From contig JBEKEQ010000002.1 of the NCBI GenBank assembly GCA_050013735.1, forward strand, positions 11,834 through 75,833: a stretch of 64,000 nt of DNA, in the 5' to 3' direction. Below the pieces are notes generated by a model. It made no database searches and had not been told where the DNA came from. It was given only the letters and a program-made list of their open reading frames with translations. The stretch is from Terracidiphilus sp. (GTDB lineage: Bacteria; Acidobacteriota; Terriglobia; Terriglobales; Acidobacteriaceae). The translations under genes were made by a program, and so were the position numbers. Positions 1 through 64,000 of this stretch are shown here, piece after piece; the first letter of the stretch is position 1; every line of letters begins with the position of its first letter.

Positions 1-362
1 GCTTTGCGGGCATTGTGGAGCATTTTGGGCTTTACGCGGGCAGCTATGGGCTGGCACTGGAGCGGTTTTTGCTCGATCCAGTGCAGGTGGTGATTGTGGG
101 CTCGGGGCCCGACGCGGTGCGGCTTGAGGCAGCGGCGGCGGGACGGTTCGCAATCAACAGGACGGTGATGCGCAGTGACCCCTCGCAACTGGTTGCGGGC
201 GGGATTCCCGAGGCGCTGGAAGAGACATTGCTTCAGGTTCCGAAGCCGGCCGGGGCTGAGGCGTGGGCGCTGGTGTGCCGCGGGCGCACTTGCCTGCCGC
301 CCATTACCGATGCCGGGGCGCTGAGGGAAGCGCTGAAGGGCCGGCTTGAGCCCTCCGCTTGA
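1..362 (+). CDS. Thioredoxin-domain (DUF255/YyaL-like) protein, C-terminal fragment; 5' end lies outside the window
   Basis: The reading frame is open from nt 3 to the stop at 362. The C-terminal sequence (..WALVCRGRTCLPPITDAGALREAL..) resembles the C-termini of YyaL/DUF255 proteins. Recognition is from memory only. Confidence 0.5.
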   Translation, partial: FAGIVEHFGLYAGSYGLALERFLLDPVQVVIVGSGPDAVRLEAAAAGRFAINRTVMRSDPSQLVAGGIPEALEETLLQVPKPAGAEAWALVCRGRTCLPPITDAGALREALKGRLEPSA

Positions 363-503
363 GCGCTAATGCGCCCTCTCGCCGGGGAGGTTCTTCCGCT
401 GCCCTGATTCTAAAGTTTCTAGTTCCATAGAGTTTATCTCCCATTCCGCCGATAACAACTGTGCGGGTGCTCGCCGCGGGCAGTCTCTTGTCCAAGGGAA
501 GGC

Positions 504-3500
504 ATGGACAGGCACGTTTCAATCCGGGTTCTGGCATGTTTGTTGGCGCTTGCAGCCGCCGTTCAGGCGCAGCAGTATGTGTTTCACGCCTATCGGCAGG
601 CTGAGGGGTTGAAAAATCTGAATAGCAATGCGTTAGGAGCAGACAGCAAGGGGTTTTTGTGGTTGGCGACGGAGAATGGCGTCTACCGGTTCCTCGGCTC
701 CGGCTTCCAGCATTTCGGGCCCGATGAGGGAATTCCCGAGCTCAACGTTCAAGCCCTGGTTGTGGATGCAAACGATATAGTCTGGGCGGGCACGCTGGAA
801 AATCTCTACCGCTGGGACGGTGAGCGTTTTGTTCCCGCAGGGAGCCAACCGATCCACGTGTGGGCCTGGAACAGCCTGGCCGTGGAAGACGCGCGCCATC
901 TGCTGGTTGTGGATAACAAGCGGCTGTTCCGGCTGGAACACGATGAGCAAGGCCATTTGCTCTCCTATGTTCCTCTGATTCCCGCGAGCGCGGTGGCAGC
1001 CAATCCAGACCTCGAGAAAATCTCCAGCGTCAACGTGGTCAACGGGGCTCTGAATGGCGGTCAAATCTGGATTGGGTGCGGGAAAAAGCTCTATTCCTTT
1101 GTGGAGCGGAGGCCGGGGGAGCGGATTGAAGCGCCGGGCGGCACGCTGGCCGAGTGGAACAAGGAAAAGGGACTTGCTGAAGACAGGTGGGACAGCGTCC
1201 TGATGGACCGTGCAGGCACTTTGTGGGCAATGGGCCGGCATCACCTGGCGGTGCTGATGAAGGGGACGGAGCGGTTTGTGGATCGCAGCATCCCCGGTTC
1301 TGGTATGGGAAACGCGTATCGCCACGGCCCGTTGATCGAAGACCGGGAGGGACGGATTCTGGCTACGTTCGAGGACGGGATTGCTCGCTGGGACAGCAAA
1401 GGCTGGCGGATCATCGGACGAGCGAACGGACTGCAATTGAGCGATCATGTTGAAGGGATGGTGTTTGACGAGGCAGGCGACCTGTGGCTTGCCACGCTTG
1501 GCAGCGGACTCTACAGCTGGGTGGGCTATGAGGGCTGGGAGGGCTGGAGCGATGACCAGGGCCTGCCTTCGGCCATGGTTTGGACCATCATTCCTTCCCG
1601 CGACAAGCGCGTGTTTATTGGAACGGAAAAGGGGCCGGCATGGGTCGATCCCGGCAGCGGCTCGTCTGGCCCGCTGTTTGCCTCACGCCGGTGGACCTTC
1701 GGGCAAATGGACTCATTGGGCTTCAATCCGGACGGCACTCTGTGGGCGGGAACGTTTTCCACTTCGGTGCTTCATATCGATCCGAAGACCGGCAAGACGG
1801 AGCAAACCGGAAAGTTGCCGGCATTTATCACGCGTGCAGTGTCTGACGCATCGGGACGGGTGTTTTTTACCACCGATGCGGGCATTTACGAGCGCGAGCC
1901 AGGCGATCAGAAGGCTGTGCCTCACCGTGTGAAAGCCGTGGATGCGTTCCTGCCGCCATCCACGCAAGTGGACGCGACGTGTATCACGGCGAACGGCACG
2001 TTCTGGTTCCTGGCCAAAAACCGCCTGCTGCGGTTTGAAGACGGTCGCTGGACCGAGCCGCCGGTGGATGGCATGACAAAGCTGAACGGCCCTCTGCTCG
2101 ATATCACCTGCGCTCCGGACGGCAACCTTTGGGTTACCGGCGACCGGGCAGGCACGTGGCGCCTGACCGTTGGCGGGGGCAGGCTTGAAGCATGGCAGTT
2201 GGTGCTGCCACAGGAGCTGCGTTCGCTGGGTACGCTGGCGGTGCTTTCAGATCGCCGGGGATGGGTTTGGCTGGGCACGGATGCTGGATTAGTGGTGTGG
2301 AACGGGCTAAGCTGGCGCCACCTGACCCAGGAGTCCGGCCTGATTTGGAACGATGTGAATCAAGGTGTGATGCTCAACGACTCCGACGGCTCGCTGTGGA
2401 TTGGAACCAGCGACGGGCTGGCGCACCTGCTTCATCCGGAGCGTGTCTTCGATCCGATTCCACTGGCCGTCTCGGTGACCGGAATCCGGCGTGGAGACAG
2501 CCTTTACCCTGCCGCCCAAGAGATCACGCTGCCCTGGTCGGCAACCCCTTTGCAGCTTCAGATTCTGTCGTCGACGATGCGCAACCGCAGTGAACTGGCC
2601 TTCAAGTACCGGATGCAGGGACTGGAGCCGGATTGGGCTGAAAGCCAAAATGGGCTGGCGGTGTTTTCAGCGGTGCCGCCAGGAAATTATACCTTCGAGG
2701 CGATGGCCGGCAATTCCAGCCTGGGAGCGGAATCTGCGGCCGTCAAGGTGCGGGTGAAAATTCTTGCGCCGTGGTGGAGGAGCGACTGGTTTTATGGGCT
2801 TTGCGCCGTGGCCGTCCTGCTTTTATTTGCGGCGGTCAACCGGCTTTACGAGCGGCATCTGCGGGCCAGGAGCAGGGAACTGGAGTGCATGGTCGGGGAG
2901 CGCACGCGCGAGCTTGAGAAGAGCCGTGAGCGGTTGCGCATCCAGGCCACGCACGATGGGCTCACAGGAATGTTGAACCGCATCGCCATTTTGCGGGCGA
3001 TGACCGTGGAGATGGACCGCGCTCAGCGGGAGGATCGGACGGTGATCGTGGCGCTGATCGATCTGGACCACTTCAAGCGCATCAACGACGCATATGGGCA
3101 CCTGGCCGGCGATGAGGCGCTGCGCTGGTTTGCAGCGGCGGTAGAGACCGCCATCCGGCCTTACGATCATGCCGGCCGGTACGGCGGTGAGGAGTTCCTG
3201 CTGGTCTTGACCCAGGTTCCGCGGCAGGCAACGGAACAGCGACTGGACAGCCTGCACGCGTCGATTTCCAAGCTCCAGGTAAACTGGCGCGGCTTGCGGT
3301 TCAGAATCACCTGCAGCATGGGCGCGGTGGTCTTCGACCCGTCCGATGTATTGGCAAGCGTGGAATCGTTGCTGAGTACAGCCGACCAGGCTTTGTATGC
3401 CGCCAAGGCCGCAGGCCGGGATCGGGTGGTTCTGCAACAGGTGAATGGCATGGACGTCGATCATGAGAGCCCGGCTGAAACCCTGGCCGAAATAAGCTGA
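504..3500 (+). CDS. Sensor diguanylate cyclase: periplasmic two-component-regulator-propeller repeats plus Y_Y_Y-like region, one TM helix, GGDEF domain
   Basis: ATG at 504 is preceded by AAGGGAAGG. The protein has an N-terminal signal peptide and many propeller-type repeats (D..G.lWigT..GL). A PGNYTFEA (Y_Y_Y-like) segment is followed by a TM helix (WFYGLCAVAVLLLFAAV). The C-terminal GGDEF domain has RYGGEEF and an RPYD I-site 5 aa upstream. Confidence 0.9.
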   Translation: MDRHVSIRVLACLLALAAAVQAQQYVFHAYRQAEGLKNLNSNALGADSKGFLWLATENGVYRFLGSGFQHFGPDEGIPELNVQALVVDANDIVWAGTLENLYRWDGERFVPAGSQPIHVWAWNSLAVEDARHLLVVDNKRLFRLEHDEQGHLLSYVPLIPASAVAANPDLEKISSVNVVNGALNGGQIWIGCGKKLYSFVERRPGERIEAPGGTLAEWNKEKGLAEDRWDSVLMDRAGTLWAMGRHHLAVLMKGTERFVDRSIPGSGMGNAYRHGPLIEDREGRILATFEDGIARWDSKGWRIIGRANGLQLSDHVEGMVFDEAGDLWLATLGSGLYSWVGYEGWEGWSDDQGLPSAMVWTIIPSRDKRVFIGTEKGPAWVDPGSGSSGPLFASRRWTFGQMDSLGFNPDGTLWAGTFSTSVLHIDPKTGKTEQTGKLPAFITRAVSDASGRVFFTTDAGIYEREPGDQKAVPHRVKAVDAFLPPSTQVDATCITANGTFWFLAKNRLLRFEDGRWTEPPVDGMTKLNGPLLDITCAPDGNLWVTGDRAGTWRLTVGGGRLEAWQLVLPQELRSLGTLAVLSDRRGWVWLGTDAGLVVWNGLSWRHLTQESGLIWNDVNQGVMLNDSDGSLWIGTSDGLAHLLHPERVFDPIPLAVSVTGIRRGDSLYPAAQEITLPWSATPLQLQILSSTMRNRSELAFKYRMQGLEPDWAESQNGLAVFSAVPPGNYTFEAMAGNSSLGAESAAVKVRVKILAPWWRSDWFYGLCAVAVLLLFAAVNRLYERHLRARSRELECMVGERTRELEKSRERLRIQATHDGLTGMLNRIAILRAMTVEMDRAQREDRTVIVALIDLDHFKRINDAYGHLAGDEALRWFAAAVETAIRPYDHAGRYGGEEFLLVLTQVPRQATEQRLDSLHASISKLQVNWRGLRFRITCSMGAVVFDPSDVLASVESLLSTADQALYAAKAAGRDRVVLQQVNGMDVDHESPAETLAEIS

Positions 3501-3524
3501 AGAACCGGCGCCACGAGGGGTGAT

Positions 3525-4535
3525 TTACTCGCCGGTGAAGGGATTGCTGCTCTGCGGCTTGAGCAGGGTCGGATCGTGGGCGGGTGCGGCTTCAGGCTCT
3601 GACTTGCTGCCGGGGCTGGCCGCAATTGCGCCCGACAGATTGAAGACACGATTTGGGTCGCCGGGAAGCATGTGGTGCTCTTCCAACGCCAGGCGGACGC
3701 GGTGGCGAAACTCCCGGACGGGACCGTACTGCTGGGTGGGCAGCGTCTTGAATACAACCGGAAAAACAAGCTCCGAGCCTTTGATGGCATCCACGCCGAG
3801 GATCTGCGGATCGGCGACGAAGACCTTGCGGAATTCGTCGCTGTTGCGAATCTCCATGGCGATAGTTTTGAGCATTTCGAGCACGATGTCGGGGTTGGCC
3901 GAGAAGTCCACGCTCACGTTTACGGTGGCCACGGAATAATCGACGCTGAGGTTGGCCACGGTGGTGATCTGCGAGTTGGGAATTACGTAGAGGGTTCCGT
4001 CTCCGTCGCGCACGGTGGTTTTGCGCAGGGTCATCGCCTCCACGGTTCCTGACAGTCCAGCCAAGCGAACGGTATCTCCCACGTTGAATTGGTCTTCAAT
4101 CACGATGAGAATGCCGTTGAGCATGTCTTTGACGATATTCTGCGCGGCCAGGCCGAGGGCAACTCCCACCACGCCGGCCGAGGCCAGCAGCGGAGCCAGA
4201 TTTACGCCCAACGCGTCAAGGAACTGCATACCGGCGATGGCCAGGACGATGGCCAGACCGGTGTTGCGGATGACTCCTGCCAGCGTGGTCACCTGTGCAA
4301 CGCGCGAGGGATTCGTCGAGGCGCGCTTGGCCACGCGCTTCATGTGGAAGGTCGCAAGGCTCAGCATCCGGACGAGCAGAAAGGCGACAACGGCTATGAC
4401 CACCAGGTGCGGAAGCTTGACGCGGATGAACTCCTGGGCGTCGACGGCCCACTCGTCCAGCACCTTGCCCAAAAAGCGGCCTTCCGCGAACAAACCCGTG
4501 CGCGCCATTAAAACAAAATGAAGCCACCAAGACAT
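3525..4535 (-). CDS. Mechanosensitive ion channel (MscS family)
   Basis: TM helices are followed by the MscS beta-domain signature (..QFNVGDTVRLAGLSGTVEAMTLRKTTVRDGDGTLYVIPNSQI..). The track ORF starts at a TTG (4550). I prefer the in-frame ATG at 4535 (MSWWLHF..), but the start is uncertain. Confidence 0.85.
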   Translation of the reverse strand: MSWWLHFVLMARTGLFAEGRFLGKVLDEWAVDAQEFIRVKLPHLVVIAVVAFLLVRMLSLATFHMKRVAKRASTNPSRVAQVTTLAGVIRNTGLAIVLAIAGMQFLDALGVNLAPLLASAGVVGVALGLAAQNIVKDMLNGILIVIEDQFNVGDTVRLAGLSGTVEAMTLRKTTVRDGDGTLYVIPNSQITTVANLSVDYSVATVNVSVDFSANPDIVLEMLKTIAMEIRNSDEFRKVFVADPQILGVDAIKGSELVFPVVFKTLPTQQYGPVREFRHRVRLALEEHHMLPGDPNRVFNLSGAIAASPGSKSEPEAAPAHDPTLLKPQSSNPFTGE

Positions 4536-4642
4536 ATCAAAACCTTTCAATGTAGATTAGACTGTGCGCGGGAACCCTCAGGATGTCCGGCGAGATTCAA
4601 TTCGACTCCACGAAGTTCCGAGCGCAGCAAGGAAGGTCGTCC

Positions 4643-5068
4643 ATGCGAATGCGGCCATTCCATTCATCGAAGATCCCTCGATGGTTGCGGAACCTGCCGG
4701 CTGGGGCTCTTGTTCTGGCGCTCGCAGCGATTGTCTCTATCGTACCGGTTGTACGTGGACGGGTTCTGGAAAGCCAGGATCCGGCGCCCGCGACCGCAGC
4801 GAAGCCTGCGCAGAGCGCGAAAATCAGCGATAAAACAGAGAGTCAGCAGACCGTGCAACAAAGCGCCGATGCCGTCACTGCCGGACCGGAGAAGCAGGCT
4901 GCCGAAGAGAGCGCACGGCTTTTGAAGCTGGCCGCCGACCTGAAAGCCGAAGTGGACAAGACCACCAAAGACACCCTTTCGCTGACTGTGATTCGCAAAG
5001 CCGACGAGATTGAGCGCCTGGCGCGCAGCGTGAGAGAGAAAGCGAAACTGTCGGCGGAAGCAAAGTGA
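4643..5068 (+). CDS. Hypothetical small exported or membrane-anchored protein (paralog A)
   Basis: ATG at 4643 is preceded by AAGGAAGG. The N-terminus is basic and followed by a hydrophobic segment (LPAGALVLALAAIVSIVPVV). A low-complexity linker leads to a C-terminal helical motif shared with the next gene. Confidence 0.5.
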   Translation: MRMRPFHSSKIPRWLRNLPAGALVLALAAIVSIVPVVRGRVLESQDPAPATAAKPAQSAKISDKTESQQTVQQSADAVTAGPEKQAAEESARLLKLAADLKAEVDKTTKDTLSLTVIRKADEIERLARSVREKAKLSAEAK

Positions 5069-5118
5069 GAGAATCGCGGCAAGTTGGGGCCATGGGCAGG
5101 TTTCGAGGAGAGTCGACG

Positions 5119-5577
5119 ATGAATAATCCGCGATTTGAATGGGTGGGGCGGTTGACGGTTAGCCGGGGAGCGGGTGTGTGCCTGGCGCTGGCAGCGGCGC
5201 TTGTTCCGGCATTGCCGGGCGGCGCGCAGAACCCGCCCGCGGGGTCGCCGCAAGCGGCTGCGGGACCGTATATCTCGCGGCCGCCGAACACGCTCGGGCA
5301 ATTCGACAACGACGATCCGATCTTTACGCAAAAGCGATTGCAAGCGATGAACGCCGACCGGCAAAAGCACTTGGTGTCCGACGCGGCAAGGCTGCTGAAA
5401 TTGGCAAGCGAATTGAACGACGAGGTGCGCGGCGCGAAGAGCGATGCGCTGACACCGGCGCAGCTGCGAAAAGTGGCTGAGATTGAAAAACTTGCGCGCA
5501 GCGTAAGAGAGAAGATGACCTACACCATGGGAGATATGCCTACTCCCGGCGATGATCCCCGTCCATGGAATCGATAA
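5119..5577 (+). CDS. Hypothetical small exported protein (paralog B of the preceding gene)
   Basis: ATG at 5119 is preceded by GAGGAG. It has a signal-like segment (GAGVCLALAAALVPALPGGAQ). The C-terminal motif ARLLKLASELNDEV...EIEKLARSVREK aligns with paralog A. Confidence 0.5.
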   Translation: MNNPRFEWVGRLTVSRGAGVCLALAAALVPALPGGAQNPPAGSPQAAAGPYISRPPNTLGQFDNDDPIFTQKRLQAMNADRQKHLVSDAARLLKLASELNDEVRGAKSDALTPAQLRKVAEIEKLARSVREKMTYTMGDMPTPGDDPRPWNR

Positions 5578-5709
5578 CTCTCAGGGGAGTCTTTCCTCCC
5601 GGTTGAGCCTCAGGTCGCGATGGGCGCTGTTCGGTAACGCCGAGGATTGTTACAATCGTGGTTGGAGCATCGATTTCCCCGCAATAGAAACCCATTGAGG
5701 AGTGATGGA

Positions 5710-7914
5710 ATGGAACTGGCAGTTCCCAGCGCCGGCGCAGCCGGAACCGCTGCAGCCTCAGGCGGCCTGAGTCCTCAACAGATGGTGGAGATCTACCGGC
5801 TGATGGTGTTGTCACGCCGCGTGGACGACCGCGAAATCATGCTCAAGCGGCAGCAGAAGGTTTATTTTCAGGTTTCAGGCGCGGGCCACGAGGCGCTGCA
5901 AGTGGGCGCGGCGCTGGCCATGCGGGCCGGGTATGACTGGTTTTTCCCTTACTATCGCGACCGCGCATTGTGCCTGACGCTGGGCGTTACACCCACTGAG
6001 ATGCTGCTGCAGGCGGTGGGCGCGGCCAGCGATCCGGCCAGCGGAGGGCGGCAGATGCCCACGCACTGGAGCAGCCGTCCACTGCACATTGTGAGCACCT
6101 CTTCCTCCACCTCGACACAACTGCTGCACGCTGTGGGCTGCGCTGAGGCGGGCCGTTACTTTAGCCGTCATCCAGACGCCGCGGCAAAGGCCGAAGGCGA
6201 CTATCGCGCCTTTGAGGATGTTGAGTTTCACGGCGACGAGGTGGTTTTTACCTCGCTGGGCGAGGGGTCAACATCGCAGGGCGAGTTCTGGGAAGCGCTC
6301 AACACGGCTTCAAACAACAGGCTGCCGGTGATTTTTTGCGTGGAAGACAATGGCTATGCCATCAGCGTGCCGGTAGAAGTGAACACGCCGGGCGGGAATA
6401 TTTCGCGGCTGGTGGCCAACTTCCCGAATTTCCATTTTGAAGAGGTGGATGGGACCGACCCGGAGGCCAGCCTGCGAGCATTTGAGAGGGCGGTAGCGCA
6501 CTGCCGGGCCGGGCTGGGGCCTGCGTTTGTGCATGGCCATTGCGTGCGGCCTTATTCGCATTCGTTCTCTGACGACGACAAGATTTATCGTTCCACGGCC
6601 GAGCGCGAGGCGGACGCAATGCGCGATCCACTGGCCAAGATGCAGATGCGCCTGCTGCGCGAGGGAATCCTGACCGCGGAGCAGATCACCGCGCTGGAAC
6701 AGCAATTGGACCAGGAAGCTGCCGTGGCCGCCGAGCGGGCGCTTGAGGCGCCGCTGCCCAAGGTGGCAGATATCATGGCGCACGTGTATTCCGAAAGCCT
6801 GGACCCCACCAGCTCAGCTTTCGCTACAGAACACGCACAGGCGCCGGGCTCCGCGGGTGGGGGCAAGGCCGGCGGTGACAAAGGGGGCGGTCCGCGCACC
6901 ATGGCCGACCTCATCAACGCCTGCCTGCACGACGAGATGCGGCGCGATCCGCGCATCGTGGTCTATGGCGAGGATGTGGCCGACGCCAGCCGCGAAGAGG
7001 CGCTGGCCGAGGTCAAGGGCAAAGGCGGCGTGTTCAAGCTGACCGCGGGGCTGCAAACCGAGTTCGGGTCGGAGCGGGTATTTAACTCGCCGCTCGCAGA
7101 GGCGAATATCGTTGGCCGCGCAGTGGGCTACGCAACGCGGGGCATGAAGCCGGTGGTGGAGATCCAGTTTTTCGACTACATCTGGCCGGCCATGCATCAG
7201 ATTCACAATGAACTGGCCGTGATGCGCTGGCGGTCGAATGGCGCGTGGGCCTCTCCGGTTGTGATTCGCGCGGCCATCGGCGGATACCTTACGGGCGGGG
7301 CGATTTATCACTCGCAATCGGGCGAGTCCATCTTTACCCACATTCCGGGGCTGCGCGTGGTGTTTCCGTCGAACGCCCTCGATGCCAACGGACTGCTGCG
7401 CACCGCCATCCGTTGCGACGACCCGGTGCTGTTTCTGGAGCACAAGCGGCTGTACCGCGAAACATGGGGACGAGCGCCGTATCCGGGGCCGGAGTTTGCG
7501 ATTCCTTTCGGCAAGGCCAGGATTGTGCAAAAGGGGTCGCACATTACGCTGGTGACCTACGGCGCGGTTGTACCGCGCGCAATGCAGGCCGCGCAAAAGG
7601 CGCAACGGCAACACGGCATTGAAGTGGAGATACTCGATCTGCGCACTCTGAGTCCCTACGATTGGGAAGCCATTGCAACGTCAGTGCGCAAGACCAACAG
7701 AGTGATCGTGGCGCATGAGGATATGCTGAGCTGGGGTTACGGAGCGGAGATTGCGGCGCGGATTGGCGATGAGCTGTTCGATTCGCTCGATGCGCCGGTG
7801 CGTCGTGTGGGCGCGATGGATACCTTTGTGGCCTACCAGCCGTTGCTGGAAGATGTGATTCTGCCGCAGCCGGAGGCGATCCTCAAGGCGATCGTGGAAC
7901 TAAAGGCGTATTGA
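5710..7914 (+). CDS. 2-oxoacid (branched-chain/pyruvate type) dehydrogenase E1 component, fused alpha and beta subunits
   Basis: The N-terminal half resembles a TPP-binding E1 alpha subunit (..[11 protein letters not shown].., ..[19 protein letters not shown]..). A Gly-rich linker ([15 protein letters not shown]) follows. The C-terminal half resembles an E1 beta/transketolase-like domain (..[13 protein letters not shown].., ..[14 protein letters not shown]..). ATG at 5710 is chosen over the TTG at 5647. Confidence 0.85.
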
Positions 7915-8033
7915 TCGTTACCTTGGCGGCGACAGATTCCAGCGCCTGCCGGATACAATACAGGGATGGATTCAAGCGACCGATTCCGGCGGCCCAGGCA
8001 GGCCATTTGCGCGCGCGAGGCGAATTGACCGGC

Positions 8034-9923
8034 ATGAAGAATTTCCTCCGCCTTCTGCGCTATGGGCTGCCCTACTGGTTCCAGTGGCTGCCCGGCGTCA
8101 TGCTGCTGGCAGTGGTCGGCGTGCTTGAGACATTTCGCGTTCTGCTCCTGCAGCCCATCTTTGACCAGGTGCTCAGGCCCGACGCGCCGGAAGGCCCCAT
8201 TCTTCTCGGTCTCCACGGCAGCCGCTGGCACTTCGATCTGAGACAGCTCATTCCCCATTTCATGCACATGCACAATGCGTGGGACGTTGTGGCCACCGCG
8301 ATGGTGGTCTCCACGCTGGTCAAGGGCCTTTGCGATTACCTGGGCACTTACCTGGTAAGCTACGCCGGCTTCGGCACCATTACCGACTTACGCAATAGCC
8401 TCTACGAAGCCACGCTCCGGCGCTCCTCCAGCTTCTTTCACAAGCATGCAACGGGCACCATTCTTTCCACGCTCATCAATGACGTGGACAAGGTGCAGAA
8501 TGCGGTTAGCTCGGTGATGGGCGAGTTCCTGCAGCAGTTCTTCACCTTTATTGTCGGGCTGTTTTTCGTCGTCAAGCTTGGCGGGTATCTCAGTTGGGCG
8601 CTGTTGCTGTTTGTGCCCGTGGTGATTACCTCTTCACGCAAAATCGGCAGCGAGGTGCGTACCCGCACCCGCACCGGGCAGGACAAACTGGCTGAGATTC
8701 AGAACATTCTGCATGAAACAGTGACCGGCCACCGCATTGTGAAGGCCTTCAGCACCGAGCTGTGGGAGATTTTGCGCTTCAAGAATGCCGCGCGCCGCCT
8801 GTTCCGCGCCAACCTGCGCAGTGTGCGCATTCAGTCCATCAGCTCGCCGTTGATGGATACCATCGGCGCCATCGCGATTGCCTTGTTCCTTTGGATCGGG
8901 CGGGATGAGATTTTGCATGGCCACATGACCATGGGATTGTTTGGCGCTTTCATTATCCTGCTCTTCAAGCTTTACGATCCGGTGCGCAAGTTCGCTTACT
9001 TCTACAACAGCTTCCAGCAGGCCATGGGCGCATCGATGTCGATCTTCGGCTTCTTCGACACCAAGGACGACGTGAAGGAGCGGTCGCATGCCGTGACGCT
9101 GAGGGGCTTCTCGCAGCTTGTCCGGTTTGAAGACGTGGGCTTTTCCTACAGTACTGAAAAAGGCGAGCACCAGATTCTTCACCACGTGGATCTGGACGTG
9201 CGCGCCGGCGAAGTGCTGGCGCTGGTGGGGCCGAGCGGTGCGGGAAAATCGACGCTGGTCAACCTGATTCCGCGCTTCTTCGATGTGACTTCAGGGCGCA
9301 TTCTCATCGACGGCCACGACCTGCGCGATTTAACGCTTGGTTCGCTACGGCGGCAGGTGGCGCAGGTGACCCAGGAAACCATCCTTTTCAACGACACGGT
9401 ACGCAACAACATTGCCTACGGCAGGCCTGAAGTGCAGGCAAAGCTTGTGGAAGGCGCCGCGCGCAATGCATTGGCGCATGAATTTATTCTCGGTATGCCG
9501 CAAGGCTACAGCACGGTGATCGGCGAGAAGGGCTTTCGGCTCTCTGGCGGCGAACGTCAACGGCTGGCCATTGCCCGCGCCATCTTGAAAGATGCGCCAA
9601 TCCTGATTCTCGATGAGGCAACTTCGGCGCTGGACGCGGAAAGCGAATCGCTGGTGCAGGCCGCGCTGGCCAACCTGATGCAGGGACGCACCGTGCTGGT
9701 GATTGCGCACCGGCTTTCTACTATTCGCCGCGCCAATCGCATCGCCGTGCTGGAAGATGGACGCATCACCGCGATCGGCTCCCACGAGGAGTTGCTTACC
9801 ACTTCCGCCACGTATCAGCGGCTGTATCAACTGCAGTTCATGGACGTCCCCGAACCGCAAGATTGCGCAGCACCGGACCGGCCTCAGCTGGAACTGGCTT
9901 TGACCACCGGGCCCGAGGAGTAG
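8034..9923 (+). CDS. ABC transporter, fused permease/ATP-binding protein (MsbA-like lipid/multidrug exporter)
   Basis: A six-TM type I exporter domain is followed by an NBD with Walker A GPSGAGKST, signature LSGGERQR and Walker B ILILDEATSALD. ATG at 8034 (MKNFLRLLRY..) is preferred over the upstream extension at 7911. Confidence 0.9.
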   Translation: MKNFLRLLRYGLPYWFQWLPGVMLLAVVGVLETFRVLLLQPIFDQVLRPDAPEGPILLGLHGSRWHFDLRQLIPHFMHMHNAWDVVATAMVVSTLVKGLCDYLGTYLVSYAGFGTITDLRNSLYEATLRRSSSFFHKHATGTILSTLINDVDKVQNAVSSVMGEFLQQFFTFIVGLFFVVKLGGYLSWALLLFVPVVITSSRKIGSEVRTRTRTGQDKLAEIQNILHETVTGHRIVKAFSTELWEILRFKNAARRLFRANLRSVRIQSISSPLMDTIGAIAIALFLWIGRDEILHGHMTMGLFGAFIILLFKLYDPVRKFAYFYNSFQQAMGASMSIFGFFDTKDDVKERSHAVTLRGFSQLVRFEDVGFSYSTEKGEHQILHHVDLDVRAGEVLALVGPSGAGKSTLVNLIPRFFDVTSGRILIDGHDLRDLTLGSLRRQVAQVTQETILFNDTVRNNIAYGRPEVQAKLVEGAARNALAHEFILGMPQGYSTVIGEKGFRLSGGERQRLAIARAILKDAPILILDEATSALDAESESLVQAALANLMQGRTVLVIAHRLSTIRRANRIAVLEDGRITAIGSHEELLTTSATYQRLYQLQFMDVPEPQDCAAPDRPQLELALTTGPEE

Positions 9924-9928
9924 CACGT

Positions 9929-10834
9929 ATGCCGATTTATTCCATGACCGGGTTTGCGCGTGTGCAGGTACGCGTGCCCATTCGAGATGAGGATCAGCTC
10001 AGTTACACGCTCACATTAAAGAGCGTGAATCATCGATTTCTTGACGTGCAGTTGCGCCTGCCGCCGGGGCTGGATGCGCTGGAAACCGAGCTGCGCAAGG
10101 CGCTCAAGGACAATCTGATTCGCGGTCATGTGGATCTGGCGCTTTCAGTGGATCGAAGCGCGCAACAAAAAGCGGGATACAATCGCGAACTCGTGGCCGG
10201 CTACCTTGAGGCCTTTGCCGCGGCGCACCACGATTTTGGCCTCACGGGCGAGGCTGACCTGAACGTGATTCTGCGATTGCCTGGCGCGTTGCAAAGCGGC
10301 AATCGAGACGACGCAGACATGACTGCCCTGGCCGAAAGCGCGCTCAAAGAGATTGGGCCGCTGCTCGAGCAGTTGAAGAGCATGCGCGCGCGCGAGGGTG
10401 AAGCGTTGGAGTCGATTCTTAACGGCACGCTGGACCGCCTGGCCGACGCTACCGATGGAGTTGCGGCGCTGCGTCCTGAGGTGGAAGAACGCTACCAGGA
10501 GCGGTTGACGCAGCGGCTGCTTGCGGCCACCGGGCCGGAGTTTAACCGGCAGCGGCTGCTCGAGGAAGTCGCCGTGCTGGTGGAGCGCAGCGACATTGCC
10601 GAGGAACTAACCCGCATGCACACGCATATCGGGCATTTTCGTGAGCTGCTGCGCGCCGGGGGCGAGTTGGGCAAGAAGCTGGATTTTCTGCTGCAGGAGA
10701 TGAACCGCGAGGCCAATACGCTGCTTTCAAAGACGGGCAGCGTGGCCGGCAAAGGGACTCGCATTACGGAACTTGGGCTGGCGATGAAGTCGGAGATCGA
10801 AAAGGCTCGGGAACAGATTCAGAACGTGGAGTGA
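9929..10834 (+). CDS. yicC: YicC/YloC family stress-induced protein (endoribonuclease family)
   Basis: The N-terminus MPIYSMTGFARV, the segment ..LKSVNHRFLDV.. and the C-terminal motif ..KLDFLLQEMNREANTLLSK.. are typical of YicC. It sits immediately upstream of gmk-rpoZ, as in many bacteria. Confidence 0.85.
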   Translation: MPIYSMTGFARVQVRVPIRDEDQLSYTLTLKSVNHRFLDVQLRLPPGLDALETELRKALKDNLIRGHVDLALSVDRSAQQKAGYNRELVAGYLEAFAAAHHDFGLTGEADLNVILRLPGALQSGNRDDADMTALAESALKEIGPLLEQLKSMRAREGEALESILNGTLDRLADATDGVAALRPEVEERYQERLTQRLLAATGPEFNRQRLLEEVAVLVERSDIAEELTRMHTHIGHFRELLRAGGELGKKLDFLLQEMNREANTLLSKTGSVAGKGTRITELGLAMKSEIEKAREQIQNVE

Positions 10835-10836
10835 AG

Positions 10837-10999
10837 ACAGTGGACAGTATGCAGTGCACAGTGAACAGTGAGAGATGAACAGAGGTCAGTGGCTAGAGGT
10901 CCGGTGAAATGGTCGCGATTCTTGCGGTTCGTCAGACAATTCCCTGGATCCCACACCCGCTCAAGCTTTCGGCATAACACTGTCCACTGTGCACTGTTC
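10837..10999. repeat. Inverted-repeat element built from CAGTG-periodic repeats (left arm about 10837-10902, right arm 10978-10999)
   Basis: The left arm reads GACAGTGGACAGTATGCAGTGCACAGTGAACAGTG. The reverse complement of the right arm is GAACAGTGCACAGTGGACAGTG. The arms match over roughly 19-20 nt with 1-2 mismatches and are separated by about 105 nt of non-coding spacer between yicC and gmk. Confidence 0.6.
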
Positions 11000-11023
11000 G
11001 CCGATCACTCGTAAGGGGCAATC

Positions 11024-11830
11024 GTGGCAGGGATTCTTTTTATCATTTCGGCGCCTTCGGGCTCGGGCAAGAGCACGCTGGTAAGCGAATTGCGCAAGCA
11101 GGTGACCGGCGTGGACTTTGCCGTCTCATGGACCACGCGTGCTCCTCGCGGCTCAGAGGAGAACGGGCGCGAATACAACTTCACCACCCGCGAGGAGTTC
11201 GAGCGGATGATTGGCGAAGGCGTCTTCCTGGAGCACGCCGAGGTTTTCGGAAAATATTATGGAACGGCGCGGCAGTCGTTGAAAGATGCGCTGAGTGCCG
11301 GTCACGACCTGGTGCTCGATATCGATGTGCAGGGCGCGGCGCAGGTGCGGGCCAAAATGCCTGAGGCAGTGAGCATTTTTGTCATGCCGCCCAACCCGCG
11401 AGTTCTGCGTACCCGGCTGCGCAATCGCAGCCGCGCTGAGGGCGTGGTGAACGAAGAAGAGGTGTTCCGGAGGCTGAGGGCGGCGAGCCGGGAGATTGAG
11501 AATTATCGCGAGTACGGTTATATTTTGGTCAATGACATTCTGGACCGGGCGGTAGCGCAACTGGAAGCGATTGTGCTTGCCGAGCGCTATTATCGCAATG
11601 GCGAGTCCATCGCCTATCGTTCGCGCCGGGTGTTGGAGGTTGCCGCGGCTTGCCTGCAATTTAACTCGCAGGAGCGGCTTGAGCCCGTACTGGAGGCATT
11701 TGGCCTGCTTGACTCGAACGGGCAGCAACATTTGAACTTTGACGAGGACTCCGAAGAGGAAGATCCCGAAGAGGAAAATTCGGAGGAGGAAGACTCAGAC
11801 GAGCATAAGGAGAGTTCCAGTGATGATTGA
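11024..11830 (+). CDS. gmk: Guanylate kinase with a roughly 75-aa C-terminal extension ending in a polyacidic tail
   Basis: GTG at 11024 follows AAGGGG. It has the P-loop ISAPSGSGKSTL and ..TTRAPRGSEENGREYNF... The tail reads DEDSEEEDPEEENSEEEDSDEHKESSSDD. Confidence 0.9.
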   Translation: MAGILFIISAPSGSGKSTLVSELRKQVTGVDFAVSWTTRAPRGSEENGREYNFTTREEFERMIGEGVFLEHAEVFGKYYGTARQSLKDALSAGHDLVLDIDVQGAAQVRAKMPEAVSIFVMPPNPRVLRTRLRNRSRAEGVVNEEEVFRRLRAASREIENYREYGYILVNDILDRAVAQLEAIVLAERYYRNGESIAYRSRRVLEVAAACLQFNSQERLEPVLEAFGLLDSNGQQHLNFDEDSEEEDPEEENSEEEDSDEHKESSSDD

Positions 11831-12050
11831 GACCAGCTTCGATTCGAATTACCGAAAAGTCCTGGTAGCCGCGCGGCGCGCCCGCCAGATCCAGAGCGGT
11901 TCCCACGCTCTGGTTCACACGCAGTCCACCAAGGCCTGCCGCATCGCCCAGGATGAAATTGACGCAGGCAAAATTTCCTACGTCAAGACGGAGGTTGCGG
12001 TGGTTAAGCCGTTGATCGAAGGCCCGGCGATTCCCATACTGCTGAGCTGA
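11823..12050 (+). CDS. rpoZ: DNA-directed RNA polymerase subunit omega
   Basis: MIETSFDSNYRKVLVAARRARQIQSG.. is omega-like, and the gene occupies the conserved position after gmk. ATG at 11823 overlaps the gmk stop by 8 nt. The longer track ORF (11739) reads the purine-rich gmk tail in another frame. Confidence 0.8.
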   Translation: MIETSFDSNYRKVLVAARRARQIQSGSHALVHTQSTKACRIAQDEIDAGKISYVKTEVAVVKPLIEGPAIPILLS

Positions 12051-12086
12051 CCCCCCTTCCACAATCGAAACAGCTACAATCGATGC

Positions 12087-13412
12087 ATGCGAGTGACCGT
12101 GGGCGTCTCCGGCGGAATTGCCGCGTACAAGGCGGCGGAGTTGGTGCGCGCCTTGCAGCGCCAGGCCCTGGAAGTTCACGTGGTGATGACCTCGGCGGCG
12201 TGCAGGTTTGTACAGCCGCTCACCTTTGCCGCGCTCACGGGACACAAAGTCATCACCAGCCTGTGGGATGAATGGGGCAACGATGCCGGTGAGGGTTCGG
12301 GCGCGAGCGATCAAAACGGCATTGAGCACATTGGCGAGGCGCAATGGGCCGATGCCCTGGTGGTGGCCCCGGCCACGGCCAACATACTGGCCAAATTTGC
12401 GCACGGCGTCGCGGACGATTTTCTGACCACCATGTACCTGGCCACGCGGTCGCCGGTGCTTGTGGCTCCGGCCATGAACGTGAATATGTGGGAGCATCCG
12501 GCCACGCAAGCCAACCTGGAGTTGCTGCGCGGGCGCGGCGTGCGCGTGGTGGAACCGGGCACGGGCGAGCTGGCCTGCGGCATGGTGGGCGCGGGACGCA
12601 TGGCCGAGCCGGAGGCGATTGCCGACGCGGTGCTGGGTGCTCTGGGCCGCAGGCATGACCTTGCGGGCGAAATCCTGCTGGTGACCGCTGGAGGCACGCG
12701 CGAGGCGCTGGACCCGGTGCGGTATCTGGGCAATCGCTCCAGCGGCAAAATGGGCTACGCGCTGGCTGAAGCCGCGCAGAGCAGGGGCGCAAAGGTGATT
12801 CTCATTAGCGGTCCGTCGGCCCTGTATGCGCCGGCGCACTGCGAACTGGTGAAGGTGACGACGGCGGGGCAGATGAGGCAGGCGGTGCTGGAACGCATGG
12901 CCGAGGCCACGCTGATTGTGAAGGCTGCGGCAGTGGCAGACTACAGGCCGGTGACGGTCTCTGAGCAAAAGTTGAAACGCAGCGGGCCCATCACCATTGA
13001 GCTGGCGCCGACAGAAGACATTCTGGCCGAGGTGGTGCGCAAGCGGCGCCCCGGCCAGCTCATTGTGGGCTTTGCAGCGGAAACAGAAAACCGCATGCAG
13101 AACGGCCGCGCCAAGCTGCTGCGCAAGGGCGCGGACGCCATTGTGGTGAACGATGTGACGGCTGACGGCGTGGGCATTGAGGCAGACCTGAACGCGGCCA
13201 CATTCCTGACGCCGACCACTGCCACCGAGCTGCCTGAGATGCCCAAGCGCCAGCTCGCCGACCGCGTTCTCGATGAGATTCTCACCCTTCGCCGCCCGCG
13301 CCCCCTGGTGATGGAAGTGGAGGAGCACCGCGATGAGCGGTCGCGGCAGGAACAAGTGCTGAGCGAGGCCGCACCCAATGCAGCCACGCGCCGTCAACTG
13401 ATTGTGGAGTGA
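12087..13412 (+). CDS. coaBC: Bifunctional phosphopantothenoylcysteine decarboxylase / phosphopantothenate-cysteine ligase
   Basis: The N-terminal flavoprotein domain shows VGVSGGIAAYKA and ..PAMNVNMW... The C-terminal CoaB domain shows ..TAGGTREALDPVRYLGNRSSGKMG.. and ..AAAVADYRP... Confidence 0.9.
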   Translation: MRVTVGVSGGIAAYKAAELVRALQRQALEVHVVMTSAACRFVQPLTFAALTGHKVITSLWDEWGNDAGEGSGASDQNGIEHIGEAQWADALVVAPATANILAKFAHGVADDFLTTMYLATRSPVLVAPAMNVNMWEHPATQANLELLRGRGVRVVEPGTGELACGMVGAGRMAEPEAIADAVLGALGRRHDLAGEILLVTAGGTREALDPVRYLGNRSSGKMGYALAEAAQSRGAKVILISGPSALYAPAHCELVKVTTAGQMRQAVLERMAEATLIVKAAAVADYRPVTVSEQKLKRSGPITIELAPTEDILAEVVRKRRPGQLIVGFAAETENRMQNGRAKLLRKGADAIVVNDVTADGVGIEADLNAATFLTPTTATELPEMPKRQLADRVLDEILTLRRPRPLVMEVEEHRDERSRQEQVLSEAAPNAATRRQLIVE

Positions 13413-14215
13413 GAGAATTGCCGCGAAAGCTCGATGCCGCAACCCGTGAGGCGCTGGTGGAGCGCGTCCGCTTCTATCGCGATCTGGGCTTGACGGAGTT
13501 TTATCGCCGTCCCGTGGACCCCGCTCTGCTTACGGCCGAAGCCTTCGATGATCAGCCAACTGCTTCTCAGGAGGAACACCCAATTCCGTCCCGCAAGACG
13601 ATCTACGCCCAGCCGCGAATAGTCGAAACCGTTGGCGCCGTCGATCCGGCGATGGCGCTCCAAATCATTCGCGAAGAAATTGGCGATTGCACCCGCTGCG
13701 CACTGCACAAGGGCCGCAACAAGCTGGTCTTTGGCGACGGTTCGCCGACGGCGCGGCTGATGTTTGTGGGCGAAGGTCCGGGCGCGGATGAAGATGCGCA
13801 GGGGCTGCCGTTTGTGGGCAAGGCGGGGCAACTGCTGAACAACATGATTACAGCCATGGGCCTGAAGCGCGAGGAAGTTTACATTGCCAACGTGGTCAAG
13901 TGCCGTCCGCCGGGAAACCGCACGCCGGAGCCGGATGAAATGAATACTTGCTCGCCATTCCTATTCCGGCAAATTGAAGCCATTCGTCCGCAGGTGCTGG
14001 TCGCCCTGGGCGCGACGGCGGCCACGTGCCTTCTGGGACAGCGGCAACCGCTGGCCGGACTGCGCGGTCGGGTTCATGCGTTTCGCGGAATGCAGCTGAT
14101 TGTGACCTATCATCCGGCATATTTGCTGCGCGATCCGCGGCAAAAAAAGGAAGCTTGGGCCGATTTGCAAATTGCCATGCGGGAGCTGGGGCTGAAGGCG
14201 CCGAAGCGGGGATGA
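13409..14215 (+). CDS. Uracil-DNA glycosylase, family 4
   Basis: It carries the motifs FVGEGPGADEDAQGLPFVGKAGQLL and ..TYHPAYLLR... The GTG start overlaps the coaBC stop. Confidence 0.85.
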   Translation: MRELPRKLDAATREALVERVRFYRDLGLTEFYRRPVDPALLTAEAFDDQPTASQEEHPIPSRKTIYAQPRIVETVGAVDPAMALQIIREEIGDCTRCALHKGRNKLVFGDGSPTARLMFVGEGPGADEDAQGLPFVGKAGQLLNNMITAMGLKREEVYIANVVKCRPPGNRTPEPDEMNTCSPFLFRQIEAIRPQVLVALGATAATCLLGQRQPLAGLRGRVHAFRGMQLIVTYHPAYLLRDPRQKKEAWADLQIAMRELGLKAPKRG

Positions 14216-14276
14216 GCTGCGGTCCCGATTCGTAATCTGCCCGTCCAGCGATGTGGTCAAGGGTGAGATATGCGTT

Positions 14277-15044
14277 TCAGCCCTGGTCACGCCACAGCGC
14301 CACGCCGCCGAGAAGGCCGGTTTCGTTGGAGACGACGGTTACGTTTTCGGGAAGCGTGACGGTGATCTTCTTGGTGTTGCCGCCGCCCAGGTAGAGGTGG
14401 TCCCAGTTGAACAAGGCTTCAGTCTGTGCAATCGCGGCGAGGAGCAGCTCATTCCACTTTTTCTTGCCGAACGCATCGAGGCCGCGGCGCCCGATGTAGT
14501 CCTCATAAGTCTTTTTGCGCCAGGGATGGTGACCGAGCTCAAGGCCGGGGACCAGGTGGCCGTCCGTGAAGAGCGCCGCGCCCAGACCTGTGCCCAGGGT
14601 AAGCACCAGTTCCACGCCGTGGCCCTTGATGGCGCCGTAGCCGGCAACATCGGCGTCGTTGCCCACGCGGACGGGCTTCTTCCAGCGTTTTCTCAGTTCC
14701 GCTTCCAGCGGGAAGCCCTTGGCCCACAGCGGATGCAAGTTGAAACCAAGATAAGTGCAGCCGTGCTTGACTACGCCGGGAAATCCTACCGACACGCGGT
14801 CAAACGCCGGCATCAGCTTGCGCAGTTGATCGAGACCCTTCAGCACAGCATTGGGCGTGGGGATGGCCGGGGTGACCACGCGCTGGCGTTCGCTTACCGG
14901 CTTTCCCTTGGCATCCAGAAGGATGGCCTTGAGGCCTGATCCGCCGATGTCGATGGCCATGGTGATGGGGTGGAGGGTGGTTGACTTGATGCTTGGCGGG
15001 GCGGCGGGCGGCGCAGATGCGACAGAATCGGTTTTGGGTGTCAT
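14277..15044 (-). CDS. ppgK: Polyphosphate glucokinase / ROK-family sugar kinase
   Basis: It shows AIDIGGSGLKA, ..VGFPGVV.., ..VGNDADVAGYG.., ..LTLGTGLGAALF.. and ..LELGHH... The start is uncertain: candidates are GTG 15113, ATG 15044 and ATG 14960. Confidence 0.75.
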   Translation of the reverse strand: MTPKTDSVASAPPAAPPSIKSTTLHPITMAIDIGGSGLKAILLDAKGKPVSERQRVVTPAIPTPNAVLKGLDQLRKLMPAFDRVSVGFPGVVKHGCTYLGFNLHPLWAKGFPLEAELRKRWKKPVRVGNDADVAGYGAIKGHGVELVLTLGTGLGAALFTDGHLVPGLELGHHPWRKKTYEDYIGRRGLDAFGKKKWNELLLAAIAQTEALFNWDHLYLGGGNTKKITVTLPENVTVVSNETGLLGGVALWRDQG

Positions 15045-15152
15045 CAGCAGGATTGTACTGCGCGCGGGCGGGATTGCAAGAGTGCAATGCCAGAGATGCA
15101 CCGAGGGCGGCACGGGCGCGAGCCGAATCCCCTACACTGAGGCTTGACTCTG

Positions 15153-17783
15153 ATGCCTGCCTATTGCGAAGTCGCGTTGCCGGTGCCGCTGGACCGCGGG
15201 TTTACCTACGCGGTGCGCGAAGGCCAGACTCCCCAACGCGGGGCGCGGGTGATCGTGCCTTTTCGCAATGAAAAACTGATCGGGGTGGTGACCGGAGTGG
15301 GCGCGGAGGCGCCGGCGGATTTCGAGGCGCGCTTTCTCGAGGCTGTGCTGGACGAGGAACCGCTGCTGAGCGACAGCCTGCTGGCGTTGGCGGAGTGGAT
15401 GGCGCAGTATTACCTTGCGCCCCTGGGCGAGGTACTGCGTGGAATGTTGCCGCTGATGGCTGAGGTGCGGCGGACCGTTTATTACCGCATTACCGATCTG
15501 GGGCGGGATGTGCTGGCGGAGAGTATGGATGGGGATTCGGGGCTGGTCCTAGGCCAGTCGTCGGAAGAGCATCTCTCAGGGGCTGAAGCCCAAAATCATT
15601 TGGAGGGGTTTTCGGCACGACTAAAGTCGTGCCCTGATGCAGATCTGGACTCTCCAAAAGCGTTTAAGGCTCCGGCCAATTCGAGGGGCTCGAAGCGCAA
15701 GGGCAAGCTCTCGGCAGAAGAGCAGGATCTGGAGCGGCGAGTGCTTTCACGCCTGGGCCAGGGTGAGTCGGTGAAGGTGTCCACATTGCGCACGGCGACC
15801 GCGGCGACGCTGCCGGTTCTGGCCGCACTGGTGCGCAAAAAGTGGATTGTCCGCGAGACGGCCGCCGCCGAACGGGATGCGCGGCGGATGGAGCGGTTTG
15901 CTGTTCTGGTTCCGGAGGCGCGGCTGCCGGCGCTGACCCAGAAGCAACAGGCGATTCTGGCGGAACTTGCAGCGTGCGACGGGGAATTGGCGCTGGCTGA
16001 GTTGCGGGCGCGGGATCTGCCCTCGTCGACGCTGCAAACGCTGGTGCGGCGGGGGCTGGTGCGGATCGACGAACGGCCTGCGGTTTTCCACCTGGGCGGC
16101 CTGCGGCCGGTTGCGGAGCCGTTCCGGCTGAATGAAGCGCAGACCGATGCGCTGGCCGAGATTGCTACGGCGCTGGGGAGATTTCGGCCATTTTTGCTGC
16201 ACGGGGTGACTGGTTCGGGAAAAACGGCGGTCTATTTGGCGGCCATGCAGAGGGCGCTGGAGCGGGGACTGTCGTCGATCCTGCTGGTTCCCGAGATCGG
16301 CCTGACGCCGCAGACGGCAGGGCTGCTGGACGCAGCGTTCGGGCCAAAGGTGGCGCTCTTGCACTCAGCGCTTACGCCGGAAGAGCGCAGCGAGCAGTGG
16401 CGGCGCATCAAGCGAGGCGACGCGCCGATTGTGGTGGGAACCCGGTCGGCCATCTTTGCCCCCGCGCCCAACCTGGGCCTGATCCTGGTGGATGAGGAGC
16501 ACGACCAGAGCTACAAACAAGAGGAAACGCCGCGTTACAACGCGCGGGATGTTGCCGTGATGCGTGCCAAGCTGGAGGGCGCGGTGGTGGTGCTGGGGTC
16601 GGCGACGCCGAGCCTGGAGAGCTGGCAGAACACCATTGCGCAGACGGGAAGGCAAGGCAAGTACACGCGGATCGAGATGCGCGACCGGGTGATGAACCGG
16701 CCCCTGCCGGAAGTGGAACTGATCGACATGCGGCGCGAGTTCCAGGAGACGGGGCAGGAGCAGCTTTTTTCGCGCGCGCTGGTTGATCAGACACGGCAAG
16801 CGCTGGAACGCGGGGAGCAGGCGCTGATCTTGCTGAATCGGCGCGGGTACTCGTTTGCCGTGATCTGCCGGGCGTGCGGAGAAAAGCTGGAGTGCCAGAA
16901 CTGCGCGATTTCACTGACGCATCATAAGCCGGCTGGCGACGATGCGGGCGTGGCGCGCGAAGGACAGCGGCTGGAGTGCCACTATTGCGGGTTTCGAAGG
17001 ACGGTTCCGGCGCGCTGCCCGAAGTGCGAGAGCGAGCACCTTTACTACCTGGGCGCGGGATCGGAGCAGGGCGAGGAGCGGCTGGGAGAGATTTTTCCGG
17101 GAGCGCGGATCGGGCGCATGGACCGCGACACGGTGCGAGGGCGCTACGACCTGGAACGGCTGCTGGCGCGGCTGCACTCTGGCGAGATCAACCTGCTGGT
17201 GGGGACGCAGATGATCGCCAAGGGGCACGACATTCACGGCATCACGCTGGTGGGTGTGGTGGGCTGCGACCACGCGCTATCGATGCCGGATTTTCGGGCC
17301 GCGGAGCGTGTGTTCCAGTTGATGCCGCAGGTTTCAGGGCGCGCGGGGCGCGGCGAACTGCCGGGCCGCGTGGTGGTGCAGACTTACTATCCCGATCACT
17401 ACGCGATTCTGGCGGCGAGCAAGCACGATTACGCCAGCTTTGTGGAGCGCGAACTGAAATACCGGCGCTGGATGCACTATCCGCCGTTTGGAGTGCTGGC
17501 CAACGTGCTGGTGCAGTCGCAAAAACTTGAAGAGGCTGCGGGGTGGTCAGCGGTGCTGGGCAAGTGGTTCCAGAAGGCCGCGCCGGAAGGGGTGCGGGTG
17601 CTGGGTCCGTGCACCGCGCCCATTGCGCGCATCAAGGGGACGTACCGGTTTCACATGATTTTGAAGGCCGGTTCGCGCAAGTCGCTGAATGCGGCGCTCA
17701 AGGGAATGCTGGCGCATGCGGATGAGGCAGGTGTGCCGCGAAGGAATCTGGCGGTGGACGTGGATGCGCTGCGGCTGATGTAA
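15153..17783 (+). CDS. priA: Primosomal protein N' (replication restart helicase PriA) with a lineage-specific low-complexity insert
   Basis: The N-terminus contains AYCEVALPVPL. Walker A is HGVTGSGKT and the DEAH-like box is LVDEEHD. The Cys-rich region carries CRACG..CQNC..CHYCG..CPKC, and ..GTQMIAKGHD.. is present. ATG at 15153 is preferred over TTG 15144. Confidence 0.9.
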   Translation: MPAYCEVALPVPLDRGFTYAVREGQTPQRGARVIVPFRNEKLIGVVTGVGAEAPADFEARFLEAVLDEEPLLSDSLLALAEWMAQYYLAPLGEVLRGMLPLMAEVRRTVYYRITDLGRDVLAESMDGDSGLVLGQSSEEHLSGAEAQNHLEGFSARLKSCPDADLDSPKAFKAPANSRGSKRKGKLSAEEQDLERRVLSRLGQGESVKVSTLRTATAATLPVLAALVRKKWIVRETAAAERDARRMERFAVLVPEARLPALTQKQQAILAELAACDGELALAELRARDLPSSTLQTLVRRGLVRIDERPAVFHLGGLRPVAEPFRLNEAQTDALAEIATALGRFRPFLLHGVTGSGKTAVYLAAMQRALERGLSSILLVPEIGLTPQTAGLLDAAFGPKVALLHSALTPEERSEQWRRIKRGDAPIVVGTRSAIFAPAPNLGLILVDEEHDQSYKQEETPRYNARDVAVMRAKLEGAVVVLGSATPSLESWQNTIAQTGRQGKYTRIEMRDRVMNRPLPEVELIDMRREFQETGQEQLFSRALVDQTRQALERGEQALILLNRRGYSFAVICRACGEKLECQNCAISLTHHKPAGDDAGVAREGQRLECHYCGFRRTVPARCPKCESEHLYYLGAGSEQGEERLGEIFPGARIGRMDRDTVRGRYDLERLLARLHSGEINLLVGTQMIAKGHDIHGITLVGVVGCDHALSMPDFRAAERVFQLMPQVSGRAGRGELPGRVVVQTYYPDHYAILAASKHDYASFVERELKYRRWMHYPPFGVLANVLVQSQKLEEAAGWSAVLGKWFQKAAPEGVRVLGPCTAPIARIKGTYRFHMILKAGSRKSLNAALKGMLAHADEAGVPRRNLAVDVDALRLM
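15614..15633. repeat. REP-like perfect hairpin GGCACGAC-TAAA-GTCGTGCC embedded in-frame in priA
   Basis: The stem is a perfect 8 bp with a 4-nt loop. Related copies lie at 30032-30051, 34049-34069 and (split) 34143-34207. Here it encodes ..SARLKSC.. within the PriA insert. Confidence 0.6.
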
Positions 17784-17921
17784 CCACCTGCGGTGGGGCA
17801 GACGCTCGCTGTTCGCTCGCACGGGCTTTATTCGCTTCCCACCCTGCGCTAGAAACAAGCGCAAGGACGGGTCTCCGTCAGAGTTACCGTCGTTCGCGGA
17901 GTTAGCAGGTCAGCGCTACCC

Positions 17922-19871
17922 TCAGGCGATTACGGCAGAAGGCATGCGCTCGACGGTCAAAACGGTGATGTCGTCTTCCTGGCCGAAGGCCTGCGCCGCG
18001 GCGGCGATGTCGTGCGCGGAATGCGCGCTGATGGAGCGAGTGCGTTCGAACCCAAAGAGCTGATGTTGCGCATTCATAGCTTCCACAACCCCATCGGAAA
18101 GCATCGTAAGCGTGTCGCCGGGCCCAAGCTGCAAGACGGCCTCGGAATACTCTGCGTCAGCGGCAAGACCAAGCGGCAGGCCTGATTCGAGTTCAATTTC
18201 CTCGCCGCGCCAATAAGGCGAGATATGACCGGCATTCGCCATTGCGACGGACCCTTGCGAAGAGATGCGAAGACAGAGACAGGTGATGAAGCCACTTTCT
18301 TGTGTGGCGAGCATCTGGCGGTTGAGGCGCGTGAGCAATGGTCCCGGCGGAAGATTTTCGGCGGCGAGGGTGCGCAGCGCGCCAATGGCCAAGGCCCCGG
18401 TCATGGCGGCCTTGAGGCCCTTGCCGCTGACGTCGCCAACCACGATCAGTGTGAATCTATCCTGTTGTGCGATGACCTGGTAGAAATCTCCGCCGACTTC
18501 CTGCGCGGGCAGATAGGCTGCTTCCAGGTGGAAGCCGGCGAGCTCGGGAAGCGATGGAGGCACGAGGCGCTGCTGAATTTCGCGGGCTGCACCCAGTTCC
18601 GCGGCTGCGCGTGCCTGTTCGCGGCTGACGCGCGTGAAGCGGAAAAACATGACCACCCCGATGGCCAGCAGAAAGGCCAGGTCACTGAGATCTTGGGGAT
18701 AGAAAGAAATGGGCCCGATGTTGACAGATTTATTCAGGAAATCGGCGAAGTGCAATCCGAAAAGGATCGACATGGTTCCGAAGTCGTAGAGAGACGCAAC
18801 CGCGGCAGGAAAGATACTGGGCAAGATCAACCATCCCGCCTCGCGGTTTCCCCGCCGGTACCAGACAAGAAGCAGCACGGGGAGCATGACGGCTGTAGGA
18901 AGAAACGCCGCGGCCTCGACGATGACGTAAATCCGCCCGGCGAGCAGGCCCAGCCAAGTGGGCCAGATCAATAGCATCGGACTCAGGAGAAGAAGCTCGT
19001 AAGTCCGCACGGCGCGCCCCACGCGCTGCCCGCCAAATGAGAAAGTGAACTCGATTTGCGCGAGGGTGAATAAGTAGAACATGGGATCGCTGAGGAGGAA
19101 GTTCCAGGAGAGCGCCAGCAAGCCCGCGTGCTGACCGGCGAACAGAAGGTTCGCGGTTCCCAGAAAAAAAAGGTAGAGCCCCAGCCACCGGTATTCCATG
19201 TGCGCGGGTTGGCTGCGCTGGAGAGCAAATGCGGCAATGCCGGCGAGCATAAGCAACAAATTGATGGCGATGCTGGGCAGCGCGGGATAGAGCCGTGAGC
19301 TTTCCAGAGCGAGGCGCTCGTTTTCAACGGCATCGGGCGTACCGATGGACGCCGTCATGAATTGGGGCAGGTTCCAATTGGCGTAGTTGGACGGCACGTG
19401 GGTGCGCAAGGCGATTGCAAGGTCAGTCCCTGGAACATCAAGCGGGATGACGCGTTCCGTTGGACGGCTAGCGTGGAAGCTGGACTGCAGTTCGGGGCCG
19501 GAAACCTGCGCGCCGTTGATGAAGAGCGCATAGGTTCCAGGGGCGCCCTCGATGAGCAGCGAAAGATCGGGATGATCCTCATGGAGCTTGACGCGGAGCC
19601 GGAACCAGCGCCAGCCGGGGCGAGAAGCTCCAAGATCGTCGAGCCGCACGGTTTCCCACGCGGAGTCGTCGAAGGCCGGTGCGGCCCAGGACAAATTGTC
19701 TCCATCATGAACGCACCAGCCTCGGTCGATGTCGCTGATCCAGTCCTGCGCGTGGGCGCGATCGATGATGAACAGGTCAGTAGAGGCCTCTGAAGGTGCG
19801 GCAGGTTGGGCATAGAGCAATCCGCAGAGGAGCGGCGCGAGCAGCAGGTAAAGAATGGAGATCTTTTTCAT
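17922..19871 (-). CDS. 7TM-DISM-type sensor fused to a PP2C/SpoIIE-family serine phosphatase
   Basis: A signal peptide is followed by an extracellular DISMED2-like domain (..DDSAWETV..), about 7 TM helices, and a C-terminal PP2C domain (..GGDFYQV.., ..VGDVSGKGLKAAM.., ..LSDGVVEA..). Confidence 0.8.
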   Translation of the reverse strand: MKKISILYLLLAPLLCGLLYAQPAAPSEASTDLFIIDRAHAQDWISDIDRGWCVHDGDNLSWAAPAFDDSAWETVRLDDLGASRPGWRWFRLRVKLHEDHPDLSLLIEGAPGTYALFINGAQVSGPELQSSFHASRPTERVIPLDVPGTDLAIALRTHVPSNYANWNLPQFMTASIGTPDAVENERLALESSRLYPALPSIAINLLLMLAGIAAFALQRSQPAHMEYRWLGLYLFFLGTANLLFAGQHAGLLALSWNFLLSDPMFYLFTLAQIEFTFSFGGQRVGRAVRTYELLLLSPMLLIWPTWLGLLAGRIYVIVEAAAFLPTAVMLPVLLLVWYRRGNREAGWLILPSIFPAAVASLYDFGTMSILFGLHFADFLNKSVNIGPISFYPQDLSDLAFLLAIGVVMFFRFTRVSREQARAAAELGAAREIQQRLVPPSLPELAGFHLEAAYLPAQEVGGDFYQVIAQQDRFTLIVVGDVSGKGLKAAMTGALAIGALRTLAAENLPPGPLLTRLNRQMLATQESGFITCLCLRISSQGSVAMANAGHISPYWRGEEIELESGLPLGLAADAEYSEAVLQLGPGDTLTMLSDGVVEAMNAQHQLFGFERTRSISAHSAHDIAAAAQAFGQEDDITVLTVERMPSAVIA

Positions 19872-20002
19872 GCGGTGGTCGGGGAACGGGGAAGCCTTCG
19901 CAACCTATAGCATGATCGCCCGCTCCGCCGGAAGCAAATATGCCAAATCTCTGCGGACCTGCTTCGGCGAGGGTGCGGCCGCGATTGAAAAACTTGGCGG
20001 TG

Positions 20003-20983
20003 CTATCGAGTCAGCACGCCGGCCTGGAAAAAGTGCATCAGAGAGCTTTCGTAGAACGGCACAGGGGTGAAGGTCAGCAGAAAGATGATCATGCCGATTG
20101 CGCCGAGGATGAGCCGGCCGCGATCCAGATCGGGCAAGAGTGGAACCCTGGGGTGGCGCATGGCGGGAATAAGAAGGAACAGGCCCCAGAATATCCATCC
20201 CACCCAGTAGAGTGCTCCGGCAATGAAAAGCAGGAAGGGCAGCAGAATGGTGGCGGCGCGGTGCAGGCGGGGAGAGATGGCATAGAGGATATGGCCGCCG
20301 TCCAACTGCCCGCCAGGGATGAGATTCAGCGAGGTGATGAAGATCCCGATCCAACCGGCGATGAGCAGCGGATGAGGCGTGAGCCGGTCAAACGATGGGA
20401 GACCCGGATTCCCTTGTGCGAGCAGCGCGTGGACCAGCCTGAGGGTGAGCGGTTCGCCGCCAAAACGAACAATAGCGAGAGACGCTCCGGCTGGAACGGG
20501 GTGGCTGAGGAGAAAACCGGCGGCCACGGCCAGAACCGATGCCACGTATCCGGCCAGCGGGCCATAGATGCCCACATCCATAAGCGCGTTGCGGGTGGGA
20601 ATGCGGGAGCGGATCTTGATCACCGCGCCAGCCGTGCCGCTGAGCGTGGGAGCGGGGATCACCCAGGGCAGTGTAGCCCAAATCCGGTGCCGGCGGCAGG
20701 CGAAGTAGTGTCCGAACTCGTGCACCAGCAAAATGCCCAGCAGGGGCACGGAGAAGACCCACCCCGTCCTGAAGAGCTGAGGATGGCGGGCTAACCAGCC
20801 CCATGGCCACAGGTCAGCGTCGCGAGAGACCGGGGGCAATCCCAGGGCGAAATTGTGCATGAAACGGGCGCCGTTGGCGGTGGTGGTGACCGCGCTGGCT
20901 ACCAGGAGCAGAAGAGGCAAGCCATAGTTTCTGAAAATTAAGCGCACCGGAGTCCTCGACCTGGGCTGCAGGGTGGGATGCAT
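20003..20983 (-). CDS. Site-2 protease family (peptidase M50) membrane metalloprotease
   Basis: It is polytopic with an HExxH motif in a TM helix (LLVHEFGHYFACRRH). A downstream ..NLIPGGQLDGGHI.. motif is also present. Confidence 0.8.
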   Translation of the reverse strand: MHPTLQPRSRTPVRLIFRNYGLPLLLLVASAVTTTANGARFMHNFALGLPPVSRDADLWPWGWLARHPQLFRTGWVFSVPLLGILLVHEFGHYFACRRHRIWATLPWVIPAPTLSGTAGAVIKIRSRIPTRNALMDVGIYGPLAGYVASVLAVAAGFLLSHPVPAGASLAIVRFGGEPLTLRLVHALLAQGNPGLPSFDRLTPHPLLIAGWIGIFITSLNLIPGGQLDGGHILYAISPRLHRAATILLPFLLFIAGALYWVGWIFWGLFLLIPAMRHPRVPLLPDLDRGRLILGAIGMIIFLLTFTPVPFYESSLMHFFQAGVLTR

Positions 20984-21087
20984 CCCTGGGGCCCGATGCG
21001 TGCGTGGGGCGGGCGAAACGCAGGCCGTTCCACGCCGCCTGTTGTGCTTTGCGCGACGGAGGTGCGGTTAGGTTTGCCGTTTAGCCG

Positions 21088-21378
21088 CTAGGTTCGCGGG
21101 GCTGGGCCACTGTCGAGCGAGTGAAGTTCCTTGCCGGGCTTGAAGCGGACAGCTTTTCCCGGGGTTATGCTGACTTCGGTGCCGGTGCGGGGATTGCGGC
21201 CGATACCGGTTTTGCGGGCGCGGACGCTGAACACTCCAAATCCGCGCAATTCGATGCGTTCACCGGCGGTGAGGGCCTGCTTGAGTCCCTCGAAGACGGT
21301 ATCCACCGCAGCCTCTGCCTTGGTACGCGGCAGGCCCGTACGCTCGATAACATGATGGACGATGTCCTGCTTAATCAA
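21088..21378 (-). CDS. Integration host factor / HU-family DNA-binding protein
   Basis: The sequence ..ERIELRGFGVFSVRARKTGIGRNPRTGTEVSITPGKAVRFKPGKEL is the classic IHF/HU arm. The start is TTG at 21378. Confidence 0.85.
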   Translation of the reverse strand: MIKQDIVHHVIERTGLPRTKAEAAVDTVFEGLKQALTAGERIELRGFGVFSVRARKTGIGRNPRTGTEVSITPGKAVRFKPGKELHSLDSGPAPRT

Positions 21379-21658
21379 AGGGGTAACCTCGCTGACGCGA
21401 CTGGAATGACTGTACTACGACCTGCCATGTGGATGCTACAGGATTTGTAAGGGTTGTCGAACAACCGCCGCGGTTTTCTGCTGAGGAAAAACAGTCTGCC
21501 ACTGCGGGCTCTGACGTTTCACACTTTCGGGAGGGCAATATTTCGCGATTTTCCCATTGTCAATTGCAAGCGTCCTTTCGTAAGATTGGAAATTCAGGTC
21601 TGAGCCGAGGCAAACAAGTTTTTCCGGACGGTTAAGCAAAATCCGGAGTGGGAGAGGC

Positions 21659-22213
21659 ATGTCGATTCAGAGTGACCGTTGGATCCGGGAGCAAGCTGTC
21701 AATCACCGCATGATCGAGCCTTTCAGCGAGAAACAGGTGCGCGAAGGCGTCATATCCTATGGTCTTTCTTCGTATGGCTATGACCTCAGGGTCTCAGACG
21801 AATTTAAAATTTTTACCAATGTGAACAGCGCCATTATCGATCCCAAGGCCTTTGACGAGCGGTCTTTTGTCTCTGTTCAGGCCCCTTCGGTCATTGTGCC
21901 GCCCAATTCGTTCGCATTGGCCCGATCCATCGAATACTTTCGCATTCCCAGGGATGTACTTACGATCTGCGTTGGAAAGTCGACCTATGCGCGTTGCGGA
22001 ATCATCGTGAACGTGACGCCATTCGAGCCGGAGTGGGAGGGATTTGTGACCCTCGAGATTTCAAACGCCACCCCGCTACCGGCCAAGGTTTATGCCAACG
22101 AAGGGCTGTGCCAGATTCTATTCTTCCGCGGTGAGCAAGCCTGCGAGGTCAGCTATGCCGACCGCAAGGGCAAATATCAAAAGCAACAGGGCATTGTGCT
22201 TCCAAAGCTCTAG
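21659..22213 (+). CDS. dcd: dCTP deaminase
   Basis: It shows [12 protein letters not shown].., ..SYGYDLRV.. and ..[10 protein letters not shown].., and is 184 aa long. GGAGAGG precedes the ATG. Confidence 0.9.
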
Positions 22214-22342
22214 GGCCTTATGGACATAAGCCGGGACGAAGTGGATCGAGAGATAACGGGACTCGTGCGGCGATGGAGAGTCGCGCGCGGTCCGCGAGTG
22301 GCGCAGTTCATAGCCCTCCGATTTAAGAACGGGTAAAGCAAC

Positions 22343-23050
22343 ATGTCAATCAATCGCATTCCTGCACCAATCCGGATCGGATTGGTTTCAGGGGAACCTA
22401 TCCGGCTTGCCGGACTCTTTAGCATTTGTGACCAGCCTGCCCTGGAGGGCCGAGCCCAGTTGATCCCTCTCACGGGGAGCTTCGATGAGCTGTTAGACGG
22501 CTCGGCGCTGGATTACCTGGTCTTGGATTTGAGCGCCGCGCCGGGAAGGCGCGAGAAACTCAACTTTGTTTCCCGCGCGCGTCCGAGCGTCCGCCTTATG
22601 GTCATTGGGCCGGAGGGCGACGACGAGTTGGCCATGGAGGCGATTATTGCCGGGGCGCGGGCTTACCTGGACTGGACTGCGGATCCCGGCGCTGTTCGCC
22701 AGGCCATTGAAGTGGTCGCGGGCGGTTCCATCTGGGCGCCACGCAGGCTTCTTTCCAAGCTGATTGACCGGCTGCTCAAGGTTCCGGATGGCAGCCTTAC
22801 AAACGGCCGTCCACACCTGACCGACCGCGAACGCGAAGTACTGGAACTGATACTGTTGGCCCGCTCGAATCGCGAGATCGCCCACCAATTAGGCATCGAG
22901 GAGCGCACCGTCAAAGCGCACGTAGGACGCTTGATGCGCAAGACGGGGGCGGAAAACCGGATTGAACTTTCCATGCGAGCGCTGCATTTGCCGATAGCCG
23001 GAAGGGAAATGCGGAAAGCATCGGCGGGGGACCTGGCAGTTTACCAATAA
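22343..23050 (+). CDS. LuxR/FixJ-family transcriptional regulator with a degenerate (pseudo-)receiver domain
   Basis: The C-terminal HTH is LTDREREVLELILLARSNREIAHQLGIEERTVKAHVGRLMRKTG. The N-terminal domain is CheY-like but lacks the acidic pair and the conserved Thr/Ser and Lys. Confidence 0.8.
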   Translation: MSINRIPAPIRIGLVSGEPIRLAGLFSICDQPALEGRAQLIPLTGSFDELLDGSALDYLVLDLSAAPGRREKLNFVSRARPSVRLMVIGPEGDDELAMEAIIAGARAYLDWTADPGAVRQAIEVVAGGSIWAPRRLLSKLIDRLLKVPDGSLTNGRPHLTDREREVLELILLARSNREIAHQLGIEERTVKAHVGRLMRKTGAENRIELSMRALHLPIAGREMRKASAGDLAVYQ

Positions 23051-23153
23051 GTAAATTTTCGCCGGTTACTTTTATCCACACTCCCTTAGTACTCTTGCGT
23101 CATTTCCTAGTTTTCCACAAACTTGTTAGTAGAAACAACGCAGATCTGGGGAA

Positions 23154-23206
23154 AGGAGTTCCCAAGCAGCATGTTTTCCATGATGCCTGGGAACTCCTCT
23201 TTTTTC
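23154..23206 (+). terminator. Long hairpin followed by a T-run (intrinsic terminator, or the 3' end of a small RNA)
   Basis: AGGAGTTCCCA (23154-23164) pairs perfectly with TGGGAACTCCT (23188-23198). The loop can pair further (GCAGCATG/CATGATGC). The hairpin is followed by CTTTTTTCTTATTT. Confidence 0.55.
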
Positions 23207-23524
23207 TTATTTGGGCAATCTCCACCAGTGAATGCTTTCTCCCGGCCCTCCTTCACCCCTCCCCAAAGCTCCTTTCGTGCGTCGAAAAACTAGGAGCGAT
23301 CGAGTCGTTTTTTCCACTCGCGATACGCCCGTCCATGCGGTACGCTGATGCAGTAAGCTCCCGGGCGAAATCACCGGGGAAGGTTACGCAATCCCTCAGT
23401 GGCAATGACTGCGGCAATTTTTTCCCCGACTGCCGCGCGCCGACATCGATTCAGTCGAATGAAGTTTCTTGAAGGACGCAGACCTCCACGGCCGGAAGCG
23501 CCGCGGGACGGAAAGGACACGGAT

Positions 23525-24211
23525 ATGAAAAAGACGATTGTTTCCATCTGCCTCTGTTTCGTTACGGCCTCGGCGGCAGCAGCCTCCACGCGAGACGACC
23601 TGCAGGCCCGCATCGACGCGGCCAAGACCGTCATGGACCAGATTATGAATGCCCAGGACAAGAGCATTCCGCTTAACATACTTCAGCAGGCCACGTGCGT
23701 GGGAGTGGTGCCGGGCATGATCAAGGGGGCTTTCGTGTTTGGCGCGCAGTATGGCCAGGGGGTGGTTACCTGCCGCACCGGCCACGGCTGGAGCGCGCCG
23801 GTATTTATTCGTATGGCAGGAGGCTCGTTCGGCTTCCAAATCGGAGGCCAGTCCACTGACCTGGTTCTAGTCGCGGTCAACGATCGCGGATTCCAGGATC
23901 TGCTCAAGAGCAAATTCAAAATTGGCGGCGACGCCTCCGCAGCGGCGGGCCCCGTGGGCCGCAATACCCAGGCCGCGACGGATTGGAAGATGAATGCCGA
24001 ATTGCTCACTTATTCGCGCGCCAAGGGGCTTTTTGCCGGAATCGACCTTGATGGAACCAGCGTGAGCCAGAACTCAGAGGACACGGAGCTTTATTTCGGC
24101 CAGCCGCACAGTTTCGAGTCGGTTTTGAAGGGCGGCGTAGCGGTTCCACCGGGAGCGGTCCCGTTCGTGCGGGGCGTGGCGCACTACTTTGTTCGGGCGA
24201 AACAACAGTAG
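23525..24211 (+). CDS. SYLF (Ysc84/DUF500) lipid-binding domain protein, exported
   Basis: The signal peptide is MKKTIVSICLCFVTASAAAAS. It shows ..GGSFGFQIGGQSTDLVLV.., ..GGDASAAAGPVGRN.. and ..YSRAKGLFAGIDLDG... Confidence 0.8.
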   Translation: MKKTIVSICLCFVTASAAAASTRDDLQARIDAAKTVMDQIMNAQDKSIPLNILQQATCVGVVPGMIKGAFVFGAQYGQGVVTCRTGHGWSAPVFIRMAGGSFGFQIGGQSTDLVLVAVNDRGFQDLLKSKFKIGGDASAAAGPVGRNTQAATDWKMNAELLTYSRAKGLFAGIDLDGTSVSQNSEDTELYFGQPHSFESVLKGGVAVPPGAVPFVRGVAHYFVRAKQQ

Positions 24212-24259
24212 GGGGAGCAGGGTCCTACCAGGCCTGATCGCCGCGCCGTTCAGGCCATT

Positions 24260-26926
24260 TCACTCCTCGCGCAGCAGGATCAGCGGATTGACCGAGAGCG
24301 CGCGCTGGGCCGGAACCCAGGTGGCAAAAAGGCCCAGCAGCAGCATCACCAGCACAACCCCCGCAAGGACAAGTGGATCGCGGGAAGTGGCCGTGTAGAC
24401 AATGTGGGCCAAAACGCGGCTAGCCAGGATTCCCAGCCCCAATCCGGCGGCAGAACCCACGGCCAGCAACTTCAACGGGCGGCTCAGCGCTGCCTGCAAC
24501 ACTTCTTTGCGGCGCGCGCCGAGAGCGATGCGGATTCCCAGCTCACGCAGCCGTTTGCTCACCGAGTACGCAGCCAGGCCGAAAATTCCAGTGATAGCCA
24601 GCATGGCGCCCATTCCGCCCAGCACGCCCAGCGCCGTGGTGGCCACGCGAGGAGCAAAGAGCGCCAGGTCGAGTCCGTCAGTCCAGGTCTGGATATTCAG
24701 GAACAGGCCGTCGTCGAGAGCACGCAGCGTTTCGCGGAGGACGGGCGCCAGTTGCGCCGGATCGCGATCGGAGCGGACCACCAGCGTCGACATGGCGCCA
24801 GGCGATTGCAACAATGGCTCAAACATAGCCGGGCGCGGATCTTCAGTGAGCGTAAAATACTTCCCGTCTTCCACAACGCCAACTACCTGCACGCGCGACC
24901 CACCCTCCCTTTTGAAATATCCGCCAATAGCGCCGGAAACTGAGCCAAAGACCGTGCGCGCAAAGACCTGGTTCACCACGGCCACGCGAGGCGCGTCTTT
25001 GCCGTCCTGCCAGGAGACATCCCTACCCTGCAGCAGCGATGTGCCGGCGGCATGGAAATAATCGGGAGAGATGCGGTAGACGGCGACGTTGGCCGCCGCA
25101 TTCGCCGGCTTGATGTCCGCCGTCTGGTTGGTAAACACATTCGCCGTTGAGCTCCCCCCGCCCAGCGGAGTTTGGCTGACCAGTCCCGCAAACTTCACGC
25201 CGGGGATGGCCTGAAGAGCCTCAATCATGCGCCGCTGCATGGCGGTTGCGCGGTCGCCGGAGTAGCCGGCCATGGTCAGGTCCGCATCCGCGAGCATGGT
25301 GTTTTGAGGATCGAACCCGAAATTGCTGTGCATGGAGCGCATGAGGCCGCGAAAGGCAACCAGCGAAGAGGTGACCAGCACGCCGCAGATGGCGATCTGC
25401 ACCACCAGCAGAATATCGCGAAGCGTGATTCGCCGGCCGGTGTTGCCGGCAATGATTCCGGTTGAGCCCGACTTGACCACCTCATAGGGATTGATGCGCA
25501 GTATCTGGCGGACGGGGATGGCGCCAAACAGGAATCCGCTGGCCAACGCCAGAAATAGGGCGACCAGGTAGACACGCGCATCTGGATTTACAGGAAGGCT
25601 CATGGGGAACTGCGGAATTGGCCGCCACACGCTCAACCGGCGCAACAGCGCCATGCTGCCCAGTAGCCCGGCGGCTCCTCCAAGCAGCGAAATGAGGATG
25701 GCCTCGGTGAAAACGCCGCGGAGAATGCGCCGCCGGCTGGATCCAAGGGCAAGGCGCAATGCCACTTCACGGGAACGATCAGCGGCGCGTGCGGAAAAAA
25801 GGCTGCCGAGGTTGGCGCATGCGGCCAGCAAAATAAGGCCCGCCAACAGCATCATTCCGGTCATAAATCCCTTTACACCGGGGCCGAGCAGGTCGCCGGC
25901 AAGTCCGGGGCGCGCCAGGGTGTAGGTCATAAAGGCATCGTCTTTGGGGTAGTTCTTTTCAAGGTACGAGCCCACCGAGTTCAAGTCGCCCATGGCCTGC
26001 GCCGGAGTGACGCCCGGCTTGGTGTGGCCCAGAACCATGAAGATGTTGCGCTGTCCGCGATCGTCGAGGACGCTGCGCCCCTGTACCTGTTCCTCGTTCA
26101 CCATCGGCACCCAGAAGTCGGGATAGAAGAACAGCAATGTCCCGCTGAACTCGGGCGGAGCTACGCCGAGGACGGTGAAGGGATGCTTGTTGATTAAGAC
26201 GACACGGCCCACCACGCCGCGATCGTCTTGAAAATGGCTGTGCCAATAGGCGTTGGAGAGCACCAGGTAGGGAGCGCTGTTGGGGCCATGCTCATCGGCT
26301 GTGTGAAAAAAGCGGCCCAGGAACGGCTGAATTTCCATGGCGTCGAAATAATTCCCCGTAACTTCGTAGCACCAGGAATGCGATGGATTGTGGCCGGTGT
26401 CGAATCCAACGTCGGTGAGGATGTAGGCGGTGAGGCCGGTGAAGGTGCGGCTGCGGTCGCGGAGATCGAGATAGTCAGGGTACGAAGTGGCCTGTTCCTT
26501 TTCCGCTCCACGTTCAACCGTGAACAGGCTCTCGGAGTGAGGCACATTCAGTGGGCGAATGATAAGCGCGTTCAACACGGCAAAGACCACTGCGTTTGCG
26601 CCAATGGCCAGAGCCAGGGTAAGAACGGCGGCGAGGGTGAACCCGGGCGACTTGCGCAGGACGCGAAGGCTGTAACGGACGTCCTGGAGAAAAGTCGGAA
26701 TAAAATTTCCGCCCAGACCCTGATGGATTTCTTCCTTGTACTTTTCGCGGCCGCCGAATTCCACGCGGGCGCGGCGTTCAGCTTCGGCGCGCGGCAGGCC
26801 TGTGCGTTCCAGATCGTCGGCGCGGTGCTCAATGTGAGAGCGAAGTTCCTCGTCCAGTTCGGCGCGCAATTTGGAGCGCTGGAAGAAAGAAGCGATGCGG
26901 AAGCCAAGGGACTGAAAGAGATTCAT
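24260..26926 (-). CDS. ADOP-family duplicated ABC permease (MacB-like periplasmic domain plus FtsX, twice)
   Basis: The N-terminus MNLFQSLGFRIASFFQRSKLRAELDEELRSHIEH.. is typical of Acidobacterial duplicated orphan permeases, with two MacB/FtsX modules. ATG at 26926 overlaps the PadR stop (ATGA). Confidence 0.85.
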   Translation of the reverse strand: MNLFQSLGFRIASFFQRSKLRAELDEELRSHIEHRADDLERTGLPRAEAERRARVEFGGREKYKEEIHQGLGGNFIPTFLQDVRYSLRVLRKSPGFTLAAVLTLALAIGANAVVFAVLNALIIRPLNVPHSESLFTVERGAEKEQATSYPDYLDLRDRSRTFTGLTAYILTDVGFDTGHNPSHSWCYEVTGNYFDAMEIQPFLGRFFHTADEHGPNSAPYLVLSNAYWHSHFQDDRGVVGRVVLINKHPFTVLGVAPPEFSGTLLFFYPDFWVPMVNEEQVQGRSVLDDRGQRNIFMVLGHTKPGVTPAQAMGDLNSVGSYLEKNYPKDDAFMTYTLARPGLAGDLLGPGVKGFMTGMMLLAGLILLAACANLGSLFSARAADRSREVALRLALGSSRRRILRGVFTEAILISLLGGAAGLLGSMALLRRLSVWRPIPQFPMSLPVNPDARVYLVALFLALASGFLFGAIPVRQILRINPYEVVKSGSTGIIAGNTGRRITLRDILLVVQIAICGVLVTSSLVAFRGLMRSMHSNFGFDPQNTMLADADLTMAGYSGDRATAMQRRMIEALQAIPGVKFAGLVSQTPLGGGSSTANVFTNQTADIKPANAAANVAVYRISPDYFHAAGTSLLQGRDVSWQDGKDAPRVAVVNQVFARTVFGSVSGAIGGYFKREGGSRVQVVGVVEDGKYFTLTEDPRPAMFEPLLQSPGAMSTLVVRSDRDPAQLAPVLRETLRALDDGLFLNIQTWTDGLDLALFAPRVATTALGVLGGMGAMLAITGIFGLAAYSVSKRLRELGIRIALGARRKEVLQAALSRPLKLLAVGSAAGLGLGILASRVLAHIVYTATSRDPLVLAGVVLVMLLLGLFATWVPAQRALSVNPLILLREE

Positions 26927-27264
26927 ATTTCCTCCGGTTGGGGAGAGAGCGCGGAAGTGATGGCGGCGGCGAGGCGGTTCCAGCTTTCGGTCTCCTGACG
27001 GAGACGCTTGCGGCCGGCGGCGGTGAGCGCGTAGAACTTGGCGCGGCGATTGTTGTCCGACGTGCCCCAACTGGCCTTGAGCAGCCCCTGGCGCACGAGG
27101 CGGAAGAGGCCGGGATAAAGCGCGCCCTGCTCGATGAGCAGAGCGTTGTCAGAGATTTGGCCGATGCGGAGCAGGATTCCGTAGCCGTGGAGAGGGCCCA
27201 GCGAGACAGCGCGGAGGATAAGCAGATCGAGAGTGCCGGGAAGAAGCTGTGCCTGATCGTTCAC
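26923..27264 (-). CDS. PadR family transcriptional regulator
   Basis: ..GTLDLLILRAVSLGPLHGYGILLRI..GALYPGLFRLVRQGLL.. is PadR-like. It is translationally coupled to the ADOP permease. The start is GTG. Confidence 0.9.
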   Translation of the reverse strand: MNDQAQLLPGTLDLLILRAVSLGPLHGYGILLRIGQISDNALLIEQGALYPGLFRLVRQGLLKASWGTSDNNRRAKFYALTAAGRKRLRQETESWNRLAAAITSALSPQPEEI

Positions 27265-27269
27265 AAGGA

Positions 27270-27311
27270 CTCCTAAGCTGATTAGGAGACTATCCTCTCT
27301 CTCCTAAGCTG
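27270..27311 (-). promoter_or_regulatory. Repeat/hairpin in the PadR leader. Read on the minus strand, an 11-nt direct repeat CAGCTTAGGAG occurs twice, and a 7-bp inverted repeat CTCCTAA-N5-TTAGGAG includes the Shine-Dalgarno sequence
   Basis: The plus strand reads CTCCTAAGCTGATTAGGAG at 27270-27288 and CTCCTAAGCTG at 27301-27311. On the minus strand the AGGAG lies 5 nt upstream of the GTG start. This is a candidate operator or an SD-sequestering hairpin. Confidence 0.35.
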
Positions 27312-27398
27312 TCAAGGGGAGTACGAAGGCGGAGGCAAAAAAGTTCAATGGTCGCGTTCTACGGGCGCGTACGGCTAAACTGTTATTTGCCTTCAACG

Positions 27399-28298
27399 AT
27401 GCGTGAAAACATTGAATATTGGCTGGTGACGCCGGTGGCGCGGGGGCTGGGACGCCTGCCGCGAGGGCTGGCGCGGCTGCTGGCCGGCGGGCTGGCCTTC
27501 GCGGTCTATTGGGGACACGCGCGGCTGCGGCGGGTGGGCGTGCGCAACCTGGAACTGGCGCTGCCGGAGCTTCCGAGCAAAGAAAAGCGGCGGATTCTGC
27601 GCCTGGTCTACATTCACTTGGGCTGGCAATTGGTGGAGTTCTGCCGGATGCGGCGATACACGCCGGAAAATACGCGGGGATGGATCGGCACCGAGGGGAT
27701 GGAAAACTACCTGGCCGCGGAGGCGCGTGGCAAAGGAGTTCTGGTGTTGACCGGGCACCTGGGCGCGTGGGAGCTGAGCAGCTTTTACCACTCGCTGATG
27801 GGGCACCCGATGGGGATGGTGATCCGGCGGCTCGATAACCGGCGGCTGGACGACTTTGTGAACGGCATCCGCTGCATGCACGGCAACCAGGTGCTGCACA
27901 AAGACGACTTCGGGCGGGGGCTGCTGACGGCCATGCGGGCGGGGCAGACGGTGGGCATCCTGATGGATACGAATATGACTCCGCCGCAAGGGGCGTTTGT
28001 GAAGTTCTTCGGATTGCAGGCGTGCACGGCCACGGGGCTGGCGCACGTGGCGCTGAAGACTGGAGCGGCGGTTCTGCCGGGCTTCATGGTCTGGGAGCCG
28101 AGCCAGCGGAAATACGTGCTGCAGTTCGGGCCGGAGCTGGAATTTGCGCGGACCGGCGATGCGCAGGCGGATATTCTGGCGGCGACGCAGGTTTGTACGC
28201 AGGCGATCGAGGATTGGGTGGGGCGCTATCCTGACCAGTGGCTGTGGATTCACCGGAGATGGAAGACGCGGCCGGCGGGCGAGATGGGGCTGTATTGA
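27399..28298 (+). CDS. Lipid A biosynthesis (LpxL/HtrB-like) lysophospholipid acyltransferase
   Basis: It has an N-terminal TM helix and an HX4E acyltransferase motif (LTGHLGAWELSS). ..DQWLWIHRRWK is the typical C-terminus of this family. It lies adjacent to lpxD. Confidence 0.8.
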   Translation: MRENIEYWLVTPVARGLGRLPRGLARLLAGGLAFAVYWGHARLRRVGVRNLELALPELPSKEKRRILRLVYIHLGWQLVEFCRMRRYTPENTRGWIGTEGMENYLAAEARGKGVLVLTGHLGAWELSSFYHSLMGHPMGMVIRRLDNRRLDDFVNGIRCMHGNQVLHKDDFGRGLLTAMRAGQTVGILMDTNMTPPQGAFVKFFGLQACTATGLAHVALKTGAAVLPGFMVWEPSQRKYVLQFGPELEFARTGDAQADILAATQVCTQAIEDWVGRYPDQWLWIHRRWKTRPAGEMGLY

Positions 28299-28308
28299 GG
28301 AGAAGCGC

Positions 28309-29337
28309 ATGAAGCTTGGCGAACTGGTGGAAGTGTTGGGCGGAAAGCTTGCGCAGGGCAGCGCGGAGTGGGAAGTGGATGGCGTGAGCTCATGGCCGCT
28401 CGCATGTCCATCGGATCTGGCCTTTGCAGAGAACACCGCTGAAGCGTTGAAGGCGCTGGGAAGCAATGCCGGGGTGGTAGTGCTGCGCGCGGGAAATGCC
28501 GAGGCCTATGCGCGCGCCAACTGCGTGGTTGAGGCCGAGCAGCCGCGTCTGTGGTTTGCGCTGGCAGGAAAGCTGCTGAAGCCCATCGCCGCGCCGACCG
28601 GAGTTCACCCCTCGGCCGTGGTGGGCCAGCATGTGAAGCTGGGCGACGACGTGACCGTCGGGCCGTGCGCGGTGGTGGAAGACTACGCGCAGGTTGGCGA
28701 CGGAACGCGCATCGAGGCCGGAGCGGTGATTGGCCGCGGCGTGCGCGTCGGCAACCACTGCCGCATTTATCCGCGGGTGACGATTTATTCAGGAACGGCG
28801 CTGGGCAACTGGGTGACGGTTCATGCGGGGGCGGTGCTGGGCGCGGATGGATTTGGGTATGTGCGCGATCCGGAGAGTGGAGCTTATACGCAGTTTCCGC
28901 AGCAGGGGACGCTGGTGATCGAGGATGACGTGGAGATCGGCGCCAACTCGACCATCGACCGGGGAGCGCTGAGGGAGACGCGGATCGGGCGGGGAACGAA
29001 GATCGATAACCTGGTGCATGTGGGGCACAACTGCGAGATTGGCGAGAACGTGATCCTGGTGGCGCTGGCGGGCATCTCCGGCTCCTGCACGGTGGGCAAT
29101 GGAGCGGTGATCGCGGGCCAAGTGGGCATCGGCGACCATGTGCATATTGGGCCGGGGGTGATTCTGGGCGGGCAGGCCGGCGTCTTCAGCGGGTCCAAGG
29201 TGACCAACGAAGGGTTGAGGCCGGGAACCGTGCTCTACGGTACGCCGGCGCGGCCGTTAAGGCAGGTTCTGCGCGAGCAGGCGGTGCTGGCGCGACTGGC
29301 GAAAAAGCAGGGAACAGGGAATAGGGAACAGGGCTAA
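28309..29337 (+). CDS. lpxD: UDP-3-O-acylglucosamine N-acyltransferase
   Basis: MKLGELVEVLGG.. forms the N-terminal domain, followed by long left-handed hexapeptide repeats (..IGDGTRIEAGAVIGRGVRVGNHCRI..) and ..IDNLVHVGHNCEIG... Confidence 0.9.
   Translation: MKLGELVEVLGGKLAQGSAEWEVDGVSSWPLACPSDLAFAENTAEALKALGSNAGVVVLRAGNAEAYARANCVVEAEQPRLWFALAGKLLKPIAAPTGVHPSAVVGQHVKLGDDVTVGPCAVVEDYAQVGDGTRIEAGAVIGRGVRVGNHCRIYPRVTIYSGTALGNWVTVHAGAVLGADGFGYVRDPESGAYTQFPQQGTLVIEDDVEIGANSTIDRGALRETRIGRGTKIDNLVHVGHNCEIGENVILVALAGISGSCTVGNGAVIAGQVGIGDHVHIGPGVILGGQAGVFSGSKVTNEGLRPGTVLYGTPARPLRQVLREQAVLARLAKKQGTGNREQG
29310..29333 (+). other. Canonical potential G-quadruplex motif G3-AACA-G3-AATA-G3-AACA-G3 at the 3' end of lpxD
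   Basis: The sequence read directly is GGGAACAGGGAATAGGGAACAGGG. It ends 1 nt before the TAA stop at 29335-29337 and encodes ..GTGNREQG*. Confidence 0.5.
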
Positions 29338-29362
29338 ACACACATAGGGAATGGTGCCCCTC

Positions 29363-29911
29363 TCAGGGCAGCATGTCAGTTGGTTTCGTCATCATCACAA
29401 TGAGGTGTGGATGGGTCACATTCAGCGGCGTACCGTCCTTGGTGAATTTCACTTCCAGGATATATCTCTTACCCTTTTCACCTACGAAATCTCCTATCCG
29501 TCTAGACATCAAGTCTTTTGTAGATACATCAACGTTGGAGTCTATGCCGTGAACCGATCCATGAGCCACAGAGTGGTCACCATCCCAGACGGTCCAGTCT
29601 GCTTCAAGCAGCGTTTCATAGTGGAACATCCCGCAGTGATCGGGTTGCCAGGGAAATGCTTTCACGCCGATCATGCAATTCAATTCGGCGGGAGGGATGG
29701 TTCTTTCTACTTGGATGGAGATAGTGTAGACCTCGTGCTTGATGGGGAATTCAGGCGTCCGAATCGTGCCCGCCGCGAGCGATATTGGCGTATCCAGTAC
29801 GGGCTTTCTACAAAGGAAGCAGGAACCTGCCCATGCTGTCGATGCAAAGGCAAACGCTACCAGTGTTCCGTAGACGATACCAAGCAACTGACGTCTGAAA
29901 ATTCGCCTCAT
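29363..29911 (-). CDS. Hypothetical exported protein (orphan, lower G+C than its neighbours)
   Basis: ATG at 29911 opens a 182-aa ORF. The N-terminal signal or anchor is LLGIVYGTLVAFAFASTAWA. I recognise no family. It is flanked by repeat elements. Confidence 0.5.
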   Translation of the reverse strand: MRRIFRRQLLGIVYGTLVAFAFASTAWAGSCFLCRKPVLDTPISLAAGTIRTPEFPIKHEVYTISIQVERTIPPAELNCMIGVKAFPWQPDHCGMFHYETLLEADWTVWDGDHSVAHGSVHGIDSNVDVSTKDLMSRRIGDFVGEKGKRYILEVKFTKDGTPLNVTHPHLIVMMTKPTDMLP

Positions 29912-29987
29912 GAATCACTCTCAATTCCTGTCGCCTCGGGTCCCGTCCCTCCGGGGCTGAGGCCCGCATCCAATTCTGCGGTTTTAT

Positions 29988-30051
29988 GCGGGGGTTGAAA
30001 CCCCCGCCTCCCTCCGTATTGGGCCGGCTGCGGCACGGCTGAAGCCATGCC
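29988..30051 (-). repeat. Two adjacent REP-like hairpins with UUCA tetraloops on the minus strand
   Basis: GCGGGGGT-TGAA-ACCCCCGC lies at 29988-30007 and GGCACGGC-TGAA-GCCATGCC at 30032-30051. The second has a C.A mismatch on the plus strand but a G.U wobble on the minus strand. Confidence 0.5.
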
Positions 30052-30086
30052 CTGATACAAGGCTAGTTTATGAAACGCTCTCCAGG

Positions 30087-30134
30087 CGACCTGCCACCTG
30101 CGACTGACCACTGATCGCTGACCACTGACCACCG
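30087..30134 (-). repeat. CAGTG-periodic array immediately 3' of the xseB stop (read on the minus strand)
   Basis: The minus strand reads GGTGGTCAGTGGTCAGCGATCAGTGGTCAGTCGCAGGTGGCAGG. Confidence 0.5.
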
Positions 30135-30137
30135 TCG

Positions 30138-30365
30138 TCAGAACGGCTTTTCAGTCAAAAACGGTTCCGGCTTGAGCGAGCCGTCGCGCTGCTTCACCAG
30201 CATCTGCACCTTGCCTTCGGCGGCATCCAGTTCCTGCTTGCAGGCGGCGGAGAGGCCAACGCCCTCCTCGAAGAGTTTGAGCGATTCTTCCAGAGCCAGG
30301 TCGCCCTTTTCCAGTTGATCGACGATGGTTTCGAGCTTCTTGAGCGATTCTTCAAACGAGGGCAT
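30138..30365 (-). CDS. xseB: Exodeoxyribonuclease VII small subunit
   Basis: [38 protein letters not shown].. is a classic XseB sequence. ATG at 30365 is chosen; the longer track ORF overlaps the upstream gene. Confidence 0.85.
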
Positions 30366-30370
30366 GGCAA

Positions 30371-32248
30371 TTACTCCGTGGATGGGGCGGGTGCCGGCGG
30401 CAGCACAGACGCGATCACTTCCGCCGCCGCAGTGTAGCGGCCGAATGGAGCGCTGACCTGCACGCCCTGAACCAGCGGGCGGACGGCTTCGAGCATCTCT
30501 TGCGCGATCTTGATGCCTTCGCGGCGCGAGGCGTCGGGTGTTTCGCACTGTGCCATGCGCAGCATGATCTCCTCGGGCATGGAGACGCGCAGATCGTTCT
30601 TCATAAACTCCGCGTTGCGCAGGCTGGTGAGCGGCCAAATGCCGGCGATGACCGGAATGCGATGGCCCTCGATGCGCTCAAGAAAATCTTCCAGCAGCCG
30701 CAGATCGAAGACTGGTTGAGTGATGGCGTATTCGCCGCCTGCCTCAACTTTGTAGAAAAAGCGGCGCAGCTCGTTTTCAATGTCCGGAACCCCAGGGTTG
30801 GCGGCCACGCCGATGGTGAAGTTGGTGCTGGCGCCGATGGAGTTTGCGCCGATGTCGAGTCCGTGATTCAAACGGCGCACGATGTTGACCAGACCGATGG
30901 AATCCACGTCAAACACAGCAGTAGCGTCAGGATAATTTCCCAACTTGGGCGGGTCGCCGGTGAGGCAGAGGATGTTGCGCAAGCCGATCGATGATGCGCC
31001 CAGCAAGTCCGACTGAATGCTCAGCAGATTGCGGTCGCGGCAGGTGTAATGCAGGATGGTCTCAATGCCGGTGTGTTGCTGAATCTGAATGCAGAGGCTT
31101 TGCGCGCTCATGCGGGCCGAGGCGCGCGGGGAGTCGGGCACGTTGATGGCGTGGACGCCAAGCTGCGCCAGGATGCGCGCGCCCTCGATCTCCTTGGCGC
31201 AGTCGATGCCTTTTGGCGGAACAATCTCGACCAAGGTGATGAACTTGCCTTCTTCGACGAGAGCGCCGATTCGCGAACGCTGACCCAGCGGCGCGGGCGG
31301 AGTTTCCGTGTTCAGCGCTGGCGCTTCGCCGGAGACTTCGACGCGGGCCTGCGCAACCAGCGCGCGCATGGCCGAGCGCATGGCGCGGATGTGGTTTGGG
31401 GTGGTGCCGCAGCAGCCGCCCACAATCTGAGCTCCGGCGGCAATGGCTTTGCGGGCAAAGCTGGCCATGTACTCCGGCGAGCAGAGATAGATGTTGCGTC
31501 CCTCCACGGCGCGAGGCATGCCGGCGTTGGGCATGGCGGCCAATGGCAGCGTGGTGGCCGGGCGCATGGCTTCGATGGCGGTGAGCACGGTGGCCGGGCC
31601 GGTGGAGCAGTTGACGCCAATGGCCCCGGCGCCCCACTCGGTGAGCAGCGCAGCAGCCTGCGCGGGCGTGGAGCCGTCGAGGCAGGTGCTGTCGTCGTCC
31701 ACGGTGACCATCACCAGCACGGGCAGGTCGGGAGCGGTCTCGTGGGCGGCTTCAAGGGCAACGCGCGCTTCGTTCAGCGCGGGCATGGTTTCGATAATGA
31801 GCAGGTCGACGCCCGCATCGGCCAAGGCGTGAATCTGCTCGGCAAAGGCGGCGCGGGCTTCTTCCAGGCCGGTTTTTCCCAACGGCTCGAGGCGCACGCC
31901 AAGGGGGCCTACCGATCCGCCTACCCAGGCTTCGCCGGCCTGCTTGTCTTTGAGATGCTTGACGGCCTGGCGGGCCAGGCGCACACCTGCTGCGTTGATT
32001 TCAGCCACTTTGCCACCCAAACCATGACGGGCGAGGCGGAAGCGGTTGGCGCCAAAGGTGTTGGTTTCAAGAATCTCAGCCCCGGCCTGGAGGTACTCTT
32101 CGTGGATAGACAGGATGAGGCTGGGGTCGGAGAGGTTGAGCTCGTCGTAACAGCGGTGGATAAAGACGCCGCGGGCGTAAAGCACGGTGCCCATGGCGCC
32201 GTCGGCGAGAATGGGGCGGCTTGCAAAGATGTCGGCGAATTGCGGCAT
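30371..32248 (-). CDS. Bifunctional homocysteine S-methyltransferase / 5,10-methylenetetrahydrofolate reductase (YitJ-like fusion)
   Basis: The N-terminal Hcy-binding domain shows ADGAMGT, ..ETNTFGAN.., ..GVNCSTG.. and ..[12 protein letters not shown]... The C-terminal MTHFR-like TIM barrel shows ..[11 protein letters not shown].. and ..LHYTCRDRN... Confidence 0.85.
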
Positions 32249-32443
32249 TCTCTTGTCATGCTAAGGCACTGCGCCGGTACGCGCCAGAGGGCCGGGCCGC
32301 TTTGTTATACTTCGGTAGTCATAAGCTTTGCAGAAAACGGTTCCGGGCCGGGGTTTGTTCCGCTTCAGGCCGTTGAACCGGCAACGGCCATCCATACGTT
32401 CGCGCTGCGGAATGCTGCGCGGCTTTCGTCGAGGTAGGGGATT

Positions 32444-33967
32444 TTGAAGAAGCAGAGAAGTCTTTGGATGAGCGCCGCCGCAGCGTTGATTGTCGCGGGA
32501 GCATTTTCAGGTTGCGGGAGCACTACGTATTTTGCGGGTCGCAAGCTGCCGCCCAGCGGATTGACCAACCGAGTGCTGATCTCGGTTCAGAACCCCAACC
32601 CGCTTACCAGGGGCTCGCTCCTGATTGTCGATGCCTATTACGACATCCGCTCCAGCTACAACGACAAAGTCGCACAGTTTTCCATCGCCGGTTATACGGG
32701 CGGGCTGCCCGTCTCCATCCAGAACATGCCGGAAGAGCAAGTGGGATTTGTGTATGGCTCCGCGGACGGCAGCTTCGTTCCGATCAACTATGCCGCAGAG
32801 AGCTCCGGCGCCAACATCGGCGGCTTGAGCGGCTTTTCTTCCAGCGTATTTGCAAATCGTAGCCAGACGTTCGTCTTCGCCGCTAATCAGCAGCAGCACC
32901 TGTTCACCGCCATCAACGCCACCAGCGGCGGGGCTTTTGGGTTCAGCCTGCCCGGCGTTTACCGGGTGAGCGTGAACCCTGGCGGCACATTGGCCCTGGC
33001 GTTTGTTCAGAATTCGAATTACGTTTACTACCCGCGGCAACTGACGGCTGGGGAGACCATCGCCTACTCCGGCGGCCCCAGCACCTGGCCCGCGGCGGCA
33101 TATGACTGCGAGCCGCAAACCGCGCCGCTGTGGTGCCTGTTCCAGGTGCAGGATCCAACCACTGGGAATCCCTTAAGTTTCAACCGGCCGGTCAAGGCTG
33201 TCTTTTCCACCGACGGAGGAACCGCTTACATTCTCAATTGCGGGCCAGAGTGCGGGGGGACCACGGCCTCTAATCCCTCAACAACGCCATTGGCCGGCGC
33301 TTCGGTGACCTCACTGCCCGTCGCGCCCATGATTTTCCCGCCCGGCCAGGCGTCGGGAACGCTGCCCACTCAAGCTGCGATCAACGCGAATTGCGCAAGT
33401 GCCGGCAACCTGACCGGCTGCACCATCCCCGTGCCTGGAGGGTCGAGCAATGCGCTGGTCTCCAGTTCCACGCTCTATGTTGTGGGACAACAGCCAGTGC
33501 AACTGCAAAACCAGACGCTGTTTACCGGCAATTTGACGGTGGTGAATCTTTCCGCTGGCGCGGTTGTTCCCTCTACAACTGCGGCGCCCAATCCGGCGTC
33601 TATCAGCGATGGAGCCGCGGGCGCACCGAGCCGCATGTTGCTGGCTGACGACAACACGCTGTGGATCGGCATGACCAAGTGCACCAACGGAGTTCGCGCG
33701 GCGACGGGACAACCGGACGGCTGCCTGACCATGGTGAACAGCACCAACAATACGGTGACCTTGCTTGAGCCCTACCTGGGTGACGCAACGGGTATTGCCG
33801 GGGTGGAAGGGCTGCACAAGATTTACACGGCCGAGGGTGGTCAGGTGTATATCTACTCCACCGTAGACGGCACCTCAATCGACAACCAGTACGTCACCGT
33901 CACCGGCGTAGCCTCCGACGTTGCTTACATGGATGCGACCACCGACGCCGACAACACTGTCTATTGA
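32444..33967 (+). CDS. Hypothetical lipoprotein, probably beta-propeller-like
   Basis: TTG at 32444 follows GAGGTAGGGG. The sequence (M)KKQRSLWMSAAAALIVAGAFSGCGS looks like a lipobox. The mature part is rich in G/S/T/N/Y beta-type repeats. I recognise no family. Confidence 0.6.
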   Translation: MKKQRSLWMSAAAALIVAGAFSGCGSTTYFAGRKLPPSGLTNRVLISVQNPNPLTRGSLLIVDAYYDIRSSYNDKVAQFSIAGYTGGLPVSIQNMPEEQVGFVYGSADGSFVPINYAAESSGANIGGLSGFSSSVFANRSQTFVFAANQQQHLFTAINATSGGAFGFSLPGVYRVSVNPGGTLALAFVQNSNYVYYPRQLTAGETIAYSGGPSTWPAAAYDCEPQTAPLWCLFQVQDPTTGNPLSFNRPVKAVFSTDGGTAYILNCGPECGGTTASNPSTTPLAGASVTSLPVAPMIFPPGQASGTLPTQAAINANCASAGNLTGCTIPVPGGSSNALVSSSTLYVVGQQPVQLQNQTLFTGNLTVVNLSAGAVVPSTTAAPNPASISDGAAGAPSRMLLADDNTLWIGMTKCTNGVRAATGQPDGCLTMVNSTNNTVTLLEPYLGDATGIAGVEGLHKIYTAEGGQVYIYSTVDGTSIDNQYVTVTGVASDVAYMDATTDADNTVY

Positions 33968-33970
33968 GCT

Positions 33971-34009
33971 CAGTGTGCAGTGTGCAGTGAACAGTGGGCA
34001 GTGGTGAGG
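33971..34009 (+). repeat. CAGTG-periodic array immediately 3' of the lipoprotein gene stop
   Basis: The sequence reads CAGTGTGCAGTGTGCAGTGAACAGTGGGCAGTGGTGAGG. Confidence 0.5.
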
Positions 34010-34043
34010 TTTCATCACTTTGGTCCTTGATCCAGGCTGTTTT

Positions 34044-34320
34044 TGAAAGGGCATGGCTTTAGGCATGCCGAAAACGGTGTCTTAAAAGGCCAGGGCTTCA
34101 CAGGCCGCGGAAAAATTCAACATCAGGTGCAAGAAGTGTCAGGGCACGACTTCACCGGGATCCCCGGCGACAGGTCTTCGTCGCTGGGGTGGGGTTTCAG
34201 TCGTGCCGTAAGTGCAGTAAAAACAACGAGGGCTTCAGCCCCTGCGGGCGGTTCTTCCGGCAATTCGCCTTTCATTCGGAGCTTTTCCGCAACTTCTTCA
34301 GCCCCTGGGGGCTTTTGGCG
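34044..34320. repeat. Cluster of degenerate REP-like hairpin units (BIME-like intergenic repeat region)
   Basis: The units are GGGCATGGCTTTAGGCATGCC, GGCCAGGGCTTCACAGGCC, a split pair GGGCACGACTTCA..TTTCAGTCGTGCC, AGGGCTTCAGCCCT, and a repeated TTCAGCCCCTG. Confidence 0.55.
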
Positions 34321-34424
34321 GCTTTCACCACCTTTTCCGGTTTTATCCGCAGCCTATTTAGTCCAGGGGTTGCGCAGATTCAATAGCAACCCGACTCCCA
34401 GCCGTTCAACGGGAACAATTGCCT

Positions 34425-35204
34425 ATGACCGCCGACTCTGTTCCTGATGCTTACCAGGCCGATGTTCTGGCCATTGCCGCGCACCGCGACGACGTGGAAC
34501 AGACCTGTGGCGGAACTCTGCTGCGAATGGCCAGCCGAGGGTTGCGGACCGCCATTCTGGACCTGACGCAAGGCGAAGCTGGAACCCGCGGCACGGCGCA
34601 GGACCGCGCCAGTGAAGCAGCGGAAGCAGCGCGGCTGCTGGGGGTGGGCTGGCGGCAAGCGCTGAGTTTGCCCGACGGCGCCATTGAGAATACGCTCCCA
34701 AACCGGATCGGAATTGCGCGGGTCCTGCGGCGACTGCTGCCGCGGGTGGTGATTCTTCCTTACTGGCAGGCGCGGCACCCAGACCACGCCATCGTAGCAA
34801 CGCTGGGCTATGACGCCTGCTTCCTCTCAGGGCTGGCCAAAGCACCTGCGGTACGGCCGGCAGCGTCTTCGGCGCAAGAAGGCGCGGAGCTGGATGGTTC
34901 ACCGCATCGTCCGTTCAAGATCGTCTACGCGAGCCTGTACGCCGATGTGCGGCCGAGTTTCATCGTGGACATTACGCCGTTCATCGAACAACGCCACGCT
35001 GCGCTGATGGCCTACCGCTCGCAATACGCCAACCAGGCCGCGGGTGGAGGGCTGTTTGTTCCTGAGGAGGAAATTCGCGAGCGCACCTTTGCCGAAGCGC
35101 GGCACTATGGGCTGCTGGCTGGCGTGCGCTATGGAGAGCCGTTTGCGCAGAAGGAAGTAGGGCTGGTAGACGATTTGACTCTGCTGCCGGTGCAGTCGAT
35201 TTAA
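34425..35204 (+). CDS. PIG-L/LmbE family deacetylase (BshB1-like, bacillithiol biosynthesis)
   Basis: VLAIAAHRDDVEQTCGGTLL.. is the AHxDDxE motif. ..DLTQGEAGTRG.. and ..HPDH.. are also present. Confidence 0.75.
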   Translation: MTADSVPDAYQADVLAIAAHRDDVEQTCGGTLLRMASRGLRTAILDLTQGEAGTRGTAQDRASEAAEAARLLGVGWRQALSLPDGAIENTLPNRIGIARVLRRLLPRVVILPYWQARHPDHAIVATLGYDACFLSGLAKAPAVRPAASSAQEGAELDGSPHRPFKIVYASLYADVRPSFIVDITPFIEQRHAALMAYRSQYANQAAGGGLFVPEEEIRERTFAEARHYGLLAGVRYGEPFAQKEVGLVDDLTLLPVQSI

Positions 35205-35322
35205 GGGCGTAACTCGGAGAATTCCGGAAAGAATTACATATAAGCAATTCTTATCGAGGACAAAAACACAATAGCTTTGCACGATGGACTAGGTTTGGCG
35301 ACACTGGCAGTGGAGGCAGCTT

Positions 35323-36072
35323 GTGACGCAGAACTGGGACCCTGAGGCCTACGCGCAGAACGGCGCATTCGTTCATGGCCTCGCCGGCGGAGTGTTGGAA
35401 TGGCTGGCCGCGCAGCCGGGCGAGCGCATCCTCGACTTGGGTTGCGGAGATGGGCAACTGACCCAGCGCATCGCCGCTGCGGGCGCAAGCGTGGCCGGCG
35501 TGGATGCGTCGCCGGAGATGGTTGCGGCGGCGCGTTTGCACGGGATTGCAGCGAGTGAAGGCAGCGCCGAGCAGCTGCCTTATCCCGACGCCGCCTTTGA
35601 TGCGGTCTTTTCCAACGCGGCGCTGCACTGGGTGCGCGACCAGGACGCCATGATGGCCGAGGTGCGGCGCGTGCTCAAGCCGGGGGGCCGGTTTGTGGCC
35701 GAGATGGGCGGGCACGGCAATATCGCGGCCATTCGCGTGGCGTTGATGGCTGTTCTGGCGCGACACGGGCACGCGGACGCCGAGGAAGGCGTCAACTACT
35801 ATCCCACCCCGGAAGGCTATACGAGGCGTCTCGAACGCCATGGATTTCGAGTGCGGCAAATGGCGCTGATTCCACGCCCCACGCCACTGGCTGAGAGCGG
35901 AATGACGGGCTGGCTGAAGACCTTCCGGCGGGGCGTGCTTGAGAGCCTGCCAGAGGGGATCCGGGAGGCGGTTGTCGAGGAGACGGCCGCGCTGCTCACG
36001 ACGGCGCTTCGCGATGAGGATGGGGATTGGACGGCCGACTATGTGCGACTGCGCTTCATTGCCGAGGCGTGA
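35323..36072 (+). CDS. Class I SAM-dependent methyltransferase (trans-aconitate methyltransferase-like)
   Basis: GTG follows GGAGG. It shows ..WDPEAYAQNG.., motif I ILDLGCGDGQLT and ..AVFSNAALHW... Confidence 0.8.
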   Translation: MTQNWDPEAYAQNGAFVHGLAGGVLEWLAAQPGERILDLGCGDGQLTQRIAAAGASVAGVDASPEMVAAARLHGIAASEGSAEQLPYPDAAFDAVFSNAALHWVRDQDAMMAEVRRVLKPGGRFVAEMGGHGNIAAIRVALMAVLARHGHADAEEGVNYYPTPEGYTRRLERHGFRVRQMALIPRPTPLAESGMTGWLKTFRRGVLESLPEGIREAVVEETAALLTTALRDEDGDWTADYVRLRFIAEA

Positions 36073-36078
36073 GGCCTT

Positions 36079-36435
36079 CTACTTGAAGAAGAACATGCGG
36101 CCGCCGATGACGACCAGCGTAATGGCGAAGATGCGGCGCAGCCAGAGCTCGGGAATGTGTTGCGCACCGACAGCGCCGAAATATCCCCCGACCATGAATC
36201 CTGCGGCGAGCAGCAACCCGACGCGCAGGTCGGCGTTGCCTTTGCGGTAGTACTCGAGGAAGGCGAAGATGCCGACCGGAGCAAGAAGCGCGGCGAGCGA
36301 GGTGCCCTGGGCCTTGTACTGATTCATGCCCAGCAACCATATGAGGGCAGGAACAAACAAGACGCCGCCGCCGATACCGACAACGCCGGAAACCAAGCCG
36401 ACCACCAGGCCGACCAGCAGGATGATCCAGGTCAC
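36079..36435 (-). CDS. TauE/SafE (DUF81) family membrane protein, half-size
   Basis: It is 118 aa with 4 predicted TM helices. ..GLVSGVVGIGGGVLFVPAL.. is the family motif. The start is GTG. Confidence 0.7.
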   Translation of the reverse strand: MTWIILLVGLVVGLVSGVVGIGGGVLFVPALIWLLGMNQYKAQGTSLAALLAPVGIFAFLEYYRKGNADLRVGLLLAAGFMVGGYFGAVGAQHIPELWLRRIFAITLVVIGGRMFFFK

Positions 36436-36630
36436 AAGAGCCTCCAGCGGAAGGTTTTCCGCGCCTTCAGGCTACATCATGGGCTTTGGGGTCCGGACAG
36501 AGTGGTGGCGACTGAATCGGCCGCGCCATCGATCTGAATGAACAGAGGGGAACATGGGTCCCCCGTTCACGGCCGCCGGGGCGGCCGTGAAAGACGTGGG
36601 TGTGCTTGCCCGTTGTTTTCAGGCGGATTT

Positions 36631-37314
36631 TCAGTCGGCGGCGAGGGCTTGGAATCGGAACAGCAATCCAGCGGCCGCTCCACCGAGGCTCGGAATGATC
36701 AGGAACAGCCACAGCTGCTGCAGCGCCTGGCCGCCCACGAAAAGGGCAGGTCCCAGGCTGCGGGCAGGGTTTACGCTGACGCCGGTAATGTGGATTCCGG
36801 TGATGTGGATGGCGACCAGGGCGATGCCGATGGCCAGGCCGGCAAAGCCGGTGGGCGCGCTCTTTTGCGTAGCGCCAAGGATCACGATGACGAAGATCAA
36901 CGTGGCCAGGAACTCAAAGAGAATGGCCGAAACGACGTTGTAGCCGCCTTGATAGCCGGGACCCCAGCCGTCCTGGCCGAGGCCGCTGGCGGCTACGTCG
37001 TAACCTCCGCTGACGCCGCTGGCAATAAGGTAAACAGCCCCTGCGGCCAGAATAGCCCCGGCAAACTGGCCGATCCAATAGCCGAAGAGGTCTGCCGTTT
37101 TGAGCCGCCCGGCCACCCAAACGCCCAGGCTGACGGCGGGGTTGATGTGGCAGCCGGAGATGGGCCCAATTCCGTAAGCTGCAGCGATGAGTCCCAGCCC
37201 GAAGGCAAATGCGATGCCCACAATGCCCACATTGGCGCCGGCAACCACAGCCGTTCCTACACCAAAGAAAACCAGGGTGAAAGTGCCCACAAGCTCCGCA
37301 ACGTACTTTTTCAT
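36631..37314 (-). CDS. aqpZ: Aquaporin Z (MIP family water channel)
   Basis: It begins MKKYVAELVGTFTLVFFG.. and has two NPA boxes (HINPAVSLG and SVNPARSLG). ATG at 37314 is chosen. Confidence 0.9.
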   Translation of the reverse strand: MKKYVAELVGTFTLVFFGVGTAVVAGANVGIVGIAFAFGLGLIAAAYGIGPISGCHINPAVSLGVWVAGRLKTADLFGYWIGQFAGAILAAGAVYLIASGVSGGYDVAASGLGQDGWGPGYQGGYNVVSAILFEFLATLIFVIVILGATQKSAPTGFAGLAIGIALVAIHITGIHITGVSVNPARSLGPALFVGGQALQQLWLFLIIPSLGGAAAGLLFRFQALAAD

Positions 37315-37667
37315 GTTTTCTCCATAGGGTTGGTTTTGGCTTCCGCGCCCAGGGGCGCGGCAGCGAGTGCGCACGGCAGCGAGCCGAATGAACTGGAAGG
37401 CAAGCCCCGTGGAAATGGGGTCTGCGCGAGAGGCGAGAAAAGGGGAAGCCGGCTGGCTGTCTGATGTGCCCACGCAGTGTTGCAGGAATCGCCGCGCGAA
37501 GTCAAGAAAATCCTGCGCTTCGACTCATTGCACGGATAGCGGGAGCCCATCCAGGCTCAAATTCATCGTACGTTTGCATAATCTTTGCCTGTTTGAAGTA
37601 CCCTGTTCATAGTTCCGTGCGGCCTACGCAATTGAATTGAAACGGCCGCCGGGCGAGGGCTGACCGT

Positions 37668-38366
37668 TTGAGCCAAACTGTATTTGTTCTGGAAGACGAC
37701 GTAGATATCGCGCGGCTGGTGCAGCATCATCTTGAAGCCGCGGGATTTTCGGCCCGGCTGTACCATACGCCCACCAATGTGATTTCCGACGCCGAGCGGC
37801 AGGCACCGGCGCTGTTTCTGTTGGACATCATGGTTCCGGGCGGGGATGGGCTCGATGTTTGCCGGCGGCTGCGCACCAACCCGGCGCTTTCCACGATTCC
37901 CATCATCTTTTTGACCGCGCGGGCGGGCGAGAACGACCGCGTTCTGGGCCTGGAGATGGGCGCGGACGACTATATTACAAAGCCCTTTGCCACCCGCGAG
38001 CTGGTAGCCCGCGTCAAGGCCGTGCTGCGGCGTTTCGAACGCCCCACGACGCCCTCTATCATCAGCTTTGAAGAAGTGGTCATCGACGCCAACGCCATGC
38101 AGTTGAGGGTGCGGGGCGAGCTAACCACCACCACGGCAACCGAATTCCGGCTGCTGGACTACCTGGCCCGGCACCCCGGCCGGGTGTTCAGCCGCGACCA
38201 CCTGTTGGACGCTGTGTGGGGCGATGCGCGCTTTGTCACCCCTCGCTCGGTAGACGTGTATGTGCGCCGCATCCGTGAGAAAATCGAGGTCGATCCGGAG
38301 AATCCACGCTACCTGAAAACGGTGCGCGGAGCCGGTTACCGGTTCGAGATTCCCAAGGGCGAGTAA
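37668..38366 (+). CDS. OmpR/PhoB-family response regulator (PhoB-like)
   Basis: The receiver domain shows VLEDD.., ..LFLLDIMVPGGDG.. and ..DDYITKPF... The winged-helix output shows ..EFRLLDYLARHPGRVFSRDHLL.. and ..VDVYVRRIREKI... The start is TTG. Confidence 0.85.
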   Translation: MSQTVFVLEDDVDIARLVQHHLEAAGFSARLYHTPTNVISDAERQAPALFLLDIMVPGGDGLDVCRRLRTNPALSTIPIIFLTARAGENDRVLGLEMGADDYITKPFATRELVARVKAVLRRFERPTTPSIISFEEVVIDANAMQLRVRGELTTTTATEFRLLDYLARHPGRVFSRDHLLDAVWGDARFVTPRSVDVYVRRIREKIEVDPENPRYLKTVRGAGYRFEIPKGE

Positions 38367-38371
38367 TTCAA

Positions 38372-39814
38372 GTGACCCCCAAAGTCTTTACCAAGCTGCT
38401 GGCGTTGTTTGTCTTGCTGCTGGTGTTCCAAACGGTGGTGATGGAGCTGATTTTTCGCCGACTGGTGGAATACACGGCGGGCGAGAGCCTGCATCTTCTG
38501 GGCCATGAGGCCCTGTGGTCAGGGCTCATCGCGCTGGTCGTAGCGCTGCCTATTGCAGCCTGGTTTGCGGGCCGGATTACCGCCCGCCTGGGACGCGTGA
38601 CAGCGTTTGCCCGGCGTGTTGCGGAAGGCGATTTGAAGGCCCGGTTGGCCGAATCCGGCGGAGATGAATTCAGCGCCATGGAAGTGGCCCTGAACCAGAC
38701 CGCCGAGCGGCTGGGAGAGAACTTTGCCGAGATCGAGAGCCGCCGCCAGGAACTGGCAGCGATGCTCGATTCCATGCAGGAAGCGGTGGTCGCCATTACT
38801 CCGGATGGACTGGTGCGCTGGTCGAACACCGTGATGCAGCGGATTGCCGGAACCCAGATTCACGCTGGTCGCCCGCTGGTTCACTCCGTGCGCGATCCGG
38901 ATGTGCTGGCCTGCGTGCGGGCAGCGCTTGATCGGCACGAGGTCAGGTTTGGCCGTGCCAACTCGCTGACTCCGGGGCGAACCTTCGAAATCAACGCAGC
39001 TCCTTTGCCCAGAGGCGGCGCACTCGTGGTGCTGCACGATGTAACTGCAATTGAGGCGGCAGAGAAGTCGCGGCGCGACTTTATTGCCAACGTAAGCCAC
39101 GAGCTGCGCACCCCTTTGACTTCGATTCAGGGCTACGTTGAGACGCTGGTGGAGGAGCCGGTTCCAAAGCCGGAAACTACGCGCGAATTTTTGGGAGTGA
39201 TTCTGAAGAACGCCGCGCGCATGAACCGCCTGACCGAGGATCTGCTGGCCCTGGCCAGCGTGGAAAGCCCCGACTACAAACTGACGCTTCAACCCATTCG
39301 CGCCTCGGCACTGGTTCATGACGCAATCGAGTCGCTGGGCGGAATCGTGGTGGAGTCGCAGGTGAAGCTTGAGTCAGCCGGCGCACCAGATACGCTGGTC
39401 CTGGCGGACCCCGACGCCATGAACCAGGTCTTCGGGAACCTGATCGAGAATGCGCTGAAATACGGCCAGACCGGGAAACAAATTCGGGTGGGCGCCCGGG
39501 ATCTGGAAGCGGAGGTGGAGTTCATCGTTCAGGATTTCGGCCCCGGTATTGCCTTCGAGCACCTGGAGCGAATCTTTGAGCGCTTCTACCGGATTGACAA
39601 AGCCCGCTCACGTGAGTCAGGCGGAACAGGCCTGGGGCTGGCCATCGTGAAACACATCGTTCAGGCGCATGGGGGACGCATCTGGGCTGAGAGCGAATTG
39701 GGCGCGGGCGCCGCGTTCCACTTTACGCTGCTCCTGGCTCGGGTGCCGCAAAATCCGCACGAGGCCAATGGAACGGATGCGGAAACCGCAGCCAGCCACT
39801 TGGCGCAAGGTTGA
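38372..39814 (+). CDS. Sensor histidine kinase, PhoR-like (TM, HAMP, PAS, HisKA, HATPase_c)
   Basis: It has HAMP (..VAEGDLKARL..) and PAS (..LDSMQEAVVAITPDG..) domains. The H-box is FIANVSHELRTPLTSIQGY, and the N and G boxes are ..NLIENALKY.. and ..GGTGLGLAIVKH... Confidence 0.85.
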   Translation: MTPKVFTKLLALFVLLLVFQTVVMELIFRRLVEYTAGESLHLLGHEALWSGLIALVVALPIAAWFAGRITARLGRVTAFARRVAEGDLKARLAESGGDEFSAMEVALNQTAERLGENFAEIESRRQELAAMLDSMQEAVVAITPDGLVRWSNTVMQRIAGTQIHAGRPLVHSVRDPDVLACVRAALDRHEVRFGRANSLTPGRTFEINAAPLPRGGALVVLHDVTAIEAAEKSRRDFIANVSHELRTPLTSIQGYVETLVEEPVPKPETTREFLGVILKNAARMNRLTEDLLALASVESPDYKLTLQPIRASALVHDAIESLGGIVVESQVKLESAGAPDTLVLADPDAMNQVFGNLIENALKYGQTGKQIRVGARDLEAEVEFIVQDFGPGIAFEHLERIFERFYRIDKARSRESGGTGLGLAIVKHIVQAHGGRIWAESELGAGAAFHFTLLLARVPQNPHEANGTDAETAASHLAQG

Positions 39815-39879
39815 ATTCGAGCTGCAGCCGGCGATTCAATCCTCTTCAATCATGCCCATTCACAGCCACGTCAGTTAGT

Positions 39880-41973
39880 ATGATGGCCGGGAGGATGCCT
39901 GTGAGAATAACTTCGCTTGCCGTTGTGCTTTACCTCCTGGTGATGAGCGCGGCCCAGGCGCAGCAGCGGCCCCCGGCCGTGCCGCTGGTGGCCCACGACC
40001 CCTATTTCAGCATCTGGTCAATGGCCGACAAGCTGACCGATCAGGACACGAAGCACTGGACCGGTGCGCGACAGCCCATCATCGGCCTGGCCCGCATCGA
40101 CGGCGAGACGTGGCGCTTTATGGGCGCGTCGCCGCGCGATCTTCCCGCAATGGATCAAGTGAGTCTGGACGTAACCGCCACCCATACCGTCTACCAGTTC
40201 AAGGCAGGCCAGGTGACGCTCACCGTGACCTTCTTCACGCCCGCTTTCCCGAAAGACCTGGATGCACTTTCCCGGCCGGTTACTTACCTTACCTTTACGG
40301 CCGTGGGCGAGGGCGAACACGATCTTTCTATTCTGCTCGACGTGGACCCGGTCATCGCAGTCAACACCGCGGACGAGGCCGTGACCTGGGGCCGTTCGCG
40401 CGCGCAGGGTCTCACCGTTCTTAACGCCGGCTCACGCGACCAGCGCGTCTTGAATCGATCTGGCGACGATCTGCGCATCGACTGGGGCTATTTTCACCTG
40501 GCTGTTCCCGATCAGGCAGCGGCGCAGTTGGCCCTATCCTACGATGCTCGTAAGAGCTTTGCCGCGACCGGCGCGCTGCCCCCGAACGACGACATGGATA
40601 TGCCCCTCGCGCCTTGCGACAGGGCCGCGCACCTGGCGGCGGCGCTGTCCATGGGCAAGCTCTCCAACGTGCCGGTCAGCCGCCACGTGCTGCTGGCCTA
40701 CACCGAGGAATATTCAATCGAGTACCTGGGCCGCAAGCTCAGGCCTTACTGGCAGCGCGACGGCATGAGCGTGCAGCAAATGCTGGCCATTGCGGAAGGC
40801 CAATATGCGAGCCTCGATGAGCGGGGACGGCGCTTCGACCGGGAGTTAGCGGCGGACCTGGAGGCGACCGGCGGGAAGGACTATGCGCGGCTTGCCATCC
40901 TGGCCTTTCGGCAGACGCTGGCCGCCCATGGATTTGCCGCCGATGTGGACGGCACGCCCATGCTCTTTCCCAAAGAGAACTTCTCCAATGGCTGCATTTC
41001 GACGGTGGATGTGCTGTACCCTTCGGCGCCCTTCTTTCTTTTCTTCAACCCCGCGCTGATTGAGGCGCAGTTGAAGCCGGTGATGGAGTACGCCGCGCTG
41101 CCACGGTGGAAGTGGCCCTTTGCCCCCCACGACCTGGGCACCTATCCGCTTGCCAACGGCCAGCGTTACGGCGGCGGAGAAGCAACGGATGAGAACCAGA
41201 TGCCGGTGGAAGAGAGCGGCAATCTGCTCATCATGGCCGCGGCCATGGGGCGCGAAACGGGCAACTGGGAGTTCGCCCGCGCCTACTGGCCCCAGTTCAG
41301 CAAATGGGCCGGGTATCTGCGCGACAAGGGGCTTGACCCGGCCAATCAGCTTTCCACCGACGACTTCGCCGGGCACTTGGCCCACAACGCCAATCTCTCT
41401 ATCAAAGCGATTGAGGGGTTGGCCGCGTATGCAGCAATGGCCAACGGGGTGGGAAAGCCCGACGTGGCCGCGGAATATTCCAAGGTCGCCGCGGAAATGG
41501 CGGCCCAGTGGCAGACGATGGCCATCGATGGCGACCACTACAAGCTGGCCTTCGACAAACCCGGAACTTGGAGCCAGAAATACAATCTGGCGTGGGATCG
41601 AGTTCTGAATCTGAACTTGTTTCCGGCCCGCGTGCGGCAGATGGAAGTGGCCTTCTATCTGAAGCATCTGAATGAGTTCGGCTTGCCGCTCGACAGTCGT
41701 GCCGATTACACCAAGCTTGACTGGGAAATATGGACGGCTACGCTCGCGGATGCGGCACAGCCCGGCGGGCCGGACGCATTCAGCACCCTGCTGGCGCCGA
41801 TTGGCGGATGGATCGACAAGGGACCCAGCCGGGTTCCATTGACGGACTGGTACGACACCAAAGATGGCAAGCAAGAGGCGTTTCAGGCGCGCTCGGTGGT
41901 TGGCGGGGTTTACATGAAGGCATTGGCTGACAAGGCGCTTGCCGCGAAGTGGCGGGACCGGGTCGATCCGTAG
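39880..41973 (+). CDS. Glutaminase-A-like protein (DUF4965/DUF5127/DUF1793 architecture), exported
   Basis: The signal peptide is MMAGRMPVRITSLAVVLYLLVMSAAQAQ. It shows ..HDPYFSIWS.., ..DVLYPSAPFFLFFNP.., ..PFAPHDLGTYP.., ..MPVEESGNLLIM.. and ..QLSTDDFAGHLAHNANLSIKAI... Confidence 0.7.
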   Translation: MMAGRMPVRITSLAVVLYLLVMSAAQAQQRPPAVPLVAHDPYFSIWSMADKLTDQDTKHWTGARQPIIGLARIDGETWRFMGASPRDLPAMDQVSLDVTATHTVYQFKAGQVTLTVTFFTPAFPKDLDALSRPVTYLTFTAVGEGEHDLSILLDVDPVIAVNTADEAVTWGRSRAQGLTVLNAGSRDQRVLNRSGDDLRIDWGYFHLAVPDQAAAQLALSYDARKSFAATGALPPNDDMDMPLAPCDRAAHLAAALSMGKLSNVPVSRHVLLAYTEEYSIEYLGRKLRPYWQRDGMSVQQMLAIAEGQYASLDERGRRFDRELAADLEATGGKDYARLAILAFRQTLAAHGFAADVDGTPMLFPKENFSNGCISTVDVLYPSAPFFLFFNPALIEAQLKPVMEYAALPRWKWPFAPHDLGTYPLANGQRYGGGEATDENQMPVEESGNLLIMAAAMGRETGNWEFARAYWPQFSKWAGYLRDKGLDPANQLSTDDFAGHLAHNANLSIKAIEGLAAYAAMANGVGKPDVAAEYSKVAAEMAAQWQTMAIDGDHYKLAFDKPGTWSQKYNLAWDRVLNLNLFPARVRQMEVAFYLKHLNEFGLPLDSRADYTKLDWEIWTATLADAAQPGGPDAFSTLLAPIGGWIDKGPSRVPLTDWYDTKDGKQEAFQARSVVGGVYMKALADKALAAKWRDRVDP

Positions 41974-42117
41974 TAGCCGTTGTTCTTGACTAGCGGGATA
42001 TGGAGATTCCTGTGCTTTCCCCGGCCGTGAATGCGCGAATACGGTCGCCGATTCAAACGCCATTAACATTTCGCGCAGACAATTGAATCAGTTACGTTAA
42101 CTGCGAGGGAGAATTCA

Positions 42118-43119
42118 GTGAAAAAGTCTTTGGTTGCTGTTTTGTTGTCGATTTTGGCCGTGAGCACGGCTCAGGCGCAAAAATTGACTGGGGCGGGTGC
42201 AACTTTCCCCTATCCAATTTATTCGAAATGGTTTAGCGAGTACAGCAGGGCGCATCCGGGGGTCGAGATCAACTATCAATCGATCGGTTCGGGCGGCGGG
42301 ATCAAGCAGTTCACTTCGGGGTTGGTTGATTTTGGGGCCTCAGACGTGCCCCTCACTGACGAGCAGATCGCTGCGTCGAAGGTTAAGCTGACCATGATTC
42401 CCACGGTGCTGGGCGCAGTGGTGCCAGTCTTCAACATTCCCGGCGTCAGCGACATCAAGCTCAGCGGAGATGTGCTGGCCGACATTTTTCTGGGCAAAAT
42501 CGCCACCTGGAATGACGGGCGGATCGCGAAAGACAATCCTGGCGTGAGCCTTCCCAATCAGAAGATCATCGTGGTTCATCGCTCCGACGGCAGCGGCACC
42601 ACATTTATTTTTACTGACTACCTGAGCAAGGTGAGCAATGAGTGGGCCAATGGACCCGGCAAGGGCGCATCGCCGAGTTGGCCTGTGGGAGTCGGCGGCA
42701 AGGGCAACGAGGGCGTGGCCGGGCTGGTTCGGCAGTTGCCGGGAGCGCTGGGTTATGTAGAGTTGATCTACGCCCTGCAAAACCACATCACGTTTGGCGA
42801 AGTAAAGAACGCGGCAGGGAGCTGGCAGAGAGCTTCAATCGAAGGCGTAACTGCGGCCGCGGCCAGCATCAAGACGCTTCCGGCCGACTACCGCGTCTCT
42901 ATTACCAACGCGCCGGGCAAAGACGCCTATCCCATCTCAAGCTTCACCTGGATGCTGGTTCCGCTCAAGTCTGCGGATCCGGCAAAAGGCAAAGTGATCA
43001 AGGACCTGCTCAGCTGGATCGTGAACTCAGGCGAGAGCGAGGTTTCCTCTCTCTCTTACGCGCCGCTGCCCAAGTCGGTTGCGGAAAAAGTGCTGAAGAC
43101 GGTTTATTCCCTTCAATAA
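42118..43119 (+). CDS. pstS: Phosphate ABC transporter substrate-binding protein
   Basis: GTG follows GAGGGAG. A signal peptide is followed by ..LTGAGATFPYPIYSKWF.., ..INYQSIGSGGG.., ..FGASD.. and ..VHRSDGSGTT... Confidence 0.9.
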   Translation: MKKSLVAVLLSILAVSTAQAQKLTGAGATFPYPIYSKWFSEYSRAHPGVEINYQSIGSGGGIKQFTSGLVDFGASDVPLTDEQIAASKVKLTMIPTVLGAVVPVFNIPGVSDIKLSGDVLADIFLGKIATWNDGRIAKDNPGVSLPNQKIIVVHRSDGSGTTFIFTDYLSKVSNEWANGPGKGASPSWPVGVGGKGNEGVAGLVRQLPGALGYVELIYALQNHITFGEVKNAAGSWQRASIEGVTAAAASIKTLPADYRVSITNAPGKDAYPISSFTWMLVPLKSADPAKGKVIKDLLSWIVNSGESEVSSLSYAPLPKSVAEKVLKTVYSLQ

Positions 43120-43125
43120 GCCTCC

Positions 43126-43165
43126 GGATTGACAGGTCCGGCATTCCCGCCGGACCTGTCAATCC
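43126..43165 (+). terminator. Perfect 16-bp hairpin immediately after pstS (no strong U-tail)
   Basis: GGATTGACAGGTCCGG (43126-43141), an 8-nt loop, then CCGGACCTGTCAATCC (43150-43165). A second hairpin, CTGGCCCCGC..GCGGGGGCCAG, lies about 30 nt downstream. Confidence 0.5.
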
Positions 43166-43323
43166 ACACATTTACAACCGGAGTTCCCATGCCTGGCCCC
43201 GCACAAGCGGGGGCCAGCAGTGAGCTTGACGTGTCTTCAGAAGGCCCTCCCAACGTCCTGAATTTTGTCTACCGCCTCTTATCGAGGTCGCGCTAGTATG
43301 TGTGAACGAGGGGGCGCGAAATC

Positions 43324-43743
43324 ATGGGGAAAACGCTCAGGATGTTGATGGCCATCACACTACTGCTTTCTCCGGGGCTCTCCCTGGCGAGTGGGGAGCG
43401 CTTCGACGGCAAATGGATCACCACCGTCTCCTGCGACGCTTTCAGAGACGCACTGGGCTTCTCGTACCGGTTCGTCGGCGAGGTCAAGGACGGCAACTTC
43501 AGCGGACTACATGGCACCGAGGGCGAGCCCGGCTACCTGCTGGTCGAAGGCAAGATCGCCGACGATGGCACGGCCAGGTTGTATGCCACAGGCAAGACCG
43601 GATCGAAGGAATACGTTCCTGGCCGCGACACACAAAAAGGTACGGAATATGGCTACCACATCAAGGCGCAGTTTCAGGAGCTGACCGGAACTGGGACGCG
43701 GGTCGAAGGACGGCCTTGTTCGTACGAATTCGAGAAGAAATAG
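43324..43743 (+). CDS. Hypothetical exported protein (139 aa)
   Basis: The ATG follows a GAGGGGG about 12-13 nt upstream. The signal peptide is MGKTLRMLMAITLLLSPGLSLASG. I recognise no family. Confidence 0.55.
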   Translation: MGKTLRMLMAITLLLSPGLSLASGERFDGKWITTVSCDAFRDALGFSYRFVGEVKDGNFSGLHGTEGEPGYLLVEGKIADDGTARLYATGKTGSKEYVPGRDTQKGTEYGYHIKAQFQELTGTGTRVEGRPCSYEFEKK

Positions 43744-43779
43744 GGCTCTTTCGCAGGCTCGCCTTGAGCGTCGAAGCCG

Positions 43780-44103
43780 CTAGCCCTTCAGCTGTTCCGC
43801 AATGAGGCGATCGACCAGCGCCAACAGATGCTCGCCGGTTCGCGGCAAAACGAAAGCTGAAACTGCATCGTCCCAGTCAAGCTTGAAGCTGGTGGAAAGA
43901 GCCGAAATCCAGATTTGCCTCACCGGGCTGTTGGGGGTAATAACGAATTTGCCCGGCGGCTCTGCGAAGATCACGTTCAACGCGCCAGCTTGTTCCTCCA
44001 CCTCGAATCCGGCCTCGTCGTCCTCTTCAAGCAAAATGAGATGCTGCTCTAGAGAATCAAGAGCAATTTCGACCAGTTTGCGGAACTCAAGCTCGTCTAA
44101 CAT
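43780..44103 (-). CDS. cyaY: Iron donor protein CyaY (frataxin homolog)
   Basis: MLDELEFRKLVEIALDSLEQHL.. and ..GKFVITPNSPVRQIWISALSTSFKLDW.. are typical of CyaY. Confidence 0.85.
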   Translation of the reverse strand: MLDELEFRKLVEIALDSLEQHLILLEEDDEAGFEVEEQAGALNVIFAEPPGKFVITPNSPVRQIWISALSTSFKLDWDDAVSAFVLPRTGEHLLALVDRLIAEQLKG

Positions 44104-44407
44104 GGCCCCAGTTTACCAAGGCTGCATCAGAGCCGGCAGGGGGCATCGGGCGCCATTGACAGCGCGATGAGAGTGTTGGCGAAAATGGTTCGGGTTTTCG
44201 TCTATTTTCTCCGGCTTTTCACGGGAGAATTGCACATCCTTCATCCCTGTACCCTCATACTCTGCCTGTACCCTAGAGCGAAACCAGAGCAGCTGTGTCC
44301 GATTTGGGTCATGGAAGGTCGCCGCTTCCTGCTTGTGGCGTCGACTTGAATGCTGCGGTTTCGGGATGCAGCCACTCTGGTTCCGCTGAAGTCGGGAGGT
44401 CGACGGG

Positions 44408-45283
44408 ATGCGCATGCTGAACGTGGTGGTTTCGGTACTGGCCCTCATTCAAGGCGGCGCTTGCGCCCTTGCCCTCGAGTCGGAACAGCCCATTCCGGCG
44501 GGGCGGTTGGTGCGCGAGGTGGTTTACAACGAGCTGAGCGACCATCACGCCCATGGATATTGGCGTTACTGGATCGAGCGCCACACCTCAAGGGACACCC
44601 GGCTGGAAGATCAGATCGAAACCGCCGACGGGCCCATTGCGCGGCTCTCACTGAGCAACGGGCGCCCCCTCAGCGCGGATGCGGAAGCACAGGAACAGGC
44701 CCGGCTGGAGAGGCTTTTGACCTCGCCCGACGAGCAGGCAAAACTTCGGCGCGACTATGAAGAGGACGAAAACAGGATCGGCCGCATTCTTGCTTTGCTT
44801 CCGGATGCCTTTCTCTACAAGTACGACGGCGATGAGAACGGCTGCCACCGTCTCAGCTTCCGGCCCAATCCGGATTATCCGCCGCACTCCATTGAAGCCC
44901 GCATCTTCCACGCCATGAGCGGGACGCTGTGGGTGGACGCACGCTATAAGCGGCTGGCCCGGTTGGACGGGCACGTGGAAGACAATCTGGATTTCGGCTA
45001 CGGAATCCTGGGCCGGCTTTACAAAGGCGGATGGTTCCAGTTGCAGCGTGCCCAGGTGAGCGCGACGGACTGGAAGACGGAACGGCTTGAGGTCCACATG
45101 TGCGGCCGCGCCTTGCTGGTGAAGAACTTTGCAAAGGAAACCAGCGAAGTGAGGGGAGGGTTTGCGCCGGTGCCCGCCGGGATGAACCTGGCCCAGGGAA
45201 TGGCAATGCTGAATCGGACCGAAGCCCGGAACCCGGCGAAACCTTCGCTGGTGACGCCGGCAGCGCTGGCAATGCGCAGGTAA
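44408..45283 (+). CDS. Hypothetical exported protein (291 aa)
   Basis: The signal-like N-terminus is MRMLNVVVSVLALIQGGACALA. The ORF shows good coding potential by eye. I recognise no family. Confidence 0.6.
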   Translation: MRMLNVVVSVLALIQGGACALALESEQPIPAGRLVREVVYNELSDHHAHGYWRYWIERHTSRDTRLEDQIETADGPIARLSLSNGRPLSADAEAQEQARLERLLTSPDEQAKLRRDYEEDENRIGRILALLPDAFLYKYDGDENGCHRLSFRPNPDYPPHSIEARIFHAMSGTLWVDARYKRLARLDGHVEDNLDFGYGILGRLYKGGWFQLQRAQVSATDWKTERLEVHMCGRALLVKNFAKETSEVRGGFAPVPAGMNLAQGMAMLNRTEARNPAKPSLVTPAALAMRR

Positions 45284-45435
45284 TTCGTCTTCTCTTTTAA
45301 AGCGCAGCCGCATGCACGAAATTGCAAAATGGCTCAGCGCTGTCTCGATTTCGGACAAGATGGCGGGTGCGATTCAAGTTCGGCGCAAACCGGTCGATAG
45401 AGTCAGCGTGGGAAGCTCGAAAGTCGGGAGACGTC

Positions 45436-45699
45436 ATGGGGATCACTCCGATTAGCAACTTGTCGCCGTTGCCGCTGGCCCGCTCCGAGCCGGAGCTTGA
45501 GCCGCTGCCCATGGCGCGGGTAGAGAACTCAGCTAGGACCGGAGACGAAACCTATTCGCCCAGCGGCGGGAAATCGGCCGGGGGATCGGAAGACGGGACC
45601 GACGAGGAATTCGAGGATACAGCAGAGGAGACAGAGGCCGAATCCGGCGCTGCTCCTGCGGAGCGGAAGGACAGCCGGCAGATCAGCTTCTTTGCGTGA
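45436..45699 (+). CDS. Hypothetical small acidic protein (87 aa)
   Basis: ATG at 45436 is preceded by GGGAG. The protein is low-complexity and acidic (..GSEDGTDEEFEDTAEETEAE..). Whether it is coding is uncertain. Confidence 0.35.
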   Translation: MGITPISNLSPLPLARSEPELEPLPMARVENSARTGDETYSPSGGKSAGGSEDGTDEEFEDTAEETEAESGAAPAERKDSRQISFFA

Positions 45700-45851
45700 A
45701 CTGATCGGGGTTCCGGCGGGGGACGCGGTTTGCAGTCGAGGCTTGCGTCAGCCACGCCTGCTCCCAGGTAGTGAACTCATGAATTAAGGCATGAATATTT
45801 GAGGTTCTTCTATCTCGATCGCTTGCGAAAGTCTTCGGGCGGTGCTACTTT

Positions 45852-45865
45852 ACTAACTAGTTAGT
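45852..45865. promoter_or_regulatory. Perfect 14-bp palindrome ACTAACTAGTTAGT, candidate TetR operator
   Basis: It ends 4 nt upstream of the TetR-family gene ATG (45870) and covers the position where an SD would be expected. Confidence 0.45.
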
Positions 45866-45869
45866 TAAA

Positions 45870-46610
45870 ATGACCGCAACTCTCCCAATCCGAACCCAGG
45901 CCGAGCGCGCCGATCAGACGCGCGCCCGAATTCTTTCCTCTGCCATCCGCCAATTCAGCGAAAACGGCCTGGCGGGTGCGCGCACCGAGCAAATTGCCGA
46001 GGCGGCCGGGGTAAACAAGGCGCTGCTTTATTACTACTTCCGCAGCAAGGAAGAACTCTATTCAGCCGCCATCGAGGCAATGGCCGAAGGGGTACGCGCC
46101 ACGAGCATGGCGGTAATGGACTCCGATGCTTCGGCTGGAGAGCGATTCCTACGGCTGGTGTTGAACCACTTCGATCGGATTCACCTCAACCGCCAGTTTC
46201 AGACGCTCATGCAGCAGGAGATGATCCGGCTTCATCGGGGCGAGGCCAACGCGGTGGAACCGCTGGTGGAGAAACTCTTCAGGCCGCTGTGGATCAGGGT
46301 TCGGACGGTGGTGGAAGAGGGCATCGCTTCAGGCGAGCTGATCCCGGCTGAGTGGATGCAGTTGATCTATGCGGGGCTGGGCGCCAATGTTTTCTACTTT
46401 CTTTCCGCGCCCATGACCCAAATGACGCAAGGGTTCGATCCGCTTGCGCCCGATTCGCTGAGGCTACGGCGAAAGGCGGCCATCGAGTACCTGGGCATGG
46501 CAATTTTTATCGACCGGGAACATGGGGCGCAGGTGGCCGCTCGGGTTCTTGACGAAGCACCGATGCCGGCAATTGACGTATTGAAAATGAATGAAGTGAG
46601 GCGAATGTGA
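45870..46610 (+). CDS. TetR/AcrR family transcriptional regulator
   Basis: The N-terminal HTH is ..RILSSAIRQFSENGLAGARTEQIAEAAGVNKALLYYYFRSKEELY... Confidence 0.9.
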   Translation: MTATLPIRTQAERADQTRARILSSAIRQFSENGLAGARTEQIAEAAGVNKALLYYYFRSKEELYSAAIEAMAEGVRATSMAVMDSDASAGERFLRLVLNHFDRIHLNRQFQTLMQQEMIRLHRGEANAVEPLVEKLFRPLWIRVRTVVEEGIASGELIPAEWMQLIYAGLGANVFYFLSAPMTQMTQGFDPLAPDSLRLRRKAAIEYLGMAIFIDREHGAQVAARVLDEAPMPAIDVLKMNEVRRM

Positions 46611-47671
46611 ACGCGCGAAATAAAGTATTTCTGATTTTGGGCCTACTGACCGTGGGGTCGCTGATCTGGTATTTCGTTACCGTCAGGCCCAGGGGCGACC
46701 TGCAACTGATCGGGACCGTGGACGCGAACGAAGTGCTGGTGAGCGCCAAGATTCCGGGTCGGCTGCAGACGTTGACGGTGGACGAAGGCCAGGACGTGAA
46801 GGCCGGCGAGCTCATCGCCGTAATTGAAAGCAACGACCTGCAGGCAGCTCGCCAGGCCGCCGAGGCCACAGCCTCTAGCCAGAAGTGGAAGCTGGGCGAG
46901 ATGGTGGAGACCGAGCGCCAGACCAGGGGAGAAACCGGCAGCGCAACCGTGAACGCCGAGGCGCTGGTCAAGGCCGCGCAGGCTTCGCTGGCCCAGGCGC
47001 AGGCGCAGTACGAACACCAGCAGGCCGATACCAGCCGCACGGTGGCGCTGGCGCAACAGGGGATCATGAGTGCCCAGGCCAAGGATGACGCAGCCACCAG
47101 TTTGCAGGCCGCCAAGGCTGCAGTCGATACCGCCAAAGACAATGTGGTGGCCGCAGAGGCATCTTTGCGCCAGGCCCGGGCCCACCAACTCCTAACCGCC
47201 GTGGCTGCGCGCACCGTGGACTCCACCCGCGACGAGGCCGAGAATGCCAGCGCGCTTGCCCAGGAAGCCAAGGTGGAGCTGGGCTATTCGCAGATTTTTG
47301 CGCCGGTGGGCGGTAGGGTGAATGTTCGCGTTGCGCGCGAGGGCGAAGTGGTAGCCGCCGGTGCGCCGATTGTGACCATCATGGACCTGACCCAGACCTG
47401 GGTCTACGCCCCGCTGCCTGAAACGCAGGCTGACGCCGTTCAACTGGGCGACTCTCTGCGGGTAGTGATGCCCAGCGGTGCAACGGTCCAAGGCAAGGTG
47501 ATCAACAAGGCAGCCGAGGCTGACTTTGCCACGCAGCGCGACGTGAGCGCCCGCAAACGGGACATCAAGACCATCCAGCTTAAACTGCTCATCGATAACC
47601 CCGGCGAGCGCTTTGTGCCTGGAATGACCGCGGAAGTCTACATTCCCAAGAGCAAGGTGGTGAAGCAATGA
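46607..47671 (+). CDS. HlyD-family membrane fusion / periplasmic adaptor protein
   Basis: It has an N-terminal anchor, a long coiled-coil (AQAQYEHQQADT..), and lipoyl/beta-barrel segments (..VKAGELIAVIE.., ..PGMTAEVYI..). The GTG start overlaps the tetR stop. Confidence 0.85.
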   Translation: MNARNKVFLILGLLTVGSLIWYFVTVRPRGDLQLIGTVDANEVLVSAKIPGRLQTLTVDEGQDVKAGELIAVIESNDLQAARQAAEATASSQKWKLGEMVETERQTRGETGSATVNAEALVKAAQASLAQAQAQYEHQQADTSRTVALAQQGIMSAQAKDDAATSLQAAKAAVDTAKDNVVAAEASLRQARAHQLLTAVAARTVDSTRDEAENASALAQEAKVELGYSQIFAPVGGRVNVRVAREGEVVAAGAPIVTIMDLTQTWVYAPLPETQADAVQLGDSLRVVMPSGATVQGKVINKAAEADFATQRDVSARKRDIKTIQLKLLIDNPGERFVPGMTAEVYIPKSKVVKQ

Positions 47672-48717
47672 CCGTCCAGACAGCGGTCGAAATGGCCGCC
47701 ACAAGCAACGGGGCGCAGCCGCGCGTAGCCATCTCAGTGGAAAACATCGTTAAGCGGTACGGCACGTTTGAAGCCGTAAAGGGCGTGAGCTTCTCGGTGG
47801 CCGACGGCGAGATTTTCGGACTGCTGGGTCCCAACGGAGCCGGCAAGAGCACCTTGATCCGCATGATGACCACGCTGGTCCCCATCACCAGCGGGAAGGC
47901 GACGGTTGCCGGGCACGATGTGGCCAGGGAGCCGGACGCCGTGCGACGCGAGATCGGCGTGATTCCACAGGCCCTCACCAGCGATCCCGATCTGACGGTG
48001 GGAGAGAATCTGAGCATCTACGCCAAGCTCTATGGGGTGCCCAGGGTAGAGCGCGAAAAGAACATCGCCGATGTGCTGGAGGCGGTGGATCTGGTGAAGT
48101 GGCGCGGGGCGCAGGTGAAAACCCTCTCCGGTGGGATGCGGCGGCGGGTCGAGATTGCCCGGGGCCTGGTCCACAATCCGCACATCTTTTTTCTTGACGA
48201 GCCCACAACCGGCCTCGATCCCGTTTCGCGCATCGCGGTGTGGGAGATGCTGGACAATCTGCGGACGACAAGGCACCTGACGATTTTGATCACCACCCAC
48301 TACATGGAAGAAGCCGACAAGCTCTGCGACCGCCTTGCCATTGTCGATCACGGCACCCTGGTGGCCCTGGGCACGCCCATCGAGCTGAAGCAAAGCGTTC
48401 CCGGCGCCAACGTTGTTGAGGTCCACTTCGACCGCGAAGCCGAGCAGTGGAAGGCGCGGCTGGAAGGGATGGATGGCGTAACCAGCGTGCAAGCCGAAAG
48501 CGCGGGCTTTTATCGCGTGCTAACTTCCTCAGGATCGCGCACCACCATGCAGTTAGTCGAGTTAGCCGCGTCTCTTGACGAAACCATAACTTCTCTCAGC
48601 GTCCAGAACACCACGCTGGATGACGTGTTTGTTCACTACACGGGCCGTCAGCTGCGCGACGAGCAGGTGAAACCTCCGCCATTTATGTTGCCGCCGCGTC
48701 CCGGAGCACAACCATGA
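47668..48717 (+). CDS. ABC transporter ATP-binding protein (ABC-2/DrrA type)
   Basis: Walker A is GPNGAGKST, the signature is LSGGMRRRV and Walker B is IFFLDEPTTGLD. Start and stop overlap the neighbouring genes. Confidence 0.9.
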   Translation: MTVQTAVEMAATSNGAQPRVAISVENIVKRYGTFEAVKGVSFSVADGEIFGLLGPNGAGKSTLIRMMTTLVPITSGKATVAGHDVAREPDAVRREIGVIPQALTSDPDLTVGENLSIYAKLYGVPRVEREKNIADVLEAVDLVKWRGAQVKTLSGGMRRRVEIARGLVHNPHIFFLDEPTTGLDPVSRIAVWEMLDNLRTTRHLTILITTHYMEEADKLCDRLAIVDHGTLVALGTPIELKQSVPGANVVEVHFDREAEQWKARLEGMDGVTSVQAESAGFYRVLTSSGSRTTMQLVELAASLDETITSLSVQNTTLDDVFVHYTGRQLRDEQVKPPPFMLPPRPGAQP

Positions 48718-49826
48718 ACCGAATGTTCGCCATTGTGGAGCGCGAGATGCGCAAGTTTTTCCGCTCGCCCACGTTGATGATCATGTCGCTGATGATGCCT
48801 ATCTTGCAGCTGGTTATCATGGGCAATGCTTTCGGCGGAAAAATCGTCGGCGAGCGTGTTGCCGTTGTCGATCACGACCACGGCCCGCAAGCGGTCAAGA
48901 TTCGCGAAGCCCTTGACGCCATTGCCGTCAACATCAAGACCTTCACCACCATTGAGTATGACTCGGAGGTGCAGGCCCGCGAAGATGTGCGCACCGGGAA
49001 AATCGACGGGGCCATCATTATTCCCGCTCAATACTCCCGTCGCGTCTACGCCCAGGACGCACCGCAAATCGGCCTCGTCGTCGATAACACCGATCCTTTC
49101 AGTTCAAGCAGCATCGAGTCAGAAATGCAGTTGGTAATCAGTGCGCTCACTGCTCCCGTCATTCAGCCTCGCCTCGCCAGTCAAATTGCTTTGGAGGTCG
49201 TCGAGTTATATCCCTACGTCAATTACATGAAGTTTTTGCTTCCCGCAACCATCGCACTGGCCATGTATATATCGGTGATGATCGGCGGCGGCATGTTATA
49301 TATCGATGACAAAGCCCGCGGCGTTCATGAGGGTTACCTGGTTACGCCTATTACAAAGTTCGAGTTAGTTTTCGGGCTGAATATGGCGGGCGCCATGAAG
49401 GCCGTGCTCAGCGGCATTTGTCTTACGGTGATCGGCACGCTGATGGCCGGCCTGGGAGTCATCTTTCACCCTGAAGTATTGCTCGAGCTATTCTGCCTGA
49501 TCCTGTGCACTTCGATCGCCTTCAATGGCATGATGTTTCTACTCATGGTCCGCGTCGACGATCCCCTCGTTCCGCGCGCCATGTTCGGAGTGCTCAACAC
49601 GCTGCTCTTCTATCCTTCCGGCGCCATGTATCCCATCGCCTCGTTTCCCCCGTGGCTCCGCGCCCTGGCGGTGGTGGATCCTTTTACCTACGTCATTCAC
49701 GGCCTCAAGTCCGTTTTATTAAAGGACGGCGGATTCGAAGCCATTAAATTCGATTTGCTCTTTCTGTTCGTTTTCGGAATGAGCACATTGCTCATCGCCA
49801 CGCCGCTGTTCAAGCGCACGTTGTAA
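48714..49826 (+). CDS. ABC-2 type transporter permease
   Basis: An N-terminal TM helix and large periplasmic loop are followed by 5 TM helices. It is translationally coupled to the ATPase. Confidence 0.85.
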   Translation: MNRMFAIVEREMRKFFRSPTLMIMSLMMPILQLVIMGNAFGGKIVGERVAVVDHDHGPQAVKIREALDAIAVNIKTFTTIEYDSEVQAREDVRTGKIDGAIIIPAQYSRRVYAQDAPQIGLVVDNTDPFSSSSIESEMQLVISALTAPVIQPRLASQIALEVVELYPYVNYMKFLLPATIALAMYISVMIGGGMLYIDDKARGVHEGYLVTPITKFELVFGLNMAGAMKAVLSGICLTVIGTLMAGLGVIFHPEVLLELFCLILCTSIAFNGMMFLLMVRVDDPLVPRAMFGVLNTLLFYPSGAMYPIASFPPWLRALAVVDPFTYVIHGLKSVLLKDGGFEAIKFDLLFLFVFGMSTLLIATPLFKRTL

Positions 49827-49887
49827 CCATAGCGGCGGGTAGTATACTTCCCGGTACCGGAAAATCAAGAAAAAGGCAGGGAACGGG

Positions 49888-50757
49888 ATGAGCCGTGTGC
49901 GGGAGTGGCTGGCTGGAGGTTTGCTGATCACCGATGGCGCCTGGGGGACGGAACTGCAGGCCCGCGGGCTGCCCGTCGGCGCCAACCCGGACACTTGGAA
50001 TCTGAGCCATCCTGAACGTGTGGAATCAGTCGCACGGGCTTATGCCGAAGCAGGCAGCCAGGTAATTCTCACCAACACTTTTCGCGCCAACGCCATTGCG
50101 ATGCCGGACTCGAATGCGGGCGATCTCGACGCCATCAATCGCGCCGGGGTTGCCTTGTCGCGCAAGACTGCGGGGAAGGCATTGGTGTTTGCGTCGATCG
50201 GTCCGACGGGGAAAATGCTTGTGTCGGGTGAGATTGGCAGCGAACAGGTGAGCGCGGCATTTGCCGCGCAGACCTCCTCTCTGGCTGCGGCGGGCGCGGA
50301 CGCATTGCTGGTGGAAACAATGAGCGACATCGAGGAGGCGCGGCTGGCTGTAGAGGCGGCGCGCCGCACGGGATTGCCGGTGGTGGTTTCGTTTGCCTTC
50401 GACTCCGGGAAGAACAAGGACCGCACCTTGATGGGGGCAACCCCGGAGGCCGTGGCTGCTGCGATGGTGGAAGCGGGTGCTGACGCGGTGGGAGCAAACT
50501 GCGGCGTGGGAGTTGAGCAGGCAGTAACTATTTGCCAGCGACTGCACGCCGCCTGCGATTTGCCCATCTGGATCAAGCCAAATGCGGGCTTGCCGAAGAT
50601 GGACGGAACAGCAATTCATTACGACACGTCGGCGGAGTTCTTCGCATCCCACTTTGCCCCGCTGCGCGAGGCTGGCGCGTCATTTCTAGGCGGTTGCTGC
50701 GGCTCCACGCCGGAGTTTATTCGCGCGCTGGTGAACGCGCGGAGAGACGCGCGATAA
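49888..50757 (+). CDS. Stand-alone homocysteine S-methyltransferase domain protein (MetH N-terminal / MmuM / BHMT family)
   Basis: It shows ..ITDGAWGTEL.. and ..LTNTFRAN... The zinc-ligand cysteines are in ..GANCGVG.. and ..LGGCCGSTPEFI... At 289 aa it has no pterin-binding or B12-binding domain. Confidence 0.85.
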   Translation: MSRVREWLAGGLLITDGAWGTELQARGLPVGANPDTWNLSHPERVESVARAYAEAGSQVILTNTFRANAIAMPDSNAGDLDAINRAGVALSRKTAGKALVFASIGPTGKMLVSGEIGSEQVSAAFAAQTSSLAAAGADALLVETMSDIEEARLAVEAARRTGLPVVVSFAFDSGKNKDRTLMGATPEAVAAAMVEAGADAVGANCGVGVEQAVTICQRLHAACDLPIWIKPNAGLPKMDGTAIHYDTSAEFFASHFAPLREAGASFLGGCCGSTPEFIRALVNARRDAR

Positions 50758-50833
50758 ACGGCTGCGAGTTATAAGTCGATTGAGTTATTGGAGAGAAAGT
50801 GTATAAAGCATTTCGAATTGAGAGGGTGGCGCT

Positions 50834-51928
50834 ATGACTCCGCGGGAACGCATTCTAGCCGTCTTGAATCGCCAGCCCGTGGATCGGATCCCGGTGGATC
50901 TTTGGCATACACCGGAGATCGGCGCGCTGCTGCGCAAACATTGCGGAGTTGCGGACGATCTGGCAATGTACCGGGCGTTGGGCCTGGACAAAATTGTTTG
51001 GGTCTTCATGGATTACGAAACTGCAGAAGGGGAACGTGCGGGGGCGCAGTCGGGGGCCGGGGCAGAGGATGGCGGTAGCCGGACGATGTGGGGCGTTCCG
51101 CTGAAAGACATCGAGGCCGGCGAGGCCCATTATGCAGAGTTCGGCGCCGCGCCGCTGGCGGGTTACGATACGCCGGAGTCGCTGGACAATTATCCCTTTT
51201 GGCCGAGCGTCGAGCGCTTCAATTATGACCTGGCAGTAAGCAAAGCGCGCGAGGCAGCGCGGGAATTTGCGGTGATTGAGCCGTGGGTTTCGTTTTTTGA
51301 GATTTATTGCCAACTGCGTGGACTGGAACAATCGTTGATGGATTTGGTCGAAGCTCCGGAGATGGTGGAAGCGATTCTGGACCGCGTGGAGCAAATTCAG
51401 ACGGAGATGATGCGGCGATTCTTCGCTCTTGCCGGCGAGTCAGTGGATCTGGTTTTTATCAGCGACGACATTGCGGGACAGACCTCGCTGCTCATGTCGC
51501 CTACGCATTGGAAGCGGCACTTGCAGCCGCGGCTCAAGCGCTGGTGCGACTTGATTCATGCGCAGGGATTGAAGGTTTTCTATCATACCGACGGCGCGGC
51601 GCGTAAGCTGCTGGGGCCAATTCTCGACTGCGGCGTGGATGTGCTCAATCCGATTCAGCACGCCTGCCCTGGAATGGAGTTGGAGGGACTCAAGCACGAT
51701 TTCGGTGATCGCGTGATTTTTCACGGAGGCGTGGACAACCAATTTGCACTGCCGCGCGGAACGGCAGAGGATGTGCGCAAAGAGGTGCGTCATTGCCTGG
51801 ACACGCTGGGCGCGGGGCGCGAGGGATTCATTTGCTGCTCGTGTCATAACGTTCAAGCCGGCACGCCGCTTGAAAATATTCTGGCCATGATTGAAACCGT
51901 TCAAAACGAGCCGGCGCGGCAACTCTGA
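50834..51928 (+). CDS. Uroporphyrinogen decarboxylase (URO-D) superfamily protein, non-HemE subgroup (paralog 1)
   Basis: The C-terminal half (..FISDDIAGQTSLLMSP..W..H..P.., ..VFYHTDGAA.., ..VDVLNPIQ.., ..GTPLENILAM..) fits the URO-D/MT2 TIM-barrel pattern. It is a paralog of 54951-56069. The HemE N-terminal signature is absent. Confidence 0.75.
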   Translation: MTPRERILAVLNRQPVDRIPVDLWHTPEIGALLRKHCGVADDLAMYRALGLDKIVWVFMDYETAEGERAGAQSGAGAEDGGSRTMWGVPLKDIEAGEAHYAEFGAAPLAGYDTPESLDNYPFWPSVERFNYDLAVSKAREAAREFAVIEPWVSFFEIYCQLRGLEQSLMDLVEAPEMVEAILDRVEQIQTEMMRRFFALAGESVDLVFISDDIAGQTSLLMSPTHWKRHLQPRLKRWCDLIHAQGLKVFYHTDGAARKLLGPILDCGVDVLNPIQHACPGMELEGLKHDFGDRVIFHGGVDNQFALPRGTAEDVRKEVRHCLDTLGAGREGFICCSCHNVQAGTPLENILAMIETVQNEPARQL

Positions 51929-51972
51929 GTGGCGAGGCTATTGAAGCAGCGTAGATTGAGCGGGGCAGGAAG

Positions 51973-53016
51973 ATGCTGGAAGAAATGACGTCGCTCGAAA
52001 GATGTCTGGCTACCATTCGGCAGGCGCCGCATGATCGCGTGCCGGTGGACCTGCATAACTTCATGATGACCGTCGCGGACGTTGATCGACCTTCGCAGCA
52101 GATCTACCAGGACGGGCAGTTGCTCGGCGAAGCGCAGGTGGCTGCATGGAAGCGCTTCGGCCACGATATGCTCCTGGTCGAGAATGGAACCGCCGCGCTG
52201 GCGGAGGCTTGCGGCTGCCAGGTAACTTACCTGCCCGGAAGCGCGCCGATCATCGAAAAGCCGCTGCTGGAGAGCATTTCCCGGGTTTCGAGCCTTAGGA
52301 AGCCTGATCCATGGCATTCCCCTTTGGCCCGGGCTGTGCTTGACGCGACACGCTACGTGCTCGACCAGATCGGCGACCTGGCTTTCGTCATGGGCCGAGC
52401 CGACCAGGGGCCTTTCGATCTGGCCTGCCTGATCGCCGGGCCGGTAACCCTGATGACCGAAATGGCGGCGGGTGAGAGCGACGAGCAAATCTTCGAGTTA
52501 CTCGAATATGCGAGCGACTGTTTCATTCTCTACGCCCGCATGTTCAAAGAGATGGGCTGTCCCGGCACTTCAATTGGAGAAGCGCAATGCTCTCCCGACG
52601 TGATCTCGCCCAGGATGTATGAAAAATACTGCCTTCCTTATGGCCGGAAGGTGGTGAGCGCATTGCAGAGCGACGATTTCATCTTGGCCTACCATACCTG
52701 CGGCAACACGACGAAAATTATCGACCGCATGGTGCAGACTGGCGCCGGGATACTCGAATTCGATTACAAGTGTGACAAGGCCGCCGCCAAGCGAGCCACA
52801 GCGGGAAAGACCACACTGCTAGGCCCCATCGATCCCAGCGGAGTGTTGCATGAAGGATCGGTTGATGACGTCGAGCGAGCCTGCCGCGAGGCCATCGAAG
52901 TGCTTGCGCCGGGCGGCGGATTCATTCTCGGGCCAGGCTGCGCGCTGCCCGCGACTACGCCTGCTGAGAACATCGACAAGCTAGTGGGATGCGCCAAGGC
53001 CCACGGTCGGTATTAG
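51973..53016 (+). CDS. MtaA/CmuA-like URO-D family methyltransferase (methylcobamide:thiol methyltransferase-like)
   Basis: ..SPDVISPRMYEKYCLPYGRKVV..LAYHTCGNTTKIIDRMVQTGAGILEFD..LLGPIDP..GFILGPGCALPATTPAENI.. matches the MtaA pattern as I remember it. This includes the HxCG motif and a distal Cys, which are the zinc ligands. Confidence 0.75.
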   Translation: MLEEMTSLERCLATIRQAPHDRVPVDLHNFMMTVADVDRPSQQIYQDGQLLGEAQVAAWKRFGHDMLLVENGTAALAEACGCQVTYLPGSAPIIEKPLLESISRVSSLRKPDPWHSPLARAVLDATRYVLDQIGDLAFVMGRADQGPFDLACLIAGPVTLMTEMAAGESDEQIFELLEYASDCFILYARMFKEMGCPGTSIGEAQCSPDVISPRMYEKYCLPYGRKVVSALQSDDFILAYHTCGNTTKIIDRMVQTGAGILEFDYKCDKAAAKRATAGKTTLLGPIDPSGVLHEGSVDDVERACREAIEVLAPGGGFILGPGCALPATTPAENIDKLVGCAKAHGRY

Positions 53017-53054
53017 GAGATTTACAGAAGAGATTGCCCGTTTCAGGTGATGCA

Positions 53055-54935
53055 ATGTTCGAATTGATGCCGGTCTCCAATGCCGCCAGTTGTTTCAAAC
53101 CCTCTATGGCTCTGTTGTCTTTCATCGCCGCGCCACTGGCGCATCTGAAGGAGCTGGACATCGCAGTAATTGCCATCTACTTCGGGATGGTGATCTGGAT
53201 TGGCTTTTATCTGAAGGGCAAGTCAAATACCAGCGAAGAGTTTTTTATGGCTGGGCGCGAAATGACCGCATGGATCGCGGGTTTGAGCTTTGTTTCCGCA
53301 AACCTGGGATCGCTGGAACTGATGGGCTGGGCCGGCTCGGCTTATCAGTACGGTCTTCTGGCCGCGCACTGGTACTGGTCGGGCGCCATTCCCGCCATGC
53401 TTTTCCTGGGACTGGTGATGATGCCCTTCTATTACGTTTCGAAGACGCATTCGGTCCCCGGCTATTTGAAACTGCGCTTTGGCGAGCATGCGCGCATTCT
53501 TTCGGCATTTTCTTTTGCAGCCGAGATGGTGCTGATGAGCGGCGTCAACATGTTCGCAATGGCGGTGGTGATGAAGGTGGTGCTGGGTTGGAACATCACT
53601 TTCAGCATCCTCGTTTCTTCGCTTGCCGTTGCGGCTTATGTGAGTCTGGGTGGGCTGCGCTCGGCCATCTTCAATGAAGTTTTGCAGTTTGTTCTTATCT
53701 GGGGCGGCGCGCTGCTGGTGCCGATTCTGGGACTGGTGCAGGCAGGCGGAATCAATGGACTGAGAGCGAAGATCATTTCGAATCTTCACTCCGACAGTTA
53801 CTTTCACCTGTGGCGCGATACGGGGCATTTTTCTGCTAATCCCATGGGCATTCAGTGGACCGGAATTGTGTTTGGACTGACCGTGATTGGTTTCGGCTAC
53901 TGGACGACGGACTTTCTGGTTGTGCAGCGGACGCTGGCCGCGCGCAATTTGCAGGCCGCGCGGATGGCTCCGGTCATCGGCGCATTCTTCAAAATGGCGG
54001 TTCCGTTCATTGTGATCCTGCCCGGACTGCTGGGTTTGGTGCTGCTGCAAAACTCCGATGGGAGCCGCAGGCAGTTAGTGGGTGAGGACGTGGTGAAATC
54101 ATGCGTAGCGAACGGAGCAGGAGTTGAAGACAGAGCCGGCTGCGCTGCCGCGATGAAGGCGAAAACCACCCTCCCCGCGAGTTATCAGCAGAGCGTGCTG
54201 AGCGGAGCGGAGGGAACAGAGTTACATAGTTACAACGAAGCGCTGCCGCTAATGATGGTGCGCTACTGCGGACCTGGCCTGCTTGGCCTGGGCATTACCG
54301 CGCTGATTGCCGGCTTCATGAGCGGCATGGCCGGCAATGTGAGCGCGTTCTCAACTGTGTGGACGTATGACATTTACAAACCGCTCATCAATAAGAAAGG
54401 CTCTGACAGCCACTATGTGCTGGTGGGCCGATGGTCGATTGTGATCGGCGTAGCCGTTTCGGTCGGCGCGGCCTACCTGGTGATGCACGCGCACGGCATC
54501 ATGGATTACGTGCAGGCGCTGTTCAGCTTTTTTATCGCGCCGCTGCTGGGCGCAATCCTGATGGGAATGTTCTGGAAGCGGGCCACGGCACCGGCCGGTT
54601 TCCTGGGTTTGCTCACAGGAATCGTAACTTCAGTAAGCTTGTTTGTGTGGGTCAAGTTGAATCCAGCGGAACTGGCCCGGGTGGCTATTTCGCCCGACGC
54701 CAGGCCAATGGCCGAGAATCTTTATCGCGGACTATGGGCATTCCTGAGCACTCTGATTGTAATCTTCGTGGTAAGTTTGTTTACCAAGCAAAAACCGGTG
54801 GCGGAATTGGAAGGCCTCGTATACGGAGCGACGAAGCTGCCCAAAGAAGACGCGGTCCCGTTTTATAAAAATGTGTGGCTGTGGGCCTCACTCGCGCTGA
54901 TTACGCTGGCGGCGCTGAACATTGTGTTCTGGTAG
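53055..54935 (+). CDS. Sodium:solute symporter family (SSS/SGLT-like) transporter
   Basis: It has about 13-14 TM helices. ..YFGMVIWIGFYLKGK..SEEFFMAGREM.. and ..GSLELMGWAGSAYQYG.. are typical of the SSS family. ATG at 53055 follows AGGTGA. Confidence 0.85.
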   Translation: MFELMPVSNAASCFKPSMALLSFIAAPLAHLKELDIAVIAIYFGMVIWIGFYLKGKSNTSEEFFMAGREMTAWIAGLSFVSANLGSLELMGWAGSAYQYGLLAAHWYWSGAIPAMLFLGLVMMPFYYVSKTHSVPGYLKLRFGEHARILSAFSFAAEMVLMSGVNMFAMAVVMKVVLGWNITFSILVSSLAVAAYVSLGGLRSAIFNEVLQFVLIWGGALLVPILGLVQAGGINGLRAKIISNLHSDSYFHLWRDTGHFSANPMGIQWTGIVFGLTVIGFGYWTTDFLVVQRTLAARNLQAARMAPVIGAFFKMAVPFIVILPGLLGLVLLQNSDGSRRQLVGEDVVKSCVANGAGVEDRAGCAAAMKAKTTLPASYQQSVLSGAEGTELHSYNEALPLMMVRYCGPGLLGLGITALIAGFMSGMAGNVSAFSTVWTYDIYKPLINKKGSDSHYVLVGRWSIVIGVAVSVGAAYLVMHAHGIMDYVQALFSFFIAPLLGAILMGMFWKRATAPAGFLGLLTGIVTSVSLFVWVKLNPAELARVAISPDARPMAENLYRGLWAFLSTLIVIFVVSLFTKQKPVAELEGLVYGATKLPKEDAVPFYKNVWLWASLALITLAALNIVFW

Positions 54936-54950
54936 CTTGAAACACGCTGG

Positions 54951-56069
54951 ATGGGAGACCGAATGAAGGCGCGTGATCGAGTCAGCAAGTCTTTGAACCG
55001 GCAGCAGCCGGATCGTTGCCCGATGCAGATCAGTTTTACCCCGGAGTTTGCGCTAAGGCTGCGCGCGGATATGCATCTCACCGGTCAATCCGCGCATAAC
55101 CCGCACGGCGGCGGCAACACCTACGAGTTGGAACGCGCGCTGGGCCAGGATTTACTGCTAACTTCGGTGGGCTGGGCTAACTCCTATTACGCCAACGAGA
55201 GTTATGGCGGCGGCGAGAGTTACACCGACGAATGGGGAGTCGGATGGAAAAACGCCCCCTACATGACCAATTATGGGCCCGGATTCTACACCGACATCGT
55301 CGGCCATCCTCTGGCGGATGCTCATGCGCTCGATTCCTACCATCCGCCCGATCCGCACCGGCCGGAGTTATACAAGGAGGCTGAGCGACTGATCGCTTTG
55401 CACAAGGACGAATACTGGATCGTTGGCGTCACCGTGACGACGATCTTCGAAACTGCGTGGGCGCTGCGCGGATTTGAGCAGATGCTAATGGATTTTAGTG
55501 AAGATCCAGGACTGGCAGACGCGATTCTCGAAATCCCGTTCCGCTATCATCTTGCCGCGGCCAAACGGTTGGTGGAGATGGGCGTCGACATGATCTGGAC
55601 CGGGGACGATGTGGGCACGCAGCAGGGCATGCTTATTTCGCCGCGCACCTGGCAGCGATTTTTCAAGCCGCGCATGGCTGAGTTTATCGCAGCGTTGAAG
55701 GGCATCAACCCGCAGGTGAAGGTGGCCTACCACTCCGACGGAAACATCGAGCGCATCCTTCCCGAGATGATTGAGATCGGGCTCGACATACTGAATCCGG
55801 TGCAGCCGGCGAGCATGGACCCCGCCAAACTGAAGCGGCTATACGGAGACCGGCTATGCTTCTGGGGCACCATTGACGAACAGCACACGCTACCCTTCGG
55901 TACGCCGGAACAGGTGCGCGCACAAGTGCTGGAGCGGATTGAAACCGTTGGCTATGACGGCGGGTTGATCCTTGCTCCGACCCATCATGTGCAGTTAGAC
56001 ACGCCGCCTGAAAACTTCTGGGCGATGGTTCACGCGATCACGGGCAACGAAGAGCTGAGGGCTGGGTAA
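54951..56069 (+). CDS. Uroporphyrinogen decarboxylase (URO-D) superfamily protein, non-HemE subgroup (paralog 2)
   Basis: ..WTGDDVGTQQGMLISPRTWQRFFKP.., ..VAYHSDGNI.., ..LDILNPVQ.. and ..DTPPENFWAM.. parallel 50834-51928. An alternative start is the ATG at 54963. Confidence 0.75.
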   Translation: MGDRMKARDRVSKSLNRQQPDRCPMQISFTPEFALRLRADMHLTGQSAHNPHGGGNTYELERALGQDLLLTSVGWANSYYANESYGGGESYTDEWGVGWKNAPYMTNYGPGFYTDIVGHPLADAHALDSYHPPDPHRPELYKEAERLIALHKDEYWIVGVTVTTIFETAWALRGFEQMLMDFSEDPGLADAILEIPFRYHLAAAKRLVEMGVDMIWTGDDVGTQQGMLISPRTWQRFFKPRMAEFIAALKGINPQVKVAYHSDGNIERILPEMIEIGLDILNPVQPASMDPAKLKRLYGDRLCFWGTIDEQHTLPFGTPEQVRAQVLERIETVGYDGGLILAPTHHVQLDTPPENFWAMVHAITGNEELRAG

Positions 56070-56093
56070 AGGCGCGCGAGAGCCAGGGCGACA

Positions 56094-58904
56094 TTATTTC
56101 GGATGCGCACTGAGCTTGTCGAGTACATGCTTCAAATCGTCAAGCTTCTGCCCGGCTTCCGCCAGTTTGCCTTCTGAGGTGAGCCGCTGATAATCGGAAA
56201 AGTCTTTGCCTGCCTGCCCGATGAGAGAGTCAAGACTTTGCGCGGGTTGCGGTAACGCTCCTGGTTCCGCTGCGGCATGCGGAGTTTCGCTTGCGCTCAA
56301 TGACGAAGATTCAGTTCCAAAGAGCGAGGCGAGCGCAGCCTCGAATGTTGGTGCGTAGGCCAGGCGATCCTGGAGCGCCAGCACAACCAGACGCAGCTCC
56401 GGCATTGGGCTGCGTTCAGCCTGCAGGTAAATGGGCTCCGCGTAAAGCAGTGCTTTGCCGCAGGGAATCACAAGCAAACTGCCGCGGCGCACGTGGGAGC
56501 CTTGCTGATTCCACAGCGTGAGTTGCCCTGAAAGCTGCGCGTTCTGATCGATCCGCGCTTCAATCTGTTGTGGTCCGTCAACAAGCTTGGTCTTGGGAAA
56601 GTCATAGACAACGGATGTGCCATAATGCGCCCCGTCACTTCGGGCGGCAATCCAGCCGATAAGATTGTTGCGGTTGGCCGGCGTGAAAGGAAGAATCTCA
56701 ACAAACTCCAGGCCGGTTTCTCCGGGGAGTTTCATCAGCACAAAGTTAGGTTGCATCGGCTGAGTGGCTTGCTCACCACCTTCGGACGTGCCGGTTTCCG
56801 TGGCCACTGTCCATAAGTCTTCGCGGTTATAGAAGACTTCAGGATTAGTCATGTGATAAAGGCCGTAGACTTCAGCCTGCAAACTCAGCAATAACTCTGG
56901 GTAACGCACATGCTTTTGCAGCCACGCGGGCATCTCCGCCTTGTCTTTGAACAACGAAGGGAAAATGCCGCGATAGGCAGCCAATATTGGGTCTTCGCTG
57001 TCGAAGACATAGAAGGTCGTCGCGCCATTGTAGGCATCGACGACCACTTTGACGCTGTTGCGCATGTAATTGATGGGCTCATTGCCCAGAGTGTGATGCG
57101 CGGAGTAAGGATAACTGTCGGATGAAGTGAACGCATCGATCACCCAGGAGAGGCGGCCATCGTCGCCGACCACGATGTAAGGATCCTGATCGAAAGCAAG
57201 GAATGGCGCAAGAGCGGCCACCCGCTCGCGCACGTTGCGGCGCATCAGCAGCCGGCTGCCGGCGTTAACGTCGTCGCTAAAGGGCACCTTGGCAATGTCG
57301 CCGCGGTCGAACGCGATCAAAACACGGCGCAAAAAACCGCCGAGCTCGATGCCGCCGCTGCCCTCATAGGTGGCGAGATTGTTCGTCTGGCCTTCAGGAT
57401 AGTTGAATTCCTGCTGCCGCGTCTTCACATAGACGTCGGTGTCGGTCATCTCGCCAAAGTAGATTTCCGGTCGAGTTACCTTGAGTCCGGGGACGGTGCT
57501 CTGGACGGGCATGTTGCTGAGCATCAGCGTGGGCAGGCCTTCGGCCGTGAACCCATTCACCGGGTTCATGGTGATGCCGTAGCCGTGGGTGTAGATGAGC
57601 TTGTCGTTGATCCAGTTACGGCTGCTCTCGGGCAGCTTGTCCACATTGAGCTCGCGCGCGGAGAGCATCACCTCGCGCAAGGCGCCATCGATTTGATAGC
57701 GATCGATGTCGATGCCGGGAAAGTCGTAATAGGTGCGAATCTCCTGGATCTGACGAAGTGTGTCCTTGAGCGCCTGCACGTCCCAGAGGCGGATGTTTTG
57801 AAGAGTGGCCTGGTTATTGGCAGGGTCGGTGGCGCCCACAGTTGTTTCGGCGGGAAACTCGAACCGGGAGAAGCGGTCCAGGCCATACGCCTGGCGTGTC
57901 ATCTCGATGTTGTGCACAATATAAGGCTGTTCGCGAACCAGTTCGTTGGGCTTGACAATGAAGCTGCTCACATACCAGCCCACCACGCCTACCACGACAT
58001 AGCAGACCGCAGCTGGAAGAATCGAAGCGGCGAGCCAGCGGGCGCGCGGTTGCAGTGCGCCTCCAACCAGGGCGATCAAGGCCCCTAGAACGAGAGCCGC
58101 GCAGACGAAAAGCTGGCCTGTCAGCATGACGTGGTCGTCGGTGTAAGTAACTCCCTCAAAGATGGTGTGGTGCTCCAGCAATAAGTCGAACCGGCCGAGA
58201 TAGACGCGCAGGGCAACCACGAGCAAGAGGAATCCGACCGCGAGCGAAAGCCCGCGCAAGGGGAGCTGGATGGCGCGGCTAAAACCTCCTCCGAAAGCGC
58301 GTGAACCCCCGGTGATGACGAGGAAAGCGGCAGCCAGGATGCAGACGAGTATGGCCAAGGTAAAAAGCCAGCCGGCGATCAGATGCCAGGCCGGAAGCGT
58401 AAACAAAAAGAAATTGAGCGGCAGGCCGAAAATGGGATCGGTTACGCCGCCGGAGCCGTGTGGGGCATACCAGAAAAGCGCCAGCGTGGGCCACTCGGCC
58501 TCCATTGCGGCGCCGGTGGCGAGTGCGACCACGATGGAACCGAGAATGGAGGCAACACGCAGTATCGGACCTACCGGCAAGTTGACCGCGTTACCCGCGA
58601 CGTAGATGGTGTGCTCGCCCGGCAGATCGGCGGCGTGGGCGCGCTTGAGACCGGTGAACGCCCCATAAACAATGAGAAATGTTGTGGCCGCAAAAGCTGT
58701 GAAGATGCCCCACTCGAGTCCCCAGGTCTTGAAGAAAACGCTGCCGTAGCCGAGAGACTGGAACCACAGCAGATCAACCCAGTAGGAAAGCGCGGTCCGG
58801 CTGGAGAAGAGGATTGCGGCGATGATGGCTAAAAAAATAAGGAAGGCGCGGCGATGGGGCCGTGCAGGCTGTGTTTTGCGCGGCCAATCAATGGACTCGG
58901 GCAT
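56094..58904 (-). CDS. UPF0182 family large membrane protein (function unknown)
   Basis: The N-terminal multi-TM region contains ..YWVDLLWFQSLGYGSVFFKTWG.., followed by a large soluble part of roughly 650 aa. This is the typical UPF0182 architecture. The start is uncertain: GTG 58943, ATG 58931 or ATG 58904. Confidence 0.8.
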   Translation of the reverse strand: MPESIDWPRKTQPARPHRRAFLIFLAIIAAILFSSRTALSYWVDLLWFQSLGYGSVFFKTWGLEWGIFTAFAATTFLIVYGAFTGLKRAHAADLPGEHTIYVAGNAVNLPVGPILRVASILGSIVVALATGAAMEAEWPTLALFWYAPHGSGGVTDPIFGLPLNFFLFTLPAWHLIAGWLFTLAILVCILAAAFLVITGGSRAFGGGFSRAIQLPLRGLSLAVGFLLLVVALRVYLGRFDLLLEHHTIFEGVTYTDDHVMLTGQLFVCAALVLGALIALVGGALQPRARWLAASILPAAVCYVVVGVVGWYVSSFIVKPNELVREQPYIVHNIEMTRQAYGLDRFSRFEFPAETTVGATDPANNQATLQNIRLWDVQALKDTLRQIQEIRTYYDFPGIDIDRYQIDGALREVMLSARELNVDKLPESSRNWINDKLIYTHGYGITMNPVNGFTAEGLPTLMLSNMPVQSTVPGLKVTRPEIYFGEMTDTDVYVKTRQQEFNYPEGQTNNLATYEGSGGIELGGFLRRVLIAFDRGDIAKVPFSDDVNAGSRLLMRRNVRERVAALAPFLAFDQDPYIVVGDDGRLSWVIDAFTSSDSYPYSAHHTLGNEPINYMRNSVKVVVDAYNGATTFYVFDSEDPILAAYRGIFPSLFKDKAEMPAWLQKHVRYPELLLSLQAEVYGLYHMTNPEVFYNREDLWTVATETGTSEGGEQATQPMQPNFVLMKLPGETGLEFVEILPFTPANRNNLIGWIAARSDGAHYGTSVVYDFPKTKLVDGPQQIEARIDQNAQLSGQLTLWNQQGSHVRRGSLLVIPCGKALLYAEPIYLQAERSPMPELRLVVLALQDRLAYAPTFEAALASLFGTESSSLSASETPHAAAEPGALPQPAQSLDSLIGQAGKDFSDYQRLTSEGKLAEAGQKLDDLKHVLDKLSAHPK

Positions 58905-59058
58905 TTCTCCACCCCACTTTACCGATCTCATGCTGAGATACACAGCGATTCTACGCCGTTTGGTGCGGGAAGACTGTTCCCGCTGCCGCTGTCAGGGCAG
59001 GAGATGCTGGTGGCCGGGGGGACGCTTTGTTGCAAACCATGTATTTTTCCACTTAAAC

Positions 59059-59071
59059 ACAAACTGTTTGT
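59059..59071. promoter_or_regulatory. Palindrome ACAAAC-T-GTTTGT upstream of the GH42-like gene, candidate LacI-family operator
   Basis: It sits about 90 nt upstream of the ATG at 59161, in an AT-rich promoter-like region. A LacI-family regulator gene is at 62505-63584. Confidence 0.3.
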
Positions 59072-59160
59072 TTTGCTATTAGACTCGGCAGACTTACAAT
59101 GCAAAGGAGACCAAACCTCAAGAAAAATAAGATCAGTGGGTACGAAAGGAATATTGGGGA

Positions 59161-61257
59161 ATGACACTGAACCGCAGGGACTTTATCGGCGCAATGATCG
59201 CATCCTCTTCTTTAAAAACACTCGGGGCATCGCTTGCAACAGGCCAGGTGCCTTCATCATCCGCACAGGGCGATTGGCTGAAGGGCGGCATGGTCGATGC
59301 CGGCGGTACGCACGAGCCGTATATCTTTATCGTGCGCCGCGGCGGGCAACGCACTGACCAGCTGGAAATCAGCAGGTACGAACAGAGTGAAGAGCTGATC
59401 AAGAAGCTTCACAGCCAGGGAATCGAGGTCTTCCATACCAGCCTCTACAAAGGCTTTGGCATGGCCGCTGAAAAAGAGGGAATGGAGCGCACACGCGACG
59501 CAGTGGCCGTCGCGCACCGTTACGGCATGAAGGTGGATACCTATGTCCAATGGGGCTCTCTCATGTATGAAACCTTCTTTGCCGAGGAGCCGCGCGCCGA
59601 GCACTGGATTCAACGGGATAGTGTGGGACGGCCGATCATGCTCACCTACGGCTACCAGCAATCCTTCCGTTACATGCCATGTTTTGCCAACCAGGACTAT
59701 CTGGACTATCTCAAGAAAATCATTCGATATGCAATTGTGGACGTGAAAACCGACTTTATTCATCTGGATAACTTCAATCTCGTTGCGGAGCCGGATTCCT
59801 GCCATTGCCCCTGGTGCGTAAACGGCTTCAGGAAATTTTTGAGAACTAAATACACCCCAGCGCAACTGCGAGAGCGGTTTGGTTTTGAAAACATTTCCTT
59901 CGTCAATCCCCCGCAATGGAATAGAAACAACCCGCCGGATAAGATGGAAATCATCTACGACCCGGCATTTCAAGAGTGGATCGATTTCCGCTGCCAGTTG
60001 ATGGCCGATGCGCTGCGGCAAATCTCGGAATATGCCAGGTCCCTCAATCCAGAAGTTGCCATTGAGATCAATCCGGGCGGATTGAGCGGCGAAAACTATA
60101 CCTGGATGGCGGGCGTCGACCATTCCAGGCTTTTGAAATTTACTCAATCCTTTTGGAGCGAAGAAGCCAACCTGCCCGCTCTTCACGACGATGGCCGGCT
60201 GGTTACAAAGATTCGCAGTTTCAAGCTAGCGCGCGCTTATAACAATGTTCTATTGACCAGCGATCTTGCAAGCAATCCGGTAGCACTGGCTGAAACCCTG
60301 GCCTTCAATCAGACCATTGGCTGCGTGGGACTCGACGCTCTGAAGCCGGTAACTCTCAACTACATCGAGTTTTACCGCAAAAACCGCGAGTTATATTTGG
60401 GGAGCGAGGATGTCGCCCCGGTCGCGGTATTCCGTTCCTACGCTTCCCTTACATATCACCAGGCTCATGTGCAATTGAGCGCGGTCCTCACGGAGCAGGC
60501 TCTTATTCAATCGCGAACCCCATTTGTATTGGTCTTCGACGATTTACTCCATAACCTGGACACCTACAAAGTTCTCATCCTCCCCAATACCGAGTGCCTT
60601 TCAGACCAGCAAATATCACTGATCCGCCGCTATGTCGAAGCGGGCGGAGGCTTGGTGGTTACCGAGCAAACGGGACTCTATGACGAGTGGAGACGAGTGC
60701 GCACGCAGCCGGGCCTGGGCGGGTTAGTAGAAGGCCAGCTCTCAGGAACGGAGTATCAGGAAAAGGTCGATTCCCGGTTGAAGGTCACAGCATCGGGAAT
60801 GCGTAAGCAGAGTGGCCGGGGTAGAGTGGCCTATATCCCATCAATCGAATTTGATGGAACGTTGCCGCCGCCCGAGCCGTATTTCACAATCTCAAATCGC
60901 TTCTGGAAGCGCCCAAAAAACTGGAAAGATATCGTGGATGCCGTGTCCTGGGCCGCTGGAGATTCACTTCCTTTTGCCGTCGATGGCCCGGAGTTCCTCG
61001 GCGCAAACTACACATTCCAGCCTCGGAGTCGACGCTATCTCATCCACCTCGTCAATTACAACGCAACCAACGTTCCATCCATCGCGGATATTCAGGTGCG
61101 AGTGTCGCCGCCCCGAAATGAGAAGCCAATTCGGGTCACGCTCTACGCCCCAGACTCGAACAACGCACAGTCACTGGACTTTAGGGGCGATGGTCGCAGC
61201 GCCACATTCACCGTGCCGGAAACGCGAACGTATGCGTTAATTGCAGTTGAGCTGTAA
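59161..61257 (+). CDS. Tat-exported GH42-like (beta-galactosidase-fold) protein with a trimerisation/GATase-like middle domain
   Basis: The Tat signal is MTLNRRDFIGAMIASSSL. ..MPCFANQDYLDYLKKIIRYA..HLDNFN..DSCHCPWCVNGFRKFLRTKYTPAQLRERFG.. matches the GH42 catalytic-domain pattern with its Cys4 zinc site. ..YKVLILPNTECLSDQQISLIRRYVEAGGGLV.. matches the GH42 middle domain. Confidence 0.6.
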   Translation: MTLNRRDFIGAMIASSSLKTLGASLATGQVPSSSAQGDWLKGGMVDAGGTHEPYIFIVRRGGQRTDQLEISRYEQSEELIKKLHSQGIEVFHTSLYKGFGMAAEKEGMERTRDAVAVAHRYGMKVDTYVQWGSLMYETFFAEEPRAEHWIQRDSVGRPIMLTYGYQQSFRYMPCFANQDYLDYLKKIIRYAIVDVKTDFIHLDNFNLVAEPDSCHCPWCVNGFRKFLRTKYTPAQLRERFGFENISFVNPPQWNRNNPPDKMEIIYDPAFQEWIDFRCQLMADALRQISEYARSLNPEVAIEINPGGLSGENYTWMAGVDHSRLLKFTQSFWSEEANLPALHDDGRLVTKIRSFKLARAYNNVLLTSDLASNPVALAETLAFNQTIGCVGLDALKPVTLNYIEFYRKNRELYLGSEDVAPVAVFRSYASLTYHQAHVQLSAVLTEQALIQSRTPFVLVFDDLLHNLDTYKVLILPNTECLSDQQISLIRRYVEAGGGLVVTEQTGLYDEWRRVRTQPGLGGLVEGQLSGTEYQEKVDSRLKVTASGMRKQSGRGRVAYIPSIEFDGTLPPPEPYFTISNRFWKRPKNWKDIVDAVSWAAGDSLPFAVDGPEFLGANYTFQPRSRRYLIHLVNYNATNVPSIADIQVRVSPPRNEKPIRVTLYAPDSNNAQSLDFRGDGRSATFTVPETRTYALIAVEL

Positions 61258-61314
61258 CTCTGGCACATTCATTGAGATTTGCCAGCAAGGGAGGGAAGCG
61301 CAAAGAAAGTCGAG

Positions 61315-62508
61315 TTACAGTTGCAGCCGAATCTTCAGCTTTGTCAAGATCGCCGAGATCGCGATGACTCCGCCGGTGAAGACTACGGCCTGCAGGACGC
61401 CTGGACCTCCATGATTCCATCTCGCAACAAGAACCTCCCGGCCAAAAATGGCAGCGCACAGCGGAGGAAGCAGATAAGTCAGAAGAGTATTCGATCCGGC
61501 AGGCTTAGCGACAATCGCCCAACTTACACGCTTTTTCACATCGCAAAGCCAATACAAGATGAGAAAGGCGCAGATGCTCGCGCCGGAGCAAACAAGGCAC
61601 CAGGTGGGAGTTGCACGCACTTTCGAAATGCCCAGCGGGGTTAATAACCAGCCGGAAACAAACAGCGCGGCCGCGAAGCCAAGTGCCACGATCGTCTTTC
61701 TCTTGCGGCTGATGGCAAACGCATCGGTCAAAAATAGCATTGAAGTCAGCACGCCCGCCATTACGATAGATTGGCCGGCGCCCGATTTGAAAGGCCAAAT
61801 GTACGACGGAGTTTTATAAGTGAAAGTAATCCAGTGCGCCGCGGATACAATATTCAGCGCAGTTAAGCTGATGAACCATGCCACCTGCGCCCATCGCCAG
61901 CGCCGGGTTGGAATATAGAGAATGCAAACGCTCAGATAAGTCCAGCCGATGATTCCCAAAATCTCCCAATAGGAAGTATCGATCCAGGCGACCCGGCCGT
62001 CAGGGGTGAGCCGCCGGAAGATGGCAAACATGGCCACCAGCAGAACCAGCCCGGCAATTTTCAAAACTCTGAAGAGTTTGTGGTAAGGAACTGACTTTGG
62101 GAAGCTGATCCAAAAAAGAATAGCGCCCAACAGCGCTAACAGTGTCCAGGTACTTGCGCGGATGCCCGTCAACTGCGAGTCGACTTTGTCTCTATTTGCC
62201 AGAATCAGTCCCAACACCATCAGTCCCAGGGACCGCATCGCAACGTGCGCCCACAATCCCAACGCGGAGTCGCCTTTTGACACCCTGTGCTCGATTGCCA
62301 TGGGCAGTGACATGCCAACGATAAATAAAAAAAAGGGGAAAACCATGTCGACATACGTCATGCCATTTATGTTTGCCGGCATATGGAGCGTCCACCAGGG
62401 CAGGCCGCTCATCTCTCCGAGCTGGTTCACAAAAATCATGACCAGCATCGTCAAGCCTCTGAAAATGTCGATGGATGCAACTCTGTCCGGCCTGGATGTG
62501 GTTGTCAT
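61315..62508 (-). CDS. DUF5009/DUF1624 family membrane protein (heparan-alpha-glucosaminide N-acetyltransferase-like)
   Basis: ..RVASIDIFRGLTMLVMIFVN.. and ..NGMTYVDMVFPFFLFIVGMS.. are hallmark motifs of this family. It has about 11 TM helices. Confidence 0.8.
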   Translation of the reverse strand: MTTTSRPDRVASIDIFRGLTMLVMIFVNQLGEMSGLPWWTLHMPANINGMTYVDMVFPFFLFIVGMSLPMAIEHRVSKGDSALGLWAHVAMRSLGLMVLGLILANRDKVDSQLTGIRASTWTLLALLGAILFWISFPKSVPYHKLFRVLKIAGLVLLVAMFAIFRRLTPDGRVAWIDTSYWEILGIIGWTYLSVCILYIPTRRWRWAQVAWFISLTALNIVSAAHWITFTYKTPSYIWPFKSGAGQSIVMAGVLTSMLFLTDAFAISRKRKTIVALGFAAALFVSGWLLTPLGISKVRATPTWCLVCSGASICAFLILYWLCDVKKRVSWAIVAKPAGSNTLLTYLLPPLCAAIFGREVLVARWNHGGPGVLQAVVFTGGVIAISAILTKLKIRLQL

Positions 62509-63584
62509 GCACTCGCTGCGCGTGCTGAATCCCGCTCCGGCGTCGCGTCTTCAGGAGCGGGGAGCTGTCTGCACGAATCTCTCTTGATCAACTCTGTCGG
62601 AATTGTGACGCTCTGCGGCGGCAGGGTAGGGTCGGCGATCCGGTTCAGGATCATCTCCGCCATCTGCTTCCCAATTTGCTCGGGAAACGCCCGCAGGGCC
62701 GTCAGTCTTGGAAAGAGCGATGCGCCAAGAATTTCGCTGCAACCCGTAACGCTGATGTCATCGGGAATGCTCAACCCGCTGTCTCGCGCCCCTTTATAAA
62801 CACCTTGCGCCGTTTGATCGCTTCCCGCAATAATAGCCGTGAAAGGCTCATTACGAGTTAGCAGAGACTTAACTCCAAGATATCCGCTTTCGGTGTCGTC
62901 CTCGGTGTCAATGCTGCTCAAAAGCGGCATGAGGCCGGCTTCAACCATCACCCGCCGGTAGCCCTCGAAACACCGCGCAAACCACGGCAGGCGCGTATTC
63001 CCAACAAAGCAAATACGGCGGTGGCCCAGGCCAATCAAATATTGAGCCATATCCTGCCCGCCTTGAATATCGTCGTAATAGACAACATCGCTCTTCACTT
63101 CGCGCGGCGCGCCGATGATGTTATTCCCAAGCACCACGTGCGTAATGCCTTTATGATTCAGTAGTTCCAGCAGATTTGGAGAGTTCGTTCCCGCCAGAAT
63201 CAGCGCTCTCACCACATCCCGACGCTGCACCGTATTGGGCAAATGCAACTCTTTCCACGGAACCTGCGGCAGATAATTGAACGACAGGAACACCATGTCC
63301 CATCCGCGTGCGGCGCAATATGCCTCTGCGCCCAGCAGAATTCTGTAATGGAACGTGTGCATCACCGTGCGATTGCTCAGAAGGAAGGCGAGCGCTTTCG
63401 TCTTATTGCGCTGTGAAAGATCCGTGCCAAGCTTCGCCGCCGCGTCCAGAACAACCTTCTGAAGCGCTGGATCGACGCGGTTGTTTCCATTCAGAACTCT
63501 CGATGCCGTTGCAACACTCACGCCGGCCGCGGAGGCTATTTCACGAAGTCCTAACTTGCTCTTCTTGGGGTTGGTTTTCCTCAT
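62505..63584 (-). CDS. LacI family transcriptional regulator
   Basis: The N-terminal HTH is LREIASAAGVSVATASRVLNGN, followed by a periplasmic-binding-protein-like sugar-binding core. Its stop overlaps the start of the DUF5009 gene. Confidence 0.9.
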   Translation of the reverse strand: MRKTNPKKSKLGLREIASAAGVSVATASRVLNGNNRVDPALQKVVLDAAAKLGTDLSQRNKTKALAFLLSNRTVMHTFHYRILLGAEAYCAARGWDMVFLSFNYLPQVPWKELHLPNTVQRRDVVRALILAGTNSPNLLELLNHKGITHVVLGNNIIGAPREVKSDVVYYDDIQGGQDMAQYLIGLGHRRICFVGNTRLPWFARCFEGYRRVMVEAGLMPLLSSIDTEDDTESGYLGVKSLLTRNEPFTAIIAGSDQTAQGVYKGARDSGLSIPDDISVTGCSEILGASLFPRLTALRAFPEQIGKQMAEMILNRIADPTLPPQSVTIPTELIKRDSCRQLPAPEDATPERDSARAASA

Positions 63585-64000
63585 GTGTATTCTGTCAGGA
63601 CCTCCTCTCTATCGAAATCAATTCAATCACGGAAATCACTGCGCGCCCTTTGGGAGCATCCGTTTACTAACGAGTAATTCAGGCTCTGGCTTAACGTCGT
63701 TTCACAGTCTACAGCAAATTTACAGAGATTCGGAGATATTTTTTTCGGCTGTATGAATCGTGCTCGCGTTAGACGATAGTCGATCTTGTCCATAATGCAG
63801 CCAACCACATGAGCTGAGTGCCGGCGGCTACGCGCACCAGAATCGGGCTCAAAGATACCCTCCGCCATCGCCCATTTGGGCATTTTTACACGGAAATGTC
63901 TAAATCCCATTGGTGGAAAATCCGAGACACGGGAGGCGTATTCCCACTTCGGAAAGTCCCTTAAATTATTAATAATCAGTCGATTACATGATATGGGAAA

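Follow-up and report, generated by a model that had tools for sequence, protein, structure and literature searches.

Five genes, here called g1 to g5, lie in tandem on the plus strand of the stretch of Terracidiphilus sp. DNA analyzed here (hereafter the window, 64 kb in length). ORF calls confirmed the original prediction of five co-directional genes separated by gaps of 76, 44, 38 and 15 nt (Table 1), and JGI gene calls on the source contig match these ORFs except for a g5 start placed 12 nt later. An alternative, longer ORF for g4 begins at 52989. Because the gaps are short, the orientation is uniform and no convincing terminator was found inside g1-g5, the five genes appear to be co-transcribed. 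Genes for TetR, HlyD, an ABC ATPase and an ABC-2 permease (45870-49826) are co-directional with the cluster and end 61 nt upstream of it. A weak promoter match 5' of g1 gives only a hint that g1-g5 might be transcribed separately from these efflux genes, and σ70-like sites are no commoner across the region than in shuffled sequence. Glycan-degrading genes surround the cluster, the source of which is an acidobacterium from peat soil.

Table 1. Genes and candidate promoter of the g1-g5 cluster (positions within the window)
Feature	Position	Strand	Description
g1	49888..50757	+	289 aa, stand-alone homocysteine-binding methyltransferase domain
g2	50834..51928	+	364 aa, URO-D-fold protein
g3	51973..53016	+	347 aa, MtaA/CmuA-like URO-D-fold protein
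g4	53055..54935	+	626 aa, Na+/solute symporter of the SGLT (sugar) branch
g5	54951..56069	+	372 aa, URO-D-fold paralogue of g2
Weak σ70-like promoter match, TTGTAA-16-TATACT	49821..49848	+	9/12 positions; within the 61-nt gap 5' of g1

Pfam scans matched g1 to PF02574 (E = 4.6e-65, full length), g4 to PF00474 (E = 1e-48) and the other three proteins to PF01208: g3 over its full length (E = 6e-55), g5 (E = 1e-29) and g2 over its C-terminal two thirds only (E = 4e-27). The motifs reported earlier are all present in the translations, namely GANCG and GGCCGS in g1, YHTDG in g2, the zinc motif HxCG in g3 (YHTCG...GPGC) and YHSDG in g5. The URO-D proteins are not HemE (TIGR01464 scores of 52, 16 and none against a cut-off of 303), and the earlier view of them as methyl-transfer proteins rather than haem enzymes is supported.

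The cysteines within GANCG and GGCCG are the zinc ligands of g1, and its best PDB match is the homocysteine (Hcy) domain of Thermotoga maritima MetH (2e-42, versus 5e-18 for MmuM). BHMT, MmuM and YitJ share the PF02574 zinc-Cys3 homocysteine-binding barrel with g1 but take onium donors directly, and g1 falls below the curated cut-offs for all three families (207 bits versus 338 for NF005718, the bacterial betaine-homocysteine methyltransferase model, and 100 versus 215 for the MmuM model). Judged by its sequence, g1 (accession MGD0729769.1) is a Zn/Cys3 homocysteine module of the MetH rather than the MmuM/BHMT type. It is 80% identical over its full length to the Hcy-methyltransferase that closes another Terracidiphilus operon, ordered URO-D, corrinoid protein, MtaB, DUF1638, RACo, S-methyl_trans (L178), and every other PF02574 gene met in related loci shares its locus with a corrinoid protein gene (L001, L019, L115, L142, L161). 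We therefore propose g1 as a putative methyl-corrinoid:homocysteine methyltransferase, the counterpart of a split-MetH Hcy subunit. The original prediction had also taken g1 to be the only thiol acceptor module in evidence; it is indeed an Hcy module but not the sole one in the window, because a YitJ-like Hcy-methyltransferase/MTHFR fusion gene at 30371-32248 on the minus strand belongs to PF02574 as well.

It could be that g1 works by itself in the manner of BHMT, MmuM or Bmt, with betaine, DMSP or S-methylmethionine as the onium compound that methylates homocysteine directly, and that it has no connection with the URO-D genes. The NF005718 match is in keeping with this, as is the homologous stand-alone Bmt of Phaeobacter inhibens, a split-MetH Hcy subunit that makes methionine in vitro by methylating homocysteine directly from DMSP or betaine (PMC12366255). 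The sub-threshold scores for both families, the far higher PDB similarity to the MetH Hcy domain than to MmuM or BHMT, the orthologue in a corrinoid/RACo/DUF1638 operon and the nature of g4, which is of the sugar type and not a betaine (BCCT) or onium carrier, make direct use of an onium donor quite unlikely.

On alignment to Methanosarcina MtaA (4AY7), g3 matches over its full length and retains the HxC...C zinc motif (as HtCGN and PGC), although its TIGR01463 score is below the cut-off (161.7 versus 235.4 bits). This His-Cys-Cys site is predicted to be of the S-type, for a thiol or thioether substrate. In g2 and g5, which are 31% identical, Asp and His replace both Cys ligands. The resulting His-Asp-His sites fall on the positions of the MtaA zinc ligands; His251-Asp253...His338 of g2 is invariant in 80 homologues, and His261-Asp263...His345 is invariant among g5 homologues. 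In the UroD superfamily, O-(de)methylases are recognized by a carboxylate in place of Cys, and S-methyltransferases by a His-Cys-Cys site (PMC10418091). The His-Asp-His site is the new element here and matches the pattern described for O-demethylases, and we propose g2 as a candidate O-type substrate:corrinoid methyltransferase (MT1) and g5 as a putative second one. The AF2 model of g2 (pLDDT 89.4) has MtaA (4AY7/4AY8) as its top Foldseek match at a TM-score of ~0.7, and MetE is a distant structural relative.

As stated in the original prediction, the window contains no corrinoid protein or activase gene, and the same holds for the 9.6 kb beyond its 3' end. Pfam scans of the window ORFs judged to be genes revealed no corrinoid genes, an HMM built from 17 corrinoid proteins found no match among six-frame ORFs of ≥30 aa across these 73.6 kb, and phmmer found no RACo, MtaB or DUF1638 in the same sequence. 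Within the genus, at least three further MAGs of Terracidiphilus carry genes for corrinoid proteins of this kind. The only one found from the same NCBI submission batch belongs to another MAG, because its accession lies ~49,000 away from that of the cluster. We infer that the corrinoid protein and activase are encoded elsewhere in the host genome.

Homologues of the soluble proteins do occur with corrinoid genes. In both Verrucomicrobiota and Acidobacteriaceae, g2 homologues of 80-85% identity directly adjoin corrinoid protein and MtaB genes (L001/L019, L022, L024, L030), lying downstream of that set in L001, L019 and L022 and heading it in L024, where the set is flanked by a sugar-binding regulator and a GH106 rhamnosidase. 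One g3 homologue (78%) comes after a corrinoid protein and MtaB (L012), and another (75%) is paired with a g2 homologue 7 kb from MtaB/DUF1638/RACo (L013). Corrinoid protein, RACo or DUF1638 genes are near g5 homologues of 76-80% identity in at least 12 of 80 metagenomic loci (e.g. L115, L125, L132, L142 and L161), where about half of the loci are short contigs and only 42 of the 80 have ≥5 kb of flank on at least one side. By a rough estimate from general genome content, corrinoid genes look about 10-30 times commoner near these families than would be expected by chance at a few such genes per genome.

Nevertheless, the 10 kb around 74 of the 80 g2 homologues, and around the majority of g5 homologues, are free of corrinoid genes. 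Together with the 73.6 kb devoid of corrinoid genes and the fold shared with MetE, this would suit a corrinoid-independent system in which the URO-D enzymes pass methyl groups from the substrate directly to homocysteine or g1, as MetE does. Such a system, which the original prediction put forward as novel, is countered by the operons that close homologues of all four soluble proteins form with corrinoid protein, activase and DUF1638 genes in several phyla, by the presumed enrichment and by the closest solved structure, that of the methylcobalamin-dependent MtaA. We consider it the least likely of the explanations weighed here. Alternatively, g2 and g5 might be URO-D-fold metal enzymes with some other activity on sugars, such as a decarboxylase, isomerase or hydrolase of a sugar modification. 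A His-Asp-His site unlike that of every characterized member, the partial PF01208 match, the modest TM-score to MtaA and the location of most copies in glycan loci lacking corrinoid genes are compatible with this idea, but it leaves the tight operonic placement beside corrinoid protein, MtaB, RACo and DUF1638 genes in several phyla unexplained, and both in sequence and in structure the proteins match methylcobamide methyltransferases best. It is thus very unlikely that these proteins are not methyltransferases.

The full set of five adjacent genes was seen in this population only. No g2 homologue in the 80 species genomes has g1, g3, g4 or g5 beside it, g3 homologues of 78-80% identity are flanked by GH20 and GH2 or sit next to a transposase (those in L008 and L180 lie between glycoside hydrolases), and g5 homologues of 82-85% identity lack the other four genes. 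Some families also have typical neighbors of their own: rhamnosidase or rhamnose genes lie within 10 kb of the g2 homologue in 20 of the 80 species genomes, and GH42, LacI and CUT2 sugar ABC transporter genes recur near g5 homologues. The original prediction had named, among others, two outcomes that would count against it, a cluster that is not conserved and corrinoid proteins co-encoded with such clusters, and both are what we see, in full or in large part. Because the five genes are adjacent only here, the case for a common pathway comes solely from their short gaps and shared orientation. Local rearrangement might then have juxtaposed a housekeeping split-MetH Hcy subunit (g1), accessory enzymes of three glycan pathways (g2, g3 and g5) and an ordinary sugar importer (g4) that share no pathway. 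The evidence for co-transcription argues against this, as do the recurrence of g2-g3 adjacency in other lineages (L013 and the contigs shared by P0001/P0140 and P0041/P0166), the recurrence of SSS-g5 adjacency (L098, L100) and the corrinoid operons in which the families of all four soluble proteins meet elsewhere, and we regard such a mosaic as unlikely.

The symporter g4 scores above the TIGR00813 cut-off (239.5 versus 184), its best PDB matches are SGLT1, SGLT2 and vSGLT (1e-56 to 1e-36), and we propose it as the importer of the methylated substrate. After the g2-g3 pair of L013, an MFS sugar porter (PF00083, 3.5e-102) stands in its place. Homologue flanks carry CUT1 and CUT2 sugar ABC systems, LacI regulators and glycoside hydrolases (GH2, GH20, GH30, GH42, GH78, GH106 and GH116), and the g2 and g5 families occur across phyla in sugar loci with rhamnosidases, GH42 and sugar transporters. 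This comparative context points to sugar-derived substrates and favors the O-methyl sugars among the substrates first suggested; the substrate would be a methylated sugar. Literature searches found no corrinoid-dependent sugar O-demethylase and no characterized member of the g2, g3 or g5 subfamilies.

We think it reasonably probable that g1-g5 form a lineage-specific cluster that is a satellite of a modular methyl-transfer network dependent on a corrinoid protein, and not a self-contained B12-free system. Its role is probably to demethylate sugars, and not to serve a new pathway that dispenses with B12. In this scheme, g4 would import a methylated sugar or similar solute freed by the surrounding glycan-degrading genes. 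In the MT1 role, as known from O-demethylases, g2 and g5 would bind the methylated oxygen of the substrate at the metal of their His-Asp-His site and methylate the Co(I) of a small MtaC-type corrinoid protein whose gene lies elsewhere in the genome. Acting as MT2, g1 would transfer the methyl group from methyl-Co(III) to zinc-activated homocysteine, yielding methionine, and the MtaA-like g3 might serve a thiol, as an alternative methyl acceptor or S-methyl donor. Genes elsewhere would likewise supply DUF1638 and a RACo/RamA-type activase to re-reduce oxidized cofactor. The division into MT1 and MT2 is likewise inferred. A point against the scheme is that methionine synthesis offers little capacity as a sink for methyl groups from catabolism. 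Genes dispersed around a common corrinoid hub have precedents in aerobes (PMC5764234, PMC12478193), and several MT1 enzymes that share a single corrinoid protein and MT2 have also been described (PMC13391211).

The composition was originally thought to be undescribed, but it has been described as the split methionine synthase/MtgBCDE hub of the Roseobacters P. inhibens and Ruegeria pomeroyi (PMC5764234, PMC12478193). In these aerobic hosts, substrate-specific MT1 enzymes encoded by dispersed genes plug into one small corrinoid protein, which is separate from a stand-alone PF02574 subunit, a RamA/RACo-like activase and DUF1638. These four parts are present in the L178 operon, the Hcy subunit of which is the orthologue of g1. 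The Roseobacter hub draws on methyl-THF (via a pterin-binding subunit) and glycine betaine (via MtgB, of the MttB superfamily), whereas the partners here are URO-D-fold and MtaB-family proteins in a sugar-utilization context. Related bacterial loci resemble the methanol:coenzyme M methyltransferase system of Methanosarcina (MtaB/MtaC/MtaA) in that a g2- or g3-like gene comes after those for MtaB and an MtaC-like protein, but the methyl acceptor here appears to be homocysteine. We would not expect coenzyme M or methanogenesis in the bacterial hosts.

As proposed UroD-superfamily MT1 enzymes, g2 and g5 are by description like OdmB, VdmB and MtvB, the MT I enzymes with which acetogens and Desulfitobacterium demethylate phenyl methyl ethers. 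In these, carboxylates or non-coordinating residues replace the Cys ligands (PMC10418091), and they work together with a corrinoid protein of its own, an MT II and an activase that uses ATP; we propose the same dependence on a corrinoid protein and activase for g2 and g5. Those enzymes take methyl groups from methoxylated aromatics and hand them to tetrahydrofolate, and their hosts are strict anaerobes; g2 and g5 instead belong to a setting of glycoside hydrolase and sugar transporter genes in glycan degraders that include Acidobacteriota and Verrucomicrobiota, with an Hcy-domain acceptor. Like g1-g5, the type 1 mlp clusters of Kountz and Balskus (PMC10418091) group several MtaA-like URO-D paralogues without a tetrahydrofolate methyltransferase. 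The Mlps, however, are mostly His-Cys-Cys proteins of obligate anaerobes with proposed methyl-sulfur or methyl-selenium substrates, whereas g1-g5 lack both corrinoid protein and activase, and two of their three paralogues are His-Asp-His.

A cytochrome P450 that demethylates 6-O-methyl-D-galactose in marine Bacteroidota was reportedly described by Reisky et al. in 2018; its reaction is said to be oxidative and O2-dependent and to release formaldehyde. If the substrate of g1-g5 is indeed a methylated sugar, both systems would remove a sugar methyl ether and so permit catabolism, using unrelated protein families. The route proposed for g1-g5 would keep the methyl group on a corrinoid, where the P450 demethylase releases it as formaldehyde.

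The five genes g1 to g5 run in one direction with intergenic gaps of 76, 44, 38 and 15 nt, and each of the profiles PF02574, PF01208 and PF00474 was found in the genes where it was expected. ORF positions, gaps and Pfam domains thus agree with the gene set put forward in the original prediction, and all of the motifs quoted there are present. The window forms part of the JGI metagenome contig Ga0439240_0000073 (124 kb), and the same genes lie in an NCBI MAG of Terracidiphilus sp., in which g1 to g3 have the accessions MGD0729769-71. Zinc-type TIM-barrel methyltransferases are represented by g1, with PF02574 and a Cys3 motif, and by g2, g3 and g5, with PF01208 and conserved ligand triads. The product of g1 is a stand-alone protein of 289 aa that matches PF02574 model positions 1-282 of 283 and holds the zinc Cys triad in GANCG and GGCCG. 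The symporter g4 passes the TIGR00813 family score (239.5; cut-off 184) and has SGLT1, SGLT2 and vSGLT as its best PDB matches; on these matches it is a member of the sodium:solute symporter family, SGLT branch. Predicted intrinsic terminators and promoters showed no excess over shuffled sequence and are therefore uninformative about operon limits.

Features of the window considered in this part
Feature	Position	Strand	Match or remark
ORF without Pfam match	29351-29998		within 215-507 aa; perhaps not a gene
Hcy S-methyltransferase/MTHFR fusion, YitJ type	30371-32248	-	625 aa; PF02574 1.7e-75, PF02219 2.2e-37
ORF without Pfam match	32444-33967		within 215-507 aa; perhaps not a gene
ORF without Pfam match	36538-37464		within 215-507 aa; perhaps not a gene
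Two-component system	37668-39814
DUF4964/DUF5127/GtaA six-hairpin protein	39811-41973	+	E 1e-135
PBP-like solute-binding protein	42118-43119
ORF without Pfam match	44408-45283		within 215-507 aa; perhaps not a gene
TetR, HlyD-type adaptor, DrrA-like ABC ATPase, ABC-2 permease	45870-49826	+	overlapping or abutting genes
g1, Hcy-methyltransferase domain	49888-50757	+	PF02574 full length, E 4.6e-65 (Pfam)
g2, URO-D-fold protein	50834-51928	+	PF01208, match short of full length (Pfam)
g3, URO-D-fold protein	51973-53016	+	PF01208, sole full-length match among g2, g3 and g5 (Pfam)
g4, SGLT-type symporter	53055-54935	+	PF00474 (Pfam)
g5, URO-D-fold protein	54951-56069	+	PF01208, match short of full length (Pfam)
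UPF0182 family membrane protein	56094-58943	-	949 aa; E 2e-255; convergent with g5, 24 nt apart
698-aa protein, DUF5009 acyltransferase-like membrane protein, LacI regulator	59161-63584		698-aa protein: GH42 trimerisation-domain match only

Curated family scores rule out a HemE identity for the URO-D-fold proteins, as had been expected of them: none comes near the equivalog score of TIGR01464 (g3 52.4, g2 15.8, g5 no match; cut-off 302.95). The MtaA/CmuA family score of TIGR01463 was not reached by g3 (161.7 bits), g5 (82.7 bits) or g2 (73.6 bits) at a cut-off of 235.4; g3 is MtaA-like yet remains under the family cut-off. In an alignment of all three with M. mazei MtaA (4AY7), which binds zinc through HxC and PGC, the His-x-Cys...Cys site is found in g3 only, which retains His-Cys-Cys as HtCGN and PGC; the ligand positions are occupied by His251-Asp253...His338 in g2 and by His261-Asp263...His345 in g5, with no variation in these His-Asp-His residues among 80 homologues of g2 and 79 of g5. 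In the UroD superfamily, S-methyltransferases have His-Cys-Cys, and in O-(de)methylases carboxylates or non-coordinating residues replace one or both Cys (Kountz and Balskus, PMC10418091). This ligand rule predicts an O-type site in g2 and g5 and an S-type site in g3. The structure modelled for g2 with AlphaFold2 (pLDDT 89.4, pTM 0.90) is nearest to MtaA, at a TM-score of about 0.7, and no solved structure closer than MtaA was found for g2 or g5, HemE and then MetE coming next. A non-methyltransferase activity of g2 and g5 is considered very improbable.

A role for g2 as an acetogen-type MT2 (corrinoid:acceptor methyltransferase) was rejected; the acetogen MtaA is reported to be about 30 kDa and to methylate THF, and we take it to have a different fold from g2.

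Corrinoid proteins of such systems carry PF02607 plus PF02310 with DxHxxG, and their ATP-dependent reductive activases are of the RACo/RamA type, often accompanied by DUF1638. Neither Pfam searches of the ORFs judged to be genes nor a six-frame search of all ORFs by profile and phmmer found a corrinoid protein, RACo activase, MtaB or DUF1638 in the window, and none of the four occurs in the 9.6 kb of contig past its 3' end, which encodes LacI, a TonB-dependent receptor, GH2 and a giant FG-GAP protein. With the expected domains and motifs found and no corrinoid-system gene in the window, the observation that started this work, a methyl-transfer gene set lacking both corrinoid protein and activase, is confirmed. 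No cobalamin riboswitch or other Rfam family was found in the window. As encoded here, the cluster is neither a multi-component corrinoid methyltransferase system nor a type 1 mlp gene cluster (PMC10418091), since it has no corrinoid protein and no activase; it nevertheless appears to work like a piece of a multi-component system. The only corrinoid protein from the submission batch holding MGD0729769-71 is MGD0680931, whose accession is too distant for the same genome, and it was therefore rejected as the partner from the cluster's own genome. At least three other Terracidiphilus MAGs have annotated corrinoid proteins like those beside the homologues.

In other genomes, a corrinoid protein gene adjoins close homologues of g1, g2, g3 and g5, and a RACo/RamA-type activase is present in the homologue loci L001, L012, L013, L024, L030, L115, L125, L142, L161 and L178. 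The gene g1 is 80% identical, end to end, to the final gene of an operon in L178, a locus in the Terracidiphilus MAG GCA_049515995.1, in which the order is URO-D, corrinoid protein, MtaB, DUF1638, RACo and S-methyl_trans. Thus, whereas g1 is not linked to a corrinoid protein, activase or DUF1638 gene in the window, its orthologue shares one operon with all three. Every other PF02574 gene met in related loci (L001, L019, L115, L142 and L161) likewise shares its locus with a corrinoid protein gene. For g2, homologues adjoin corrinoid-system genes in 6 of 80 species genomes, its closest relatives among them: in L019 and L001 (85%) with DUF1638, RACo, AraC, (Hcy-MT, PurU), corrinoid protein and MtaB before the g2 homologue; in L022 (82%) with corrinoid protein and MtaB before it; and in L024 (82%) in the order sugar-binding regulator, g2, corrinoid protein, URO-D, MtaB, DUF1638, RACo and then a GH106 rhamnosidase. 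A g3 homologue follows corrinoid protein and MtaB in L012 (78%) and is paired with a g2 homologue in L013 (75%), 7 kb from MtaB/DUF1638/RACo. Of the 80 metagenomic g5 homologue loci, only 42 of which have at least 5 kb of flank on at least one side, at least 12 combine a g5 homologue (76-80%) with corrinoid protein, RACo, DUF1638 and a His-Cys-His URO-D paralogue, sometimes also with an Hcy-methyltransferase. The original prediction had read the missing genes as a system that dispenses with a corrinoid protein; their absence holds for the window, and the company kept by the homologues leaves that reading only a very slim chance.

Some further features of these loci may be recorded here. The L178 operon (8952-15302) comprises six genes, its URO-D protein has His-Cys-Cys, and the same arrangement occurs in L179. 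On paper, it would form a methyl-transfer system from methanol (or another MtaB substrate) to homocysteine in an acidobacterium; we found no description of a six-gene operon of this type, and literature on MtaB in Acidobacteria yielded survey-level mention only. L013 (1-12423) carries four different URO-D paralogues, MtaB, DUF1638, RACo, DUF4432, an M17 peptidase and an MFS sugar porter. The protein most often found directly beside g5 homologues and their corrinoid protein belongs to a fourth URO-D subfamily (about 424 aa, His-Cys-His), which occurs in L115, L132, L139, L142 and about 13 further g5 loci but is not represented in the window.

The split methionine synthase of Phaeobacter inhibens consists of a PF02574 protein, a pterin-binding protein, a corrinoid protein, a RamA-like activase and DUF1638 (PMC5764234), and in Ruegeria pomeroyi one corrinoid protein serves both glycine betaine demethylation and methionine synthesis from hub genes scattered over the chromosome (PMC12478193). 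The L178 operon has the same core as the P. inhibens system, with MtaB and a URO-D protein as donor-side enzymes, and g1 resembles the split-MetH Hcy subunit in architecture (stand-alone PF02574, about 290-340 aa, zinc Cys triad) and in the context of its orthologue. Because of this shared core, we consider it rather probable that the window cluster is a satellite of a split-MetH-like corrinoid hub encoded elsewhere. The symporter g4 would import the substrate, g2 and g5 would methylate the trans-encoded corrinoid protein, and g1 would pass the methyl group to homocysteine; g3 would act on a thiol substrate, and corrinoid activation would be supplied from elsewhere. Alternatively, g1 might need no partner and use onium donors directly, an activity that P. 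inhibens Bmt shows in vitro (PMC12366255). However, g1 scores below the curated bacterial Bmt/BHMT model NF005718 (207.2 bits; cut-off 338), and this alternative seems quite improbable. Within the satellite reading, we are more confident that these families depend on a corrinoid than that the substrate is a sugar, which we rate at somewhat below even odds.

The five-gene neighbourhood, for which conservation across other genomes had been proposed as a check, proved not to be conserved. Among the 80 species genomes of the g2 homologue set (L015-L094), g1, g3, g4 and g5 are absent near g2 in all 80 loci, including that of a Terracidiphilus genome at 87% identity, and all five were seen together only in the window's own population (the loci L006 and L007 and the NCBI MAG). 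Homologues of g5 at 82-85% identity also occur without the other four genes, and g3 homologues lie between GH20 and GH2 (80%) or adjoin a transposase (78%). Such scatter could reflect a chance juxtaposition of independently acting genes. Two sub-modules do recur, g2-g3 (L013 and the contigs shared by homologues P0001/P0140 and P0041/P0166) and SSS-g5 (L098 and L100), and we regard chance juxtaposition as unlikely. Taken by itself, g2 stands out for its conservation, with identities of 51-88% in at least eight phyla, its range including Acidobacteriaceae, Verrucomicrobiota, Lentisphaerota, Planctomycetota, Bacteroidales, Chloroflexota and Hydrogenedentota. It is 85% identical to its homologue in a Limisphaerales (Verrucomicrobiota) MAG, whereas g3 is far less conserved (down to about 52% in Chloroflexota), which suggests recent horizontal spread of g2 among glycan degraders.

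Genes for sugar use surround many of the homologues. Of the 80 species genomes with g2 loci, 20, spread over at least six phyla, have GH106, GH78, RhaA or RhaT genes at the locus, and 16 have sulfatases; around g5, the recurrent genes are those for CUT2 sugar ABC transporters (15-16 loci), LacI (13) and GH42 (10-11). The g3 homologues of Ca. Sulfotelmatobacter lie with an SSF symporter, GH116 and GH30, and those of Aggregatilinea with LacI, a sugar ABC transporter and an alpha-amylase-family gene. In L013, an MFS sugar porter (PF00083, 3.5e-102) directly follows the g2-g3 pair in place of a g4-type symporter, so that two unrelated sugar-transporter families occupy the same position. From these transporters and glycoside hydrolases, a methylated sugar is the most economical guess at the substrate, to be held loosely. 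O-methyl-rhamnose and O-methyl-galactose occur in the walls of bryophytes and other plants, and such sugars would fit the peat origin.

The rest of the window holds several features of its own. The genes from 59161 onward, together with L095 on the contig past the window, look like a carbohydrate-utilisation neighbourhood; L095 encodes a TonB-dependent receptor, GH2 and a protein with FG-GAP and Big_3_5 repeats, which is longer than 1,798 aa and truncated where the locus stops. The six-hairpin protein, whose gene lies between the two-component system and the solute-binding protein gene, is a probable glycoside hydrolase-like enzyme. Overlooked earlier were the YitJ-type fusion, a second Hcy module that may supply the housekeeping Hcy/MTHFR function of a split methionine synthase, and the co-directional TetR/HlyD/ABC set, which stops 61 nt upstream of g1 and is probably a separate efflux operon, with read-through into g1 possible. 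GC content declines from about 0.61 to 0.53 over 48-64 kb of the window.

The novelty lies in two URO-D subfamilies with His-Asp-His sites and in their embedding in sugar loci across phyla; we found no description of either in the literature, and nothing relevant on URO-D proteins in polysaccharide loci or on corrinoid-dependent sugar demethylation. In many plant, moss and algal sugars, methyl ethers stand in the way of catabolism, and the sole route known to us for their removal from sugars is an O2-dependent P450 that acts on one sugar. We tentatively propose, as a possibility rather than an expectation, an undescribed corrinoid-dependent pathway in which the g2 and g5 families supply the substrate-binding methyltransferases and which demethylates sugars such as O-methyl-rhamnose and O-methyl-galactose from moss, plant or algal glycans, the methyl group passing to a shared corrinoid protein and on to homocysteine via a split-MetH-like hub. 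Its distribution would be wide, taking in glycan degraders of the Acidobacteriota, Verrucomicrobiota, Planctomycetota, Bacteroidota and Chloroflexota. When glycan loci are annotated, a stand-alone URO-D "decarboxylase family" gene is best taken for a probable corrinoid methyltransferase with partners elsewhere. If such demethylases exist, they would explain how abundant glycan degraders of soil and peat handle methylated sugars, would link the turnover of polysaccharides to methionine synthesis and to the supply of vitamin B12, and would extend the idea of a shared corrinoid hub from marine Roseobacters to Acidobacteriota and Verrucomicrobiota.
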